Of a stretch of DNA of 64,000 nt, positions 1 to 64,000 are shown piece by piece. How positions within the stretch are numbered: the stretch's first letter is position 1; each line of letters starts with the position of its first letter. Source of the DNA: an uncultured Clostridia bacterium (GTDB lineage Bacteria; Bacillota; Clostridia; TANB77; CAG-508); NCBI GenBank assembly GCA_947581805.1, contig CANPVM010000002.1:140290-204289 (forward strand), in the 5' to 3' direction. The position numbers and the translations under genes were made by a program. The notes beneath the pieces were generated by a model. The model made no database searches. It was not told the DNA's origin and worked only from the letters and a program-made list of their open reading frames with translations.

Positions 1-427
1 TTAATGTACAAGAAGATAGCATAACAATTACTTTTCCTTCTTTATTTTTTTTCATAATAGTTAAAAAATTATTCAATATAATTACTAAAGAGCGTAATGA
101 AATATTAATATCTTTATTAAATTTTTCCCATGTAATTTTTGAAAATTTTATATTCTCATACTTTCCTGCTGGTAAATGAACAATATGTGTAGGAATCTTT
201 CCTGTATTTTTTATTTCTTCGACAAATTGATTAGTTCCTTCTTCATCTAAAAAATTCCCATATATTAAAACTAATTTATCTCCTAATTTCTCTTTTAATG
301 TCACTAATTTTTCATTGTCATTCACATGGTGTGCTATGATATAGTCGTAATTTTTTGCTACTTCTGTAATTAATTGTACTCCTATGTCTGAAGATGCTCC
401 TGTAACTAATAACACCTTATTCTCCAT
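1..427 (-). CDS. Short-chain dehydrogenase/reductase (FabG-like), partial; continues beyond the window start
   Basis: The minus-strand translation from the ATG at 427 begins MENKVLLVTGASSDIG..., the Rossmann TGxxxGxG motif of SDRs. The start overlaps the stop of the MaoC-like gene by about 10 nt. Confidence 0.6.
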   Translation of the reverse strand, partial: MENKVLLVTGASSDIGVQLITEVAKNYDYIIAHHVNDNEKLVTLKEKLGDKLVLIYGNFLDEEGTNQFVEEIKNTGKIPTHIVHLPAGKYENIKFSKITWEKFNKDINISLRSLVIILNNFLTIMKKNKEGKVIVMLSSCTL

Positions 428-878
428 CTAAAACACCTACTTTCATAATTCCCCTTAATACCTTTTCTTGATTTTTATTGAATATTGAAACGTTTATTGT
501 AATTTGTTTGAAATTATCATTTATTTCTGTTACTTTTCCTTTTACTGTTAAAGGACTATCTGAAATAAATACAGGCTTTTTAAATATAACTTCTACACTA
601 TGTATTAAACTATATTTTCCCGGTAGATAAACTCCTGCTAAAGTTGATAAAAAAGATGATGTTAGCATTCCATATACTACTTTTTCTTCATATCCTTTTG
701 ATTTTGCATATGTTAAGTTGTTATGTAGTGGATTTGAATCTCCTGTTATTTCTAAGAATTTGTTCATTGTTTCTTCTGTAATTTCTACGCTAAAACTTTC
801 TTCCATTCCTACCTTTATATCTCTAAATGTGTATATTCCCGTGTGTGTGTGTGTGTGTGTGTGTGTGTACAGTATCAA
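417..878 (-). CDS. MaoC-like (hot-dog fold) dehydratase with a (Thr-His)n N-terminus encoded by a GT/AC dinucleotide repeat
   Basis: The 153-aa ORF reads ...IKVGMEESFSVEITEETMNKFLEITGDSNPLHNN..., typical of MaoC/(R)-hydratase family proteins. In this frame the only start is TTG at 878. An SD-preceded ATG at 888-886 lies in another frame. Confidence 0.6.
   Translation of the reverse strand: MILYTHTHTHTHTGIYTFRDIKVGMEESFSVEITEETMNKFLEITGDSNPLHNNLTYAKSKGYEEKVVYGMLTSSFLSTLAGVYLPGKYSLIHSVEVIFKKPVFISDSPLTVKGKVTEINDNFKQITINVSIFNKNQEKVLRGIMKVGVLDGE
841..868. repeat. (GT)14 dinucleotide microsatellite within the 5' end of the MaoC-like gene
   Basis: A perfect gt x14 tract read directly from the sequence. 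It is translated as THTHTHTHT on the minus strand. Confidence 0.9.
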
Positions 879-984
879 GGGTTTCCATTGTACTTCTTTT
901 TTCCTCCTTATTTTTTTATTTTGTATTTATTTTTTCATTCAATACTTTTTCATTACATATTTTTTTATAATGATTCATCATAGT

Positions 985-1990
985 CTTTATTAGTTATTTT
1001 CTTATAATCTTGTTTGAATCTTTTATATTCATTATCCCAAGAAGCATAATTTTCATCACCTCTATAATCTGGTAATTCATAATTTTCTTTTAAGTATTTA
1101 GCAAAGTATAATGTATATTTTGTTGCACCATAGACGTTTAGATGTGCATAATTATAAAAAAATCTGTATGATAACTAATGTTGTTTAATTTTTTCTCTAA
1201 ATTGCAATTAATAACTTTAAATCCATTTTCCTGTATAATTTTAACTGCACTATTTCATCTTTCTATTTTTCCTTCCTCAAAAATTCTTTTAGGTATTACA
1301 AATAAGACATTTATATCATTTTCTTTTATATATTTTATCAAATCACAGAGTATTTTATTACTTTCATTTTCTAGTTCAATAACATCGTTTGACCATGTAT
1401 ATTTATCTATGGAATCTATTATTGTTGTACCTTCATTAAATAGATACCCTTTATATAAGTCTGTTTTATTAGTTATACTATCTTTTGAAATGTTTTTCCA
1501 TTTATTACGATATAATAAAAAGCTATAATAAAAATTAAGATATTCTTTTTGATTTATATCTTTTTTATACTTTAATATATCATTTATGGCATCTATCTTA
1601 TTTTGGCAAAATTTCATAGTATTGTATCAGTAGTTTTCCTAATTTCTTCTGTTGTAAATGATTCTATAGTATTGGCAACTAATGCTATATCAATAACATA
1701 TAAATATGGATTTTGAGATTTTTCAATTTCTTTTATGCAGTATTTTGTTAGTGCAAATGGTTGTGTACTAGTTGAAAATAGACAAGTAGTATATCCATAT
1801 AAATTATAGGTTAACATCGTATTAAAATGTGCAAAAACATTACTACTTCCTATATACGCAACATCTATAGAAATTTTTTGGTTCTTTATAAAAATATGTA
1901 ATAAAAAATGTCTCTATCCAAAGTATATGATATACAGTAAAAATAAAATAAAAAAATTAGTAAAAATGTAATTGTTTTTATTATTTTTTT
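985..1990 (-). pseudogene. Decayed paralog of the DltD-like/SGNH-type gene at 5709-6728, with multiple frame breaks
   Basis: The fragment ORFs at 1614-1817 and 1255-1617 and the untranslated stretches at about 985-1190 and 1818-1985 align collinearly with the 5709-6728 protein. Matches include VAYIGSSNVFAHFN, YVIDIALV, FYYSFLLYRNKWKNISK and NYAHLNVYGATKYT. The breaks are not at CGG codons. Confidence 0.6.
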
Positions 1991-2009
1991 ATTTTTTCTT
2001 GGTCTCCTT

Positions 2010-3552
2010 TTAAAATTGTTTATAAATAAATGCTGTTGCATCATAACCTGCACCATAACAACCAAATATGATAATAGTGAAAATTAGTGTATATAATACT
2101 CCCCATCGAAATACAATATTTTGCTCTAATAATTTTTCTCTTACGTCTCTTCTTCTTGCTAAGAATTGCATCATAAATAAGATTATTAATGAAACAAATA
2201 ATACTGCTAAATCATAAAAATCTAATCCAATATTACTTATCATATTTAATAACATTTCTTTATTCATTAATGATTGTATGTTAATTGTAAACATATTTTT
2301 TATAATTTCTATAGCATTTGATACACTATTTGCTCTAAAGAAAATCATAGCAAAAGAAAATAACAAATAAGTTCTTATTACTTGATATAACTTATAACTA
2401 AATACTTCTGTATTAATTCCTAATTTATTATTAATCTTTTTTGATATTGGTCCGTAATATATCTTCTAAAAACATAAATATAAATTGCAATATTCCTGAA
2501 CCAATAATAAATTTATATTCTCCACCATGCCAAGCACCAATTAATATCCACATAATTAGCATTGATAGATACATTGGTATTTTCTTTGCTGCTTTTTTAC
2601 CAAATTTTGCTTTACATTTTTTTGCTAGGTTCTGCATAGCATCTGATTTTAATAATGGATAGAATATATAATCTTTAAGCCATGCCCCTAATGTAATATG
2701 CCAGTTTCTCCATAGTTCTGTAATAGTTCTTGAGAAAAATGGAAGATTAAAGTTTTCTGGCAATTTGATACCTATAATTTCAGATATTCCCATAATTACA
2801 TCAATAGAACCAGAAAAATTAGTATATAGTTGCATTACAAACGCCATGGCAGCTGCAATAATAAAGATAAATGTAAACATTTCTAAATTTCCATAAATAG
2901 CATCTACAAACATACCTAATCTTTGAGAAATTACTAATATTTTAAATAGTCCCCATAGAATTCTAATTAGTCCTCTACACAATGTATCATAATGTAGTTT
3001 GTGTCCTTCATATAATTGTTTTCCTACACTATCATAGCGAATAAATGGTCCTGATGTTAAAATTGGGAAATATGACATAAATAAAGCACACTTAAATATA
3101 TTTTTTTCTGCTTTGCAAGTACCTCGATAAACATCTACTAAGTAGCCTATCATAATTAATGAATAGTAACTAATACCTATTAATGAATTTCGTTGTACAA
3201 AGGTAAATTGATAATCTATATTTAACAAGTTATTGATATGATTTGCTGTTGCTAAAAATAAATTGGTATATTTTAAGTAAATTAGTTGTGCTAGTATAAT
3301 AATAATACCTAAAATCAAGATTTTTTTACCTTGTTTTGTATTTGTATGATTTTCTATTTTTCTTCCTAATATGTAACTTGGAACAAGAATAACTAAGGCT
3401 TGTATTACTGTACTGATATGTAGGTTATCATAAAATAAAAAGATAATACTTGAAATTAATAAGACTACCCATTGAAATTTTTTAGGCATTATAAAATAAA
3501 TGCATAATGTTATAACTACATAACATAAAAAAAATAATGATGTTAAATTCAT
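2010..3552 (-). CDS. MBOAT family membrane O-acyltransferase (DltB/AlgI-like) #2; needs a +1 shift at the in-frame CGG at 2452-2454
   Basis: The 373-aa ORF is multi-TM with MBOAT features and ends ...DILRTNIKKD* just after an in-frame CGG. Skipping the C gives ...DILGPISKK...YLLFSFAMIFFRANSV..., which runs into the 118-aa ORF carrying the conserved C-terminal FFRA motif. MBOAT#1 has the equivalent VIFRADN. Confidence 0.65.
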
Positions 3553-3553
3553 A

Positions 3554-3802
3554 TTATTTTCCCTCTATTCTGTCTAAAATGATATCTACCATTTCACCAA
3601 CGTTTTTCATTGTTGTTACTTCATTCATGTTGAATTTCATTCCAAATTCTTGCTCTACTGCTACTACTAGATTGATGTGTTCTAGGCTATCCCAATCTTC
3701 AATATCGTTTGATGTTGTTTCTTCTGTTACTACAATACTTTCATCATCAAATATATCTCTAAATACCTTATTTAATCTTTCAAATACTTCTTCTCTTTTC
3801 AT
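3554..3802 (-). CDS. Acyl/peptidyl carrier protein (DltC-like)
   Basis: The 82-aa protein has the phosphopantetheine-attachment motif DWDSLEH and sits immediately downstream of the FkbH-like gene. Confidence 0.7.
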   Translation of the reverse strand: MKREEVFERLNKVFRDIFDDESIVVTEETTSNDIEDWDSLEHINLVVAVEQEFGMKFNMNEVTTMKNVGEMVDIILDRIEGK

Positions 3803-3805
3803 TTT

Positions 3806-5587
3806 TTATTCCTCCACTTCAATTACATTATTTTTATTTGTATATCCTTTTGAGATATCTAATTTATAGGTTTTGTTTCCTTGTTCATCACAAGATATTT
3901 CTTCAAAACCTTGTAAATCATAGAAATTGTTTACCATTTTATTTTTTAAAGTTGGATAATAATAGCCATAAATTGTTTTTATATTTCTTTCTTTTGCTTT
4001 TTTTACCAACTCATCCATCATAGCAAATTCCATGTTTCTTTTTAACACTCTACAACTCATAATCCATAAATCTATATGTAGTTCATCTTCATTTTTAATG
4101 TTACCAATAACAACTGTAATAACGCCATTATCTCCAAAAATGTCTTCTAATTTTCCATATAGTTTTATATAGGTATCATCTTGATTGACTGATTCAATGT
4201 CTGCTAATGAATATCTTTTTGTTGTTAAGTTAAATTGATTACTTTTATTACTTAGTTGTGAAATTCTTTCCAAGTAAATTGGTTTAAATGTTGTGATTTC
4301 TGCTTTCATTTTTAATGAAAGTAAATAATCATCATAATTATCAAAGGTTGCCATCATTTGGCTTCTTTTGGCATTGTCTTTATACATTTCACTTTTCTTT
4401 AAGTCTTCGTTAGAAAAGTTGGTTACTTCAAAGTATCCATTATGGTCAATTATTTTTATATAGTTTTCTGGCACATCAATTTCAGGTGTTGAAAGTCCTT
4501 CTACATAGTCTTTACATATTTGTCTTTCTGCTGGGTTATCATCTACAAATACAAAACTATCTGCTCCTAAATTTAGTTCTTCTGCTATATCTTTTATATT
4601 TAGGTTTTTAGGATTCCAATTTGCTTTTATTATAATAAAGTCTTCTGGCTTTAAGGTTCCTGCTGGGTGGTTTAGGCCTGCTATTGCATTTTCATATTCA
4701 TTTTTGGAGTTGATATTTAATATAACACCTAAACTTTTATGTTCTTTTAAATAGTTTTGAAATTCTGTGTAAACTTGTCCACTTGGTACCTCTGGCCCAA
4801 TTTTCAAGTTTTCTACTCCATCATCTCCAACAATTCCTCCCCACAAAGTGTTATCTAAGTCTAATACAAAGGCTTTTTTATTTTTTCCATAAATTGATTT
4901 GATAATGTTTGCTAAGTTAAATGATAAATATGGAATGGCTGGTACTTCCATTGCGTATTTATACATATGCCAATAAAATTGATTTGACCATTTGTCTAGT
5001 CCATAACAAGATGATACATAGTTTATATCATTTATAAAGAAATTTTTGGTTTGGTTAGCATAGTCATAGAATTTTTGATTTAATCTTGTTATAAAGTTTG
5101 TTTTTCCGTGAATATCTACTGCATCTTTATTTCCTAGTAAACGATAGTATGGATATTCAAAGTTATTTTGAATGATGCTAACATTGAATTTTGAAAATAA
5201 CTTGTCCCACATTTTTTTAAATTTTTCATATTCAAAATTAAGTTTTTCTTCTACCATTTTTTCGTCATCATACATAATTGGATATTGTATAATATTTCTA
5301 TTGCTAGTGTGTATGTATATAATGTCTGGTTTAAAGTTATCTAATTCTTCGTTTCCAAACATAGCATCTTCATAAAATTTATTATATTCTGATTCATAAA
5401 ATGTAGGTTTTATGCCATAGTTTAACAAAAATAGTTCTAACATATTTTTTATTTCACTTGTGGTGGAGCCACCTAATATTGCTATGTTTTTTTCTAATAA
5501 ACCTGGTTTTAGCAATAGTTCTTTTTTTATTTTTCTTTTGTTTTTCATGATGTAATTTACATCAAATGGATATTCTAGTTTTTTCAT
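3806..5587 (-). CDS. FkbH-like domain protein (HAD-superfamily enzyme that loads a glyceryl unit onto a carrier protein)
   Basis: The 593-aa protein has the HAD motif I FVLDLDNTLWGGIVGDDGVENLKIG that is characteristic of FkbH/OzmB-type enzymes. It lies directly upstream of the ACP gene. Confidence 0.6.
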   Translation of the reverse strand: MKKLEYPFDVNYIMKNKRKIKKELLLKPGLLEKNIAILGGSTTSEIKNMLELFLLNYGIKPTFYESEYNKFYEDAMFGNEELDNFKPDIIYIHTSNRNIIQYPIMYDDEKMVEEKLNFEYEKFKKMWDKLFSKFNVSIIQNNFEYPYYRLLGNKDAVDIHGKTNFITRLNQKFYDYANQTKNFFINDINYVSSCYGLDKWSNQFYWHMYKYAMEVPAIPYLSFNLANIIKSIYGKNKKAFVLDLDNTLWGGIVGDDGVENLKIGPEVPSGQVYTEFQNYLKEHKSLGVILNINSKNEYENAIAGLNHPAGTLKPEDFIIIKANWNPKNLNIKDIAEELNLGADSFVFVDDNPAERQICKDYVEGLSTPEIDVPENYIKIIDHNGYFEVTNFSNEDLKKSEMYKDNAKRSQMMATFDNYDDYLLSLKMKAEITTFKPIYLERISQLSNKSNQFNLTTKRYSLADIESVNQDDTYIKLYGKLEDIFGDNGVITVVIGNIKNEDELHIDLWIMSCRVLKRNMEFAMMDELVKKAKERNIKTIYGYYYPTLKNKMVNNFYDLQGFEEISCDEQGNKTYKLDISKGYTNKNNVIEVEE

Positions 5588-5708
5588 TTCTATACCTCTT
5601 ATACTTTTTATATTTTTCTGTTTTATAGAAGTTTAATTTTACAATACAAAACCCTAAATAACAATATTTTGCAAAGAAAGTTGTTAAAATTATACAAATG
5701 CAGTGTTT

Positions 5709-6728
5709 TTACAATAGATTTTCAAAATCTTCTCCTATTACTTTCTCATAATTATTTTTAAATCTAATATATTCATTCTCCCATGAATTATAAAGTTCAT
5801 CATTTCTATGGTCAGGTAAATCATAATATTTTTTTAAGTATTCCGAAAAATATTTTGTATATTTTGTTGCTCCCCATACATTTAGATGTGCAGAATTGTA
5901 AAAATCTTTACTATAGTCAACTTTAAAATCTTCTAATGTATTAAAATTAATTACATCAAAACCATTTTCTTGTATAATAGATATTGCGCAATTAATACTT
6001 CCAACATTTTTAAAGACTCTACTAGGAACTACAAATAATACATTCAATTTATTTGCTTTAATATAATCAAGCAAGTCCTCTAATATTTCTTTATTTTCTT
6101 GTTTTAATCTTGTTTTTTCATTATTCCATTGATACTCATTTTGTTTTTCTACTTTATAGGTTCCTTCATCAAAAAGATATCCTTTATATAGTGTTTCATT
6201 ACCCACAATGTTTATTTTACTAATATTTTTCCATTTGTTGTGATATAGTAAAAAACTAAAATAATAGTTTATATAGTCTTCTTTTTTTAAATCTGTATAT
6301 TTTAACATACCATTAATTGCATCTATTCTGTTTTTAGAATTTTTTAAAGAGTCAATCACATTTCTTTGATACCCTTCTTTATCTTCACTAAACTCATCTC
6401 CTACTCTTGCTATATCTATTACATATAATTCAGGATTTTGATATTTTTTTGATTCTTCCAATAAATACTTAATTGCTGAAAAAGGTTGCGCATTTGTAGC
6501 TAACAAACTTACTGTAAAACCATGTAAATCATATGCTAATGGAGCATTATAGTGTGCAAGAACATTACTTGAACCTACATAAACAACGTCTATAGAATTT
6601 TTAGGTTCATCATAAAAATAGCCAACGTTTGCTTTTTCCAACCATAATACTTTGAAAACAATACTCCATAAAATGTAAAATATAATTAAAAATACTATAA
6701 ATTTAATGAATTTTATAATTTTTTTCAT
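5709..6728 (-). CDS. DltD-like/SGNH-fold extracytoplasmic acyl-transfer protein
   Basis: The 339-aa protein has an N-terminal TM anchor, a GSSN block (VVYVGSSNV) and a C-terminal D-x5-H block (DFYNSAHLNVWG). It is the terminal gene of a carrier-protein/MBOAT module. Confidence 0.45.
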   Translation of the reverse strand: MKKIIKFIKFIVFLIIFYILWSIVFKVLWLEKANVGYFYDEPKNSIDVVYVGSSNVLAHYNAPLAYDLHGFTVSLLATNAQPFSAIKYLLEESKKYQNPELYVIDIARVGDEFSEDKEGYQRNVIDSLKNSKNRIDAINGMLKYTDLKKEDYINYYFSFLLYHNKWKNISKINIVGNETLYKGYLFDEGTYKVEKQNEYQWNNEKTRLKQENKEILEDLLDYIKANKLNVLFVVPSRVFKNVGSINCAISIIQENGFDVINFNTLEDFKVDYSKDFYNSAHLNVWGATKYTKYFSEYLKKYYDLPDHRNDELYNSWENEYIRFKNNYEKVIGEDFENLL

Positions 6729-8153
6729 TTTTATTCTCCTTTAAAACTGTAGTAATGTAAACTAAATTTATGTTGTTTTATTTAATTTTGTTCTTAAAAA
6801 TATCCTTTAAAGTTTAAAGAAAAGGATGATTCTTTATTTTCCCTCAATACAGTAAACTTAAGGTTGATGGACTTTCTATATTTTTATTTCTGACAAGAAG
6901 GATTATAAACTTCTTTTAAATCAATATTTTAAAGAGCACCATAAACATTTAAAAACTATTAAGTCTTGTGATAAAAATCCTATCCAATGATATTCATTGT
7001 CCTAGTTATAATATTCCTCACCAATTTATTTACGACAACACTGGTGGCTATAGTAAATTTTTGTACAGTTTGCGGTTTTCACTTTTTTCGTAAATGATAA
7101 CCGTATTATTGAACTCCGTTGCTCTTATTGTTTCGATACTCTTACTTTAGAGAAAAATTATAAACTTTTTAATATTCATAAGTTCCATAATAATAAATAT
7201 TTTTGCTATTATCTCCTTATGTTATGGATTTATATCTTACTTAGTTAGCTATGGTATGTTTATTTTTTTATAGATGTTATCAAAAGTCTATCTTAGGCTA
7301 TAGAAATTCTGATTCTAGTTCTACATTAAATGTTCCTCTTTTTATAACTAATTTCTTACTTTTTTCCATATAATTCGTCTAAAAATTTTCAGTTATATAA
7401 ATAAATTTGCTATTAACATTATTATTTATTAGATTTTTTCCATAATTTTCTTGTAAATTTTATAATATTTATTATACATCTAATATACTACTTTAGTCAA
7501 TAAAAATATTAATTTATAATTTATATTTTTACATAATAATTATGTAGAAATAATGGTAAAAATACTACACTTTGGAAATATTGAAAAAGTTATCAAAAAA
7601 CTAACAGTAAAAATTAGGTTACTTGAGCTAAAGAATATATTGTTCAAAGAACAAAATAAGAAAGTAAAGACTATTACACTTACTTTACAAAATGAGTTAA
7701 AGGTAAAAAATTTGATTTTGAGTAAAAAATTATATACTTTGAGTTATATATTTTCTTTCACTATAGATAGACAACTACTCATAAAAAATTTCCAATTGTC
7801 TAAATTTTTAGTTTGTTTGGCATATTCTTAATAATGGTAACCATCAATATAAATCAAATTGATAAATATGATTAAAAAAATACAATATATATGCAATACA
7901 AATTTTAATAAAAAAAAAGCCCATATATCATATATATCAATGAAATACAAGCTTATTATTCTTTATAACTATTAAGATATTTATCTGAAAAATTAATTTA
8001 TCAATTCAATTATTAAAATTTTAAAAATTATCATAAGAAGTTTAAAATCTAAACATACTTTCCGATATTCCCTTAATGAACCTTTTCACAACCTCTCTTA
8101 GTTTTATCAAATTTTATATTTATAATAGAATCTTAAATTTTTTTATTTTTTAT

Positions 8154-9443
8154 CTATTCGAACCTCCACACTTTTGCCAAATTGCTTGTTTCATCTCCTT
8201 CAGCATAATTTTCTACTGCTCCTCCATTATACATAATTAGTACTAAGCTAGGATTAAAACTTTTTATATAACTTTTTAAACTCCCATTATAATATCTTAA
8301 ATCGATTATAGATAAGTACTCATTTTCTAATGCTAAAAAAGGTGATACCACATCAGCAAAACTATCTTTTATCATCAATATTTTTTTATTATTTTTTACT
8401 AGCTCATTATGTATTTCAATCAATGGTTTTTCTCCATAAGCATACGCCCCGTATTGGCTAGTAGAATAATAATTACCATATTCAATACGTGACCAATCAA
8501 TAAGAGTATTTTCAAAGCTATCTGTTTTATCAATACCTTTATTTAAGATTTTAATGTTTAATCTTGTATTAAATTTTGGTGTTATTAAGTCAAAATCTTC
8601 TGGCTCAGCATTTTTCAAGCTTACATATCTTCCATCATATCCCAAATACATTTTAGGATATATTTTAATATTATACTTATCAGGATTAATATTTTCTATA
8701 TTTAAATTTAAATTGTATGTATTATTTAAATATTTAGAAATTTCTCCAGCTACCCATAGTCCTGTTTCCGGTAACCAATGGTGATCCGTTTTATAAAACA
8801 ATGATAAATTGTCTAATTTTTTTTGTTTTATAATTTTCCTTAAATCAAGATAATCTATTTTTCCATTAATTTGCTTTAGAAATTTATTTACATTTTTATT
8901 TGTATAATCTCTATATATATTTGATGGCATCGGTTGATTTTCTGATATTTTATATGGTGCTTGTACATATAATAATGTTATATCATTTTCTTTTAGATAT
9001 TTATTAAATTCTATTATGTTATTAGCACATTTATCAACATCTTCTTCATTTTGTATTTGTGATAAATACCCATTTCCTAAATCAACCCTATCAAGTTCAT
9101 TCGAATTAGATACTAATTTATATAACATTAAATCTTTATAGATATATGATAATTCTATAAACTTTTCATATCCTAATAATTGTTCAGATGTATGTGCTTC
9201 AATTTTAGTTTTAATATCTTCTATAATTGTTTCATATTTTTTTAAGATGCTTGCTTTTTTTACAGTTTGTACTTCATCTGCTTCAAATGGAAATAACTTT
9301 TCATAATCTACATTTATACTTGAATTATCTTGCTCTTTTTTTATTATTTTTTTTATGATTGTAATACCTGATAATATCATCATTGCAATCAATACTAAAA
9401 TTATAAAAAATGTAGTAAAATTCTCTATTTTATTCTGTTTCAT
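8154..9443 (-). CDS. DHHW family protein (AlgJ/PatB/DltD-like extracytoplasmic O-acyltransferase partner)
   Basis: The 429-aa protein has an N-terminal TM and the diagnostic motif KTDHHWLPETG. It lies immediately downstream of an MBOAT gene. Confidence 0.65.
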   Translation of the reverse strand: MKQNKIENFTTFFIILVLIAMMILSGITIIKKIIKKEQDNSSINVDYEKLFPFEADEVQTVKKASILKKYETIIEDIKTKIEAHTSEQLLGYEKFIELSYIYKDLMLYKLVSNSNELDRVDLGNGYLSQIQNEEDVDKCANNIIEFNKYLKENDITLLYVQAPYKISENQPMPSNIYRDYTNKNVNKFLKQINGKIDYLDLRKIIKQKKLDNLSLFYKTDHHWLPETGLWVAGEISKYLNNTYNLNLNIENINPDKYNIKIYPKMYLGYDGRYVSLKNAEPEDFDLITPKFNTRLNIKILNKGIDKTDSFENTLIDWSRIEYGNYYSTSQYGAYAYGEKPLIEIHNELVKNNKKILMIKDSFADVVSPFLALENEYLSIIDLRYYNGSLKSYIKSFNPSLVLIMYNGGAVENYAEGDETSNLAKVWRFE

Positions 9444-9460
9444 AATTATAGTCTCCCTTT

Positions 9461-17624: not shown

Positions 17625-20270
17625 TTAATAACTATCTCTAAAGTAAATGCTATCTAATAATTCTTTATTGATTTCTTTTTTTACATTTTTAAAACAATAT
17701 TTATATATTTTATCTCCTAGTGCTGGTACAGTGTATATAGAACCATCTTTAGTTATAACTCCTCCTGCACATTTTGCTTTTATATTTTCCTTTACCTTAT
17801 ATATTTCTTTTACTTCATCTTTTTCAATATCATATTCGTAAACGATATTACCATCTCCGGGGATTCCATAGATTTTTCCATTTATGCCTAATTTGGTTCC
17901 ATAGCAGCCTGATACGCCTATTTCTGTATGAATCATTTGACTTTTTTTATTTTTTACATCTATTTTTAATATGCCTTTTTCCGTTTTTGAAAAACCATAT
18001 ATATTTCCATCTTTTCCTATTACTGCATCAAATACCATTGTGTTAATTTTTTCTCCTATAAAAGAAACTTTTTCAGTTTTTGTATTTAATACCATTACTC
18101 TTCTATTTCTTTCTGGAAAAAAGTAAATATTATTATTAGGATGTAATATTCCTGAATTATATCTATATTTTACATTAAGCCACTTAGGAGATATATATAT
18201 TTTTTTTGCTATTTTATTCTTTACATCAATTTTAAGAATATGATTACAATTTCTTGGTGCTTGATATACAACTCCATTCTCTATTTGAACTCCACTATAA
18301 TGATGTTCTTGTTTATATTTTAATCCTAATTGAATTTCTTCAACTTTTTTAGTACTTGGATCTAAACATAGTATTGTATTTCTAGTTCTAGGAAGAGCAT
18401 AAATTTTTCCTAAATATTCAAAACCTCCTGTCCACCTATATTTTCCTTCTTTGCAATTAAATGGTATATAGTTATAAGTTTCATTTTTTATATCGTACAC
18501 TAGAAATTTATTAATTCCATTTGGTATAAAATAAATGTTGTCATTATATTCAACTGCTCCAACCCATTTAAAATCATTTTTACCATCATTTAATTGAATC
18601 TCTTCTATCTTTTCTATATATGCATTTTTGTTATTTTCAATTAGCTTTAAAAAATCTTTATTTATTTGAAATTTCTCATCACTTTTGTTCATTTTCTTTA
18701 ATTCTATTTTATCAGGTATAAAAGCTAATATCTTTGCTAATATATTTTCTACCATTTTCATTGATTCTTTACATTCTTTTTGATTTCTATAAAAAATATA
18801 TAACATAATATTGGGAACCGTTAAGCATAATATCATTCTTCCAATAAAACTAATATACGTATACTCTGTAAATAGTTTACTGCATAAATAACAAGTTATT
18901 AATGCAACAATTAAAGTAGCAAATAAATATTTTATATCTTTTAATAACCATTCTTTCATTTGTTTTTTATTAAAATAGTATTTAAATAATACTACAGTAA
19001 ATCCTACATCATATACGCATACTAGACTAATAATTGTAGAGATTATAATTCCTTTTAGTCCTATAAACTGTACTAATATAATATTGGTAGTTAAGTTTAC
19101 AATAGCAGCAATAAGTGGAACATATCTATTATACCACCACATTCCTAATGCTTCTTGATATACATCTAACATATCAAACCACTTATTTGTGAAGAAATAT
19201 ATTGCAAATAACAATACTATTTCATTACCTAGTAGCATTTTTTCTCCTACCCACAAATACATAAAGTTTTGGAATAAACATAATAGTGATATTGTACAAA
19301 ATGAGATAATCCATATATAAATAAATGTGAATTTTTTTAAATCATTAAAATTCTTTTCCTTTGTTTCTAAAATAATTGAATTTCCAACACTTGCTTTTAG
19401 TGAAGTTGATATAACTCCTAAAATTCCATATATTCCAGTAATTACATAATAATAATTTGAATATACTCCTAAAGTTTCCAAGCCTAAAAATGATGATATT
19501 ACTATAAAATCCACATTTCCTAATACCACTAATCCAATTTTCTTTAGTATCATTCCTTTTATTTGTTTTTTCAGTTCAATAACTTGATTTTCTTCAAGTT
19601 TTCCATCAATTTCTTTTATTTCAGGATATCTTTTATTTACAACCCAAGCGACAAATAAGTTATTGCATATTGTTGTTATAGGTAATGCAATTATGTATAA
19701 GTAATAATTTTTTGCTATTAGTAAAATTACTATTTGTAATAAATTTTTAGTAATTAAAACTACTGAACTAATTTTGCTAATCATATCTTCTCTTTGACTA
19801 GCTGCTAATAGTGAACTCTTATATGCAAATAGAAAGTACGTTAAGCATGTATTTACTAAATTAATTAGGTAAACTATATAAATGTTTATACCTGCTGGAT
19901 AATCTCCACTTATAAGGTTCTTTAAAAAAGGTAACATTATAAGTCCTATTGCAAAGATTATAATACCCATAATTCTGTAAACTTTTTTATAAAGATTTAA
20001 TAATACTCCTACTTTTTTAGTATCATTTTCAGCTATTGGCTTATACATACTAAATGTTATAGCATTAGAGAAACCTAACTCTGCTAAATTTAAAACTTGT
20101 AAAATTGAAACAAATAGGTCATTAAGACCTAAAAACTTGTTACCTAAAATATATATAAAAACTGTTCTAGTTATAAATGGAAATATAATATTTAAAACTC
20201 TCTGTAAAAATCCAAAGACAATATTTCTACTAGCATTTTTTGTTCTACTGTTTTCAATTAAATTCATCAC
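17625..20270 (-). CDS. Wzx-like polysaccharide flippase (MOP superfamily) fused to a C-terminal domain of about 390 aa built from roughly eight repeats of about 45 aa
   Basis: The N-terminal 500 aa or so are a typical multi-TM Wzx (...NASRNIVFGFLQRVLNIIFPFITRTVFIYILGNKFLGLNDLF...). The C-terminal part repeats an [ILV]Y-x-[IF]P-x(5-8)-[IV]L-x-[ILV]D-like motif, for example NDNIYFIPNGINKFLVYDIKNETY and GKIYALPRTRNTILCLDPSTKKV. Confidence 0.6.
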   Translation of the reverse strand: MMNLIENSRTKNASRNIVFGFLQRVLNIIFPFITRTVFIYILGNKFLGLNDLFVSILQVLNLAELGFSNAITFSMYKPIAENDTKKVGVLLNLYKKVYRIMGIIIFAIGLIMLPFLKNLISGDYPAGINIYIVYLINLVNTCLTYFLFAYKSSLLAASQREDMISKISSVVLITKNLLQIVILLIAKNYYLYIIALPITTICNNLFVAWVVNKRYPEIKEIDGKLEENQVIELKKQIKGMILKKIGLVVLGNVDFIVISSFLGLETLGVYSNYYYVITGIYGILGVISTSLKASVGNSIILETKEKNFNDLKKFTFIYIWIISFCTISLLCLFQNFMYLWVGEKMLLGNEIVLLFAIYFFTNKWFDMLDVYQEALGMWWYNRYVPLIAAIVNLTTNIILVQFIGLKGIIISTIISLVCVYDVGFTVVLFKYYFNKKQMKEWLLKDIKYLFATLIVALITCYLCSKLFTEYTYISFIGRMILCLTVPNIMLYIFYRNQKECKESMKMVENILAKILAFIPDKIELKKMNKSDEKFQINKDFLKLIENNKNAYIEKIEEIQLNDGKNDFKWVGAVEYNDNIYFIPNGINKFLVYDIKNETYNYIPFNCKEGKYRWTGGFEYLGKIYALPRTRNTILCLDPSTKKVEEIQLGLKYKQEHHYSGVQIENGVVYQAPRNCNHILKIDVKNKIAKKIYISPKWLNVKYRYNSGILHPNNNIYFFPERNRRVMVLNTKTEKVSFIGEKINTMVFDAVIGKDGNIYGFSKTEKGILKIDVKNKKSQMIHTEIGVSGCYGTKLGINGKIYGIPGDGNIVYEYDIEKDEVKEIYKVKENIKAKCAGGVITKDGSIYTVPALGDKIYKYCFKNVKKEINKELLDSIYFRDSY

Positions 20271-20894
20271 TTAACTCCATTTTATATCACTTTTTATTAC
20301 TTTGGCTGGAACACCAGCGACTATAGAATTTGGTGGTACATCTTTAGTTACAATTGCTCCCGCAGCAACAATTGCTCCATCACCTATGTGTACTCCCTTC
20401 ATTATAATTGCTCTTGTTCCAATCCATACATGATTTCCTATTACTACTTCTTTTTTTTCTTCGTGTTTTCCATCTTCTATTTTATGCGCATCTGTATCTC
20501 TAATAATAACATCCCTTGCAATAGCCACATTTTCACCTATTTTAATATCTTTAGCACATACAATTTGAACAAATCCATTCAAATATCCGCTTCCTATCGA
20601 TAAATTTGCATTATCAAAAACTCTAATATCACTACCACAACCTACTGAAAAATCATTGTTTATATTTATGCACGAATTTTTACCCATACTAAATCTTGTT
20701 TCTTGTTTTGATTTTGTATTTTCTTTAGTTCCTATTGTTAATCTTCCTTTGCAATTTATTTTTGATGTTTTATCAATCATAACTCTAGTAAATTTTTTAC
20801 ATACAATTAACTTCTTTTTCTTTATATTTATTTCAGTATTTTTTCTACAATTTACTTTTATAGTATTTAATATTTGAATGTCTGCCATTTTCAT
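20271..20894 (-). CDS. Hexapeptide-repeat acetyltransferase (WbbJ/Maa-like)
   Basis: Left-handed beta-helix hexapeptide repeats (...[52 protein letters not shown]). Confidence 0.7.
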
Positions 20895-20905
20895 TATTTT
20901 CTCTC

Positions 20906-22105
20906 CTAACTTTTTCCGATAACTTTTTTTACCCTTGCTTTAATCTTTTTTAATGTTCGATTTGTTTTAATTTTTATCTTAACTTTCTTCTTTAAGTTTG
21001 GTTCTGGAAAAAAATTTTTGCTCAATTCATTATATGACATTTTATCAATATTCTTAAAAACATTTTTTCTTGATTCTGTTATTTCAACTGAATTATTCAT
21101 ACACATATTTCCATTGAAAGCATCATTGGATGTAACTTCTACATATTCTACATTATCTTTAATCAATTCAAATAGTTTTTTCCCTTTATTTGAATTAATT
21201 AGAATCATAGATGTTCCTTTGTCACAATCTAATTTTGGATCTATTTTTTCAATACCCCAAAAATCCGCTAATGTTATATCAGCCACTCTTGGCAATCCTT
21301 TAAATTTACACTCATAGCAAGAAGGTCTCATAAATGCATTGTATTGTAAATATCCAATCCAATAAGAATCTAAATATCTAGTTCCTATATAATTTTTTCC
21401 ATTTTCAAAATCAACTTTAATTGAAAAATTATGCCATCCATAAGTTTTATTTTTAAATTTGATTTTTTTTATTTTAGAGTGATATTTTTCTTGTAAATTT
21501 AGAATATATTTTTTAAAAATTTTAGGTGAATTAACCCCTCTACAAATAAAATCACAAGTATATAAATTTTCATATTCTTTATTTGATAAGTAATTATATA
21601 ATCCAGCTATTTGACATGGACATCCACAAACTAAAACTTTTTCGCCTTGTTCCAATAATTTTTTTATCCTTTTAAAATTATCATTCATATCACTTTGTAA
21701 GTATTTAGAACTTCTTAAATTATCAATATCTTCTATATTAGAAGATACATAATGTTCTACTAACCACTCTTTATTATATATTGCCCCACAAACATATCCA
21801 TTTTGTTTATATATTGCCCCTGCAAGTTCTGAAAAAATTCCTCCTGAAGTACTATCTAATCTAACATGGTTATTCTTACTCCACGCTGCTATTACTGTTG
21901 GTTTCTTATAATTATCATTTATTTTGGTATTATTGTTAATTGGACAAACTTTATTGCAAAGACCACATTGTATGCATTTATTCATATCAACTTTTGGATA
22001 TTTAAAGCCTTCATTATCTTCTACCATTTTTATTGCTTTGACCGGACATATATTGTAACAAGCACTACAAGCCATGCAATTTTTCTTATCTTCTATTTTA
22101 ATCAT
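20906..22105 (-). CDS. Coenzyme F420 hydrogenase/dehydrogenase beta-subunit-like FeS protein (a frequent partner of pyruvyl transferases)
   Basis: It has N-terminal 2x[4Fe-4S] ferredoxin motifs ([24 protein letters not shown]) followed by a FrhB-like domain. Confidence 0.55.
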
Positions 22106-22130
22106 TCATCTCACCTTACATATTCTTTAA

Positions 22131-23186
22131 TTATTCTGTAATAAATTTTTCAAATTTTTCTTCACTTGTTTTTAAATTTCTATTTTTAATTGATACGTTA
22201 CCATTCTTTGCTATATTAATTCTAAGTTTATTGTCACTAAGTAGTTTATCAGCATTTTCATACATACCCTGCACATCTTTTGGTTTTGAAATCATAGAAT
22301 TATCACTATTTGCATATTCCATAATTCCCAAGCAATTAGTTGTTACTAGTGCACAACCACAAGCCATTGCTTCTAATCCTGGAAGTCCAAATCCTTCTTC
22401 TATGCTTGTACATATATATATTGCACTATTATTTAGTATATTTACTACCTGTTCTTCTGAAGCATTTCTTGTATAACTTATCCATTTAGGTAAATTTTTA
22501 GGGGGTTTACAACTACCATACATCTTAACTTCTAGATTTTTATATTTTTCTTTAAGTTTATTTAAAACTTCTATGCCATATTTACTACCTTTTATTTCAC
22601 CGTCTGAATAAAGCATACTAATAGAGAAAGGATTTCTTTTTTCTATATCATTATTTATTTTAAAAATATCTAAGTCTATTCCATTTGATATTAATGTTGA
22701 AGGATTTTTACTATATTTATCAACTATACTTTTTAACCATTTAGATATTACAATGTTATTCATACCATAATTATATGTTTCTCTTAAAAATTCATCTGTT
22801 ATAGTTCCCCAATTCTCATATCCTTGTATAAAATAAAATTTATTACCTTTATTTTCTGAAAGTTTATAAACTTGATATGCAGTATTTGGTGATGTACATA
22901 TGCTAATATCCGCATTTCTAATATATTTTTCATTAAAATTTTTAACTGCTGATTGAGAGATTTTATCATTTAATTTATACCACTTTGGATATCCAATAAA
23001 TCTTATTCTTCTTATTAGTCTCACAACGATTTTAGGAATATGCTTAGAATTTTTTCCATCTTTTAGATTATAATAAATATGCACATCGTGTCCTTTTGAA
23101 GCTAAATAATTTGAATATTGGTATACCACTTTATATCCTCCAGCAATTCCTTTATAAACTTGTGGCAAATAAAAATTTATCTTCAT
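22131..23186 (-). CDS. Glycosyltransferase family 1
   Basis: The 351-aa protein has the GT1 C-terminal EEGFGLPGLEAMACG motif (E-x7-E region). Confidence 0.7.
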   Translation of the reverse strand: MKINFYLPQVYKGIAGGYKVVYQYSNYLASKGHDVHIYYNLKDGKNSKHIPKIVVRLIRRIRFIGYPKWYKLNDKISQSAVKNFNEKYIRNADISICTSPNTAYQVYKLSENKGNKFYFIQGYENWGTITDEFLRETYNYGMNNIVISKWLKSIVDKYSKNPSTLISNGIDLDIFKINNDIEKRNPFSISMLYSDGEIKGSKYGIEVLNKLKEKYKNLEVKMYGSCKPPKNLPKWISYTRNASEEQVVNILNNSAIYICTSIEEGFGLPGLEAMACGCALVTTNCLGIMEYANSDNSMISKPKDVQGMYENADKLLSDNKLRINIAKNGNVSIKNRNLKTSEEKFEKFITE

Positions 23187-23192
23187 GTTCCC

Positions 23193-25076
23193 TTACCCCT
23201 TTTTTATTTTTTGTATTAATTTCCAATATAACATTCCAAAATAGTAATTTATATTTTTTGCATAAATTATTTTATTTAAAAAGCCTATTTTCCATATACT
23301 CTTTCTAAAATCTTTTATAAAAATTTTTGGATGAACAAAATAATATGATATTTTTTTTGCATTTGCTACGTCAAGGATTTCATAGTCAAGAAACTTTAAA
23401 TTTCCAAATGTTTCTAATATTTTTTTATCAGGTTTATCTAAACTTAATGTAAAATTATTACTACAAACTTCTGAATTAAATTCAATGTACTCTTTGCAAC
23501 TGGCATTATTAATGTCTTTTACAAAATCAATGGCACCTTCTTGTATATTAGTTGATAATTCTAGTTCATGAGAATTTTTATATTCATAATCGTAAAATTC
23601 TACATTTTCTTTTGAATTATTAAAACATTTTACAGATCCATGTCTTGCTAAGAATAAAAATTCAAATATTCCATTATTTCTATTTATGTTTGAGCGTATT
23701 TCTTTTTTATAATCTTTATCAAATAAAAAGCCTTTCATTCTTGATGTATTTTGATTATATATTAAACCTACATAATATCCATATATATCATTATCTAAGA
23801 TTCTTGATAATGACATTTGCATATTTCCGCCCCATCCTATATCAACTACAGCTAGTTTTCCTCTAAAATCAACACTGTCTAAATATTTTTTCATACATGA
23901 ATATTCTTTTTTAGAATTATTAATAATTCTATCAAATATTGCTTTCATAAAATCAATAAAATCTTCATTTGTTTTCATAAATTCTATACTATATTCTTTT
24001 TCTAAGTCTAATTTATATTGCTTTATTTCCTTAGATAAATCAATGTCATCTAATCCAATTCTTTTTATGAACTTATCTAAACGTATTTTTTTTACTCCAT
24101 ACATTGAAGTATATATTTCATTTATTTCTTTGCATTGCCATAATGAAGGTACTATAGTTGACCTTCTTGAAGCATAAAGATAATAACTTTTTATATTAGT
24201 ATTATTTATCACATCAAAAACTTTCTTTATTATGTATCCATCTCTAGCCATAAAATAAACTTTATTTATTTTTTCTTTTTGTAAATTATCTATTAACCAC
24301 TTAGTAAATCCATACAAAATTGGTCCAAAACATACATATCCCCAATCATATAATTTTTTCTCTTTATAGATTAAATTGTTTTTTATAAAACTACTTAATA
24401 CATTTGAACTTATATTGTTTTTTATTGTCGCATTGTAATAACAATTATTATCATTTTTAATATAATGAATTGCTTCTATACCTATGGATTTTGGATTTAG
24501 GTAATCACTTTTATAACTATCACCAATATGAATTATTTCATTCTTGTTTATCTTTAACTCTTCTAAAACTTTAAAAAATAAATTTCCACTTGATTTTGTA
24601 ACTTTAAAATCAGAGGATAAAAAAAGCTTATAATATTTTATATTGTTTTTATCTAAAATTCTTTCAATTACAGATTTATCTAAATACATATCTGATGTTA
24701 AAATTACTTTTTTTCCGTTTTTATTGCAATATTCTAAAATATCAATCATTTCATTATTTATTTGACAAATATTTAATTCTGCTTCTATTTCAATCTTTTT
24801 TAATCTATCGCATACTTCTGTAGGATATTCTTTTTCTAAGGATGAATATATATCATTAAATTCTATTTCTTCACTCTCAGATGATTTTCTAGCTTTTATT
24901 TCACTATTCACTCTTTTAGTTAAAAAATCAAAAATTTTATCTTTAAACTTACTATTATATTTTTTTTGTACAATAGAATATACATCATGTGGATGAATAC
25001 AATTTCTTTTTATTAGTGTATCAAAAATATCAAAAGAAATATATTCATATTCTTTTAGCTTACCAATATCTAGCAT
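23193..25076 (-). CDS. Large HAD-superfamily hydrolase-like protein, associated with polysaccharide loci
   Basis: The 627-aa protein has an N-terminal HAD motif I (ISFDIFDTLIKRN). The rest has no family I recognise. Confidence 0.4.
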   Translation of the reverse strand: MLDIGKLKEYEYISFDIFDTLIKRNCIHPHDVYSIVQKKYNSKFKDKIFDFLTKRVNSEIKARKSSESEEIEFNDIYSSLEKEYPTEVCDRLKKIEIEAELNICQINNEMIDILEYCNKNGKKVILTSDMYLDKSVIERILDKNNIKYYKLFLSSDFKVTKSSGNLFFKVLEELKINKNEIIHIGDSYKSDYLNPKSIGIEAIHYIKNDNNCYYNATIKNNISSNVLSSFIKNNLIYKEKKLYDWGYVCFGPILYGFTKWLIDNLQKEKINKVYFMARDGYIIKKVFDVINNTNIKSYYLYASRRSTIVPSLWQCKEINEIYTSMYGVKKIRLDKFIKRIGLDDIDLSKEIKQYKLDLEKEYSIEFMKTNEDFIDFMKAIFDRIINNSKKEYSCMKKYLDSVDFRGKLAVVDIGWGGNMQMSLSRILDNDIYGYYVGLIYNQNTSRMKGFLFDKDYKKEIRSNINRNNGIFEFLFLARHGSVKCFNNSKENVEFYDYEYKNSHELELSTNIQEGAIDFVKDINNASCKEYIEFNSEVCSNNFTLSLDKPDKKILETFGNLKFLDYEILDVANAKKISYYFVHPKIFIKDFRKSIWKIGFLNKIIYAKNINYYFGMLYWKLIQKIKKG

Positions 25077-25094
25077 ATAACTCCTCCTCTAATG

Positions 25095-26864
25095 CTAATT
25101 CTTCTTTAAAATATTGATTATCTTCTTAGCTTTATCTTGGCCTATTGTTCCTTTTATAATATTTTTACTTTTATTTACAATTTCATCTTTTAGTGTTCGT
25201 GGACTACTAAAATCATAAAAATCAAAAATTGTTTGAGCATCATCTTTCATCTCAGTAAATACTTCAAAAAATACTGGCTTTTCATCTTGTATTTTCATGA
25301 ATTTTTCCACATTAGCCTCAAATGATTCTTTATCATTTGCTGATAAATATGTAAAATTATTTTCTTCTACCCATCCTTTTGCTTTTGTATTATGTCTTGC
25401 TGATGTATGTAGCTCTCCTGATTTATTTAAACATGTCTTATTATAGTAAAACTCAGAACCTCCATGATTATTTATCATTAAAATATGTACATTCTTTTTT
25501 ATGCTATTTATTCTTAATGCATTCATATCATAAAAGAAAGCTAAATCCCCTATTACAAGAAAACTCTCCTTGTTACTAACTGTTGCTTGACCTAAGAATG
25601 TAGATAAAGGTCCATCAATTCCATAAGTGCCTATATTTGCATATGTTTTTATATTGTTATTTAATTTAAAATAATTAGCTATTCTAATACTATCATTAAC
25701 ACTTAAATGTAAAATTGAATTCGATGGCATTTTTTGAACAACATTTTTTATTGCATAAATATGTGAAAATCTAAATTCAGGCATTTCTACTGAATCTGAG
25801 TATTTTTTAAAATTATTATAATATTCCATACTATTCTTATTCTTTGAATTTTTATTAAAATATTCAAAGAAATATTCTGGTTGACATTCAAATATTGTTT
25901 TTAAACTCTTGAACGTATCAACTACTTGTCCATCTTCTTCTATACTCCAATGTTCAAATTTTCCATTTAATTTTCTAAATTGCTCTTTTATTGAAGAGAA
26001 AATTTGTCCCCCAAAAGTTATCAATACATCTGGTAGTAGCTCCTTAACTATATTACTATTTGAATATTTAGGATCAAAACATGTTATAGTATTTATTCCT
26101 TCTTCTATCTGGACATTTGACATATGATCTACTACTATAGTTGCATTATAGTTTTTAAAGAAATCTTTTATTTCTTTTTCTAATTTTGGAGTAACGTTAC
26201 TTTTTTGTCCACATACAACTAGGACTTTTTTGCAATTTTGTAATTTTTTTACTTTTTCATCCCATTTTGATTTATCTTCGCACAAACTAATTCTTTCTAT
26301 TTTTTTTACTTTTGGAAGTTCTTTTACATTAAAGGACATATTATAATCATAGGTTGGAACATTTATATGAATTGGCCCTTTTCTACCATTATGATTTAAT
26401 TCCAAAAATGCTTCATTTATTAGTCTTTGGCAATAGATTTCATCATCTACTGTATTTATAATTGGTAGATTAACTGATTTTTGTACATGCCTATCAAACA
26501 TACCTACTTGATTTATCATTTGATCTTCCCATTGACCCAGCATTCTAAAATCTCTGTCACTTGTTAATACTATTATTGGAACTCTTTGATAAAATGCTTC
26601 TGCAACAGGTGGCCAATAATTACATGATGCTGTAGAAGCTGTACAAGATATTAAAACTGGTTCATTTAATTCTTGTGCTAAGCCCAATGCAAAATATCCC
26701 GCACTCCTTTCATCTACAACGGAATAACATTTAAAGAAATCATCTTCTTCAACAGAATGAACAAAAGGTACATTTCTTGATCCTGCCGACAGTACACAAT
26801 GTTTAATTCCATACTCTTTTAATAATGCTATTAAAATTTGATAACTTTTTATTTCTGTATACAT
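25095..26864 (-). CDS. MenD-family thiamine-diphosphate enzyme (SEPHCHC-synthase-like paralog) embedded in the glycan locus
   Basis: Blocks CVLSAGSRNVPFV, DERSAGYFALGLAQ, VPIIVLTSDRDFRMLGQWEDQMINQ and GPIHINVPTYD align with the MenD motifs PGSRSTPL, DERSAGFFALGLAK, LTADRP...QAINQ and GPVHVNVP. A ThDP GD..FYDMN-type motif (IGDLAFFYDMNAL) is present. Start taken as the ATG at 26864 with AAGGAG 7 nt upstream. Confidence 0.6.
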   Translation of the reverse strand: MYTEIKSYQILIALLKEYGIKHCVLSAGSRNVPFVHSVEEDDFFKCYSVVDERSAGYFALGLAQELNEPVLISCTASTASCNYWPPVAEAFYQRVPIIVLTSDRDFRMLGQWEDQMINQVGMFDRHVQKSVNLPIINTVDDEIYCQRLINEAFLELNHNGRKGPIHINVPTYDYNMSFNVKELPKVKKIERISLCEDKSKWDEKVKKLQNCKKVLVVCGQKSNVTPKLEKEIKDFFKNYNATIVVDHMSNVQIEEGINTITCFDPKYSNSNIVKELLPDVLITFGGQIFSSIKEQFRKLNGKFEHWSIEEDGQVVDTFKSLKTIFECQPEYFFEYFNKNSKNKNSMEYYNNFKKYSDSVEMPEFRFSHIYAIKNVVQKMPSNSILHLSVNDSIRIANYFKLNNNIKTYANIGTYGIDGPLSTFLGQATVSNKESFLVIGDLAFFYDMNALRINSIKKNVHILMINNHGGSEFYYNKTCLNKSGELHTSARHNTKAKGWVEENNFTYLSANDKESFEANVEKFMKIQDEKPVFFEVFTEMKDDAQTIFDFYDFSSPRTLKDEIVNKSKNIIKGTIGQDKAKKIINILKKN

Positions 26865-26878
26865 ATATATTCTCCTTT

Positions 26879-27757
26879 TTATATATTTATATGATTTCCC
26901 GCATTGCAATGTAAGATTTCACCTGAAATACATTTACTTGCATCGCTCAATAAAAATAAAGTAACTTCTGCTATTTCCTCTGGTAAAAAACATCTACCTG
27001 AACTTTCATCTGTTGCCAAATTATTGCCATTTGTTCCAGCATAATCCTTTGTCATATCAGATATTGTTACACCAGGTGCTATACCATTTACTCTAATTCC
27101 ACTTTTGTAATATTTTTTTGCCAATGCCTGTATTAAAGAATTTAGGGATGCTTTTGTTAATCTATATGGTAAATCAGATGCACATGAACCGCCTTGCGAA
27201 CTAATTATTATTAATTCAGATTCTCCCTCATTTTCTTTATTCTCTATTTTTTTCTCAATAAATGCTTTTGATAAAAAATATGTTCCCCTAAGATTAATAT
27301 CAAATTGTTTATCAAAACTTTCTGTTGTTACGTTTTCGATACTTCCCTCATATAAGTTTATTCCTGCATTATTGATAAGAGCATTTATCACACCATTTTT
27401 AAATTTTTTGCAACATTGCTTTATAAACAAATTAGCATTATCTACATCACTTATATCAAATACTATATATGAACAATTTTTACCAAGTTCCTTACATGCT
27501 TTAATAAGTTTATTTTCATCTCTACCCGAAATTATAACATTAGCTCCTTCTTGAATACATTTTTTTGCCATATAATAGCCTAATCCTCGTCCTCCACCTG
27601 TAATTACAATATTTTTATTTTTTAATATTTCTCCATAATTAACTTGGGAGATTTTAACTTCTACATAATTTTCAGGTTGACTGGCTAAAATAAATTTTGC
27701 AATTTTTTTACAGAACTTTCTAACCCCCCCCCATTTATTTTGCTCCTTTCTATACAT
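26879..27757 (-). CDS. SDR-family oxidoreductase #3 with a G9 tract in its 5' region, overlapping the 3' end of pyruvyl transferase #2
   Basis: It has the motif NIVITGGGRGLGYYMAKK. Its N-terminal extension is homologous to SDR #1 and #2 (KISQVNYGEIL versus KINQIHSEKML). Codons W-G-G-V are tgg ggg ggg gtt. Confidence 0.65.
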   Translation of the reverse strand: MYRKEQNKWGGVRKFCKKIAKFILASQPENYVEVKISQVNYGEILKNKNIVITGGGRGLGYYMAKKCIQEGANVIISGRDENKLIKACKELGKNCSYIVFDISDVDNANLFIKQCCKKFKNGVINALINNAGINLYEGSIENVTTESFDKQFDINLRGTYFLSKAFIEKKIENKENEGESELIIISSQGGSCASDLPYRLTKASLNSLIQALAKKYYKSGIRVNGIAPGVTISDMTKDYAGTNGNNLATDESSGRCFLPEEIAEVTLFLLSDASKCISGEILHCNAGNHINI

Positions 27758-28863
27758 TCTTTGATAGTTTCTTCTATAAAGTTAATAGATTTTTTTCTTT
27801 CTTCATCTAATATTTTATTAACCTTTTCATATTCTATTTCCTTGTCAATAATAGTTAAATCATTAAAATTATTTACTCTTCTTTCTTCTAAGTTTGTTAA
27901 CTCTAATATACTTTGTAATCTTGTACTAAATTTTTGCGGAAAAATACATACAAATTTTTTATTAAAATTTATTGCAAAACCTGTAGCATGAAAAGAATCA
28001 GTAACAATATATGCTGCTTTATCAAAATAAGATAAAAACTCATTTATTGTAGGACAAAATACAAGTTTACCGTATTTAAAAAATTGATAGTTTACATTAG
28101 AAATTCTTAATACTGGCATTTTTTTCTTTTTTGATAGTTTTTTGACATATTCATCAAATTTTGGATTGTTGCTATTTAATTGGTAAACCAAAATATATGG
28201 TTTCTTTATTTTGACTTCTTCACTTATATCTTTCCATGCTTTTTTATTTAATAATAATGTTGGATCTAATACTTGGATAGCATTGTCTATTCCCATTTTT
28301 TTTAATATTTTTAATGCAGAATTTTCTCTAACAGAAATCCTTTTATATTTTATTAACATTTTTTTTAGTTCTTCTTCTTCTTTTTTCTCAAGTTCTATTT
28401 TTCCAAAACTTGAAGCATAAGCAAATCTAGGTACATCATTCTCTAAAAAATCTAGAAATAAAGCTCTATCAATTTCTTCATTCCACTCACTATTCCATAC
28501 TTGATCGCTTCCTGTACAATATATATCTGCTTTTGGCGTATTTTTTTTTAATTCTTCATTTGAATAATATTTTTTTGTTAAATGGACGTATTTACCTAAA
28601 AACTTATGAAAAACTTCTATTTGTTTGTTTATAGATGTAGTTAAAAATAATTTTCCAATAAATTTTGTGATAATATTTCTAGAGAAAATAGATGAGCTAT
28701 CAATTCTTCTTTTTACCATAGTTTCTTCTACATCTACTTTTCTATAATAATTTATTATTTCAACTTCATTTCCTAGTTTTTCCAACGTTTTTTGTGTTGC
28801 ATATGTTTGCAAAGCAGACCCATAATTTTTTACATTATGTAAAGTAATAACGTCTATTTTCAT
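27685..28863 (-). CDS. Polysaccharide pyruvyl transferase family protein #2
   Basis: The 392-aa protein has the GSDQVWNSEW block and is homologous to 13679-14761. Confidence 0.6.
   Translation of the reverse strand: MKIDVITLHNVKNYGSALQTYATQKTLEKLGNEVEIINYYRKVDVEETMVKRRIDSSSIFSRNIITKFIGKLFLTTSINKQIEVFHKFLGKYVHLTKKYYSNEELKKNTPKADIYCTGSDQVWNSEWNEEIDRALFLDFLENDVPRFAYASSFGKIELEKKEEEELKKMLIKYKRISVRENSALKILKKMGIDNAIQVLDPTLLLNKKAWKDISEEVKIKKPYILVYQLNSNNPKFDEYVKKLSKKKKMPVLRISNVNYQFFKYGKLVFCPTINEFLSYFDKAAYIVTDSFHATGFAINFNKKFVCIFPQKFSTRLQSILELTNLEERRVNNFNDLTIIDKEIEYEKVNKILDEERKKSINFIEETIKECIERSKINGGGLESSVKKLQNLF
27724..27732. repeat. Homopolymeric C9 (G9 coding) tract in the overlap between SDR #3 and pyruvyl transferase #2
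   Basis: Read directly from the sequence. It is in-frame in both genes: NGGGLES in the transferase tail and KWGGVRK in the SDR. Confidence 0.9.
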
Positions 28864-28917
28864 AGTTCGAATCCTTTCTGTTAAAATTATTAATTTTAGA
28901 TTTTATTATATTATTTG

Positions 28918-29964
28918 TTAAAATATAACACTTTGATATGGCAAAATGCCATTGAATGATACTACATTCATTATATAATAAATAAATATTACTGTATAAA
29001 ATATAAGACTTTCTAATCTTTTTTTTCTAAAATCTTGTATTTCATAGTAGCTAGCTAATATAAAAGTTATAAAAATTAAAAATTGTAAAGCAACTCTATT
29101 AAATAGCCAATTTTTTATTGAAAATATATTAATAATTATTCCTATCGTTGCTATTTTAAAATATAAATTATTATTGCCATTATAATCTTCAATTTTTTTC
29201 ATATTCGTAATCATGATAAATGTATATATTACTATATAAAATAATACATTAAGATATGTTCCAACTCCTGATTTATACTCATTAGCTGTATCATAATACA
29301 TTTGGTATGCATCCATTCCCCCTACTATTTTTAAATACAGAAAATCATATAATATAAAGCCAATTAAACTTATTATTAATACATATAACGGTCTTATTTT
29401 TAGTTTTGGCTTTAAATATAAGAAAGAAAATACTAATATACTCAACAATGATATTGAATGTATCGAGAAACCTATTAAATAAAAGATTAAGCATTTAATT
29501 TTTTTCTTTCTTTGTAAATAATTTAATCCATAAATAACAAACATTGTAGCTATACTTTGCCTAAATCCATTAAGAGAAAACGCATAAAATCCAAGTGCTA
29601 TATATATTAACATTACTAATCCAGGTCTTTCTGAATGTTTTTTCATAAAACTATATATTAAAAAATTAGTACAAAAAGAAACTATAAATATCCAAGCTTG
29701 ATAATTTAAGTTTAATTTTGTATTAAAAAAATATGTTAATAATGTATATCCTATACCTGTTCTACTTTGTAAAGCATTCTCTATACTTGTACCCAATTGG
29801 TAACTCGATTCATATAATATATAATCAGATCCTATTCCATATCTTAATCCTGAGAAAAGAATAATTATACCTAAAAATAATATATCATAAACATCCCACT
29901 TTTTCTTTTGTATCTTAAAAGATAACAAAAATATTATTATGTAAAATATAATATATACTATCAT
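28918..29964 (-). CDS. Wzy/EpsG-like oligosaccharide repeat-unit polymerase
   Basis: The 348-aa protein is polytopic (about 10-11 TM) and sits between GT and pyruvyl transferase genes. Confidence 0.45.
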   Translation of the reverse strand: MIVYIIFYIIIFLLSFKIQKKKWDVYDILFLGIIILFSGLRYGIGSDYILYESSYQLGTSIENALQSRTGIGYTLLTYFFNTKLNLNYQAWIFIVSFCTNFLIYSFMKKHSERPGLVMLIYIALGFYAFSLNGFRQSIATMFVIYGLNYLQRKKKIKCLIFYLIGFSIHSISLLSILVFSFLYLKPKLKIRPLYVLIISLIGFILYDFLYLKIVGGMDAYQMYYDTANEYKSGVGTYLNVLFYIVIYTFIMITNMKKIEDYNGNNNLYFKIATIGIIINIFSIKNWLFNRVALQFLIFITFILASYYEIQDFRKKRLESLIFYTVIFIYYIMNVVSFNGILPYQSVIF

Positions 29965-29982
29965 TTTTACCTCTTTTAAATT

Positions 29983-31005
29983 TTAATTTAATTTTTGTAT
30001 TTTTCTAATTATTGCTAACAAATATACTGGCAAATATATTTTTTTTATTATAAAAAATAATACCATTTTTCTTTTTATATCAATTTTACTTTTAAACTTT
30101 AAAGCTTTTTTTATTATTTCATTATTTATAAATTCTTCAAATGTTTTTTTTCTTATCCTATATTTAATTTTTGAATCAGGATTAAAATATCCACTAATTG
30201 CTGTTGCTACTATGATATAATTAATTCTGTTATAAAAAGATTTTGTAACTGTTTCATTGTCAAGTTTTAATACTTTATTTTCGACTTTTTCTAGTCCAAA
30301 TAACAATTGTAAATATCCTTGATTATTTGGTTTAGTTGTAATAGATTTATCATTATATACATAATGATAAATATATTCTTTTATAAATTGTATTTTTGTT
30401 GCTTTTCTGAAAGCATCAAAATTAAAATCAAATGACTCTACCCCTTGTCTTATTTCAGAATCATGAAAAATATTATTTTTTGTTAAAAATTCTTTATTAT
30501 ATAATTTAGCTGTTACATCTGAAATATTGCTATTAAAGTCAAATAAAACATCTAAAAAAATTTTACAATCTTTTTTATATACTTTTCCATCTTCAAATAA
30601 ATTATCAAATTCATATAAAAAAGAACTTTTTTTATACTCTTTTATTGTTCCAAAACAAACTATATCTGGGGAGTCCTTTAGTCTATTTATTACTTTTTCA
30701 AATCCATCTTTTTCAATCCAATCATCACCATCTACAAAAGTAATCCATTTTCCAGTTGCATTACTAACTCCAGTATTTCTTGCTCCACATAATCCCATAT
30801 TAATTTGATTTATAAGTTTTATTTTATTGCTTAATTCTAAATATTTGTTGCATATTCTTATATTATCTCTATTGGTCGAGCCATCATTAACTAATATTAT
30901 TTCAATATTTTTGTATGTCTGTTTAATTAAGCTTTCAATGCATTTTTGTAACATATCATTTGGAACATTATATATTGGTACAATTATACTAATTAAATCA
31001 TTCAT
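29983..31005 (-). CDS. Glycosyltransferase family 2
   Basis: N-terminal GT-A signature (ISIIVPIYNV...DGSTN...DGDD). Confidence 0.75.
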   Translation of the reverse strand: MNDLISIIVPIYNVPNDMLQKCIESLIKQTYKNIEIILVNDGSTNRDNIRICNKYLELSNKIKLINQINMGLCGARNTGVSNATGKWITFVDGDDWIEKDGFEKVINRLKDSPDIVCFGTIKEYKKSSFLYEFDNLFEDGKVYKKDCKIFLDVLFDFNSNISDVTAKLYNKEFLTKNNIFHDSEIRQGVESFDFNFDAFRKATKIQFIKEYIYHYVYNDKSITTKPNNQGYLQLLFGLEKVENKVLKLDNETVTKSFYNRINYIIVATAISGYFNPDSKIKYRIRKKTFEEFINNEIIKKALKFKSKIDIKRKMVLFFIIKKIYLPVYLLAIIRKIQKLN

Positions 31006-31070
31006 AACTTCACCTTTTTTAATTGTATTGTAAAATTTTCATTATAATATATTTTTAGACTATTAATTTT

Positions 31071-32216
31071 TTATTTGTTTACATACACTTTTTTATACTT
31101 TTGCGTCATAACATTGTTATTATATTTTGTCATAATGTCATTATGAGCATTATTCTTAATTTGTATATTTGCTTTATTCTTTTGTATGTTTTCTATTATT
31201 TTTATATAATCTTTTGACGTTTCAGCTATAAATCCATTTACTCCATTTTCTATAACATCCCTATTTCCTATACAGTTACTAACAATACATATCTTTTTCA
31301 TATACATTGCTTCTAGTAAGGAAATAGGGAGACCTTCCCATAATGAAGTTAATATAAATATGTCTTGTTTACTTAAAATTTCTAATACTTCTTTCCTAGT
31401 TTTCCAACCTGTTACTTTTATATTTGAACTTACTAATGTATCTTTTAATTCTCCATCACCAATCCATGTAAATTGAATAGTTGGCATACTTGACGCAATT
31501 TCATTAAATACTTTTGGATTCTTTTGATATTCAATTCTTCCTACCGTACATATCTTCAAATTGTTACAATCAATTTCTTTTAAATCTATATGACGTTTAT
31601 TTTCTTCTACTGTATAATCATTTACACTGCTGTTATGAGCAATTTTTTCTACTTTTTCTGTCTCTTTTTTTAATTTTTCAATATCTATTCCATTATTTAT
31701 ACAAATTGAATTTTTATTTAATTTTTTAGCTTCTAAATACTCACCATTTGAACATCCTACTATTGTACATTTTTTATTATATATTGCTGTTGCTTTTTCT
31801 ATTAGCCAATATATCATTCTTTTTAATTTTGAATTATCTTGTTTTAAAAAAGAGAATCCATGAGGGTTATAAAACATTTTTACTTTTCTACCACTTATAG
31901 CTAATCTACCTAATACTCCTGCTTTTGATGAATGTAAATGCACTATATCCGGCTCTTCTTCTTTTACTGCTTTTTTAATTTCTTTTAGTGCTTTTATATC
32001 TTGTTGTGGACTTATGTTTCTTGTAAAATTTTCTATTTTTATAAATTTTATTCTTTTGTCAAAGTAATTTTTAAAATCTCTTGGAGTTTCTGCTCTAACT
32101 GCATAAGCAATTGATATATCAAATTCATCTACCATTTTATTTGTTAAATCTAGTAATACAGAAAATATACCTCCACCAAAAGCTTCGACAATATGTAATA
32201 CTTTTTTCCTTTTCAA
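31071..32216 (-). CDS. Glycosyltransferase family 1
   Basis: The 381-aa protein has a GT-B fold and the block SLWEGLPISLLEAMYMKKICIVSNCIGNRDVIENGVNGF. Confidence 0.7.
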   Translation of the reverse strand: MKRKKVLHIVEAFGGGIFSVLLDLTNKMVDEFDISIAYAVRAETPRDFKNYFDKRIKFIKIENFTRNISPQQDIKALKEIKKAVKEEEPDIVHLHSSKAGVLGRLAISGRKVKMFYNPHGFSFLKQDNSKLKRMIYWLIEKATAIYNKKCTIVGCSNGEYLEAKKLNKNSICINNGIDIEKLKKETEKVEKIAHNSSVNDYTVEENKRHIDLKEIDCNNLKICTVGRIEYQKNPKVFNEIASSMPTIQFTWIGDGELKDTLVSSNIKVTGWKTRKEVLEILSKQDIFILTSLWEGLPISLLEAMYMKKICIVSNCIGNRDVIENGVNGFIAETSKDYIKIIENIQKNKANIQIKNNAHNDIMTKYNNNVMTQKYKKVYVNK

Positions 32217-32320
32217 TTAAAATACTCCTTTTTCTATTTATATTTAGATAATATATAAATAGATTTATATGCTACCTAGTGCTATTTTTTTATTTTTGTC
32301 TCTATGAAATTTCATTTATA

Positions 32321-33031
32321 CTATACAGCTCCTCTAAAAACTCTAAAAAATGTTTTTAAAAGTATTTTTAAGTCTAACCATAAACTTCTATCTTTAATAT
32401 ATTTAATATCTATTTCAAGTCTTTCATTAAAATCAACATCACTTCTACCACTTACTTGCCATAGGCCTGTAAGTCCTGGCTTAACTGTTATAATTTGTTG
32501 ATATTTGCTTCCCATATCTTCTTTTTCTCTATAAAGGTATGGACGTGGTCCAACCAAACTCATTTCCCCTTTTAATACATTTATTAATTGAGGTAACTCA
32601 TCTAAACTTGTTTTTCTTAAAAAATTACCTAGTTTTGTAATTCTAGGGTCATCCTTTAATTTTTTATATTTATGATATTCCTCTCTTGCTTCTTCATTCT
32701 CATTTAAATATTCCCATAGTTTTTCATCTGCATGCATTACCATAGAACGGTATTTATATAATTTAAATTCTTTTCCGTCTTTTCCTATACGTAATTGGTC
32801 AAAAAATAATGGTCCTTTATTTTCTTTTGATATTTTATTTACTATGTATAAAATGGCTGTAACTGGAATTAGAATGACTACCCCAACTAAGCCTCCTATG
32901 ATATCTACAAATCTTTTTATGGTTTTATATATAATTTTTTTATTGCTAACTATTTCTTCTTGTTTTACTTGAGTTTCTAATATAACATCATCTAGTAAAA
33001 TGGCATTATCATGTTCTAAATTTGTACCCAT
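32321..33031 (-). CDS. Undecaprenyl-phosphate sugar phosphotransferase (bacterial sugar transferase, WbaP/CpsE C-terminal-domain type). Likely first gene of the glycan operon
   Basis: The 236-aa protein has one TM plus the conserved ...LDELPQLINVLKGEMSLVGPRP... catalytic region. Confidence 0.75.
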   Translation of the reverse strand: MGTNLEHDNAILLDDVILETQVKQEEIVSNKKIIYKTIKRFVDIIGGLVGVVILIPVTAILYIVNKISKENKGPLFFDQLRIGKDGKEFKLYKYRSMVMHADEKLWEYLNENEEAREEYHKYKKLKDDPRITKLGNFLRKTSLDELPQLINVLKGEMSLVGPRPYLYREKEDMGSKYQQIITVKPGLTGLWQVSGRSDVDFNERLEIDIKYIKDRSLWLDLKILLKTFFRVFRGAV

Positions 33032-33317
33032 TTTAAATTCCCCCTAGTAAATATAATTATATAATTTATTGAAAATAATGTCAATTATTTATTGTCTTTT
33101 TTTAGCACTTTTTGAAATTTTTTGAAACAAAATATAAATACGTTTTATTTTTGTTGAAATTATTGTTGTTCTAAGTGTTTAAGTTTTTTTAAGTTTGTGC
33201 TTTTATGTATATTAATTGCTAATTATTTTGGAAAAAATTACATATTTTATTTTTCATAAAAAAAGATTTTAGAATTCTTATAAAACTCTAAAATCTTTTT
33301 TATATTATAAATTATTT

Positions 33318-33830
33318 TTATCTTTTCAGCCAATTCGCAATTGCCTCTATAAATATTACAAAAAGCATCATAATGAAAATTCCTGTAAAAACTCCCAATG
33401 AATCAATGCAAACATCTATAGGGCTTGCCAATCTTCCTGGAGTGAAACTTTGGTGAATTTCATCTGTAACTGCATATATGACTCCAATTACAATACTAAC
33501 CAACACTTTATATTTATTTTTTATATTAAATGTACACATAAATCCCATAATTGAGAAACCCACTAAAGTATAAATACTAAAATGAGCTAATTTTCTAACA
33601 ATAGGATGTAATTTTGCTATATAATGAAGCTTCATACTAGAATCCATTGTTTTAATTTTAGAAAATATTTCTACTATAAATTTAGTTACTTTCTCACTTA
33701 TATTTCCAGATTCTATACCATTTTGTGAAGAAAAATTAAAAATGATATAGAATGTTGCAAGTAGCAAAAATAAAAATATGATTCTTTTTAATATTAAATT
33801 TCTTTTAAATCTTATTTGTGTTGTCTCCAT
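33318..33830 (-). CDS. VanZ-like family membrane protein
   Basis: It has the conserved DEIHQSFTPGR motif and about 4 TM. Confidence 0.65.
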   Translation of the reverse strand: METTQIRFKRNLILKRIIFLFLLLATFYIIFNFSSQNGIESGNISEKVTKFIVEIFSKIKTMDSSMKLHYIAKLHPIVRKLAHFSIYTLVGFSIMGFMCTFNIKNKYKVLVSIVIGVIYAVTDEIHQSFTPGRLASPIDVCIDSLGVFTGIFIMMLFVIFIEAIANWLKR

Positions 33831-33834
33831 GATA

Positions 33835-34662
33835 TTATTCCTTTGTTCTTTTTCCCGTTTTTATATTGCCTATGATGCTAAATAGCAAACCAAGTATGCA
33901 AAATACAATTCCGGTTATTAAAAGAGAAGTTATTATGCTTTGAATTGCATTAATAATTACATTGGAAAAAGCTTTATTAAGTAGTAAAATATTGTGTACT
34001 TGCATAGTAGAACTTTCTACTATTTTTAGTATAATAAATAATGTTCCTGTACTAATACATGCTATAGATAAATATTTTAAACTTTCTTTTCTATTGATAA
34101 AAATTAAGATTACAATGATGCCAAGAGTTACTAAATAAGGAATTATTTGTACTTTAGCTAATATTGTTTGTACTTTTGCAAATACATTTTGAATAGTTTG
34201 TATGTATTTTTCTGCATAAACAATGCCATCACGATATATATTAGCAATTGTTTCTATATAAATATTAATTGCTTGTTGTTCTTCTGTGTTTACTCTTTTA
34301 TTATTTTCGTTAATTATTTCTTCAATTTTTCCTTGTAGTTTTGTTTTAATTCCTTCTGTATCAATTGACATTTCTTTTCCAGTGTAAATATATTTTATTA
34401 ATGATTGTATATCTGTTTTTACTTGTTCTTCTGTTATGATACCATCTAAAATAGTTTCTTCTAAACCAGACTGTACTGTATTATTTTTAAAAGATTCGAA
34501 TATTTCATTATATGTTTCAGTATAATAATTATTTTTATCTAATAAACTTAGTACAAATTTTTCTTTTAGTATTGTTTGAGATAGAATTGTAATAGCTGTA
34601 CTTGCCACTAAAAGAATAATTAATATAAATGTGACAATGTATGAAACAATTTTTTTTACCAT
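33835..34662 (-). CDS. Membrane-anchored hypothetical protein
   Basis: The 275-aa ORF has N- and C-terminal TM segments and a coiled, charged central region. I recognise no family. Confidence 0.4.
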   Translation of the reverse strand: MVKKIVSYIVTFILIILLVASTAITILSQTILKEKFVLSLLDKNNYYTETYNEIFESFKNNTVQSGLEETILDGIITEEQVKTDIQSLIKYIYTGKEMSIDTEGIKTKLQGKIEEIINENNKRVNTEEQQAINIYIETIANIYRDGIVYAEKYIQTIQNVFAKVQTILAKVQIIPYLVTLGIIVILIFINRKESLKYLSIACISTGTLFIILKIVESSTMQVHNILLLNKAFSNVIINAIQSIITSLLITGIVFCILGLLFSIIGNIKTGKRTKE

Positions 34663-34686
34663 TTTTATAATTCCCTTTCTTCTATT

Positions 34687-35313
34687 TTAGTCTAAGCTTG
34701 AGTATGTTATAAACCTATGGGTAGCATGCCCAATGCTATTAACTGGATAACAAGTATATAACATAAGAATTTCTTTTTCTTTTTGAACTGGTACAGCATC
34801 TGTTTCTGTTTGATGTACTATTTTTGTTTCATCAACTGTATAAGTATAATCTCCATATACCGTTTCTATTTTTATTTTGGTTCCTACTTTTATTTCTGGT
34901 AACTTTCTTAAAAAGCCACTGGTATTGTGTGCCATACAAATAATTGAACCACCTTCTCCAGGAAAATAGCCTTTACTTGATTGCCCTACTCCATACCTTA
35001 GAATAGAAAGAGAATCTCCAAAATATAATGGTAGTTTTACATTTAAGTCTTCTATAATAAGAGTTGCATAGCGCTCCCCTATGGATGGATAACTTTCTAA
35101 TTTATTATGTTCTAAATCTATTTTTACGTCACTTAATACTTTTTTACTTGTGTCAACAGAGATAGTATTAATTAGCGAAATTGCCATGCTAATTTTAGAT
35201 GAAAAAAGTAAAGTGATTATAGCTACTATGATTACTACATATACAAAAGCAACTATTATGTTTTTAATAGTTGCTTTTAGTATTGTATTTTTTTTATTTA
35301 GTGCTTTACGCAT
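34687..35313 (-). CDS. Sortase (transpeptidase), class B/D-like
   Basis: The 208-aa protein has an N-terminal TM anchor and the catalytic-Cys block MLYTCYP, with upstream His (ICMAHNTSG) and downstream Arg. Confidence 0.6.
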   Translation of the reverse strand: MRKALNKKNTILKATIKNIIVAFVYVVIIVAIITLLFSSKISMAISLINTISVDTSKKVLSDVKIDLEHNKLESYPSIGERYATLIIEDLNVKLPLYFGDSLSILRYGVGQSSKGYFPGEGGSIICMAHNTSGFLRKLPEIKVGTKIKIETVYGDYTYTVDETKIVHQTETDAVPVQKEKEILMLYTCYPVNSIGHATHRFITYSSLD

Positions 35314-35828
35314 TAGCTTCTAACCTTTTTTGCTACTACTGTTCCAGCAACGGCAATAATTGCTACACCAGCTAATACTACAAATACTAAATTGTCGCTT
35401 CCTGTTTGAACTAATTTTCCATCTTCATAAGTTCTGCTAATAACTGATTTACCTGTTGAAATATTTACAACATCTACAGTTTTGTTTTTGCTATCTGTTA
35501 CTACTTTTAGTCCAACTTCTTTAGCTGCTGCATTTGCATAGCTTAATACTTGTTCTCTTTGTGTTGCAGTTAATTCTGCAGGATCAGTATCACCAATAAC
35601 TGCTTCGGCATTTTTAACTTGGTTAACAACTTCAGTATATTGAGCATCATCAATTTCTGCTGGTAAAGCTCTCTCGATTTCTGCCTCTACATCGGTATAA
35701 CCATAGTCTTTAGCTTTGTCAACTAGGTATTTTACTAAATCCTCTCTTTTTGTATTAGCGTTTACAACTGTGCATGCTAATGTTAAAACTAGCGCAACTA
35801 ATAATGTAATTGTTAATGCTTTTTTCAT
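35313..35828 (-). CDS. Secreted protein with an N-terminal lipobox-like signal and a C-terminal sorting-signal-like segment (candidate sortase substrate)
   Basis: Signal MKKALTITLLVALVLTLAC. The C-terminus reads ...KLVQTGSDNLVFVVLAGVAIIAVAGTVVAKKVRS, that is a motif-like LVQTG, a hydrophobic span and a basic tail. The gene overlaps the sortase gene by one codon. Confidence 0.45.
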   Translation of the reverse strand: MKKALTITLLVALVLTLACTVVNANTKREDLVKYLVDKAKDYGYTDVEAEIERALPAEIDDAQYTEVVNQVKNAEAVIGDTDPAELTATQREQVLSYANAAAKEVGLKVVTDSKNKTVDVVNISTGKSVISRTYEDGKLVQTGSDNLVFVVLAGVAIIAVAGTVVAKKVRS

Positions 35829-35993
35829 TTTATTTTCTCCTTTCGTATGAATTTGAAATAATTATACCATTAAAAATTTTAAATGCAATACTTTTTTTAA
35901 AATTTTTTAAAATTTTTTAAATTTTTTTATGTTTTTTTATGTTTTAGGAATATTTTTTACTTTTTATTCTGTCAATTATTGTTGTATTGTTCT

Positions 35994-37697
35994 TTACATT
36001 CTATCTGGCATTTCTATTCCTAGTAAATTTGCCCCTGTTTTTAAAATATTGCCTACTACATAAGTTAAGTATAAACGAGCATCTTGTACTTCTTTTTCTT
36101 CTCCAATAATTTTATTGTTATTGTAAAAACTGCTAAAACTTTGGCTAAGTTCAATTAAATATCTTGCAAGAATAGATGGTTCGTTTTTTTCTACTACTTG
36201 TTTTAATGTGTCTGCAAAGTTTGCAATTGTTTTTATTACGGTGCAAGAAGCCTCATCTGCTAAAATGTTTGTGTTGATGTCTTTGTATTCTGGCACATAT
36301 CCTGCTTTTTCAAGTACGCTTTTGGTACGTACATAAATATATTGTACATAAGGACCTGTTTCCCCTTGGAAGTTTAGCATGGTATCCCAATCAAATATTT
36401 CGTCTTTAATTCTGCTATTTGATAAGTCGTTGAAAATAACTGCTCCAAGTCCTACTTTTTTTGCAACTTCTTCCTTATTTTCTAAATCTGGATTTTTCTC
36501 TTCTACTACTTTTAGAGCCCTTGAAATTGCTTCATTAAGTAAATCTTCTAGTTTTACTATATTTCCCTCTCTTGTTGACATTTTTCCTGTTTTTAGTCTT
36601 ACCATTCCAAAAGGTACATGTTCTAAACCATTCGTATATTTTTCATCTAATCCTAGTAGTTTTGCTACCGAAAATACTTGTTTAAAATGCAATACTTGTT
36701 CATAAGAAGTAACATAGATTGCTTTATCAAAATTATAATTTCGAGCACGGTACAAGATAGCTGCTAAGTCTCTTGTAGCATATGTAGTCGAACCATTCGT
36801 TTTTTCAATAATGCAAGGAGCCATATTATCTAATTCAATTACTCTTGCTCCTTCAGATTCTACTAATTTTCCTGTTTTTTCTAAGATTTCTACTACTTCT
36901 TGCATTTTATCTGAATAAAAAGCTTCTCCATTCCAAGAGTCGAATTTGCTTCCTAACATATCATATACTTTTTGAAATTCTTTTAAACTTAGTTCTCTAA
37001 ATCTTGTCCATATTTCGACGCAATAAGAATCTCCATCTTCTAATTTTTTGAAATTATTACGACAGTTTTCTAAAACACTCTCATCGTTTTTACAAAGTTC
37101 ATTAATTCTTACATAAATTTTAGTTAGTTCATTAATTGGCTCTTCTTCAATGTTGTATTCCTTTCCCCATAATTTATAGCCTTCAATTAACTTGCCAAAT
37201 TGGGTTCCATAGTCTCCTAAATGATTAACTCCTGTTACATTATAATTCAAAAATTTATAAACATTGTATAAAGCTCCACCAATTACCGTAGAACGTAAAT
37301 GCCCAATATGAAATGGCTTTGCAATATTAGGAGCAGAATAATCTATAACGACATTTTTTCCTTCTCCTATTTTAGAGTTTCCATATTGTTCTTTTTTGGA
37401 ATCATATTCTTTTAATACTTCATTTATAAAAGTATTGTTATTTGCATAGAAATTGATGTACCCACCTACTATTTCTACTTTTGTTATGATGCTTTCATTG
37501 ACTTGCAATTTTTCATTTATTTCTTCTGCAATTGCAGGTGGTGCTTTTTTTAATGTTTTGGCCAGTTTAAAACATGGGAAAGCATAATCTCCCATAGAAG
37601 TATCTTTTGGCACTTCTATGTAACTTTTTAATTCTTCTTTTTCTAGACCTGTTGCCTTTTGCAATGCTTGTGCAATTTCTTCTTTAAAATCTAACAT
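35994..37697 (-). CDS. argS: Arginine--tRNA ligase
   Basis: The 567-aa protein has the class I HIGH motif (PFHIGHLRS), a KMSK-type region (GKMSTREGN) and a C-terminal DALR domain. Confidence 0.85.
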   Translation of the reverse strand: MLDFKEEIAQALQKATGLEKEELKSYIEVPKDTSMGDYAFPCFKLAKTLKKAPPAIAEEINEKLQVNESIITKVEIVGGYINFYANNNTFINEVLKEYDSKKEQYGNSKIGEGKNVVIDYSAPNIAKPFHIGHLRSTVIGGALYNVYKFLNYNVTGVNHLGDYGTQFGKLIEGYKLWGKEYNIEEEPINELTKIYVRINELCKNDESVLENCRNNFKKLEDGDSYCVEIWTRFRELSLKEFQKVYDMLGSKFDSWNGEAFYSDKMQEVVEILEKTGKLVESEGARVIELDNMAPCIIEKTNGSTTYATRDLAAILYRARNYNFDKAIYVTSYEQVLHFKQVFSVAKLLGLDEKYTNGLEHVPFGMVRLKTGKMSTREGNIVKLEDLLNEAISRALKVVEEKNPDLENKEEVAKKVGLGAVIFNDLSNSRIKDEIFDWDTMLNFQGETGPYVQYIYVRTKSVLEKAGYVPEYKDINTNILADEASCTVIKTIANFADTLKQVVEKNEPSILARYLIELSQSFSSFYNNNKIIGEEKEVQDARLYLTYVVGNILKTGANLLGIEMPDRM

Positions 37698-37701
37698 ATT
37701 A

Positions 37702-64000: not shown

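Follow-up and report, generated by a model that had tools for sequence, protein, structure and literature searches.

A putative carrier-protein-fed MBOAT-SGNH gene module with an FkbH-type loader at the end of a polysaccharide locus in an uncultured Clostridia bacterium

A six-gene module on the minus strand (positions 1-6728) of the window, the whole 64,000-nucleotide stretch of DNA analysed here, is best classed as a carrier-protein-fed MBOAT-SGNH pathway. It is proposed, with a probability of roughly 0.6, that this carrier-protein-dependent pathway O-acylates a surface glycan with a three-carbon hydroxy-acid derived from glycolysis. The proposal draws on the domain identities of the encoded proteins, their conserved catalytic residues and motifs, and a conserved gene neighborhood. 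The module is located at the end of a Wzy-type polysaccharide locus of a gut Firmicute, and the polysaccharide built by this adjoining locus is probably the acceptor. An earlier note on this DNA had suggested a surface-glycan setting, which agrees with the glycan-synthesis genes found around the module. It had also not recognized the pathway as a described one, and no paper describing the module was found in a full-text literature search.

The six genes listed in the earlier note were all recovered at or very near the coordinates given there. The first gene encodes a membrane-anchored extracytoplasmic SGNH-fold protein of 339 aa (5709-6728), assigned by its fold and N-terminal anchor. It is followed by an FkbH-type loader of 593 aa (3806-5587), a stand-alone acyl carrier protein of 82 aa (3554-3802) and an MBOAT acyltransferase (2010-3552; PF03062) of about 513 aa if read through a frame change. 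Downstream of these are a second SGNH paralogue that is a pseudogene (968-1955), a MaoC-type (R)-hydratase/dehydratase (417-886, with the PF01575 match in the reading frame at 417-878) and a FabG-like SDR (1-427). The start of the SDR gene and the stop of MaoC overlap by 11 nt, and the SDR gene runs off the window edge, such that only its first 142 residues, identified by tblastn to the SDR of a related locus (L004), lie inside the window. A second MBOAT (9461-10942) and its AlgX/DHHW-type SGNH partner (8154-9443) are encoded on the same strand, 1.4 kb upstream of the module. The dead SGNH paralogue, the extra C in the MBOAT gene, the (AC)14 tract in MaoC and the second MBOAT/AlgX pair are absent from the earlier note.

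The grouping of the six genes is not a matter of chance, as essentially the same set recurs in other genomes. Neighborhoods were compared in 80 species-representative genomes carrying a related FkbH protein. Of the 80 loci, 71 have a carrier-protein gene no more than 3.5 kb from FkbH and 53 have an MBOAT gene no more than 10 kb away, so that the triad of FkbH, carrier protein and MBOAT, the co-occurrence of which had been marked for checking, is widespread. Cultured bacteria also carry the module, for example Eisenbergiella tayi DSM 26961 (L019). The MBOAT gene is found near FkbH across phyla, usually immediately adjacent and co-oriented, and a recognized SGNH-type partner stands alongside it in 28 loci. 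MaoC (16/80) and the SDR (13/80) are absent from most loci; their membership in the module is nevertheless recurrent, with both present in 11/80. In an unbiased clustering of neighboring genes, MBOAT was the commonest family (51 loci); antisense ORFs had masked about 28 carrier-protein calls, and after correction MBOAT ranks second to the carrier protein. Further clustered neighbors are glycosyltransferases, UDP-glucose dehydrogenase, an epimerase and a deacetylase, and no recurring polyketide gene family, ketosynthase or adenylating family was seen among the top clusters inspected.

These neighborhoods also bear on an alternative in which glyceryl-ACP serves a cytoplasmic purpose, either N- or O-acylation of a nucleotide sugar or lipid-linked repeat unit or the synthesis of a small molecule, and the adjoining MBOAT/SGNH pairs are ordinary acetyl-CoA-dependent O-acetyltransferases sharing the glycan locus. 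Fused-shuttle PatA-type MBOATs are reported to use acyl-CoA, which is acetyl-CoA for PatA, in pathways described without a carrier protein (PMC12148441). Moreover, no MBOAT was found within 10 kb in 27 of the 80 loci, and polysaccharide loci commonly hold unrelated acetyltransferases; the window itself has a hexapeptide and an Acyl_transf_3 gene. Against this, MBOAT is the commonest FkbH neighbor after the carrier protein across phyla (51-53 of 80 loci), MaoC and SDR genes are interleaved between the ACP and MBOAT genes in several loci, and the clustering yielded no conserved cytoplasmic acyltransferase, ketosynthase or FabH-like partner. A cytoplasmic fate of the acyl group is thus considered unlikely.

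The MBOAT of the module is encoded by two ORFs, 2431-3552 (373 aa) and 2010-2366, which form one gene with a single frame change at position 2454. The joined product can be aligned over its full length with an orthologue of 508 aa, with which the two frames are collinear. The histidine motifs WRNWHIT and GAWHGGEY lie in the 373-aa first ORF, and the C-terminus carries FIYKQF, an acyl-shuttle motif of the FxYxxF type. The same type of motif ends 49 of 50 FkbH-adjacent MBOATs and the second MBOAT of the window (FIYFNF). The MBOAT had earlier been called DltB-like; this description is apt for its role and its PF03062 domain and not for its family, the DltB model TIGR04091, which has a cut-off of 375 bits, giving 130.8 for the first ORF and 126.2 for the intact orthologue.

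Position 2454 is a candidate programmed +1 frameshift site. An extra C (TTA|C|GGA) creates a zero-frame CGG codon after Leu366, and a full-length product needs a +1 frame change. Five alleles that differ from one another by dS values of 0.7-1.0 all carry the extra C at the identical codon. Elsewhere in the window, CGG is absent from all 12,668 codons. In each shift-carrying locus (L001, L006, L090, L091 and L093), the long ORFs contain a single CGG, presumably at the shift site itself, and this codon is absent from the long ORFs of three related loci without the shift (L010, L011 and L012).

The SGNH protein encoded at 5709-6728 has an N-terminal helix that serves as an anchor, as well as invariant Ser54 and His281 residues, and belongs to a family without a Pfam or NCBIfam model. 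An SGNH-fold partner adjoins the MBOAT in relatives, and the protein is proposed to be the final transferase that moves the acyl group from the MBOAT onto the polymer. Its earlier description as DltD-like fits the proposed role and the SGNH fold, and a match to the DltD model was not obtained. Its paralogue at 968-1955 is broken by two frame changes and an in-frame stop (tblastn frames -2, -1 and -3) and is in the same state in the metagenome copies L001-L003; L006, L090, L091 and L093 have an intact counterpart of 341-347 aa. The second MBOAT/SGNH pair of the window matches Pfam ALGX and DHHW. An AlgX/DHHW-type partner is found in 16 of the 80 loci, and in about 15 of the 80 an MBOAT-AlgX/DHHW pair is encoded directly upstream of FkbH-ACP. 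The second MBOAT of the window is 39-45% identical to the MBOATs of such FkbH-linked pairs. The pair may offer the carrier protein of the module another outlet, a link to FkbH that we infer for this window.

The MaoC gene contains an (AC)14 tract (841-868) between its ATG (886) and the conserved N-terminus YTFRDIKVG, whereas orthologues begin with MNxYKFEDI and have no repeat. Because the tract comprises 14 AC units, ATG886 is out of frame and the gene is OFF. Independent copies have tracts of 14, 8 and at least 10 units. The SDR is 244 aa in its complete form in L001, where matches to 3-oxoacyl-ACP reductase are sub-threshold. The MaoC protein is HadB-like and the SDR FabG-like, and both families act on ACP thioesters. 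An intact order is found in L004 (FkbH-ACP-SGNH-MaoC-SDR-MBOAT-SGNH x4), and a close variant in L006-L009 has neither MaoC nor SDR. This strain has one inactivated SGNH paralogue and an out-of-frame MaoC, and only recoding would give it an uninterrupted MBOAT.

The frame change at 2454, the broken paralogue and the out-of-frame ATG886, found in the same state in three metagenome copies, might be taken to mean that the module in this strain is a decaying, non-functional remnant. This is very unlikely. The identical extra C is retained in the five divergent alleles, the MBOAT has dN/dS values of 0.07-0.15 up to the shift and of 0.00-0.05 in the 38 codons that directly follow, and the +1 frame past the shift is open for 143-147 codons up to FIYxxF. 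The FkbH, ACP and first SGNH genes are intact, FkbH is under purifying selection (dN/dS 0.04), and the (AC)n length varies between copies, as that of a switch would.

The 593-aa loader matches the curated NCBIfam model TIGR01686 'FkbH domain' with 250.7 bits (cut-off 146.65) over model positions 3-320 of 323, as well as TIGR01681 (HAD-IIIC) and Pfam FkbH_N. Its earlier identification as an FkbH-like enzyme with a DLDNTLWGG motif therefore survives the profile search, and the protein does not fall into an unrelated HAD family. It consists of an SGNH-like N-domain (FkbH_N), a HAD-IIIC phosphatase and a GNAT-fold C-domain, and a three-domain model shows the HAD and GNAT folds. The HAD phosphatase motifs (DxDxT, S/T, K and DD) are all intact and conserved, and the conserved Cys512 lies within a near-invariant S-C-R motif of the GNAT-fold domain. 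In FkbH/OzmB, the catalytic Cys of the C-terminal domain carries the glyceryl-S-enzyme intermediate. By sequence, the proposed function is the conversion of 1,3-bisphosphoglycerate to a glyceryl-S-carrier protein. The carrier-protein gene begins 3 nt downstream of the FkbH gene, and an FkbH-ACP fusion protein exists (P0375). The carrier protein matches PF00550 and generic ACP models and has a DSL site; the carrier-protein part of its earlier description as a DltC-like carrier protein is correct, and no match to the DltC model was found.

The substrate of this BF1531-like FkbH subfamily could differ. It is nevertheless improbable that the loader uses another acyl phosphate or a phosphorylated hydroxy-acid, such that the group is neither glyceroyl nor lactoyl: the subfamily has an extra N-terminal SGNH-like domain that is missing from the polyketide FkbH proteins, includes members fused to radical-SAM or thioesterase domains and has only one solved relative, the functionally uncharacterized BF1531, yet the match to the FkbH model extends over 318 of 323 positions and clearly exceeds the cut-off, a 3-hydroxyacyl dehydratase and a ketoreductase fit a 2,3-dihydroxyacyl thioester, and the intact phosphatase site would only fit a doubly phosphorylated donor such as 1,3-bisphosphoglycerate.

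In the proposed O-acylation pathway, the FkbH enzyme would take 1,3-bisphosphoglycerate, its HAD domain would remove the 3-phosphate, and the glyceryl group would be loaded, probably via Cys512, onto the phosphopantetheine of the neighboring carrier protein. Where expressed, MaoC and the FabG-like SDR may convert glyceryl-ACP, by dehydration to enol-pyruvoyl/pyruvoyl-ACP and subsequent reduction, to lactyl-ACP. At the cytoplasmic face, the loaded carrier protein would then give up its acyl group to the MBOAT, which would move it to the tyrosine of its own FIYKQF at the outer face, from where the SGNH protein would receive it on Ser54 and esterify a polymer hydroxyl. It is gene linkage that suggests the carrier protein as the MBOAT donor; the acyl donor would be glyceryl-ACP, or lactyl-ACP where MaoC and SDR act. 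The glyceroyl or lactoyl identity of the group is likewise a prediction, as is the chemistry assigned to MaoC and the SDR. To our knowledge, lactoyl or glyceroyl esters have not been reported on Firmicute glycans.

Several elements of this pathway are known from other systems. Polyketide FkbH proteins act with a stand-alone ACP in the supply of methoxymalonyl-ACP (FK520, bafilomycin) and of tetronate rings (tetromadurin, tetronomycin). These proteins have about 360 aa and no N-terminal domain, unlike the 593-aa loader of the module, and their product is oxidized and methylated or condensed by a FabH-like enzyme, for which the module has no genes. Loading modules of trans-AT polyketide synthases have the order DH-KR-FkbH-ACP and provide a D-lactate starter, for example in BryA of bryostatin. 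D-lactate-ACP is listed as the net product of FkbH loading modules in PMC7901079. The trans-AT loading modules share with the present module the combination of FkbH, dehydratase and ketoreductase, by which a glycerate-derived thioester becomes lactyl-ACP; however, their activities reside as domains in a single megasynthase and supply a ketosynthase, whereas the separate MaoC- and FabG-type proteins here would supply a membrane transferase. The Bacteroides fragilis protein BF1531 (PDB 3slr) is a structural-genomics entry without an assigned function and is silent on substrate and partners.

PatA/PatB, AlgI/AlgJ/AlgX and WssH/WssI, which O-acetylate peptidoglycan, alginate and cellulose, respectively, combine an MBOAT that is about 470-510 aa long and ends in FxYxxF with a separate periplasmic or extracytoplasmic SGNH-type partner. 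Three features of the PatA/PatB type are present in the module, namely an MBOAT domain with conserved histidines, FxYxxF and an adjacent Ser/His SGNH partner. These systems use acetyl-CoA without a carrier protein (PMC12148441), whereas no neighbors here are better conserved than the dedicated carrier protein and its loader.

The module is Dlt-like by role, and none of the features of Dlt membership was found in it. In the Dlt system (DltA/C/B/X/D; D-alanylation of teichoic acids), a carrier protein is likewise loaded in the cytoplasm, the MBOAT carries the acyl group across the membrane, and delivery to an envelope polymer falls to a membrane-anchored SGNH protein. The acyl-tyrosine shuttle used in this delivery, on FxYxxF, has been demonstrated for PatA and DltX (PMC12148441). 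The loader of the module, in contrast, is an FkbH-type phosphatase/acyltransferase predicted to act on a glycolytic acyl phosphate instead of an adenylating ligase, and no AMP-binding (DltA-type) protein was found in the 29 window ORFs (417-37697) scanned against Pfam. FxYxxF is fused to the MBOAT as in the PatA/AlgI type, whereas Dlt has a separate DltX, and no DltX-like small ORF with this motif was found among window ORFs of at least 60 aa. The proposed optional on-carrier tailoring by MaoC and SDR is a further difference.

The acyl group of the module would be a hydroxy-acid rather than an amino acid and would therefore add no positive charge, unlike that of Dlt. Since MaoC is currently OFF, glyceroyl would be the group transferred in this strain. 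Repeat tracts are found in module genes of several lineages, a pattern typical of variable surface decoration, and the output of the module in this strain is probably switchable.

The six genes named in the earlier note are all found where it had placed them on the minus strand: an SGNH-fold protein (5709-6728, 339 aa), an FkbH-type loader (3806-5587, 593 aa), an acyl carrier protein (ACP; 3554-3802, 82 aa), an MBOAT (2010-3552), a MaoC-type dehydratase (417-886) and an SDR (1-427). The 593-aa protein contains an FkbH domain (250.7 bits with the curated model, cut-off 146.65) and also matches HAD-IIIC and the Pfam family FkbH_N. The 82-aa product is a carrier protein, as proposed, of the generic acyl carrier type. 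MaoC is HadB-like and the SDR FabG-like, in line with their previous assignments. The only solved relative of the loader is the uncharacterised protein BF1531 (3slr), and the BF1531/FkbH_N family comprises 13,338 clusters at 50% identity (E-value up to 0.001). The AlphaFold model of the loader (pLDDT 92) consists of an SGNH-like N-domain, a HAD phosphatase domain and a C-domain of GNAT fold. Its HAD motifs and Cys512, which is part of an S-C-R motif, are invariant or nearly so across 39 homologues with identities down to 31%. In the features that can be checked here the loader agrees with the FkbH family; the catalytic role of Cys512 and the loading chemistry are putative.

The module is located at the downstream end of a Wzy-type polysaccharide locus (12616-33031), past some short plus-strand ORFs that resemble transposase fragments (11110-12070) and lie between the main polysaccharide locus and the acylation genes. 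This locus encodes a priming sugar transferase, glycosyltransferases, an EpsG polymerase, two pyruvyl transferases, three SDRs, a thiamine-diphosphate enzyme, a hexapeptide gene product and an Acyl_transf_3 protein. The tailoring set at 20906-26909, with an FrhB-like iron-sulfur protein (20906-22105), a 627-aa HAD-domain protein (23193-25076) and the thiamine-diphosphate enzyme (25095-26909), is unusual in combination with the two pyruvyl transferases. Elsewhere the window, which has a G+C content of ~25% and nearly all of its genes on the minus strand, codes for a sortase, SpoIIIAE and a bile-salt hydrolase. The nearest relatives of its genes are found in metagenome-assembled genomes from the rabbit gut, labelled uncultured Clostridia or Bacilli; the source is accordingly a spore-forming Firmicute of the gut. 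In L001, a metagenome copy of the window locus, an integrase and a TnpB-like gene are located just past the SDR.

To characterize the distribution of the module, one genome per species was scanned with a diverse FkbH alignment, and the 80 best-scoring loci of at least 598 candidates were analyzed. These 80 loci stem from Lachnospiraceae, Oscillospiraceae, Ruminococcus, Odoribacter, Synergistaceae, Endomicrobia, Helicobacter, Desulfovibrio, Methylomonas, Acidobacteriota and a cyanobacterium. Co-occurrence of FkbH, ACP and MBOAT is borne out among these best 80 of at least 598 loci: 71 encode a carrier protein within 3.5 kb and 53 an MBOAT in the fetched flanks. Where the flanks extend for 6 kb or more in both directions, 32 of 45 loci have the MBOAT. 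MaoC (16/80) and SDR (13/80) genes are found less often in the same set. A recognisable SGNH or AlgX partner adjoins the MBOAT in 28 of these 80 loci, which is a lower bound as single-sequence searches miss the fast-evolving SGNH family. An unbiased clustering of all neighbouring ORFs returned the MBOAT as the top neighbour family (51 loci). The carrier protein, under-counted here by antisense ORFs that masked it in ~28 loci, is the true commonest neighbour of FkbH, and glycan-synthesis genes come next after these two. The gene grouping is meaningful.

Two layouts recur, FkbH-ACP-(MaoC-SDR)-MBOAT-SGNH and MBOAT-AlgX/DHHW-FkbH-ACP. L004, a locus from another rabbit-gut genome, has the intact order FkbH-ACP-SGNH-MaoC-SDR-MBOAT, with four further SGNH paralogues after it, and adjoins a UDP-glucose dehydrogenase gene and glycosyltransferase genes. 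Cultured organisms that carry the module are Eisenbergiella tayi DSM 26961 and an Odoribacter splanchnicus isolate, so that the prediction is directly testable. Two natural fusions indicate that the loader family has other uses: P0375 (1,027 aa) joins FkbH_N, FkbH, ACP and thioesterase domains, and P0349 (2,554 aa) is a giant protein in which an FkbH domain occurs together with radical-SAM/SPASM domains. A polyketide context was considered and rejected, as the very large P0349 is devoid of PKS domains and no ketosynthase emerged from the neighbour clustering; neither polyketide nor adenylating families were among the top neighbour clusters inspected. In the open-access full-text literature, nothing was found that ties FkbH to MBOAT or to glycan acylation.

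The window holds MBOAT pairs of both layouts. A second MBOAT (9461-10942) with an AlgX/DHHW-type partner (8154-9443), overlooked in the earlier note, is encoded 1.4 kb upstream of the module; only by analogy with other genomes may the FkbH and ACP of the window be linked to this AlgI-type pair. Both MBOATs of the window have a C-terminal FxYxxF motif (FIYKQF and FIYFNF), an ending found in 49 of 50 FkbH-adjacent MBOATs. In PatA and Dlt, the acyl group passes via the tyrosine of this motif to a serine of the SGNH partner (PMC12148441). The 1.4-kb stretch between the two MBOAT systems (6729-8153) contains no convincing gene, and neither it nor 10943-12615 showed protein similarity to ORFs of the 80 loci. 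An Rfam scan of 1-13000 gave no credible match, its sole match being an S15 leader below threshold. Within 1-8200, promoter-like sites do not exceed their frequency in shuffled sequences, and a search for terminator-like sites was negative. One strong promoter-like site is located at 7500-7471 on the minus strand, inside the 6729-8153 stretch.

The 339-aa protein is predicted with high confidence (pLDDT 94) to consist of an N-terminal membrane helix and an SGNH hydrolase domain, in which Ser54 and His281 are invariant. Its previous label as DltD-like is justified by the fold, with DltD, OatA-C and PatB among its structural neighbours, but not by sequence family: no Pfam, NCBIfam or PDB match was obtained, even from a 61-sequence profile. 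Sequence-level kinship with DltD was therefore rejected; the relationship is one of fold only. The SGNH gene has a second copy between the MBOAT and MaoC genes (968-1955), which the earlier note does not mention. It is decayed, being spread over three reading frames by two frame changes and containing an in-frame TGA; its equivalent is intact in related loci. L004 encodes five tandem or near-tandem SGNH paralogues (341-347 aa; 5171-6214 and 8944-13133) around a single MBOAT, which suggests several acceptor positions or polymers.

The MBOAT gene itself consists of two reading frames joined at an extra C at position 2454, a feature that had escaped the earlier note. The extra C is no assembly artefact: three independent metagenome copies of the locus keep it, as do four further variants. 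It directly follows Leu366 (TTA/CTT|C|GGR) in all five shift-bearing alleles, whose mutual dS is 0.7-1.0; in L012, a related locus without the shift, the intact orthologue reads TTA GGA CCA at this site. The +1 frame is open for 143-147 codons up to the FIYxxF motif, and the zero frame stops after 4-7 codons. The dN/dS values are 0.07-0.15 before the shift, 0.08-0.28 after it and 0.00-0.05 in the first 38 codons past it, where the deeper comparisons have 12-17 synonymous versus 0-3 non-synonymous changes. The nearest full-length homologues (513 aa, 78-81% identity) are not truncated. From the conservation of the extra C and this selection pattern, the MBOAT is treated as functional.

The zero-frame codon created by the extra C is CGG, a codon that is used in none of the other 12,668 codons of the window. 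Five shift-bearing related loci each have exactly one CGG in their long ORFs, presumably at the shift site, and the long ORFs counted in three related loci that lack the shift have none. No tRNA genes were found in the 64-kb window, and hence no tRNA-Arg(CCG) there. These observations make the extra C a candidate site of programmed +1 frameshifting by the ribosome at a 'hungry' codon; the P-site tRNA-Leu would seem to re-pair poorly in the +1 frame. A split MBOAT with a separate, DltX-like C-terminal piece is unlikely, given that the 38 codons from the shift to the first possible internal start are conserved more strongly than the rest of the gene. A -1 slip at the A6 run that immediately precedes the zero-frame stop was discarded, as alignment with the intact orthologue maps the frame change 5 codons further upstream, to TTA|C|GGA. 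A pseudogene is considered unlikely in view of the extra C common to five diverged alleles and the strong purifying selection just downstream. The classic bacterial recoding case is prfB; few bacterial recoding signals comparable to the CGG +1 frame change are known. If programmed, the conserved +1 shift at a CGG codon that has no other use would be an unusual signal of this kind.

A further newly detected feature is an (AC)14 tract at 841-868, the only long dinucleotide repeat in the 64 kb. It separates the ribosome binding site and ATG of MaoC from the conserved N-terminus and leaves the ATG out of frame. Independent copies differ in repeat number (14 in the window, 8 in L001, at least 10 in L002, the latter two being metagenome copies), and both measured states leave the ATG out of frame. 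MaoC orthologues of other genomes have no such repeat. In addition, the coding strand of the polysaccharide locus carries three poly-G tracts, remarkable at 25% G+C: a G8 at 15556-15563, in frame at the 5' end of an SDR gene; a G8 at 17235-17242, splitting the Acyl_transf_3 gene into ORFs 17213-17569 and 16506-17258; and a G9 at 27724-27732, out of frame directly after the ATG of another SDR (MGGG-stop). These poly-G tracts probably act as phase-variation switches in the polysaccharide locus. In other lineages, among them Endomicrobia, Synergistaceae and Helicobacter, G or C homopolymers of 8-16 nt occur at or inside FkbH, MBOAT, MaoC, ACP or neighbouring acetyltransferase genes (related loci L014, 12401; L028, 231; L032, 10027 and 13610; L087, 10115, 12197 and 13301; L006, 886). 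Such repeat tracts bear the signature of a phase-variable surface decoration and match a surface-glycan role of the module.

All functional statements on the module are bioinformatic: the observed domain identities, motifs and linkage serve to predict its substrate, the tailoring chemistry, which donor is used and what the acceptor is. The FkbH-type enzyme would capture a glycolytic intermediate on the carrier protein, giving glyceryl-ACP. Acting on 2,3-dihydroxypropanoyl-ACP, the dehydratase would yield the enol of pyruvoyl-ACP, which the FabG-type reductase would convert to lactyl-ACP. In the bryostatin loading module, dehydratase, ketoreductase, FkbH and ACP domains are combined for D-lactate-ACP. 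FkbH loading modules have been tabulated as giving D-lactate-ACP (PMC7901079). The MBOAT/SGNH pair, whose MBOAT may in this lineage be made only via programmed +1 frameshifting at CGG, would export the acyl group as an ester onto the polysaccharide of the locus or another envelope polymer. The ester would be glycerate, or lactate in bacteria that have and express MaoC and SDR, and the (AC)n switch in MaoC may toggle the decoration between glyceroyl and lactoyl. With MaoC off in this strain, transfer of glyceroyl instead of lactoyl would be the expected, if speculative, outcome.

The description as Dlt-like in the earlier note holds for the predicted mode of action but not for membership of the Dlt system: the module has no DltA and no DltX, its MBOAT scores below threshold with the DltB model, and the DltC and DltD models are unmatched. 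The testable features of the MBOAT-SGNH pair class are present. Most simply, the module is read as a pathway whose donor side resembles that of Dlt and whose membrane side resembles that of PatA. Taken together, a widespread and so far undescribed carrier-protein-fed esterification of glycans, in this lineage with an (AC)n switch between glyceroyl and lactoyl and an MBOAT made by frameshifting at CGG, is a tentative reading with a probability of roughly 0.4.

MBOAT-SGNH pathways set surface charge, resistance to lysozyme and antimicrobial peptides, phage adsorption and immune recognition. Dlt is the only one known to use a carrier protein, and the others are reported to be devoid of it (PMC12148441). 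If the proposed pathway is true, the module would represent a second carrier-protein-fed MBOAT-SGNH branch, loaded directly from glycolysis, and would add a new ester class, glyceroyl or lactoyl, to the known glycan modifications. It would also provide a function for the large BF1531/FkbH_N family and account for genes that lack annotation in the polysaccharide loci of many gut bacterial genomes.

Follow-up and report, generated by a model that had tools for sequence, protein, structure and literature searches.

The 64 kb of DNA from an uncultured Clostridia bacterium that were analysed here (the window) open with a group of genes on the minus strand. In the reading direction of that strand they encode an FkbH-like loading enzyme (3806..5587; PF21211, FkbH_N), an acyl/peptidyl carrier protein (3554..3802; PF00550), an MBOAT protein (2010..3552), its SGNH/DHHW-like partner (964..1990), a MaoC-like (R)-hydratase/dehydratase with a hot-dog fold and a DSNPLH motif (gene body 417..878; PF01575), and a short-chain dehydrogenase (SDR; 1..427) that runs off the window. 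The last two genes overlap, with the ATG of the SDR gene (427-425) lying ahead of the MaoC stop codon (419-417). The same overlap was present in the related loci L001, L004 and L082, and the SDR gene is likely translationally coupled to MaoC. By analogy, we infer that the FkbH/carrier-protein/MaoC/SDR/MBOAT/SGNH-DHHW module resembles a Dlt-like pathway, in which a small acyl group would be built on the carrier protein and moved to an extracellular glycan. A literature search yielded no paper on this type of FkbH and MBOAT cluster.

Two genes of the module are broken. The SGNH/DHHW-like gene carries at least four frameshifts, as revealed by tblastn with the intact protein of L004, and L082 has the same lesions; a single additional C near 2453, outside any repeat, splits the MBOAT gene, and the same split was found in L082, L130 and L131. 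Because the lesions are common to all four independent assemblies of the window species, both genes are regarded as real pseudogenes. Genetic code 4 (TGA = Trp) was rejected for the broken SGNH gene: the intact orthologue has Ile where the TGA falls in the alignment, and code 11 leaves the other genes open. The MaoC body is intact, as are the genes for the SDR, FkbH and the carrier protein. The MaoC gene had been described as adjacent to the carrier-protein/FkbH module; it does lie in the same region, but not directly next to it, as the two pseudogenes intervene. Next to the FkbH module, the window also encodes an intact second MBOAT and AlgX/DHHW pair (8154-10942) and a further intact SGNH-like gene (5709-6728), which could replace the dead pair.

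The MaoC body scored 44.7 bits against PF01575 (cut-off 27), and the closest solved structures, PhaJ (1iq6, E = 5.5e-13) and HTD2 (3ir3), are both (R)-hydratases. Its GDSNPLH segment aligns with DFNPLH of 1iq6; the D-x-N-P-x-H motif of PhaJ carries the catalytic Asp and His. Most of the 1043 homologues found are 140 residues long and begin with MNEYKFEDIKIG. In an alignment of 24 homologues the motif residues D47, N49, P50, L51 and H52 are invariant, as are Y16, F18, D20, I21 and G24, and all 49 invariant columns of the family are kept in the window's MaoC body. An AlphaFold model (pLDDT 84) shows a central helix and a five-stranded sheet, with order beginning at about residue 15. Residues 1-12, which are encoded by the tract, are modelled as disordered (pLDDT <50), which suggests that a tail of variable length is tolerated.

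All of the invariant residues between Y16 and G24 are encoded upstream of an internal Met codon (ATG 804..806), which is the start in the public annotation of this gene (P0001, 129 aa), and all 140-residue homologues start upstream of this segment. Because the homologues keep Y16, F18, D20, I21 and G24, the MaoC start must lie upstream of Met 806. The public annotation is too short and begins at the wrong codon, since the invariant and model-ordered Y16-G24 segment is lost; an exact look-up of its 129-residue sequence found no record. There is no ATG in the window at the position of the usual 140-residue start, and the only options upstream are TTG 878, which is in frame, and ATG 888, which is not.

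Between these codons and the enzyme body lies a dinucleotide repeat, (GT)14 on the plus strand and (AC)14 on the minus, coding strand (841..868; 28 nt, 100% perfect). It is the sole dinucleotide tract of more than five units within the 64 kb (Tandem Repeats Finder and a regex scan), and 0.00 occurrences of a (GT)6 word were expected from 100 dinucleotide-preserving shuffles; the tract is far beyond chance. The minus strand reads, in order, a Shine-Dalgarno (SD) sequence AAGGAGG (909-903), 14 nt, ATG (888-886), GAA ACC CTT GAT ACT GT, the tract (868-841), and GGGAATATACACATTTAG. The spacer of 14 nt is long for an SD site; at the orthologous loci GAGGAG, GGTGGAG or AAGGAG precedes the homologous ATG by 5-10 nt. 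The tract begins in codon 7 after ATG 888, between the start codon and the functional domain, and sets the frame between this ATG and the MaoC body. At 14 units translation from ATG 888 is out of frame with the body and gives METLDTVHTHTHTHTHGNIHI, the product of a 21-codon ORF (823..888; METLDTV(HT)4HGNIHI) that stops at TAG 825-823. Upstream of the invariant Y-F-DI-G block the body frame has a single ATG, GTG or TTG, namely TTG 876..878. This possible weak start stems from the conserved codons CTT-GAT; its distance from the SD is 24 nt, and it has no SD in range. The preliminary description had noted the (GT)14 tract at the MaoC gene start, the SD-less TTG as the only body-frame start upstream of the conserved block, and the short ORF behind AAGGAGG, and in these points our reading of the frames agrees with it.

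As the 2-nt unit is not a multiple of three, each change in unit number shifts the frame, and a simulation of 8-18 units gave a strict three-state cycle. ATG 888 is in frame at 9, 12, 15 and 18 units (product of 153-159 aa), only the TTG frame is open at 8, 11, 14 and 17, and neither is open at 10, 13 and 16, where the third frame stops at a TAA (815..817) and products finish with ..REYTHLEI*. Gain of one unit or loss of two would thus restore the ATG frame, as had been proposed.

Three poly-G tracts were further observed in minus-strand genes of the window, the GC content of which is 25%. G8 at 15556-15563 occurs in frame, 18 codons inside an SDR gene; G8 at 17235-17242 splits an Acyl_transf_3 gene into two parts (17213-17569 and 16506-17258); and G9 at 27724-27732 follows straight after the SD-ATG of another SDR gene, which is out of frame now and would be restored by G8 or G11. 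These tracts likely mark further phase-variable genes of the same polysaccharide locus, and because they occur at gene starts and frameshift junctions of this locus they suggest that the organism uses repeats in glycan genes generally.

Orthologous start codons and tract length in related assemblies

The close relatives of the window are rabbit-gut ('Lapin') MAGs labelled as uncultured Clostridia or Bacilli, with about 25% GC. The MaoC genes of L007, L008, L020 and L032 are free of the repeat and have an N-terminal extension (MKNLKKAESLDTAHTNSY.., MNKIESTENHDAVHTYSY.., MEKQKVAEPSDTVKHMHF..) that is read from an SD-ATG in frame with MaoC and contains the motifs ..AESLDTAHT.., ..NHDAVHT.. or ..PSDTVKH... 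In P0122, P0125, P0129, P0132, L004 and L014 the extension M..(A)(K/E)(S/T)LDTV(HT)n.. is read from the homologous ATG, again in frame with the MaoC domain, and the METLDTVHT.. of the window is the same peptide. Because the orthologues read this extension (..LDTVHT..) from an SD-ATG, ATG 888 is the ancestral start, and the AC tract has grown out of the codons GTA CAC ACx. The repeat-free relatives lend support to the earlier proposal that the gene really starts at the SD-ATG of the other frame. A different situation was found at L006 (about 3990-4040), which has (AC)3 only, with the ATG out of frame, the TTG frame open and the gene intact on 4 contigs. This locus might represent either a locked state or else evidence of expression from the TTG frame.

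The number of repeat units varied between assemblies of the same species. The window and L082, which is an independent assembly, were aligned over 4830 bp with 0 mismatches and one 6-nt gap, the tract of 14 versus 11 units being the sole difference. In sister species A the tract had 16 units in L001, with the ATG out of frame and the TTG frame open (P0007), 11 units in L083 and 8 units in L084, with the ATG in frame in both (P0122 and P0125), while 6.5 kb of the three loci showed 0 mismatches. Likewise, two loci of sister species B without mismatches over 6.5 kb had 10 units with the ATG in frame (L014; P0129) and 9 units with the ATG out of frame (L085; P0049, TTG frame). In species C (L004) the ATG was in frame at 14 units. 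Two more assemblies of the window species, L130 and L131, showed a single mismatch to the window over about 8 kb and terminated inside or at the start of the AC tract (ends at 8650 and 7583, respectively), which suggests length heterogeneity in the reads. An allele with the ATG in frame was not seen among the two alleles of the window species (14 and 11 units), both of which are in the TTG frame. A metagenome scan with GATACTGT(AC)6 gave 36 hits and no further MaoC alleles among them; about two thirds were GC-richer microsatellites of probably eukaryotic origin and were set aside.

The relatives are low-coverage metagenome assemblies (about 4-12x). Because tract length alone differs between otherwise identical assemblies, we consider the tract hypermutable. 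Judged by these alignments, the repeat mutates orders of magnitude faster than its flanks and occurs in both phases in the sister species, which is the signature of a contingency locus. The translational phase switch suggested in the preliminary description is supported by the sister-species alleles, which are in and out of frame on otherwise identical DNA, and the number of units, which was to vary if such a switch exists, does so in related assemblies (14 versus 11; 16, 11 and 8; 10 and 9).

Probable phase switching and alternative explanations

We consider it probable, at roughly three chances in four, that (AC)14 is a hypermutable repeat that phase-switches the MaoC-like dehydratase gene of a surface-glycan acylation module, and that the gene is out of frame at present. 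Slipped-strand mispairing in replication would add or remove AC units, and with each unit the enzyme body would move to another frame relative to ATG 888 and its SD. With a unit number divisible by three (12, 15 and so on) full-length MaoC with a disordered N-terminal (His-Thr)n tail would be made. At 14 units translation would yield a 21-residue peptide and stop, the body would be reachable only from the SD-less TTG 878, and the gene would be off or at best weakly expressed; expression of the overlapping SDR gene would probably drop along with that of MaoC. A three-level switch (high, low, off) is possible, because the TTG frame is that of both window-species alleles and of the intact L006 gene. 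Reversibility within a clone, an effect at the protein level, use of the TTG and a surface-glycan phenotype are what we infer from this arrangement. Programmed ribosomal frameshifting or transcriptional slippage as the main mechanism was rejected, as (AC)n is neither a slippery heptamer nor a homopolymer and the length of the DNA itself varies.

The alleles of the window species could also be read in another way. They differ by exactly 3 units and thereby keep the TTG frame, L006 is locked in the same frame with an intact gene on its 4 contigs, and ribosomes leaving the 21-codon ORF could, on general grounds, reinitiate nearby. TTG 878 might then be the working start and the tract a length-variable in-frame (Thr-His)n linker under selection, with the ATG ORF being irrelevant or a regulatory upstream ORF. 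We regard this as unlikely, given that there is no SD within 24 nt of the TTG, that the orthologues read the extension from the ATG, and that near-identical genomes of the sister species differ in frame and not just in length. Moreover, two alleles in one frame are weak evidence, expected about 1 time in 3 by chance, and they are subject to an ascertainment bias, as third-frame alleles would not be called as long proteins. The frameshift might alternatively reflect the decay of a dying cluster, with a mutable repeat of no adaptive or regulatory role and MaoC a pseudogene in the making. The MBOAT gene (one frameshift outside repeats) and the SGNH-like gene (at least four) are indeed dead in all assemblies of the species, in which the ON allele was not seen among two alleles, and these pseudogenes may point to a decaying module in which switching has lost its importance for the window species. 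Decay nevertheless seems an improbable account of the tract. MaoC body, SDR, FkbH and carrier protein are intact with the 49 invariant columns kept, the nearby MBOAT and AlgX/DHHW pair and SGNH-like gene could serve the module, and ON and OFF alleles are both present in sister species with intact clusters.

An artefact of assembly or sequencing (PCR stutter or a collapsed repeat) behind the unit number, with the real gene in frame, appears very improbable. Dinucleotide tracts do stutter and the relatives were assembled at low coverage, but the tracts span 16-32 nt and are shorter than reads and final k-mers, the differences amount to 1, 3, 5 and 8 units and not just to the loss of one, and the variation recurs in three species and in a phage-like contig. 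There is little to recommend the idea that the ATG ORF acts as a leader, with termination and reinitiation at ATG 806 giving the 129-residue MaoC and the repeat tuning the coupling, although several features would suit it: the stop at TAG 825 or TAA 817 sits 8-17 nt before ATG 806, AAAGG is found 5 nt before this ATG, the public annotation starts there, and stand-alone leader ORFs with the same repeat cassette at other loci (see below) may control downstream genes by coupling or attenuation. The 129-residue product would be without the invariant and ordered Y16-G24 segment, all 140-residue homologues start farther upstream, and alleles with in-frame fusion are present in the sister species. 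An Rfam scan of 600-1200 (E up to 10) gave only sub-threshold eukaryotic families and no known RNA element, a scan of 1-4000 for promoters and terminators gave no terminator and, in the 889-963 spacer, nothing resembling a promoter, and a hairpin with a T-run was not found after the window tract. The window copy as an attenuator was rejected, as it has no terminator, and it is assigned to the fusion type.

A leader cassette at other loci

The arrangement of an SD-ATG, about 10 codons with the consensus MKNA(E/K)S(L/V)(D/E/G)(T/A)V, and an (AC)n tract forms a cassette that we also found beyond the window. We screened the fetched loci for tracts of AC, AG, CT or GT of at least 6 units and of CG of at least 5 units. 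Five more tracts were present in MaoC-cluster loci (L007, L008, L012, L015 and L021), each behind a related peptide. In L007 (1760-1830, (AC)10) and L008 (1755-1835, (AC)13), where the MaoC genes are repeat-free, the cassette leader lies upstream of the FkbH operon, has its own promoter (TTGACA-17-TATACT/TATAAT) and is followed by a strong terminator hairpin before that operon. L012 (6891-6928) encodes a related leader (..EEKSLTAV) before an Acyl_transf_3 gene, and because its tract is (AG)19 the cassette is not restricted to AC units. In L015 (about 900-960) an (AC)11 cassette lies at an Acyl_transf_3 gene, and in L021 the tract lies at an SGNH-like gene. The Acyl_transf_3 gene of L015 also showed an apparent extra frameshift soon after the tract (..MIYGHCCWRIR*, then another frame).

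The scan with GATACTGT(AC)6 further retrieved AT-rich bacterial contigs with the same layout before other genes. The cassette was fused to a DNA methylase gene with a DPPY motif (N6_N4_Mtase) in L104 (4724-4743, reverse strand) and to a NUMOD4 endonuclease-like gene in L090 (9403-9420; identical to L122, an IMG/VR viral contig), both now in the fully-off frame, and it preceded pilin-like genes in L087, L095, L096 and L101. In a phage-like element, where the layout precedes a phage-like gene, the tract was (AC)18 in L092, L105 and L123 and (AC)16 in L097, and comparison over 4666 bp gave 0 mismatches. With (AC)16 the leader ORF of this element runs past a hairpin that pairs with the SD of the next gene and ends at a TAATG overlapping the start of that gene.

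A search with a leader profile, the query of which was padded with unrelated downstream sequence, returned 2458 proteins (E up to 10), of which the best 120 were without exception ORFs 29-73 residues long that had the consensus K-N-A-E-S-L-(D/E/G)-(T/A)-V-(HT)n. P0226, one of these leaders, precedes a SipW-type operon and was found on more than 117 contigs from a human-gut bacterium. In L124-L129 (positions 3001-3123), from a human-gut bacterium, the leader MQKLESLEAV(HT)5GNLINKKINITKGRLCPFLN with (AC)15 lies between rsgA and a SipW-like peptidase operon, and an identical peptide occurs on more than 117 contigs. Its stop codon falls within the loop of a terminator hairpin of 22 bp, behind which a T-run lies, and the other two frames stop 3 and 8 nt past the tract. 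More generally, two of the frames behind the tract of a stand-alone leader come to a stop within 3-20 nt, and the third runs into an intrinsic terminator (L124, L007, L008, L087, L095 and L101) or, in L092, L097 and L103, enters an SD-sequestering hairpin with a TAATG stop-start overlap. Of 18 distinct cassettes, 10 have the rare codon CTT for the Leu at position -3, as compared to about 10% CTT among the Leu codons of the window's genes, and the cassette appears to be conserved at the nucleotide level. Neither NCBIfam nor Pfam contains a family for the leader peptides, and a literature search on HTHTHT/THTHTH gave nothing relevant and no description of the cassette.

These loci might indicate a portable phase-variation cassette, an undescribed, widespread and horizontally spreading stochastic switch that low-GC gut Firmicutes and their phages have placed before many unrelated genes. 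We put this forward tentatively, at somewhat short of even odds. Its targets would include MaoC, the FkbH operon, acyltransferase-3, SGNH-like, DNA methylase, NUMOD4 endonuclease and pilin-like genes as well as SipW-type fibre operons. Such a cassette would act either by in-frame fusion or as a leader ORF, and in the latter form only one of three frames would reach and melt the terminator or the SD-sequestering hairpin.

Known repeat-controlled systems and relevance for gut bacteria

In lic1 and lic2A of Haemophilus influenzae, tetranucleotide repeats are preceded by start codons in two frames. Similarly, two alternative starts in different frames lie upstream of the window tract, and ATG 888, TTG 878 and the third frame could correspond to strong, weak and no expression, respectively, although repeat unit and organism differ and the use of TTG 878 in the window is putative.

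The window feature itself is probably a case of classical simple-sequence-repeat phase variation as in Helicobacter pylori oipA (hopH), where a CT dinucleotide repeat in the 5' coding region turns the gene on or off by frame (PMC10564699). In both, a perfect dinucleotide repeat lies a few codons past the start, unit number sets the frame, and alleles differ between strains. Unlike oipA, the window has AC instead of CT and the gene encodes a cytoplasmic dehydratase of a glycan-acylation module and not an outer-membrane protein; its host is an uncultured low-GC gut Firmicute, and the tract belongs to a cassette common to unrelated genes. The capsule/LOS phasome of Campylobacter jejuni, in which poly-G tracts lie in glycan-modifying genes (PMC8437040, PMC6321876), also has several repeat-controlled genes in one surface-polysaccharide locus, and the window adds G8, G8 and G9 in SDR and acyltransferase genes; the repeat at MaoC is however a dinucleotide and not a homopolymer, and the phylum is another. 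A type III methyltransferase gene of Mycoplasma mycoides subsp. capri carries (AG)12 in its coding region (PMC3498834). Here too a dinucleotide repeat is coding in a low-GC bacterium and causes premature termination at some lengths, and in L104 the cassette is likewise found on a DNA methylase; the mycoplasma tract, in contrast, is internal to the mod gene, and a shared leader cassette has not been described for it.

The logic of the stand-alone leaders is already known from the pil1 leader peptide of Streptococcus gallolyticus, which combines GCAGA repeats with a terminator; there the repeat, situated in the short leader ORF, determines the distance that the ribosome travels, and a long leader melts the premature terminator (PMC3894217). 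The stand-alone cassettes of L124, L007/L008, L087, L095 and L101 have exactly this layout, whereas the window copy is without a terminator and forms a direct in-frame fusion. Their 2-nt unit also sets the cassettes apart from pil1, because it makes two of the three frames terminate immediately.

For a few pathogens (Neisseria, Haemophilus, Helicobacter, Campylobacter and mycoplasmas), phase variation driven by repeats is textbook knowledge. To our knowledge there is scarcely any documentation of it in commensal gut Firmicutes, in which DNA inversions are believed to prevail. The locus described here would represent an uncultured gut Clostridia bacterium that stochastically switches an enzyme decorating its surface glycans, and such decoration probably affects recognition by phages and by the immune system. 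The annotation from the wrong codon and the breaks of assemblies at the tract imply that MAG catalogues systematically overlook switches of this kind. What could be new is the conserved and apparently portable cassette. If confirmed, GATACTGT(AC)n after a short leader would provide a simple handle for finding phase-variable genes in a large section of the gut microbiota that is uncultured, and in its phages.

Follow-up and report, generated by a model that had tools for sequence, protein, structure and literature searches.

An open reading frame on the minus strand of the window (the whole 64-kb stretch of DNA analysed here), at 17625..20270, encodes a flippase joined within one polypeptide to a seven-bladed beta-propeller that in related genomes is most often a separate protein, and the same fusion recurs in other genomes. 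The frame is unbroken in the ORF list and comprises 881 aa counted from its GTG, with the stop codon at 17625-17627; the ATG at 20267, one codon after the GTG, is the likely start and gives 880 aa, and the 880-aa version is identical to the database protein P0001. The ribosome-binding site of the gene, GGAG, sits inside the 3' end of the upstream gene. We looked for an internal start from which a separate propeller could be translated; the internal ATG codons of the frame have no RBS-like motif upstream, and a separately translated propeller was rejected. The soluble C-terminal part, residues 495-881, comprises ~387 aa, which agrees with the repeat domain of about 390 aa that an initial annotation of this DNA had placed in one ORF with a flippase. 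That annotation had raised the concern that a cryptic stop or frameshift might hide a gene boundary; neither was found, and the fusion protein is collinear with unfused flippase and propeller pairs. We conclude that the flippase-propeller gene is a genuine single gene that encodes one polypeptide.

Where the two genes abut in frame, as they do in close relatives, one wrong base in the stop codon would be enough to give the appearance of a fusion, so that an assembly or sequencing error merging two genes has to be considered. However, the same architecture is present in at least nine distinct proteins from independent assemblies (the window protein/P0001, P0002-P0008 and L005), which are 45-100% identical, P0003 is identical across 19 contigs from JGI, Logan and ENA samples, that is, from different metagenomes, and the length and sequence of the linker between the two halves are kept within the clade of the window protein. 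These observations make an artefact extremely improbable. Alignment of eight fusion proteins gives more than 150 invariant columns, and these span both halves. From the intact ORF, the nine fused proteins and the 19 contigs we conclude that the fusion is real and under selection, which settles in favour of a genuine fusion the question, left standing by the initial annotation, of two genes joined by an assembly error. The architecture, which that annotation did not recognise, is indeed rare, but it is also found in other genomes, and the propeller family is already in Pfam as DUF6923.

The flippase domain (residues 1-494; 18789..20270, minus strand) is of the 14-TM MOP / Polysacc_synt type with N-in/C-in topology, as indicated by AF2, Foldseek, the hydropathy and K/R pattern, and homologues. 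The AF2 model of the full-length protein (pLDDT 94.8, pTM 0.85) contains 14 long TM helices, and Foldseek matches the flippase half to MurJ 6nc6/6nc8 (TMt 0.72-0.75 over ~505-510 columns, with 0.75 for 6nc6) and also to the MATE transporters 6fhz and 9r1g. The flippase half has no direct Pfam match even at E<=10, and NCBIfam WZX_like matches the window protein at E=0.35 only. More than 3000 flippase homologues of ~510 aa were found; according to precomputed annotation, PF01943 is present on most of the 120 listed (42-60% identity) and on fused orthologues at 51-73% identity. We assign the domain to the MOP/Polysacc_synt type because its homologues carry PF01943, its AF2 model has 14 helices and its fold matches those of MurJ and MATE transporters. 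Its earlier description as a canonical Wzx was right in that this is a MOP flippase, but not in the subtype, which is the 14-TM, MurJ/TacF-like one without a direct Pfam match.

Comparison with characterised flippases sets the protein apart in two ways. Like MurJ and TacF, it has 14 TM helices, comprising two six-helix lobes plus TM13-14; in contrast to MurJ and TacF, which have no soluble domain, it carries a propeller of ~330 aa after TM14, and its sequence identity to MurJ is 16-17%. To our knowledge, the solved MOP flippases (MurJ, TacF and Wzx) are bare membrane proteins. It resembles the Wzx O-antigen/capsule flippases in that its close homologues have PF01943 and bear the name 'oligosaccharide flippase family protein', and in that its Wzx/Wzy-type locus encodes both a priming transferase and a polymerase; it differs from them in having 14 TM helices instead of the 12 of the Wzx type (structure 9G9N; PMC13385700), in the lack of a direct Pfam match and in the soluble C-terminal domain. 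A literature search found no Wzx with a soluble C-terminal domain or propeller. The flippase is the sole MOP flippase found in the 64-kb window, and the locus is of the complete Wzx/Wzy type, with a Bac_transf priming phosphoglycosyl transferase (32321..33031), several glycosyltransferases and an EpsG polymerase (28918..29964). By analogy, the substrate of the flippase is presumably a polyprenyl-diphosphate-linked glycan.

The propeller (residues 551-861; 17688..18620, minus strand) is predicted with high confidence. Its AF2 model (pLDDT 96.7, pTM 0.93) contains 27 strands of at least 3 residues in seven groups, with blades at approximately residues 569-603, 613-647, 657-692, 702-742, 757-794, 800-825 and 834-861, and, judging by the strand order, the ring is probably closed by the strand at 551-559 joining the last blade. 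The sequence contains seven units of ~45 aa (anchors at 579, 623, 668, 715, 757, 800 and 845; spacing 42-47 aa) with the motif I/V-Y-x-x-P ... I/V-L-x-I/L-D, the mean pairwise unit score being ~45 vs. 21.6 +/- 5.0 for shuffled units, and the best PDB matches are likewise seven-bladed. Tandem units of about 45 aa with aromatic-x-x-Pro ... [IV]L-x-[ILV]D spacing had been noticed in the initial annotation and are present as described, and the ordered propeller that it had thought possible is what structure prediction returns. Its count of eight units is revised: the repeat anchors and the AF2 blades both give seven. A candidate eighth unit, 'IYISP' at 691, lies inside unit 3, out of register, and was rejected.

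The C-terminal part matches DUF6923 (PF21959) with 34.1 bits, and the full protein matches it with 29.5 bits, both above the gathering threshold of 27. Among 108 members of the family, 67 match DUF6923, 13 match DUF5074 and 29 weakly match Kelch_6. Membership of the Kelch or WD40 families was rejected for the window protein (Kelch_FKB95 at 20.6-28.2 bits vs. a cut-off of 70; no WD40 match). The window domain thus belongs with DUF6923/DUF5074, an entry that describes a repeat of unknown function, but its subfamily differs from the entry at large in being a compact, seven-bladed single domain with an E-H-H-Y/Arg site of its own, a C-terminal Tyr and a place in a polysaccharide cassette. A literature search found no paper on DUF6923.

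The two halves are joined by a linker (residues 495-550; 18621..18788, minus strand), delimited by DSSP of the AF2 model and by alignment of the junction with the unfused pairs of L001 and L003. According to DSSP, it comprises a charged amphipathic helix at 498-525 and a short helix at 538-546, and it corresponds to the C-terminal tail of the flippase plus the basic-hydrophobic N-terminal helix of free-standing propellers. Beyond residue 494 no 19-residue window has a hydropathy >1.4, and the K/R distribution in the flippase loops shows a positive-inside pattern. Because the number of TM helices is even, the loops are positive-inside and no hydrophobic stretch follows residue 494, we infer that the propeller of the fusion protein is cytoplasmic. 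Of the 107 free-standing propeller homologues, 104 have neither a signal peptide nor a TM anchor, and the family includes fusions to Fe-S/flavin and NAD(P) enzymes, for which the propeller must be cytoplasmic. The cytoplasmic placement of the repeat domain in the initial annotation is therefore upheld.

In the three exceptions (P0203, P0205 and P0206, free-standing and in the same cassette), a TM helix comes after a K-rich N-terminus, a signal-anchor-like arrangement in which, by the positive-inside rule, the propeller would be extracellular. An extracellular propeller could be a lectin or a processing enzyme, for instance, whose target is the glycan after flipping or polymerisation, and this location would be in keeping both with the extracellular tail fibres on which phage relatives are found and with the many distant DUF6923/DUF5074 propellers that are surface proteins (PDB matches Lp49 and BT1954). 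For the fusion protein, however, we judge this location very unlikely: the 14-TM, MurJ-like, N-in/C-in domain is followed by no hydrophobic segment that could re-cross the membrane, nearly all free-standing homologues are without an export signal, and the redox-enzyme fusions demand the cytoplasm. Proximity to the membrane is a repeated feature of the cytoplasmic propeller and its relatives, in the form of an N-terminal helix (most free-standing forms), a TM anchor (three) or fusion to TM14 (here); the basic-hydrophobic helix of most free-standing forms may anchor the propeller at the membrane surface.

Flippase and propeller are adjacent, separate genes in L001-L003, L007, L013, L016, L025 and L028. 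At the L001 junction the TAA of the flippase gene is followed, in frame, by the GTG of the propeller gene, and the two products (512 + 371 aa) add up to a length close to 881 aa; in L013 the two genes overlap (ATGA). The pair is a Rosetta-stone fusion of functionally linked neighbours, with separate adjacent genes in related genomes, a collinear fusion, and independent recurrence. In a tree of the flippases, the fused proteins fall in three separate clades, which requires at least three changes between the fused and unfused states, by fusion or by fission. Clade A has a bootstrap of 100/100, as does clade B together with the unfused P0019, and the bootstrap is 0/100 both for all fusions together and for A and B together; the third fused clade has a different cassette order. 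The propeller is fused to other partners elsewhere, namely to an FrhB-like protein (P0260), to FrhB plus citrate-lyase-ligase-like domains (P0262) and to two SDR domains (P0335).

The genes around the fusion form a recurring cassette. Immediately upstream, with its stop codon abutting the start of the fusion ORF, lies a gene for a hexapeptide-repeat acyltransferase (20271..20894, minus strand; Pfam Hexapep), which is syntenic in L001-L007, L013, L016, L018, L020, L028, L031-34 and L040, and next to it a gene for an FrhB/FdhB-like protein with a 2x[4Fe-4S] ferredoxin domain (20906..22105, minus strand; Pfam FrhB_FdhB_C/N and Fer4). On the other side are two tandem, paralogous classical SDR genes (15650..16483 and 14798..15619, together spanning 14798..16483, minus strand; Pfam adh_short) and a polysaccharide pyruvyl transferase gene (13679..14761, minus strand; Pfam PS_pyruv_trans), of which the window holds a second copy at 27685..28863. 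The order in unfused relatives is FrhB - Hexapep - flippase - propeller - SDR. An unfused cassette is also carried by the cultured Geovibrio thiophilus (CP035108.1). In related loci, retrieved with a 22-sequence subset of the family alignment, 21 of 27 genome loci contain an SDR, which in most cases adjoins the propeller gene, 17 of the 27 contain the FrhB-like gene, and a pyruvyl transferase accompanies the cassette in most loci; of these 27 loci, which come from species-representative genomes, 6 have a flippase gene next to the propeller gene and 2 others have one no more than 7 kb away. The propeller thus keeps company with SDR and FrhB-like genes more constantly than with the flippase. In some loci, genes for radical-SAM and adenylating enzymes lie beside the propeller gene without a flippase gene nearby. 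In A. thermocellus, a related flippase occurs with a pyruvyl transferase and an FrhB-like protein and without a propeller, which indicates that the propeller is not a general flippase accessory. A literature search found nothing relevant on the pairing of an F420-hydrogenase-like protein with a pyruvyl transferase.

These comparative data bear on two ideas that accompanied the initial annotation. A coupling of export to partner proteins fits the cassette and the independent fusions of the propeller to a flippase, an FrhB-like protein and SDRs. The link to acyl transfer in particular is not supported in the form proposed: SDR and FrhB-like proteins, with pyruvyl transferase, are the more constant company, and the hexapeptide acyltransferase, though frequent, does not accompany every propeller.

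Conservation among the 108 members marks out a nearly invariant polar site, with E655-H656-H657-Y658 at its core (18297..18308, minus strand) and R628, R673, Y652, Y704, H710 and K833 as its remaining residues. R628 and Y658 are conserved in 100% of the members, H656 and H657 in 99% and R673 in 94%, and the site is kept in free-standing, flippase-fused and FrhB-fused members and in two phage-like ones. The secondary-structure order of the model would place the site residues in the D-A and B-C loops, on one face of blades 2-3. Alignment of homologues reveals a second conserved element, the C-terminal tail (residues 862-881; 17628..17687, minus strand), which ends in Y-F-x-D-x-Y-COOH; the C-terminal Tyr is present in 98 of 107 free-standing homologues, and none of the eight fusion proteins in the alignment departs from the terminal D and Y.

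The reading that we favour, tentatively, is that the propeller is a membrane-proximal, glycan-recognising and possibly catalytic part of a decoration machinery, tethered to the flippase in an arrangement that would couple decoration to export in space. The 14-TM flippase would move a lipid-linked polysaccharide repeat unit, and the linker helix and the cytoplasmic propeller would follow it in the chain. To engage the glycan, the propeller would rely on a putative invariant pocket (Arg / Glu-His-His-Tyr / Arg) that blades 2-3 form on one face, and its target would be the repeat unit while still linked to undecaprenyl diphosphate on the inner side of the membrane. Loss of the stop codon between two abutting genes would have tethered the propeller permanently to TM14, and the tether would bring decoration and export together in space. 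That the propeller binds a ligand or catalyses a reaction, that it acts on the lipid-linked unit and that it is coupled to export are hypothetical; the fusion of the flippase to a protein that is normally a separate neighbour suggests a physical link between the decoration of the sugars and their export.

The same cassette can be read another way, with the propeller as a soluble biosynthetic enzyme (a lyase, an eliminase or another sugar-modifying enzyme) that, together with the SDR and the FrhB-like reductase, builds an unusual substituent, the fusion being neutral and without a role in export. In sequence, the invariant Glu-His-His-Tyr and Arg resemble an active site, the SDR and FrhB-like proteins are the most constant neighbours and are both fused to propellers elsewhere, and the cassettes with radical-SAM and adenylating enzymes lack a nearby flippase; moreover, one base change turns the L001 arrangement into a fusion, and the fusion of abutting, translationally coupled genes could be selectively neutral. 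There is a precedent in Vgb (virginiamycin B / streptogramin B lyase), a cytoplasmic enzyme with its active site on one face of a propeller. However, the propeller differs from Vgb (PDB 2z2n/2qc5) in sequence (13-16% identity in structural alignments, no profile relationship) and in its wholly different genomic context: a profile of the 108 family members retrieved no Vgb chain from the PDB at E<=10, PDB sequence searches with phmmer (whole protein) and with family profiles gave no informative match, and the best profile match, at E 0.019, is to an unrelated propeller, so that no kinship to Vgb lyase or to a solved enzyme is detectable in sequence. In addition, the fused state has changed at least three times and is kept down to 45% identity with both halves conserved, and recurring tethering to the membrane is unexpected of an enzyme acting on soluble nucleotide sugars. 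We take this enzymatic role seriously and nevertheless think it unlikely.

Beta-propellers are classic interaction hubs, and the propeller could be a pure protein scaffold, with no ligand of its own, that gathers the pyruvyl transferase, the FrhB-like protein, the SDR and the acyltransferase at the flippase. Three types of fusion partner (flippase, FrhB-like and SDR) are what a hub would show, and the pTM of the full-length model is consistent with a fixed orientation of the propeller to the transporter. The conserved residues, however, form a compact, asymmetric cluster of charged and aromatic side chains on blades 2-3, together with the C-terminal Tyr, which is more like a small-ligand pocket, and the same cluster is present in tail-fibre-like proteins that lack those enzyme partners. 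A scaffold without a ligand therefore seems quite improbable to us.

How Wzx-type flippases pick complete, decorated units, and whether they form physical complexes with cytoplasmic enzymes, are open questions in the field. A flippase with a folded cytoplasmic domain that is otherwise a separate cassette protein, and that is fused elsewhere to redox enzymes, is a pointer to such a complex. TacF is an example of a MOP flippase that checks, ahead of export, whether its substrate is decorated (PMC13385700), and it does so by reading phosphocholine in its own central cavity. A more specific form of the favoured reading, which goes further and which we consider rather improbable as it stands, has the propeller docked at the cytoplasmic entrance of the flippase, as an external substrate reader or a final processing enzyme; there it would detect the completed decoration (a pyruvate-derived one, for example) and nucleate assembly at the membrane of the pyruvyl transferase, the FrhB-like protein, the SDR and the acyltransferase, with the result that only fully decorated units would be exported; phages would have captured the domain in their tail fibres to bind or cut the same glycan.

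Phage-like relatives of the propeller are indeed present. P0279 and P0281 contain a full propeller, 37-39% identical to the window domain, after tail-fibre-like N-termini, and they retain the same conserved residues; their assignment to viruses comes from weak PHROG matches and from the resemblance of the P0281 N-terminus to Parabacteroides phage proteins. Tail-fibre and receptor-binding propellers of this kind share the conserved residues of the window domain but differ from it in being extracellular parts of the virion. A pattern scan of viral contigs gave one weak locus only. A tblastn search of annotated phages found, in Vibrio siphophages, a distant relative of the propeller directly downstream of the tape-measure gene, a gene position that suggests a distal-tail or receptor-binding protein.

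The analysis flags a large, uncharacterised family that has members on phage tail fibres and is tied to an undescribed glycan-decoration cassette, widespread in gut Clostridia, Lachnospiraceae, Collinsella and others. The family has 877 representatives at E<=1e-30 in a library clustered at 50% identity, and the form in most relatives is free-standing and ~370 aa long. As a side finding, three poly-G tracts were noted as candidate sites of phase variation. The context of the window points to a member of the Clostridia: it has a GC content of 26% and contains a SpoIIIAH gene, and its nearest relatives are from Clostridium/Clostridia MAGs.

The fused flippase-propeller gene (17625-20270, minus strand) is a single uninterrupted frame of 881 aa read from a GTG, with a G+C content (~24%) equal to that of the neighbouring locus. 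The GTG stands immediately after the TAA stop codon of the upstream hexapeptide-transferase gene, and, because the next codon is an ATG with a GGAG in front of it at suitable spacing, the likely product is an 880-aa protein from that ATG, identical to the database protein P0001. Seven further fused proteins (P0002-P0008; 766-892 aa) align end to end with the window protein at 45-73% identity, with more than 150 invariant columns distributed across both halves; a ninth (898 aa) comes from the MAG locus L005; and the P0003 gene product is identical across 19 contigs of different JGI, Logan and ENA samples. Since there are nine fused proteins, one of them recovered identically on 19 contigs, the explanation that an assembly or sequencing error joined two genes is so improbable that we regard it as excluded. 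We conclude that the fusion is real, as the initial annotation had proposed.

The N-terminal half is a MOP-superfamily flippase. The window protein has no Pfam match even at E ≤ 10 and reaches only E = 0.35 with NCBIfam WZX_like; nevertheless, it has more than 3000 homologues, mostly of ~510 aa, with PF01943 (Polysacc_synt) in most of the 120 listed, and a homologue from A. thermocellus with 46% identity bears the name 'oligosaccharide flippase family protein'. In the full-length AF2 model (pLDDT 94.8, pTM 0.85), 14 long helices extend up to residue 494; MurJ, the lipid II flippase (6nc6, TMt 0.75), aligns with this model over ~510 columns, and MATE transporters also align with it. From the homologues, the modelled helices and these superpositions, we therefore assign it to the 14-TM type, to which MurJ and TacF also belong; the label 'canonical Wzx' given previously was right as to superfamily but not as to type, the Wzx described in PMC13385700 having 12 TM helices.

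In the AF2 model, TM14 is followed by a charged amphipathic helix (residues 498-525), a short helix (538-546), a domain made entirely of beta strands (551-861) and a tail of 20 residues. The C-terminal part contains seven in-register repeat units, with I/V-Y-x-x-P/S anchors at residues 579, 623, 668, 715, 757, 800 and 845 (spacing 42-47 aa) and a mean pairwise unit score of ~45 versus 21.6 ± 5.0 in shuffled units. The tandem units first reported as about eight are thus present but number seven, a candidate eighth match ('IYISP' at 691) falling within unit 3. Modelled alone with 107 homologues, the domain is ordered (pLDDT 96.7, pTM 0.93), and DSSP assigns 27 strands of at least three residues in seven groups; it is therefore confidently predicted to be a seven-bladed propeller, in line with the earlier suggestion of a propeller-like fold, and strand order indicates that the last blade is probably completed by an N-terminal strand. 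The domain scores 34.1 bits with DUF6923 (Pfam threshold, 27), a threshold also passed by 67 of 108 homologues; Kelch scores were sub-threshold.

Placement of the propeller on the cytoplasmic side, as first proposed, is predicted from topology, because the flippase has fourteen helices with K/R-rich loops at the N-terminus and after even-numbered helices, because beyond residue 494 every 19-residue window stays below the hydropathy threshold of 1.4 for a TM segment (maximum for 520-881, 0.78), and because MurJ-type topology is N-in/C-in (PMC13385700). Moreover, 104 of 107 free-standing homologues have neither signal peptide nor TM segment, and elsewhere the propeller is fused to Fe-S/flavin and NAD(P) enzymes. 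A caveat comes from three free-standing members, P0203, P0205 and P0206, in which a K-rich N-terminus precedes a real TM helix: their propellers would be expected outside the cell, yet members of this type occur in the usual cassette. For the window protein, we consider an extracytoplasmic propeller very improbable. One TM-anchored propeller gene (8001-9161 of locus L040) stands between an FrhB and a Wzz gene, the full order being pyruvyl transferase, flippase, Hexapep, FrhB, propeller, Wzz. Membrane proximity takes three forms, that is, a basic-hydrophobic N-terminal helix in most free-standing propellers, a true TM anchor in the three proteins, and fusion to TM14 in the window.

Across 108 family members, highly conserved positions (numbered as in the 881-aa ORF) include R628 and Y658 (100%), H656 and H657 (99%), Y652 (97%), R673 and Y704 (94%), the C-terminal Y881 (92%; Tyr is the last residue in 98 of 107 free-standing proteins), E655 (89%), K833 (88%) and H710 (85%). 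By strand order, the conserved residues would fall within D-A and B-C loops of blades 2-3, close to the axis and all on the same face. The cluster is retained in flippase-fused, FrhB-fused and free-standing members and, as an R/HHY/R site, in P0279 and P0281; it is missing from more distant Laminin-G-linked members. Such a compact, charged and aromatic cluster is more in keeping with a putative ligand-binding or active site than with a surface for general docking, and a propeller acting purely as a scaffold appears improbable.

The usual state of the propeller is a separate protein of ~340-390 aa. Loci L001-L003 run pyruvyl transferase, FrhB-like, Hexapep, flippase, propeller, SDR, an order that the window shares save that flippase and propeller form one ORF. 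In L001 the flippase TAA is followed at once, in the same frame, by the propeller GTG, and the products (512 and 371 aa) sum to about the fused length with a collinear junction alignment, so one substitution can switch between the two states; in L013 the two genes overlap by ATGA. The closest free-standing relative, P0121 (74% identical; 2387-3574 of L004, uncultured Clostridium sp. MAG, CAZASP010000012.1), starts directly behind the Hexapep stop codon and retains the linker and the last stretch of TM14 ('MELVVLFYKNQKECKG...') with the flippase body absent; it looks either like a fusion gene that has lost the transporter or like an artefact of assembling the MAG. A neighbour-joining tree of flippase domains (100 bootstrap replicates) resolves three fused clades: the window protein with P0002-P0005 (100/100); P0006 with P0008/L005, the unfused P0019 lying inside the grouping (100/100); and P0007, whose cassette order differs (fusion, SDR, Hexapep, FrhB). 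Neither monophyly of all fusions nor of the first two clades together occurred in any replicate (0/100). We conclude that the fused state has arisen or been lost repeatedly.

Other members of the conserved cassette are also fusion partners: complete propellers are joined to an FrhB-like protein (P0260), to FrhB-like and citrate-lyase-ligase-like proteins (P0262) and to two SDR domains (P0335). According to our working model, the propeller would act at the membrane surface, recognising or processing a decorated lipid-linked repeat unit, and its tether to the flippase would couple decoration with export. The cassette-derived fusion partners and the recurrent membrane proximity fit export coupling through the repeat domain, as the initial annotation had envisaged, but SDR and FrhB-like genes accompany the propeller more constantly than the flippase does. 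Among 27 species-representative loci (Clostridium, Clostridia, Lachnospiraceae, Oscillospiraceae, Bacilli, Collinsella, Riflebacteria and Thermoguttaceae), an SDR gene is present in 21, mostly adjoining, and an FrhB-like gene in 17; a flippase gene is directly upstream in six (the L005 fusion counted) and less than 7 kb off, not adjoining, in two. This constancy, and the cassettes with no flippase nearby, favour the main rival, in which the propeller is a biosynthetic enzyme of an SDR/FrhB pathway and fusion a neutral outcome of adjacency; we consider it rather unlikely, and tentatively prefer coupling of decoration to export. The closest concept is TacF, which checks substrate decoration within its own MOP flippase cavity (PMC13385700). 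The literature searched makes no mention of DUF6923, of any Wzx-type flippase that carries a soluble propeller or of this cassette, and none of FrhB/FdhB-like proteins with pyruvyl transferases in glycan decoration. In architecture, the fusion is a new version of a known kind of transporter, joined to an uncharacterised protein family; it would moderately surprise specialists, and makes decoration-export coupling directly testable.

An alternative, Lachnospiraceae-type layout (distant propeller paralogue, SDR, propeller, radical SAM, citrate-lyase-ligase-like, radical SAM, FrhB-like) has no flippase near the propeller. The second, distant paralogue (382-408 aa; family HMM E 1e-7 to 1e-13; no Pfam match) is encoded at ~3.9-6.2 kb in each of seven Lachnospiraceae/Clostridia loci (L008, L010, L012, L014, L015, L019 and L021), upstream of the main propeller by one or two genes, and none of these loci has a flippase nearby; the three annotated further (L008, L010, L021) also encode radical-SAM enzymes and a citrate-lyase-ligase-like adenylating enzyme. 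The cultured Gram-negative Geovibrio thiophilus (L039, CP035108.1) has pyruvyl transferase, FrhB-like, citrate-lyase-ligase-like, propeller, unknown ORF and flippase genes. In A. thermocellus (L038) a related flippase accompanies a pyruvyl transferase and an FrhB-like protein, with the propeller absent; because pyruvyl transferase, FrhB/FdhB-like protein and this flippase subfamily co-occur even there, the pattern points to FrhB-like proteins having an undescribed role in glycan decoration related to pyruvate. When 1.84 billion representatives were searched exhaustively by HMM, the propeller family counted 877 members at E ≤ 1e-30, rising to 2970 at E ≤ 1e-10. Four (P0279, P0281, P0294, P0298) carry a complete C-terminal propeller behind tail-fibre-like N-termini, and their viral assignment is only moderately supported: P0298 weakly matches virion-structural and tail-fibre families in PHROGs, and the P0281 N-terminus resembles Parabacteroides phage proteins. 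In Vibrio siphophages (78 Vibrio phage genomes; e.g. Vibrio phage 14E30.2, L036 4953-6731) a distant relative lies directly downstream of the tape-measure gene. These occurrences suggest that the fold may serve phages in host-glycan recognition or cleavage.

The 64-kb window encodes no other MOP flippase, and the fusion ORF lies within a complete Wzx/Wzy-type locus (~12.6-33.0 kb) encoding a Bac_transf priming transferase, GT1/GT2/GT4 glycosyltransferases, an EpsG polymerase, two pyruvyl transferases, three SDRs and acyltransferases. Bordering the locus are VanZ, sortase, ArgRS, PFK and SpoIIIAH genes, a setting that points to a member of the Clostridia. Two classical SDR paralogues stand in tandem (14798-16483, minus strand), both with an unusual ~40-residue N-terminal extension; duplicated SDRs beside the propeller gene also occur in L004, L005 and L025. 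Only three G/C homopolymers of at least 6 bases occur in the window, all G on the coding strand (lengths 8, 8 and 9; 15556-15563, 17235-17242 and 27724-27732), against ~0.02 runs of at least 8 expected from base composition. All are in glycan-decoration genes, one in the 5' part of an SDR gene, one within the acyltransferase-3 gene and one directly behind the RBS-preceded ATG of another SDR gene, and look like tracts for slipped-strand phase variation. The Acyl_transf_3 gene (16506-17569, minus strand) is split into two overlapping ORFs (17213-17569 and 16506-17258) exactly at its G8 tract; its frame is currently shifted, and it may be phase-OFF, a pseudogene or a sequencing error. Within the locus, a 604-aa TPP-dependent enzyme adjoins a 627-aa protein whose N-terminal domain is a HAD hydrolase (23193-26909, minus strand), a hint that an unusual substituent, keto-acid-derived or phosphonate-like, is synthesised. 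Downstream of the locus, an MBOAT membrane O-acyltransferase adjoins an AlgX/DHHW-like SGNH protein (8154-10942, minus strand); this is a two-component extracytoplasmic O-acylation pair.

Follow-up and report, generated by a model that had tools for sequence, protein, structure and literature searches.

A MenD-like ThDP enzyme proposed to tailor a pyruvylated glycan in bacterial polysaccharide loci

Described systems closest to the locus

MenD (SEPHCHC synthase, EC 2.2.1.9) is the ThDP enzyme of menaquinone synthesis, in which decarboxylation of 2-oxoglutarate is followed by a Stetter-type 1,4-addition to the α,β-unsaturated carboxylate of isochorismate. We analyzed a 64,000-nucleotide stretch (hereafter the window; all positions refer to it) of an uncultured Clostridia bacterium (GCA_947581805.1, contig CANPVM010000002.1, 140,290–204,289), in which a gene that databases would label menD lies in a Wzx/Wzy polysaccharide locus. 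The encoded protein shares with MenD, and especially with the Bacteroidota men-operon enzymes, the three-domain ThDP fold family, conserved Glu55, Ile418, Gln118, Arg395 and Phe475, the GDL...NN metal/diphosphate motif, and 33–39% identity to operon MenDs of Bacteroides and Parabacteroides. It differs in belonging to a separate clade, in lacking a men context, in its substrate residues, and in its C-terminal 115 residues, which no longer align to Firmicute MenDs; its partners are a pyruvyl transferase (PT) and a reductase instead of MenF and MenH.

Other known systems share parts of the logic proposed here. MurA and MurB install a PEP-derived enol ether on a sugar hydroxyl and then process the double bond to leave a stable, ether-linked acid (a lactyl ether), but they are unrelated protein families; in our proposal a C–C bond-forming ThDP step is inserted and the reductase acts on a ketone rather than on the C=C. 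The ketal pyruvyltransferases CsaB, Pvg1p and WcaK belong to the same family (PF04230) as the partner PT, for which a PEP donor is presumed. Characterized members close a cyclic ketal, whereas the PTs of this module are proposed to hand over, or be intercepted at, the enol-ether stage. In yersiniose biosynthesis YerE uses ThDP-dependent C–C bond formation to decorate a sugar and is followed by the reductase YerF, while the "Stetterase" PigD performs the Stetter reaction with pyruvate as donor; both ThDP enzymes belong to other subfamilies, act on other acceptors (a nucleotide keto-sugar and an enal, respectively) and have no PT partner.

The polysaccharide locus and its genes

The initial annotation described a MenD-family ThDP enzyme, a 627-aa HAD-like protein and an SDR among glycosyltransferases and pyruvyl transferases, and this description is confirmed: all three ORFs are present on the minus strand. 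The ThDP enzyme (25095–26864, minus strand) has 589 aa and starts at an ATG with an AAGGAG Shine-Dalgarno sequence 8 nt upstream. It contains the blocks SAGSRNVP, VVDERSAGYFALGLA, LTSDRD...QMINQ and GPIHINVP, and Pfam finds TPP_enzyme_N at 1.4e-20. NCBIfam TIGR00173 (menD) scores 276.3 bits against a cut-off of 244.2 (E 5.5e-82), while the next-best ThDP family, acetolactate synthase, scores only 47.8 bits. The best solved structures are Firmicute MenDs at E 1e-49.

PT1 (27685–28863, minus strand; 392 aa as read) matches PF04230 at E 1.7e-38 over profile positions 1–276 of 280, but a sequence search found no relative among solved structures. SDR1 (26879–27757, minus strand; Pfam adh_short_C2 3.1e-41) is a classical SDR of 292 aa from the ATG at 27757, carrying the TGxxxGxG (ITGGGRGLG), NNAG, catalytic Ser (IISSQ) and YxxxK (PYRLTK) motifs, although the Lys is Asn in the orthologues from loci L001 and L003 of our locus set. 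A G9 tract (27724–27732, minus strand; C9 on the plus strand) lies in the 73-nt overlap between the end of PT1 and the start of SDR1, where about 0.004 C9 runs are expected by chance in the window. It is either a candidate slipped-strand switch or a homopolymer sequencing error. With G8, the ATG at 27734–27732 (AAGGAG at 27748–27743) comes into frame and gives an SDR starting MGGVRKF...KIAKFILASQP, matching the orthologues' MGYKK.IRKIAKFIL.SQP, so the native start is probably ATG 27734; PT1 would then end at 380 aa, closer to the 371–378 aa of its homologues.

The surrounding genes encode Bac_transf, GT4, GT2, EpsG, PT1, a further GT4, an FrhB-like flavo/Fe-S protein (20906–22105) that might play a MurB-like role for another PT, a hexapeptide acetyltransferase, a Wzx-like flippase, Acyl_transf_3, two more SDRs, a second PS_pyruv_trans (13679–14761) and a PRPP synthetase. 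No homologue of MenB, MenC, MenE, MenF or MenH occurs in the 64-kb window. A neighboring GT4 was considered as a fixed member of the module and rejected, because the GT4s next to the module are only 21–34% identical to each other or to those of the window, except within one sublineage.

The 627-aa protein (23193–25076, minus strand), with an N-terminal HAD domain, was considered as a phosphatase of the MenD-like pathway, and this was also rejected. It is assigned by homology and predicted fold to the PRPP-dependent ribofuranosyltransferases with a HAD phosphatase (CrpP–CriT type): a profile search matched the Thermobacillus composti "polysaccharide ribofuranosyl transferase" (PDB 7SHG) over the full length (positions 6–572, E 6.9e-60), including a shared YEY.xFDIFDT motif, and Bcs3 of Hib (PDB 8A0C) at E 5.6e-44, while Foldseek with an AF2 model (pLDDT 90.3) gave E 2.7e-28 and 2.5e-25, respectively. 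Identity is about 22% and the domain orientation differs (TM 0.43–0.63). It is a stand-alone protein in a Wzx/Wzy locus of a Gram-positive organism rather than part of an ABC-transporter-dependent capsule polymerase. Its homologues occur in loci without a ThDP enzyme. The ribose-phosphate pyrophosphokinase at the distal end of the same locus (12616–13560, minus strand; Pribosyltran_N 1.7e-44, Pribosyl_synth 1.5e-27) is the probable supplier of the donor and gives indirect support for PRPP use, a mechanism described in PMC10299916.

Phylogeny, gene linkage and active-site residues

The initial annotation had proposed a phylogeny against bona fide MenD as a test, and we built a neighbor-joining tree of 87 sequences from 80 pattern-selected loci plus a few others. 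All 34 Bacteroidota MenDs that sit beside menF, menB, menC or menE form one clade, and all enzymes in a polysaccharide context, including that of the window, form a sister clade in 99 of 100 bootstraps. No men genes lie next to the gene in any of the 47 loci of the latter clade.

Across these 47 loci, a PT lies within 3 kb or is fused in 41 and is present somewhere in 44; of the three loci with no detectable PT, two are on contigs that end within 1.7 kb of the gene. A classical SDR lies within 3 kb in 32 loci, mostly within 35 bp, and if extended-SDR-type reductases are counted as well, an NAD(P) reductase lies within 3 kb on the same strand in 42, leaving five with none detectable. Among the men-type loci none has a PT, and 1 of 37 has a reductase (an SDR). 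Single polypeptides join PT and ThDP domains in either order, or occur as AKR-4Fe4S-ThDP. The same triad is present in Streptococcus, Bifidobacterium, Lactobacillaceae, Collinsella, Lachnospiraceae, Ruminococcus albus, Bacteroides, Akkermansia, Stutzerimonas and Hydrogenophaga; carriers include Streptococcus GCA_900103355.1, Eisenbergiella tayi DSM 26961, R. albus 7 and Stutzerimonas xanthomarina. A protein search of a plasmid collection gave, among clear clade members, only the R. albus 7 example. A homologue search seeded with a proteobacterial member, aimed at Providencia or another organism of known glycan structure, returned Psychrobacter, Marinobacterium, Stutzerimonas, Runella and others, none informative on structure. 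In five loci the ThDP enzymes are 64–69% identical and the SDRs 51–57%, but their partner PTs only 23–44%, which fits ThDP enzyme and SDR recognizing a constant pyruvyl-derived group while the PT recognizes a variable sugar.

The cofactor residues E52, G439–D440 with N465–N466, I416 and Q115 are kept in the window's enzyme, and the equivalent columns are invariant or nearly so across the clade and invariant in operon MenDs. Of the eight substrate-recognition residues of MenD (B. subtilis R32, R106, K299, R409, R428, I489, F490 and L493), seven of which are described as strictly conserved (PMC2914249), the carboxylate-binding R30, R104 and R394 are kept, as is F472. The other four are changed: K299 (K292) is deleted, R428 (R413), the Arg that mainly binds 2-oxoglutarate, is I411, and I489 (I474) and L493 (L478), part of the hydrophobic patch that packs against the isochorismate ring, are E471 and N475. 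S391 is also Asn. Among 44 clade members, position 474 is Glu in 36, position 478 is mostly Asn or Tyr (30), and K292 is absent in 24 and never Lys or Arg in the rest. By contrast, the 36 MenDs with a men context (34 loci plus E. coli and B. subtilis) keep nearly all eight; three have Tyr for Arg395 and one has Arg for K292.

Proposed chemistry and alternative readings

We hold with high confidence that the 589-aa protein is not the menaquinone enzyme but the ThDP-dependent member of a conserved, horizontally mobile, PT-coupled glycan-modifying module, consisting of a PF04230 PT, a MenD-derived ThDP enzyme and an NAD(P)-dependent carbonyl reductase (a classical SDR here, an extended SDR or an aldo-keto reductase in other lineages). 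The specific chemistry is much more tentative, and we consider it somewhat less likely than not, although it is the best of the readings weighed here. In this view, PT1 would use PEP to place an enolpyruvyl ether on a hydroxyl of a sugar in the lipid-linked repeat unit, and the ThDP enzyme would decarboxylate a small 2-oxo acid, probably pyruvate rather than 2-oxoglutarate in this subfamily, and add the acyl anion to the terminal CH2 of the enolpyruvyl group, the same Stetter-type 1,4-addition to an α,β-unsaturated carboxylate that MenD performs on isochorismate. The resulting sugar 2-ether of a 4-oxo acid would be reduced by SDR1, with pyruvate as donor, to a sugar 2-ether of 2,4-dihydroxypentanoic acid. 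Such ethers are real polysaccharide components, for example in Providencia alcalifaciens O31 (PMC10609480), and have exactly the C3 + C2 architecture that this route would produce. While family placement, separation from operon MenDs, gene linkage and fusions, and retained cofactor beside changed substrate residues are demonstrated by our analysis, the catalytic activities of all three enzymes, the order of the steps, the enolpyruvyl acceptor, the donor and the product are inferred from sequence alone.

Several points weigh against this chemistry. PF04230 enzymes are known only as ketal formers and their mechanism is described as unexplored (PMC10435577), so a released enolpyruvyl ether is an assumption by analogy with MurA. 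In MenD the enolpyruvyl group of isochorismate is a bystander, whereas our proposal needs it to be the Michael acceptor, and an α-alkoxy-acrylate is an electron-rich one. No polysaccharide structure is known from any carrier organism. The donor assignment for the window rests on one residue pattern, and one subfamily of the clade (loci of the L021–L029 type) keeps R413, S391 and Ile, Leu or Val at position 474 and may still use 2-oxoglutarate. A literature search found no paper linking a ThDP enzyme to pyruvyl transferases, no gene cluster for the O31 antigen and no assigned pathway for its substituent, within a collection that omits most subscription journals.

The interpretation in the initial annotation, that the MenD homologue next to two pyruvyl transferases hints at synthesis of an unusual C–C linked acid substituent on a sugar, is supported in part. 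Membership in the MenD branch, the absence of a men context, the phylogenetic separation and a general link to a PT (adjacent across phyla, and in some proteins fused), which the idea of a C–C linked acid built on a pyruvyl group predicts, are supported. However, the HAD-like protein is not part of this chemistry, only the adjacent PT1 is tied to the enzyme while the second PT lies next to two other SDRs, and loss of the main 2-oxoglutarate-binding residue makes that donor improbable.

Alternative readings were judged unlikely to differing degrees. A ThDP carboligase followed by a reductase is the established logic for two-carbon branches on sugars, as in yersiniose, and MenD-family enzymes also catalyze 1,2-additions in vitro, so the enzyme could add an acyl anion to a keto-sugar, with reduction of the new side-chain carbonyl and an independent PT, for example ketalizing the new diol; the polar replacements at I474 and L478 would suit a sugar acceptor. 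This is the least unlikely rival, but the conserved set contains no enzyme that would make a keto-sugar, such as a 4,6-dehydratase or sugar oxidase, and the route explains neither the tight adjacency and fusion of PT with the ThDP domain nor why the PT is the variable partner while the ThDP enzyme is 64–69% conserved across phyla. Slightly less likely is a plain 2-oxo-acid decarboxylase of the pyruvate- or phosphonopyruvate-decarboxylase type, whose aldehyde product is reduced to an alcohol to supply or trim a substituent linked to pyruvyl transfer. The Glu at E471, next to the thiazolium-facing position, recalls the catalytic Glu that follows the ThDP motif in pyruvate decarboxylases, though offset by one residue, and aldo-keto and NAD_binding_4-type reductases typically reduce aldehydes. 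Yet neither a pyruvate ketal nor an enolpyruvyl ether is a 2-oxo acid, so the PT product cannot be the substrate, no other source of a sugar-bound 2-oxo acid is conserved in the loci, and Gln118 and Arg395, which serve the second half-reaction in MenD, are invariant or nearly so.

Gene linkage alone does not fix the order of the steps, and the ThDP enzyme and reductase could first make a free hydroxy acid or diol that a PT-like transferase attaches to the glycan. We regard this as very unlikely, given that no kinase, nucleotidyltransferase or CoA ligase is conserved with the triad, that PF04230 enzymes use PEP as donor (PMC10435577), and that PT–ThDP fusion suggests hand-over of a glycan-bound intermediate. 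A displaced housekeeping MenD is a remote possibility: the protein passes the curated equivalog cut-off and close relatives are named MenD, but phylogeny, substrate residues, the lack of men genes in the window and in the 47 clade loci, and PT fusions speak against it, and relatives 64–71% identical occur in Streptococcus and Bifidobacterium, genera generally lacking menaquinone synthesis.

The boldest form of our proposal, which remains doubtful, is a widespread, MenD-derived "glycan Stetterase" pathway creating ether-linked 4-oxo or 4-hydroxy acids on capsules, EPS and O-antigens; it would show that PF04230 enzymes can deliver enol ethers, and in this strain the module may additionally be switched by the poly-G tract. 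If correct, the proposal adds ThDP-dependent C–C bond formation to the known chemistry for decorating bacterial surface glycans and would give a route to ether-linked dihydroxy-acid substituents for which we found none. Reassignment of the HAD-like gene indicates that PRPP-dependent ribofuranosylation, as predicted by homology, also operates in a Clostridium-like Wzx/Wzy locus. As TIGR00173 names members of this clade MenD, a systematic misannotation would be exposed in thousands of gut and environmental genomes, and menaquinone-pathway predictions for gut Firmicutes, Actinobacteria and others would be inflated by false positives. The module sits in capsule and EPS loci of abundant gut commensals (Blautia, Anaerostipes, Collinsella, Bifidobacterium, Bacteroides and Akkermansia), and the substituent it makes may therefore be a common but unseen surface epitope.

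Organization of the polysaccharide locus

The region has about 26% G+C and carries sporulation genes (SpoIIIAH), so the source is Clostridium-like. All genes from 33031 down to about 12616 lie on the minus strand and form a Wzx/Wzy-type polysaccharide locus, which opens with a priming Bac_transf (32321-33031), a GT4 (31071-32216), a GT2 (29983-31005), and an EpsG-type polymerase (28918-29964). These are followed by a PS_pyruv_trans pyruvyl transferase (PT1, 27685-28863), the short-chain dehydrogenase SDR1 (26879-27757), the ThDP enzyme (25095-26864), a 627-aa HAD-like protein (23193-25076), a further GT4 (22131-23186), an FrhB-like Fe-S protein (20906-22105), and a hexapeptide acetyltransferase (20271-20894). 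The remainder of the locus consists of an 881-aa protein (17625-20270), a split Acyl_transf_3 gene (16506-17569), SDR2 and SDR3 (15650-16483 and 14798-15619), a second PS_pyruv_trans (PT2, 13679-14761), and a PRPP synthetase (12616-13560). The coordinates, lengths, and sequence blocks given in the initial annotation for the MenD-like enzyme and its neighbors are all correct.

The 881-aa protein appears to fuse an N-terminal multi-pass Wzx/MATE-like flippase region to a C-terminal beta-propeller (DUF6923, Kelch-like hits), an unusual architecture for a flippase; the flippase assignment rests on the hydrophobic N-terminal sequence and on clustering with flippase-like ORFs of related loci, not on a Pfam hit. 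PT2 lies next to SDR2 and SDR3, two tandem paralogues that are 73% identical to each other and 35-36% identical to SDR1, and all three SDRs share an N-terminal extension of about 40 aa. This pairing of a PT with SDRs in the absence of a ThDP enzyme (13679-16483) might make a lactyl-type ether. The FrhB/FdhB-like flavo-Fe-S protein hints at a second PT-coupled redox step, perhaps a MurB-like enolpyruvyl reduction, since in one related locus (L024) the ORF that matches it (748 aa) also matches the PT profile, and another (L017) has a 613-aa FrhB-like ORF. Outside the locus, an ISL3-family transposase fragment on the opposite strand (11232-11705, plus strand) lies between the polysaccharide genes and the upstream acylation genes and may mark a boundary of recombination or insertion. 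Those acylation genes, all on the minus strand, comprise an FkbH-like protein (3806-5587), an 82-aa carrier protein with a phosphopantetheine site (3554-3802), and an MBOAT (2431-3552), which lie together, and a second MBOAT with an AlgX-like SGNH protein (8154-10942). They resemble Dlt-like or alginate-like systems for esterifying a surface polymer, possibly with a glycerate-type acyl group.

Three G8-G9 tracts are found on the coding strand, all inside this locus, although only about 0.004 C9 runs and, by our own estimate from the same base frequencies, about 0.02 C8 runs would be expected by chance in a sequence of this length and composition. The G9 at 27724-27732 lies in the 73-nt overlap of PT1 and SDR1, at the 5′ end of the latter. 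Orthologous SDRs start MGYKK.IRKIAKFIL, and the matching ATG (27734-27732) with AAGGAG 8 nt upstream is present here but is in frame only with G8. With G9 it reads MGGG-stop, SDR1 depends on a poorly placed upstream ATG, and PT1 is 12 residues longer than with G8. The G8 at 17235-17242 sits exactly where the Acyl_transf_3 O-acyltransferase gene is split into two overlapping ORFs (16506-17258 and 17213-17569), and one more G would restore a single gene of about 355 aa, so that it looks like a phase-variable gene in the OFF state. The third tract (15556-15563, G8) is near the 5′ end of SDR3. An ENA metagenome contig (L004), which may not be an independent sample, has the same G9 and the same split of the acyltransferase gene. 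The tracts may be slipped-strand switches for glycan decorations, or they may be homopolymer errors.

The 627-aa protein, a predicted ribofuranosyltransferase

An AlphaFold model of the HAD-like protein (23193-25076, minus strand), built on 30 homologues, has a mean pLDDT of 90.3. A Foldseek search of the PDB placed the whole protein on the “polysaccharide ribofuranosyl transferase” of Thermobacillus composti (7SHG, E 2.7e-28) and also matched it to the CrpP-CriT part of the Haemophilus influenzae type b polymerase Bcs3 (8A0C/8A0M, E about 1e-25, TM 0.62). A profile of the family hits 7SHG at E 6.9e-60 over its full length, sharing the YEY.xFDIFDT motif. In Bcs3, CriT transfers ribofuranose-5-phosphate from PRPP and the HAD phosphatase CrpP removes the 5-phosphate (PMC10299916), and the PRPP synthetase gene that closes the locus (12616-13560) fits that role.

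Homologues of the 627-aa protein sit in polysaccharide loci without any ThDP enzyme. One of these, a Clostridium-like locus on an ENA metagenome contig (L090), shares the backbone of the region 23193-35313 (sortase, Bac_transf, GT4, PT, GT2, EpsG, the 627-aa protein, and Wzx) but lacks the ThDP and SDR genes, suggesting that the ThDP and SDR pair is gained and lost as a small cassette. Conversely, in Streptococcus, Bifidobacterium, and Lactobacillaceae the module lacks the 627-aa protein. We therefore regard it as an independent predicted ribofuranosyltransferase, its activity being inferred from homology and modeled fold.

Phylogeny and conserved partners of the MenD-like enzyme

The ThDP protein (25095-26864, minus strand), whose start at ATG 26864 has a strong AAGGAG 8 nt upstream, passes the NCBIfam menD equivalog model (TIGR00173; 276.3 bits against a cut-off of 244.2), with the next ThDP family far below it, and its best solved relatives are Firmicute MenDs at E 1e-49. 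By clade, gene context within the 64-kb window, and active-site residues, it is nevertheless a MenD relative and not a MenD. A word-indexed search returned thousands of homologues, of which the best 120 are 63-71% identical (apart from the identical sequence itself); the named ones come from Streptococcus, Clostridium paraputrificum, Bifidobacterium, Lactobacillaceae, Blautia, and Anaerostipes, and all are automatically named MenD. The curated model thus scores a non-MenD protein above its cut-off, while in the more distant subfamily the names are split between “MenD” and “thiamine pyrophosphate-binding protein.” An exhaustive HMMER scan of 1.84 billion cluster representatives gave 1,846 representatives at E <= 1e-30, and a scan of one genome per GTDB species returned 80 loci, which were annotated with phmmer using the proteins of the region studied here and the E. 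coli menFDHBCE products as queries. Thirty-four loci, all assigned to Bacteroidota apart from one contig labeled Lachnospiraceae (L053), have the gene between menF and menB/menC/menE, and these true MenDs are 33-39% identical to the query. The other loci have polysaccharide genes around the gene.

The comparison with bona fide MenDs, which the initial annotation had proposed as a test, was made in a neighbor-joining tree of 87 sequences. The operon MenDs and the polysaccharide-context enzymes form two sister clades, with E. coli and B. subtilis MenD outside; the polysaccharide clade is recovered in 99 of 100 bootstraps and the Bacteroidota men clade in 76. The tree is based on loci selected by two peptide patterns, with only one partial Firmicute MenD and E. 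coli MenD as outgroups, and the context assignments rest on phmmer and hmmsearch with in-house queries plus spot checks with Pfam. Using a PT profile built from the loci, a PT was found fused, adjacent, or within 3 kb of the ThDP gene in 41 of 47 clade loci, and somewhere in 44 of 47; two of the three loci with no PT hit have contigs that end within 1.7 kb of the gene. No men-type locus has a PT. A classical SDR lies within 3 kb on the same strand in 32 of 47 loci, usually within 35 bp, and in a more distant subclade an Epimerase/NAD_binding_4-type reductase takes its place directly upstream, so that altogether 42 of 47 loci have such a reductase, against 1 of 37 men-type loci. In the Streptococcus (L001, 11780-12643) and Bifidobacterium (L003, 11777-12628) orthologues of SDR1 the Lys of the YxxxK motif is Asn (PYGLAN, PYGMTN), whereas SDR1 and the Lactobacillaceae orthologue keep Lys.

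The same arrangement is annotated on the Ruminococcus albus 7 megaplasmid (PT, flippase, “thiamine pyrophosphate-binding protein,” and NAD-dependent epimerase/dehydratase) and is also present in a Stutzerimonas xanthomarina EPS locus. Cultivable candidate carriers of the module are Streptococcus GCA_900103355.1, Bifidobacterium GCA_003474835.1, Eisenbergiella tayi DSM 26961, Collinsella aerofaciens, R. albus 7 (plasmid pRUMAL01), S. xanthomarina, and Porphyromonas endodontalis ATCC 35406. One locus from a Eubacterium sp. MAG (L019) holds two paralogous ThDP enzymes of the clade, each with its own pyruvyl transferase, which suggests two such modifications on one glycan. Among the long representatives there are single polypeptides joining PF04230 to the ThDP enzyme, in both orders, and others joining an aldo-keto reductase with a 4Fe-4S domain to the ThDP enzyme. 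Linkage across at least seven phyla, together with these Rosetta-stone fusions, shows that PT, ThDP enzyme, and carbonyl reductase work together. Among five loci whose ThDP enzymes are 64-69% identical and whose SDRs are 51-57% identical, the partner PTs are only 23-44% identical and the neighboring GT4s 21-34%. The ThDP enzyme and SDR therefore seem to see a constant chemical group, while the PT adapts to different sugars.

Active-site residues and proposed chemistry

The alignment was mapped onto E. coli numbering and onto the B. subtilis mutagenesis study (PMC2914249), comparing 36 men-context MenDs with 44 sequences of the polysaccharide clade. The cofactor residues Glu55, Gly441, Asn469, Ile418, and Gln118 are invariant in both groups (E52, G439, N466, I416, and Q115 in the enzyme studied here), and Asp442 is invariant in the MenDs and Asp in 43/44 of the clade (D440). 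In contrast, Ile474 is invariant in the MenDs but Glu in 36/44 of the clade (E471), Leu478 is Leu in 35/36 MenDs but Asn or Tyr in 30/44 and otherwise varied (N475), Lys292 is Lys (35) or Arg (1) in the MenDs but absent in 24/44 and never Lys or Arg in the clade (deleted here), and the invariant Ser391 becomes Leu or Asn in 34/44 (N390). Arg395, which is Arg in 33/36 MenDs, is kept in 43/44 (R394), while Arg33 and Arg107, both invariant in the MenDs, are kept in 27/44 (R30) and 26/44 (R104), respectively. Arg413, the residue that mainly binds 2-oxoglutarate in MenD, is Ile here (I411). Ile474 and Leu478 are two of the three residues of the hydrophobic patch that packs against the isochorismate ring, and the R413-to-hydrophobic and I474-to-Glu changes co-vary almost perfectly. 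One subfamily (the type of loci L021-L029, plus L061 and L023) keeps R413, S391, and a hydrophobic residue (Ile, Leu, or Val) at position 474, and nearly all of its members are still linked to a PT or an SDR. We read this as a common acceptor with different 2-oxo-acid donors: in the subfamily of the enzyme studied here, the pocket for the distal carboxylate of 2-oxoglutarate is gone and the ring-binding patch has become polar, as would suit a sugar.

The hallmark of MenD is decarboxylation of a 2-oxo acid followed by Stetter-type 1,4-addition to an alpha,beta-unsaturated carboxylate (PMC2914249). The only such acceptor that the conserved partners could provide is the enolpyruvyl ether CH2=C(OR)COO-, which a PEP-dependent transferase would form on a sugar hydroxyl before, or instead of, ketal closure. 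Addition of an acyl anion to its CH2 would give R'-CO-CH2-CH(OR)-COO-, and the reductase would give the 4-hydroxy acid. With pyruvate as donor, the product would be a sugar 2-ether of 2,4-dihydroxypentanoic acid. Such ethers are documented components of bacterial polysaccharides, for example on beta-D-Man 4-O-substituted in Providencia alcalifaciens O31 (review PMC10609480 citing Shashkov et al. 2008), and we found no biosynthetic assignment for them. The idea in the initial annotation that MenD-type chemistry next to pyruvyl transferases builds an unusual C-C linked acid substituent is partly supported. While the family placement, the separation from operon MenDs, the gene linkage and fusions, and the residue changes come directly from the analysis, the catalytic steps and their order, the enolpyruvyl acceptor, the donor, and the product remain an inference from sequence, without support from the glycan structure of any carrier. 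PF04230 enzymes are known only as ketal formers and their mechanism is called unexplored (PMC10435577), and in MenD the enolpyruvyl group is a bystander.

Literature searches, in a collection without most subscription journals, found nothing that links a ThDP or MenD-like enzyme with pyruvyl transferases in polysaccharide synthesis. A MenD engineering paper notes natural MenD homologues with altered Arg107 and asks whether unexplored branches exist, but it looks to the shikimate pathway (PMC6618250). The enzyme is of a known kind, in a module that appears undescribed. Alternative explanations are a branched sugar route like that of YerE/YerF, a plain decarboxylase acting with a reductase, and a route through a free metabolite, none of which explains the PT fusion as well. 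The mechanism proposed here would explain why the three enzymes travel together, why PT and ThDP enzyme are sometimes fused (interception of a labile enol ether), why several unrelated reductase families can fill the third role (simple ketone reduction), and why carboxylate-binding arginines persist.

Follow-up and report, generated by a model that had tools for sequence, protein, structure and literature searches.

A nine-guanine tract at a pyruvyl transferase/SDR gene junction of an uncultured Clostridia bacterium as a putative slippage switch in a surface-polysaccharide locus

Introduction

In a polysaccharide-biosynthesis cluster of an uncultured Clostridia bacterium, a run of nine guanines (G9) lies in the overlap of two genes, one encoding a polysaccharide pyruvyl transferase and the other a sugar-modifying reductase of the SDR type, which raises the question of which tract length yields the normal proteins and what a change in length would do to each of them. 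Repeat-based phase variation has been studied mostly in pathogens such as Campylobacter, Helicobacter, Neisseria, and Haemophilus, and capsule switching in gut commensals is usually attributed to invertible promoters. A preliminary description of the locus had considered the tract a possible toggle between separate, fused, and SDR-off products. Here, the tract was analyzed within the window, i.e., the whole stretch of 64,000 nucleotides in which it was noticed. The results favor, at a probability of roughly 60%, that this run acts as a contingency (phase-variation) tract prone to slippage, that the capsule/exopolysaccharide locus contains three such tracts, and that the run is one base too long in the sequenced state.

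Results

The G9 tract spans the transferase/SDR#3 junction

The junction comprises the following features (positions are those of the window):

27732..27724, minus (coding) strand: G9 homopolymer, which reads as C9 at 27724-27732 on the plus strand
27685..28863, minus strand: ORF of polysaccharide pyruvyl transferase #2, 392 aa at G9 (Pfam PS_pyruv_trans, E 1.7e-38)
26879..27757, minus strand: SDR#3 frame open at G9, 292 aa, matching adh_short/adh_short_C2
27734..27732, minus strand: canonical SDR#3 ATG, the Met-Gly start of the family, in frame at G5, G8, and G11
27751..27743, minus strand: Shine-Dalgarno sequence AGAAAGGAG, located within the transferase coding region, 8 nt 5' of the canonical ATG
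27720..27734, minus strand: four-codon ORF ATG GGG GGG GGT TAG (MGGG*), read from the Shine-Dalgarno-served ATG at G9
27755..27757, minus strand: upstream ATG heading the 292-aa ORF at G9, lacking a usable Shine-Dalgarno sequence and probably fortuitous
27688-27723, minus strand: last 12 codons of the transferase at G9, LESSVKKLQNLF, which are the SDR 5' region in another frame

On the minus strand, the junction reads ...GAA TGT ATA GAA AGG AGC AAA ATA AAT GGG GGG GGG TTA GAA AGT..., the first G of the tract (27732) being the third base of the canonical SDR#3 ATG. For the transferase, the tract forms the codons GGG GGG GGG, 13-14 codons ahead of the stop, and it supplies Gly codons in the SDR frame as well. 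Both frames are open at G9, as had been stated in the preliminary description, and the overlap amounts to 73 nt (27685-27757) instead of the 70 nt given there. Also the two ORFs were found as claimed: the 392-aa transferase ends with ...INGGGLESSVKKLQNLF*, and the 292-aa SDR starts with MYRKEQNKWGGVRK and carries the Rossmann motif TGGGRGLG at residues 53-60. With nine guanines, the tract is long enough for slippage by a threshold of at least 7-8 G/C, and it covers both the SDR start codon and the 3' end of the transferase gene.

Long G runs exceed chance expectation and are confined to one glycan cluster

The window has a G+C content of 26.2%, and its G/C runs have lengths of 1-5, none of 6-7, and then 8, 8, and 9. 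The pattern GGGGGGGG matched four times (in three tracts) compared to 0.06 matches expected from dinucleotide shuffles, and none of 100 shuffles reached four. GGG is the rarest Gly codon in the 46 ORFs (56 of 899, 6.2%), and GGG-GGG pairs in these ORFs are confined to the three tracts. The G9 tract is beyond chance, being over-represented relative to both base and codon composition. In all three long runs the guanines lie on the coding strand, and all three belong to the same polysaccharide-biosynthesis cluster, which encodes an initiating phosphotransferase, EpsG, GT2/GT4 glycosyltransferases, two pyruvyl transferases, three SDRs, an acyltransferase, and a flippase-like protein.

SDR#3 relatives start at a Shine-Dalgarno-served ATG that contains the first tract base

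The 120 best SDR relatives are 54-64% identical to the 292-aa query, cover 95-97% of it, and are 279-291 aa long, a range that leaves out the 230-aa call of the window's own gene. For 17 fetched homologues (283-291 aa), the alignment begins at query residue about 9-11. These proteins start with M-G (one with M-S), followed by [YIVL]-K-[RKQ]...RKIAKFILASQPE, and the eight N-terminal residues of the window's SDR ORF, YRKEQNKW, have no counterpart among them. The alignment places the family Met at the ATG at 27734..27732. In the DNA of the relatives, this start reads ATG GGA TAT/ATA with no tract, and as the same residues are thus encoded without one, the tract is not a requirement of the protein.

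The upstream sequence of the canonical ATG agrees with this assignment. AGAAAGGAG pairs perfectly with 9 nt of the 16S 3' tail at a duplex energy of -12.5 kcal/mol. Of the gene starts in the window, 91% have a weaker site, and only 0.25% of the ATGs on the strand attain this energy. The corresponding energy for the ATG at 27757 is -2.2 kcal/mol and therewith at background level (median -1.9). Across the window's genes, 31% of positions in the +1 frame have an in-frame upstream ATG before the first stop, and 26% have one within 10 codons. As chance supplies such an ATG this often, its presence upstream of SDR#3 is unremarkable, and the ATG at 27757 was rejected as a special rescue start (P = 0.31 for any upstream ATG, 0.26 within 10 codons). 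Public gene calls begin at Met63 (230 aa, P0001) and lose the Rossmann motif, presumably since the 73-nt overlap exceeds the limit of the gene callers. An exact-sequence look-up of the 292-aa SDR gave no match.

The last 12 transferase residues have no counterpart in the family

The transferase homologues are 367-383 aa long, cover 93-96% of the 392-aa query, and end 0-6 residues past a conserved ...ERKKSxxF...I.EC motif; the transferase paralogue within the window (13679..14761) ends with ...TIKECIEN*. Among relatives that share the gene order, the closest is L107, which comes from the same sample as the 72%-identical transferase P0122. Its junction is ...EEC GKGEN TAG ATG GGA ATA, i.e., the transferase stop TAG directly adjoins the SDR ATG with zero overlap and no tract. 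The 12-residue tail LESSVKKLQNLF has no counterpart in the transferase homologues, and both the ends of these homologues and the L107 junction indicate that it represents the 5' end of the SDR gene in the wrong frame. The TAA immediately preceding the canonical ATG was considered as the ancestral transferase stop and rejected, as a TAG located five codons further upstream already ends that frame. With the tract near the 3' end and frames differing in a short tail, the transferase gene has the arrangement of C-terminal phase variation: in the simulation, the residues following the Gly run numbered 0, 12, or, in the fusion, 281, depending on the length class, and the homologues end close to the point reached at G8.

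Eight guanines are predicted to be the canonical state

To determine the products at other lengths, the transferase and the SDR were translated in silico for tracts of G5 to G13. At G5, G8, and G11, the transferase has 379-381 aa with a ...KING(G)n end, and an SDR of 283-285 aa is read from the Shine-Dalgarno-served ATG. More specifically, G8 yields a 380-aa transferase ending with ...KINGGG* and a 284-aa SDR (MGGVRKF...), and at G5 the SDR starts with MGVRKF..., which is closest to the homologues. At G6, G9, and G12, the transferase gains the 12-aa tail, the Shine-Dalgarno-served ATG yields MGG(G)(G)-stop, and the SDR frame is open solely from the ATG at 27757. At G7, G10, and G13, transferase and SDR are joined in one fused product of 660-662 aa. 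Thus, a single G gained or lost moves the intact SDR ORF in or out of frame with its canonical start.

Judged by the conserved Met-Gly start, the strong Shine-Dalgarno sequence, and a transferase length inside the family range, G8 appears to be the canonical state with both genes normal and the SDR on, and the sequenced G9 is probably an aberrant one with the SDR off or at a low level. This differs from the preliminary description, in which G9 was the working length giving separate proteins with the SDR made from the ATG at 27757, G8 was SDR-off, and G10 was the fusion. Parts of that model were reproduced, as G8 does shorten the transferase tail (...KINGGG*) and G10 does fuse both genes (661 aa). 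However, loss of the SDR frame at G8 holds only for the ATG at 27757, since the canonical ATG is in frame at this length. The idea that one homopolymer toggles between separate, altered, and fused products hence stands as a matter of sequence logic, but with the states inverted, G8 being canonical and G9 aberrant. That G9 is the functional length is quite unlikely, even though both ORFs are open at G9 and G9 is the consensus in every assembly found. The start it relies on has background Shine-Dalgarno energy, while the strong site downstream serves the other ATG; it implies 8 extra SDR residues and a 12-aa transferase tail that homologues do not share, whereas the canonical 284-aa SDR comes from G8; and chance alone would place an in-frame upstream ATG at about 26-31% of positions.

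No natural bifunctional transferase-SDR fusion was found among the best 120 SDR homologues or among the best 120 transferase homologues (367-400 aa, except for a 280-aa partial match and a 554-aa protein that was left unexamined). The fusion at G7 and G10 is a mere consequence of the reading frames. In a collection of 5.8 billion proteins, no 100%-identical length variants (284-aa SDR, 380-aa transferase, 661-aa fusion) were detected; of the products of this junction, the G9-type alone occurred there, on 4-5 contigs.

An SDR could in principle be made at G9 by recoding, either by a +1 ribosomal slip at GGT-TAG with a hungry stop or by RNA-polymerase slippage giving G8 transcripts. Long homopolymers are known polymerase slippage sites, and the 0-frame stop TAG directly follows the run. 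However, a prfB-type stimulator, i.e., an internal Shine-Dalgarno sequence about 3 nt before the shift site, is missing, the sole Shine-Dalgarno sequence being that for initiation, about 18 nt upstream of GGT-TAG, and the site is absent from the relatives, which have no tract. Recoding of either kind is therefore considered very improbable. Transcriptional slippage in Buchnera has been discussed elsewhere (PMC2831843).

Two further tracts affect SDR#1 and an acyltransferase gene

The two other long G runs belong to the following features:

15563..15556, minus strand: G8 tract at codons 17-19 of SDR#1 (14798..15619), in frame, ON
17242..17235, minus strand: G8 tract in an Acyl_transf_3 gene, which it splits, OFF
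16506..17569, minus strand: the split acyltransferase gene with the fragments 17213..17569 and 16506..17258

In simulations of the SDR#1 tract at G6, G7, G9, and G10, translation stops after 18-28 aa; any length other than 8 plus or minus a multiple of three thus leads to an early stop. At the tract site, SDR#1 has AAG GGG GGG GTA and its tandem paralogue SDR#2 has AAA GGT GGA ATA (K-G-G-V compared to K-G-G-I). The two sequences differ by four substitutions, three of them synonymous, and each extends the G run. An exact look-up of SDR#2 returned no match. The preliminary description had placed the SDR#1 poly-G at a GGV position homologous to that of SDR#3 and had argued from this that the tract is maintained. 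The G8 run exists, but a three-way alignment puts it elsewhere: the K-G-G-V of SDR#1 aligns with a gap after ...ENYVE of SDR#3 and with the KGGI of SDR#2, and the GGV of SDR#3 aligns with the extreme N-terminus of the SDR#1/SDR#2 paralogues. The alignment rules out that the two tracts are homologous, and the argument for maintenance falls with it. The tracts of SDR#1 and SDR#3 are instead independent acquisitions with no conserved site.

The two acyltransferase fragments match different parts of the same profile, 17213..17569 covering positions 1-109 and 16506..17258 covering positions 120-325. At G9 or G6, a single ORF of 351-352 aa is restored, and the 352-aa protein at G9 matches Pfam positions 1-325 of 326 in one stretch with 127.7 bits. 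Three improbable poly-G tracts within one glycan locus, one of them splitting a gene, fit a slippage switch.

Tract length is uniform in the available assemblies and varies in a sister species

Public contigs have, as consensus, G9 at the junction tract and G8/G8 at the other two, as does the window. The junction tract was found in L001/L011, L002/L012, L010, and L013 (contigs from ERZ27059539, ERZ27249206, ERZ27249211, and ERR10663675), and the other two tracts were found in L014 and L015 (contigs from ERZ27249221 and ERZ27249211), which were reached by using transferase #1 as an anchor. No length variation at G9 or at the two G8 tracts was observed among these six near-identical consensus assemblies of ~4x coverage. 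As the contigs match the window at 99.99-100% identity over 9-10 kb, have this low coverage, and come from one project with neighboring accessions, the assemblies represent essentially one strain and the majority allele only. When contigs of JGI metagenomes were scanned for the flanks with any tract length from G6 to G15 between them, there were 0 matches.

Homopolymers are error-prone, and at ~4x coverage a true length of G8 might have been misread as G9. Such a sequencing or assembly artefact is nevertheless highly implausible, since two pipelines (ENA SPAdes contigs and Logan) arrived at G9 in independent assemblies of several samples and the neighboring G8 tracts were not miscalled in the same data.

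G9 as the majority allele everywhere could reflect a selected working state or a fixed lesion. In the latter case, G9 would be stable, SDR#3 inactivated or crippled, and the acyltransferase G8 a similar case of gene decay, in agreement with the same tract lengths in all assemblies and with the disruption of two of the three tract-bearing genes. We consider a fixed lesion unlikely for the following reasons. The downstream frames are intact with no second lesions, and three tracts in a single glycan locus, with no runs of length 6-7, argue for selection of long tracts. Furthermore, the SDR#1 tract was built by synonymous or conservative changes towards G and is in frame. Runs of at least eight guanines are intrinsically unstable in other bacteria (PMC2823697). 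Finally, a sister species displays a length polymorphism: in this species (Prs 92% identical, 24% G+C), an Acyl_transf_3 gene located by prs carries G9 in three samples and G10 in a further one, in contigs 99.83% identical over 18 kb. The difference alters the C-terminus of the protein (342 compared to 332 aa). The lineage therefore varies in poly-G length at such tracts, in line with the slippage-prone tract that we propose for the junction.

Poly-G tracts recur in loci with related SDR genes

We scanned 80 loci (513 kb) of species-representative genomes encoding an SDR relative for runs of at least eight guanines. Sixteen such runs were identified, all of them G on the strand of the SDR gene, and in none of the 80 loci does a tract coincide with the start codon of the SDR. 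The SDR homologue of a 23%-GC Clostridia MAG (L067) is interrupted by G9 at about residue 94. The adjoining gene for a MenD-like TPP enzyme is split at residue about 272 by G8 in one locus (L045) and by G9 in another (L076). At one orthologous site in Collinsella, three genomes have G9 and two have G8, which changes the frame, and at a C. paraputrificum-type locus two samples differ, one showing G9 and the other GGGGGTGGG. Altogether, poly-G tracts were met in related loci from Clostridia, Lachnospiraceae, Collinsella, Bacteroidales, and Akkermansia-type MAGs.

With respect to the genomic context, sortase, VanZ, and EpsG genes near the locus give it a Gram-positive-like appearance. The organism's Prs is 88-89% identical to the Prs of entries labeled 'MAG: Clostridia bacterium'. 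The polysaccharide locus upstream of prs is wholly different between contigs that share one Prs protein, which is typical cassette diversity of the capsule type.

Discussion

How would the proposed contingency tract operate? Replication slippage would add or remove single guanines, and as the tract starts in the SDR start codon and sits near the transferase stop, one-base slips would reset both genes. Cells with G5, G8, or G11 would make the normal pair, a transferase ending with ...KINGGG and an SDR starting with MGGVRKF... (284 aa at G8). At G9, ribosomes recruited by the Shine-Dalgarno sequence would synthesize MGGG and then stop. As the SDR frame can then be reached only from an ATG without a Shine-Dalgarno sequence, little or no SDR is expected to be made, and the transferase would bear a 12-aa foreign tail. 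At G7 or G10, both proteins would be fused. Combined with the tracts of SDR#1 (ON) and of the acyltransferase gene (OFF), such switching would allow a clonal population to display varied surface-glycan modifications. We infer the slippage rate, the translational consequences, and the glycan phenotype of the tract from its observed anatomy and reading frames, the statistics, and the start and end of the respective protein families.

Several features of the locus have parallels in known systems. In the AT-rich genome of Campylobacter jejuni, runs of G8-G11 occur in surface-glycan genes, mostly near the 5' ends of the ORFs. Slippage by plus or minus one base turns translation ON or OFF, and several tracts per locus give rise to combinatorial surface variants. 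The C. jejuni poly-G loci for capsule, LOS, and flagellar glycosylation are among the closest systems known (e.g., PMC3025981). In contrast, the tract described here belongs to an uncultured Gram-positive-type Clostridia gut bacterium, its assemblies show one length, G9, and it starts inside a start codon while also occupying the tail of the upstream gene. In the lic loci of Haemophilus influenzae, tetranucleotide repeats are positioned just 3' of functional alternative ATGs in different frames, and the repeat number sets strong, weak, or no translation. The counterparts at the junction are the Shine-Dalgarno-served ATG, the ATG without such a sequence, and the fusion frame; however, the repeat here is a homopolymer and the second ATG is statistically unremarkable.

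A similar arrangement has been described for Helicobacter canadensis, in which a poly-G tract located close to the 3' terminus of a CDS alters the C-terminal tail without loss of the protein and HCAN_0660/0661 may be merged (Snyder et al., 2010; PMC2823697). The list of phase-variable genes of this species includes an SDR of the 3-oxoacyl-ACP-reductase type in a glycan-related cluster, and tract lengths of G10-G14 vary in the read data (PMC2823697). As in H. canadensis, the tract analyzed here alters a tail from a position near the 3' end, and one frame merges the CDS with the next gene. Unlike there, it also switches the start of the downstream gene itself, and one consensus length only was found. 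More generally, homopolymeric tracts have been proposed as reversible gene-inactivation devices (Orsi et al., 2010; PMC2831843). In that survey, poly(A)/poly(T) was over-represented, and poly(G)/poly(C) tracts of 7-8 were so in few genomes only, almost all with a GC content below 50% (PMC2831843), the minority class into which the window would fall. The junction tract resembles those of the survey in being a 5'-proximal homopolymer with a frameshift to a very short peptide that slippage can reverse. For repeat-mediated phase variation in polysaccharide loci of Clostridia/Lachnospiraceae, a literature search yielded nothing specific, which is not proof of absence.

Most likely, the locus is a new example of the classical poly-G contingency loci in an unfamiliar host and with an unusual two-gene geometry. 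A more far-reaching interpretation combines three elements. The tract would be a three-position selector for two enzymes, the positions being the normal pair, a tail-modified transferase with the SDR silenced, and a fused bifunctional protein. It would be part of a combinatorial three-tract glycan system with at most 12 states. In addition, the SDR/MenD-like TPP enzyme/pyruvyl-transferase cassette may have acquired poly-G tracts convergently, as a feature not described before. That all three apply jointly is a tentative proposal which we regard as rather doubtful.

The findings also bear on annotation, as gene callers cut the SDR to 230 aa and split the acyltransferase, and a tract-aware annotation would recover both. 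With regard to biology, the locus suggests that uncultured low-GC Clostridia also vary the modification of their surface polysaccharides by poly-G slippage, and other gut lineages with the same enzyme cassette may do likewise. If true, this would bear on phage sensitivity, on immune recognition, and on the strain-level reading of metagenomes.

Poly-G tracts in acyltransferase genes

One of the tracts in the window lies within an acyltransferase gene:

16506-17569 (-), Acyl_transf_3 gene, split, with a G8 tract at 17235-17242

The G8 tract breaks this gene into ORFs of 116/118 and 250 amino acids, and public annotations list two genes. With one G added, the gene encodes 352 amino acids, and this product covers the Pfam profile in full. 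A sister species, whose Prs protein is 92% identical, has an Acyl_transf_3 gene with a poly-G tract close to its 3' end, which differed in length between samples:

L099 12238-12247, G10
L100 9446-9454, G9
L101 12238-12246, G9
L102 7720-7728, G9

The single G10 sample yields a product of 342 amino acids versus 332 in the three G9 samples, and apart from the tract the G10 and G9 contigs are 99.8% identical.

Origin and composition of the tracts

Nearly all long ORFs of the whole window are located on the minus strand, and the plus strand holds more C than G (10075 vs. 6708) and more T than A (27457 vs. 19760). The coding strand is therefore G-rich, and all three tracts are runs of G on it. One of them is found in tandem paralogues:

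14798-16483 (-), SDR#1 and SDR#2

In SDR#1, codons 17-19 carry the G8 tract, and SDR#2 encodes the identical residues by AAA GGT GGA ATA. Four G-ward substitutions built the tract.

Poly-G tracts in other gut lineages

In other gut MAGs, genes occurred in two frames with the break exactly at a G8/G9 tract:

L067 1167-1175, SDR homologue
L045 1973-1980, MenD-like TPP-enzyme gene adjoining an SDR
L076 1971-1979, MenD-like TPP-enzyme gene adjoining an SDR

In Collinsella genomes, a poly-G tract downstream of the SDR sits at a single orthologous position and varies in length between them:

position 5422, G9 in L031, L038 and L042, G8 in L039 and L040
L033 5108-5119, G12

The open frame at this site goes from 224 to 187 codons. 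A C. paraputrificum-type locus carries G9 (L003 6262-6270) inside a gene whose 367-amino-acid product is a membrane protein, a probable polymerase or ligase. At the same coordinates in another sample (L004), G9 is replaced by GGGGGTGGG, which breaks the run by a synonymous change and would make the tract more stable.

Gene content and borders of the polysaccharide locus

Three further ORFs were noted:

11232-11705 (+), 157-amino-acid ORF, on the opposite strand just past prs
17625-20270 (-), 881-amino-acid ORF
25095-26909 (-), TPP-dependent enzyme adjoining SDR#3

The 881-amino-acid ORF combines a multi-pass membrane, flippase-like N-terminus with a long repeat or propeller-like C-terminal domain (faint DUF6923), and had no match in NCBIfam. 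The 157-amino-acid ORF is a transposase fragment bordering the locus, as the corresponding gene, also of 157 amino acids, matches DDE_Tnp_ISL3 on L014, L015 and L016, contigs identical to this stretch. L103/L104, L105 and L106 encode an identical Prs protein, but the polysaccharide genes upstream of prs (bases 1-10000) are wholly different between L103/L104, L105 and L106, a serotype-like cassette replacement in this lineage.

The TPP-dependent enzyme passes the NCBIfam cut-off for MenD (SEPHCHC synthase; 276 bits vs. 244), although its gene belongs to a polysaccharide locus. Relatives again have a pyruvyl transferase, a MenD-like enzyme and an SDR together, in varying gene order, suggesting an uncharacterised glycan-modification pathway.
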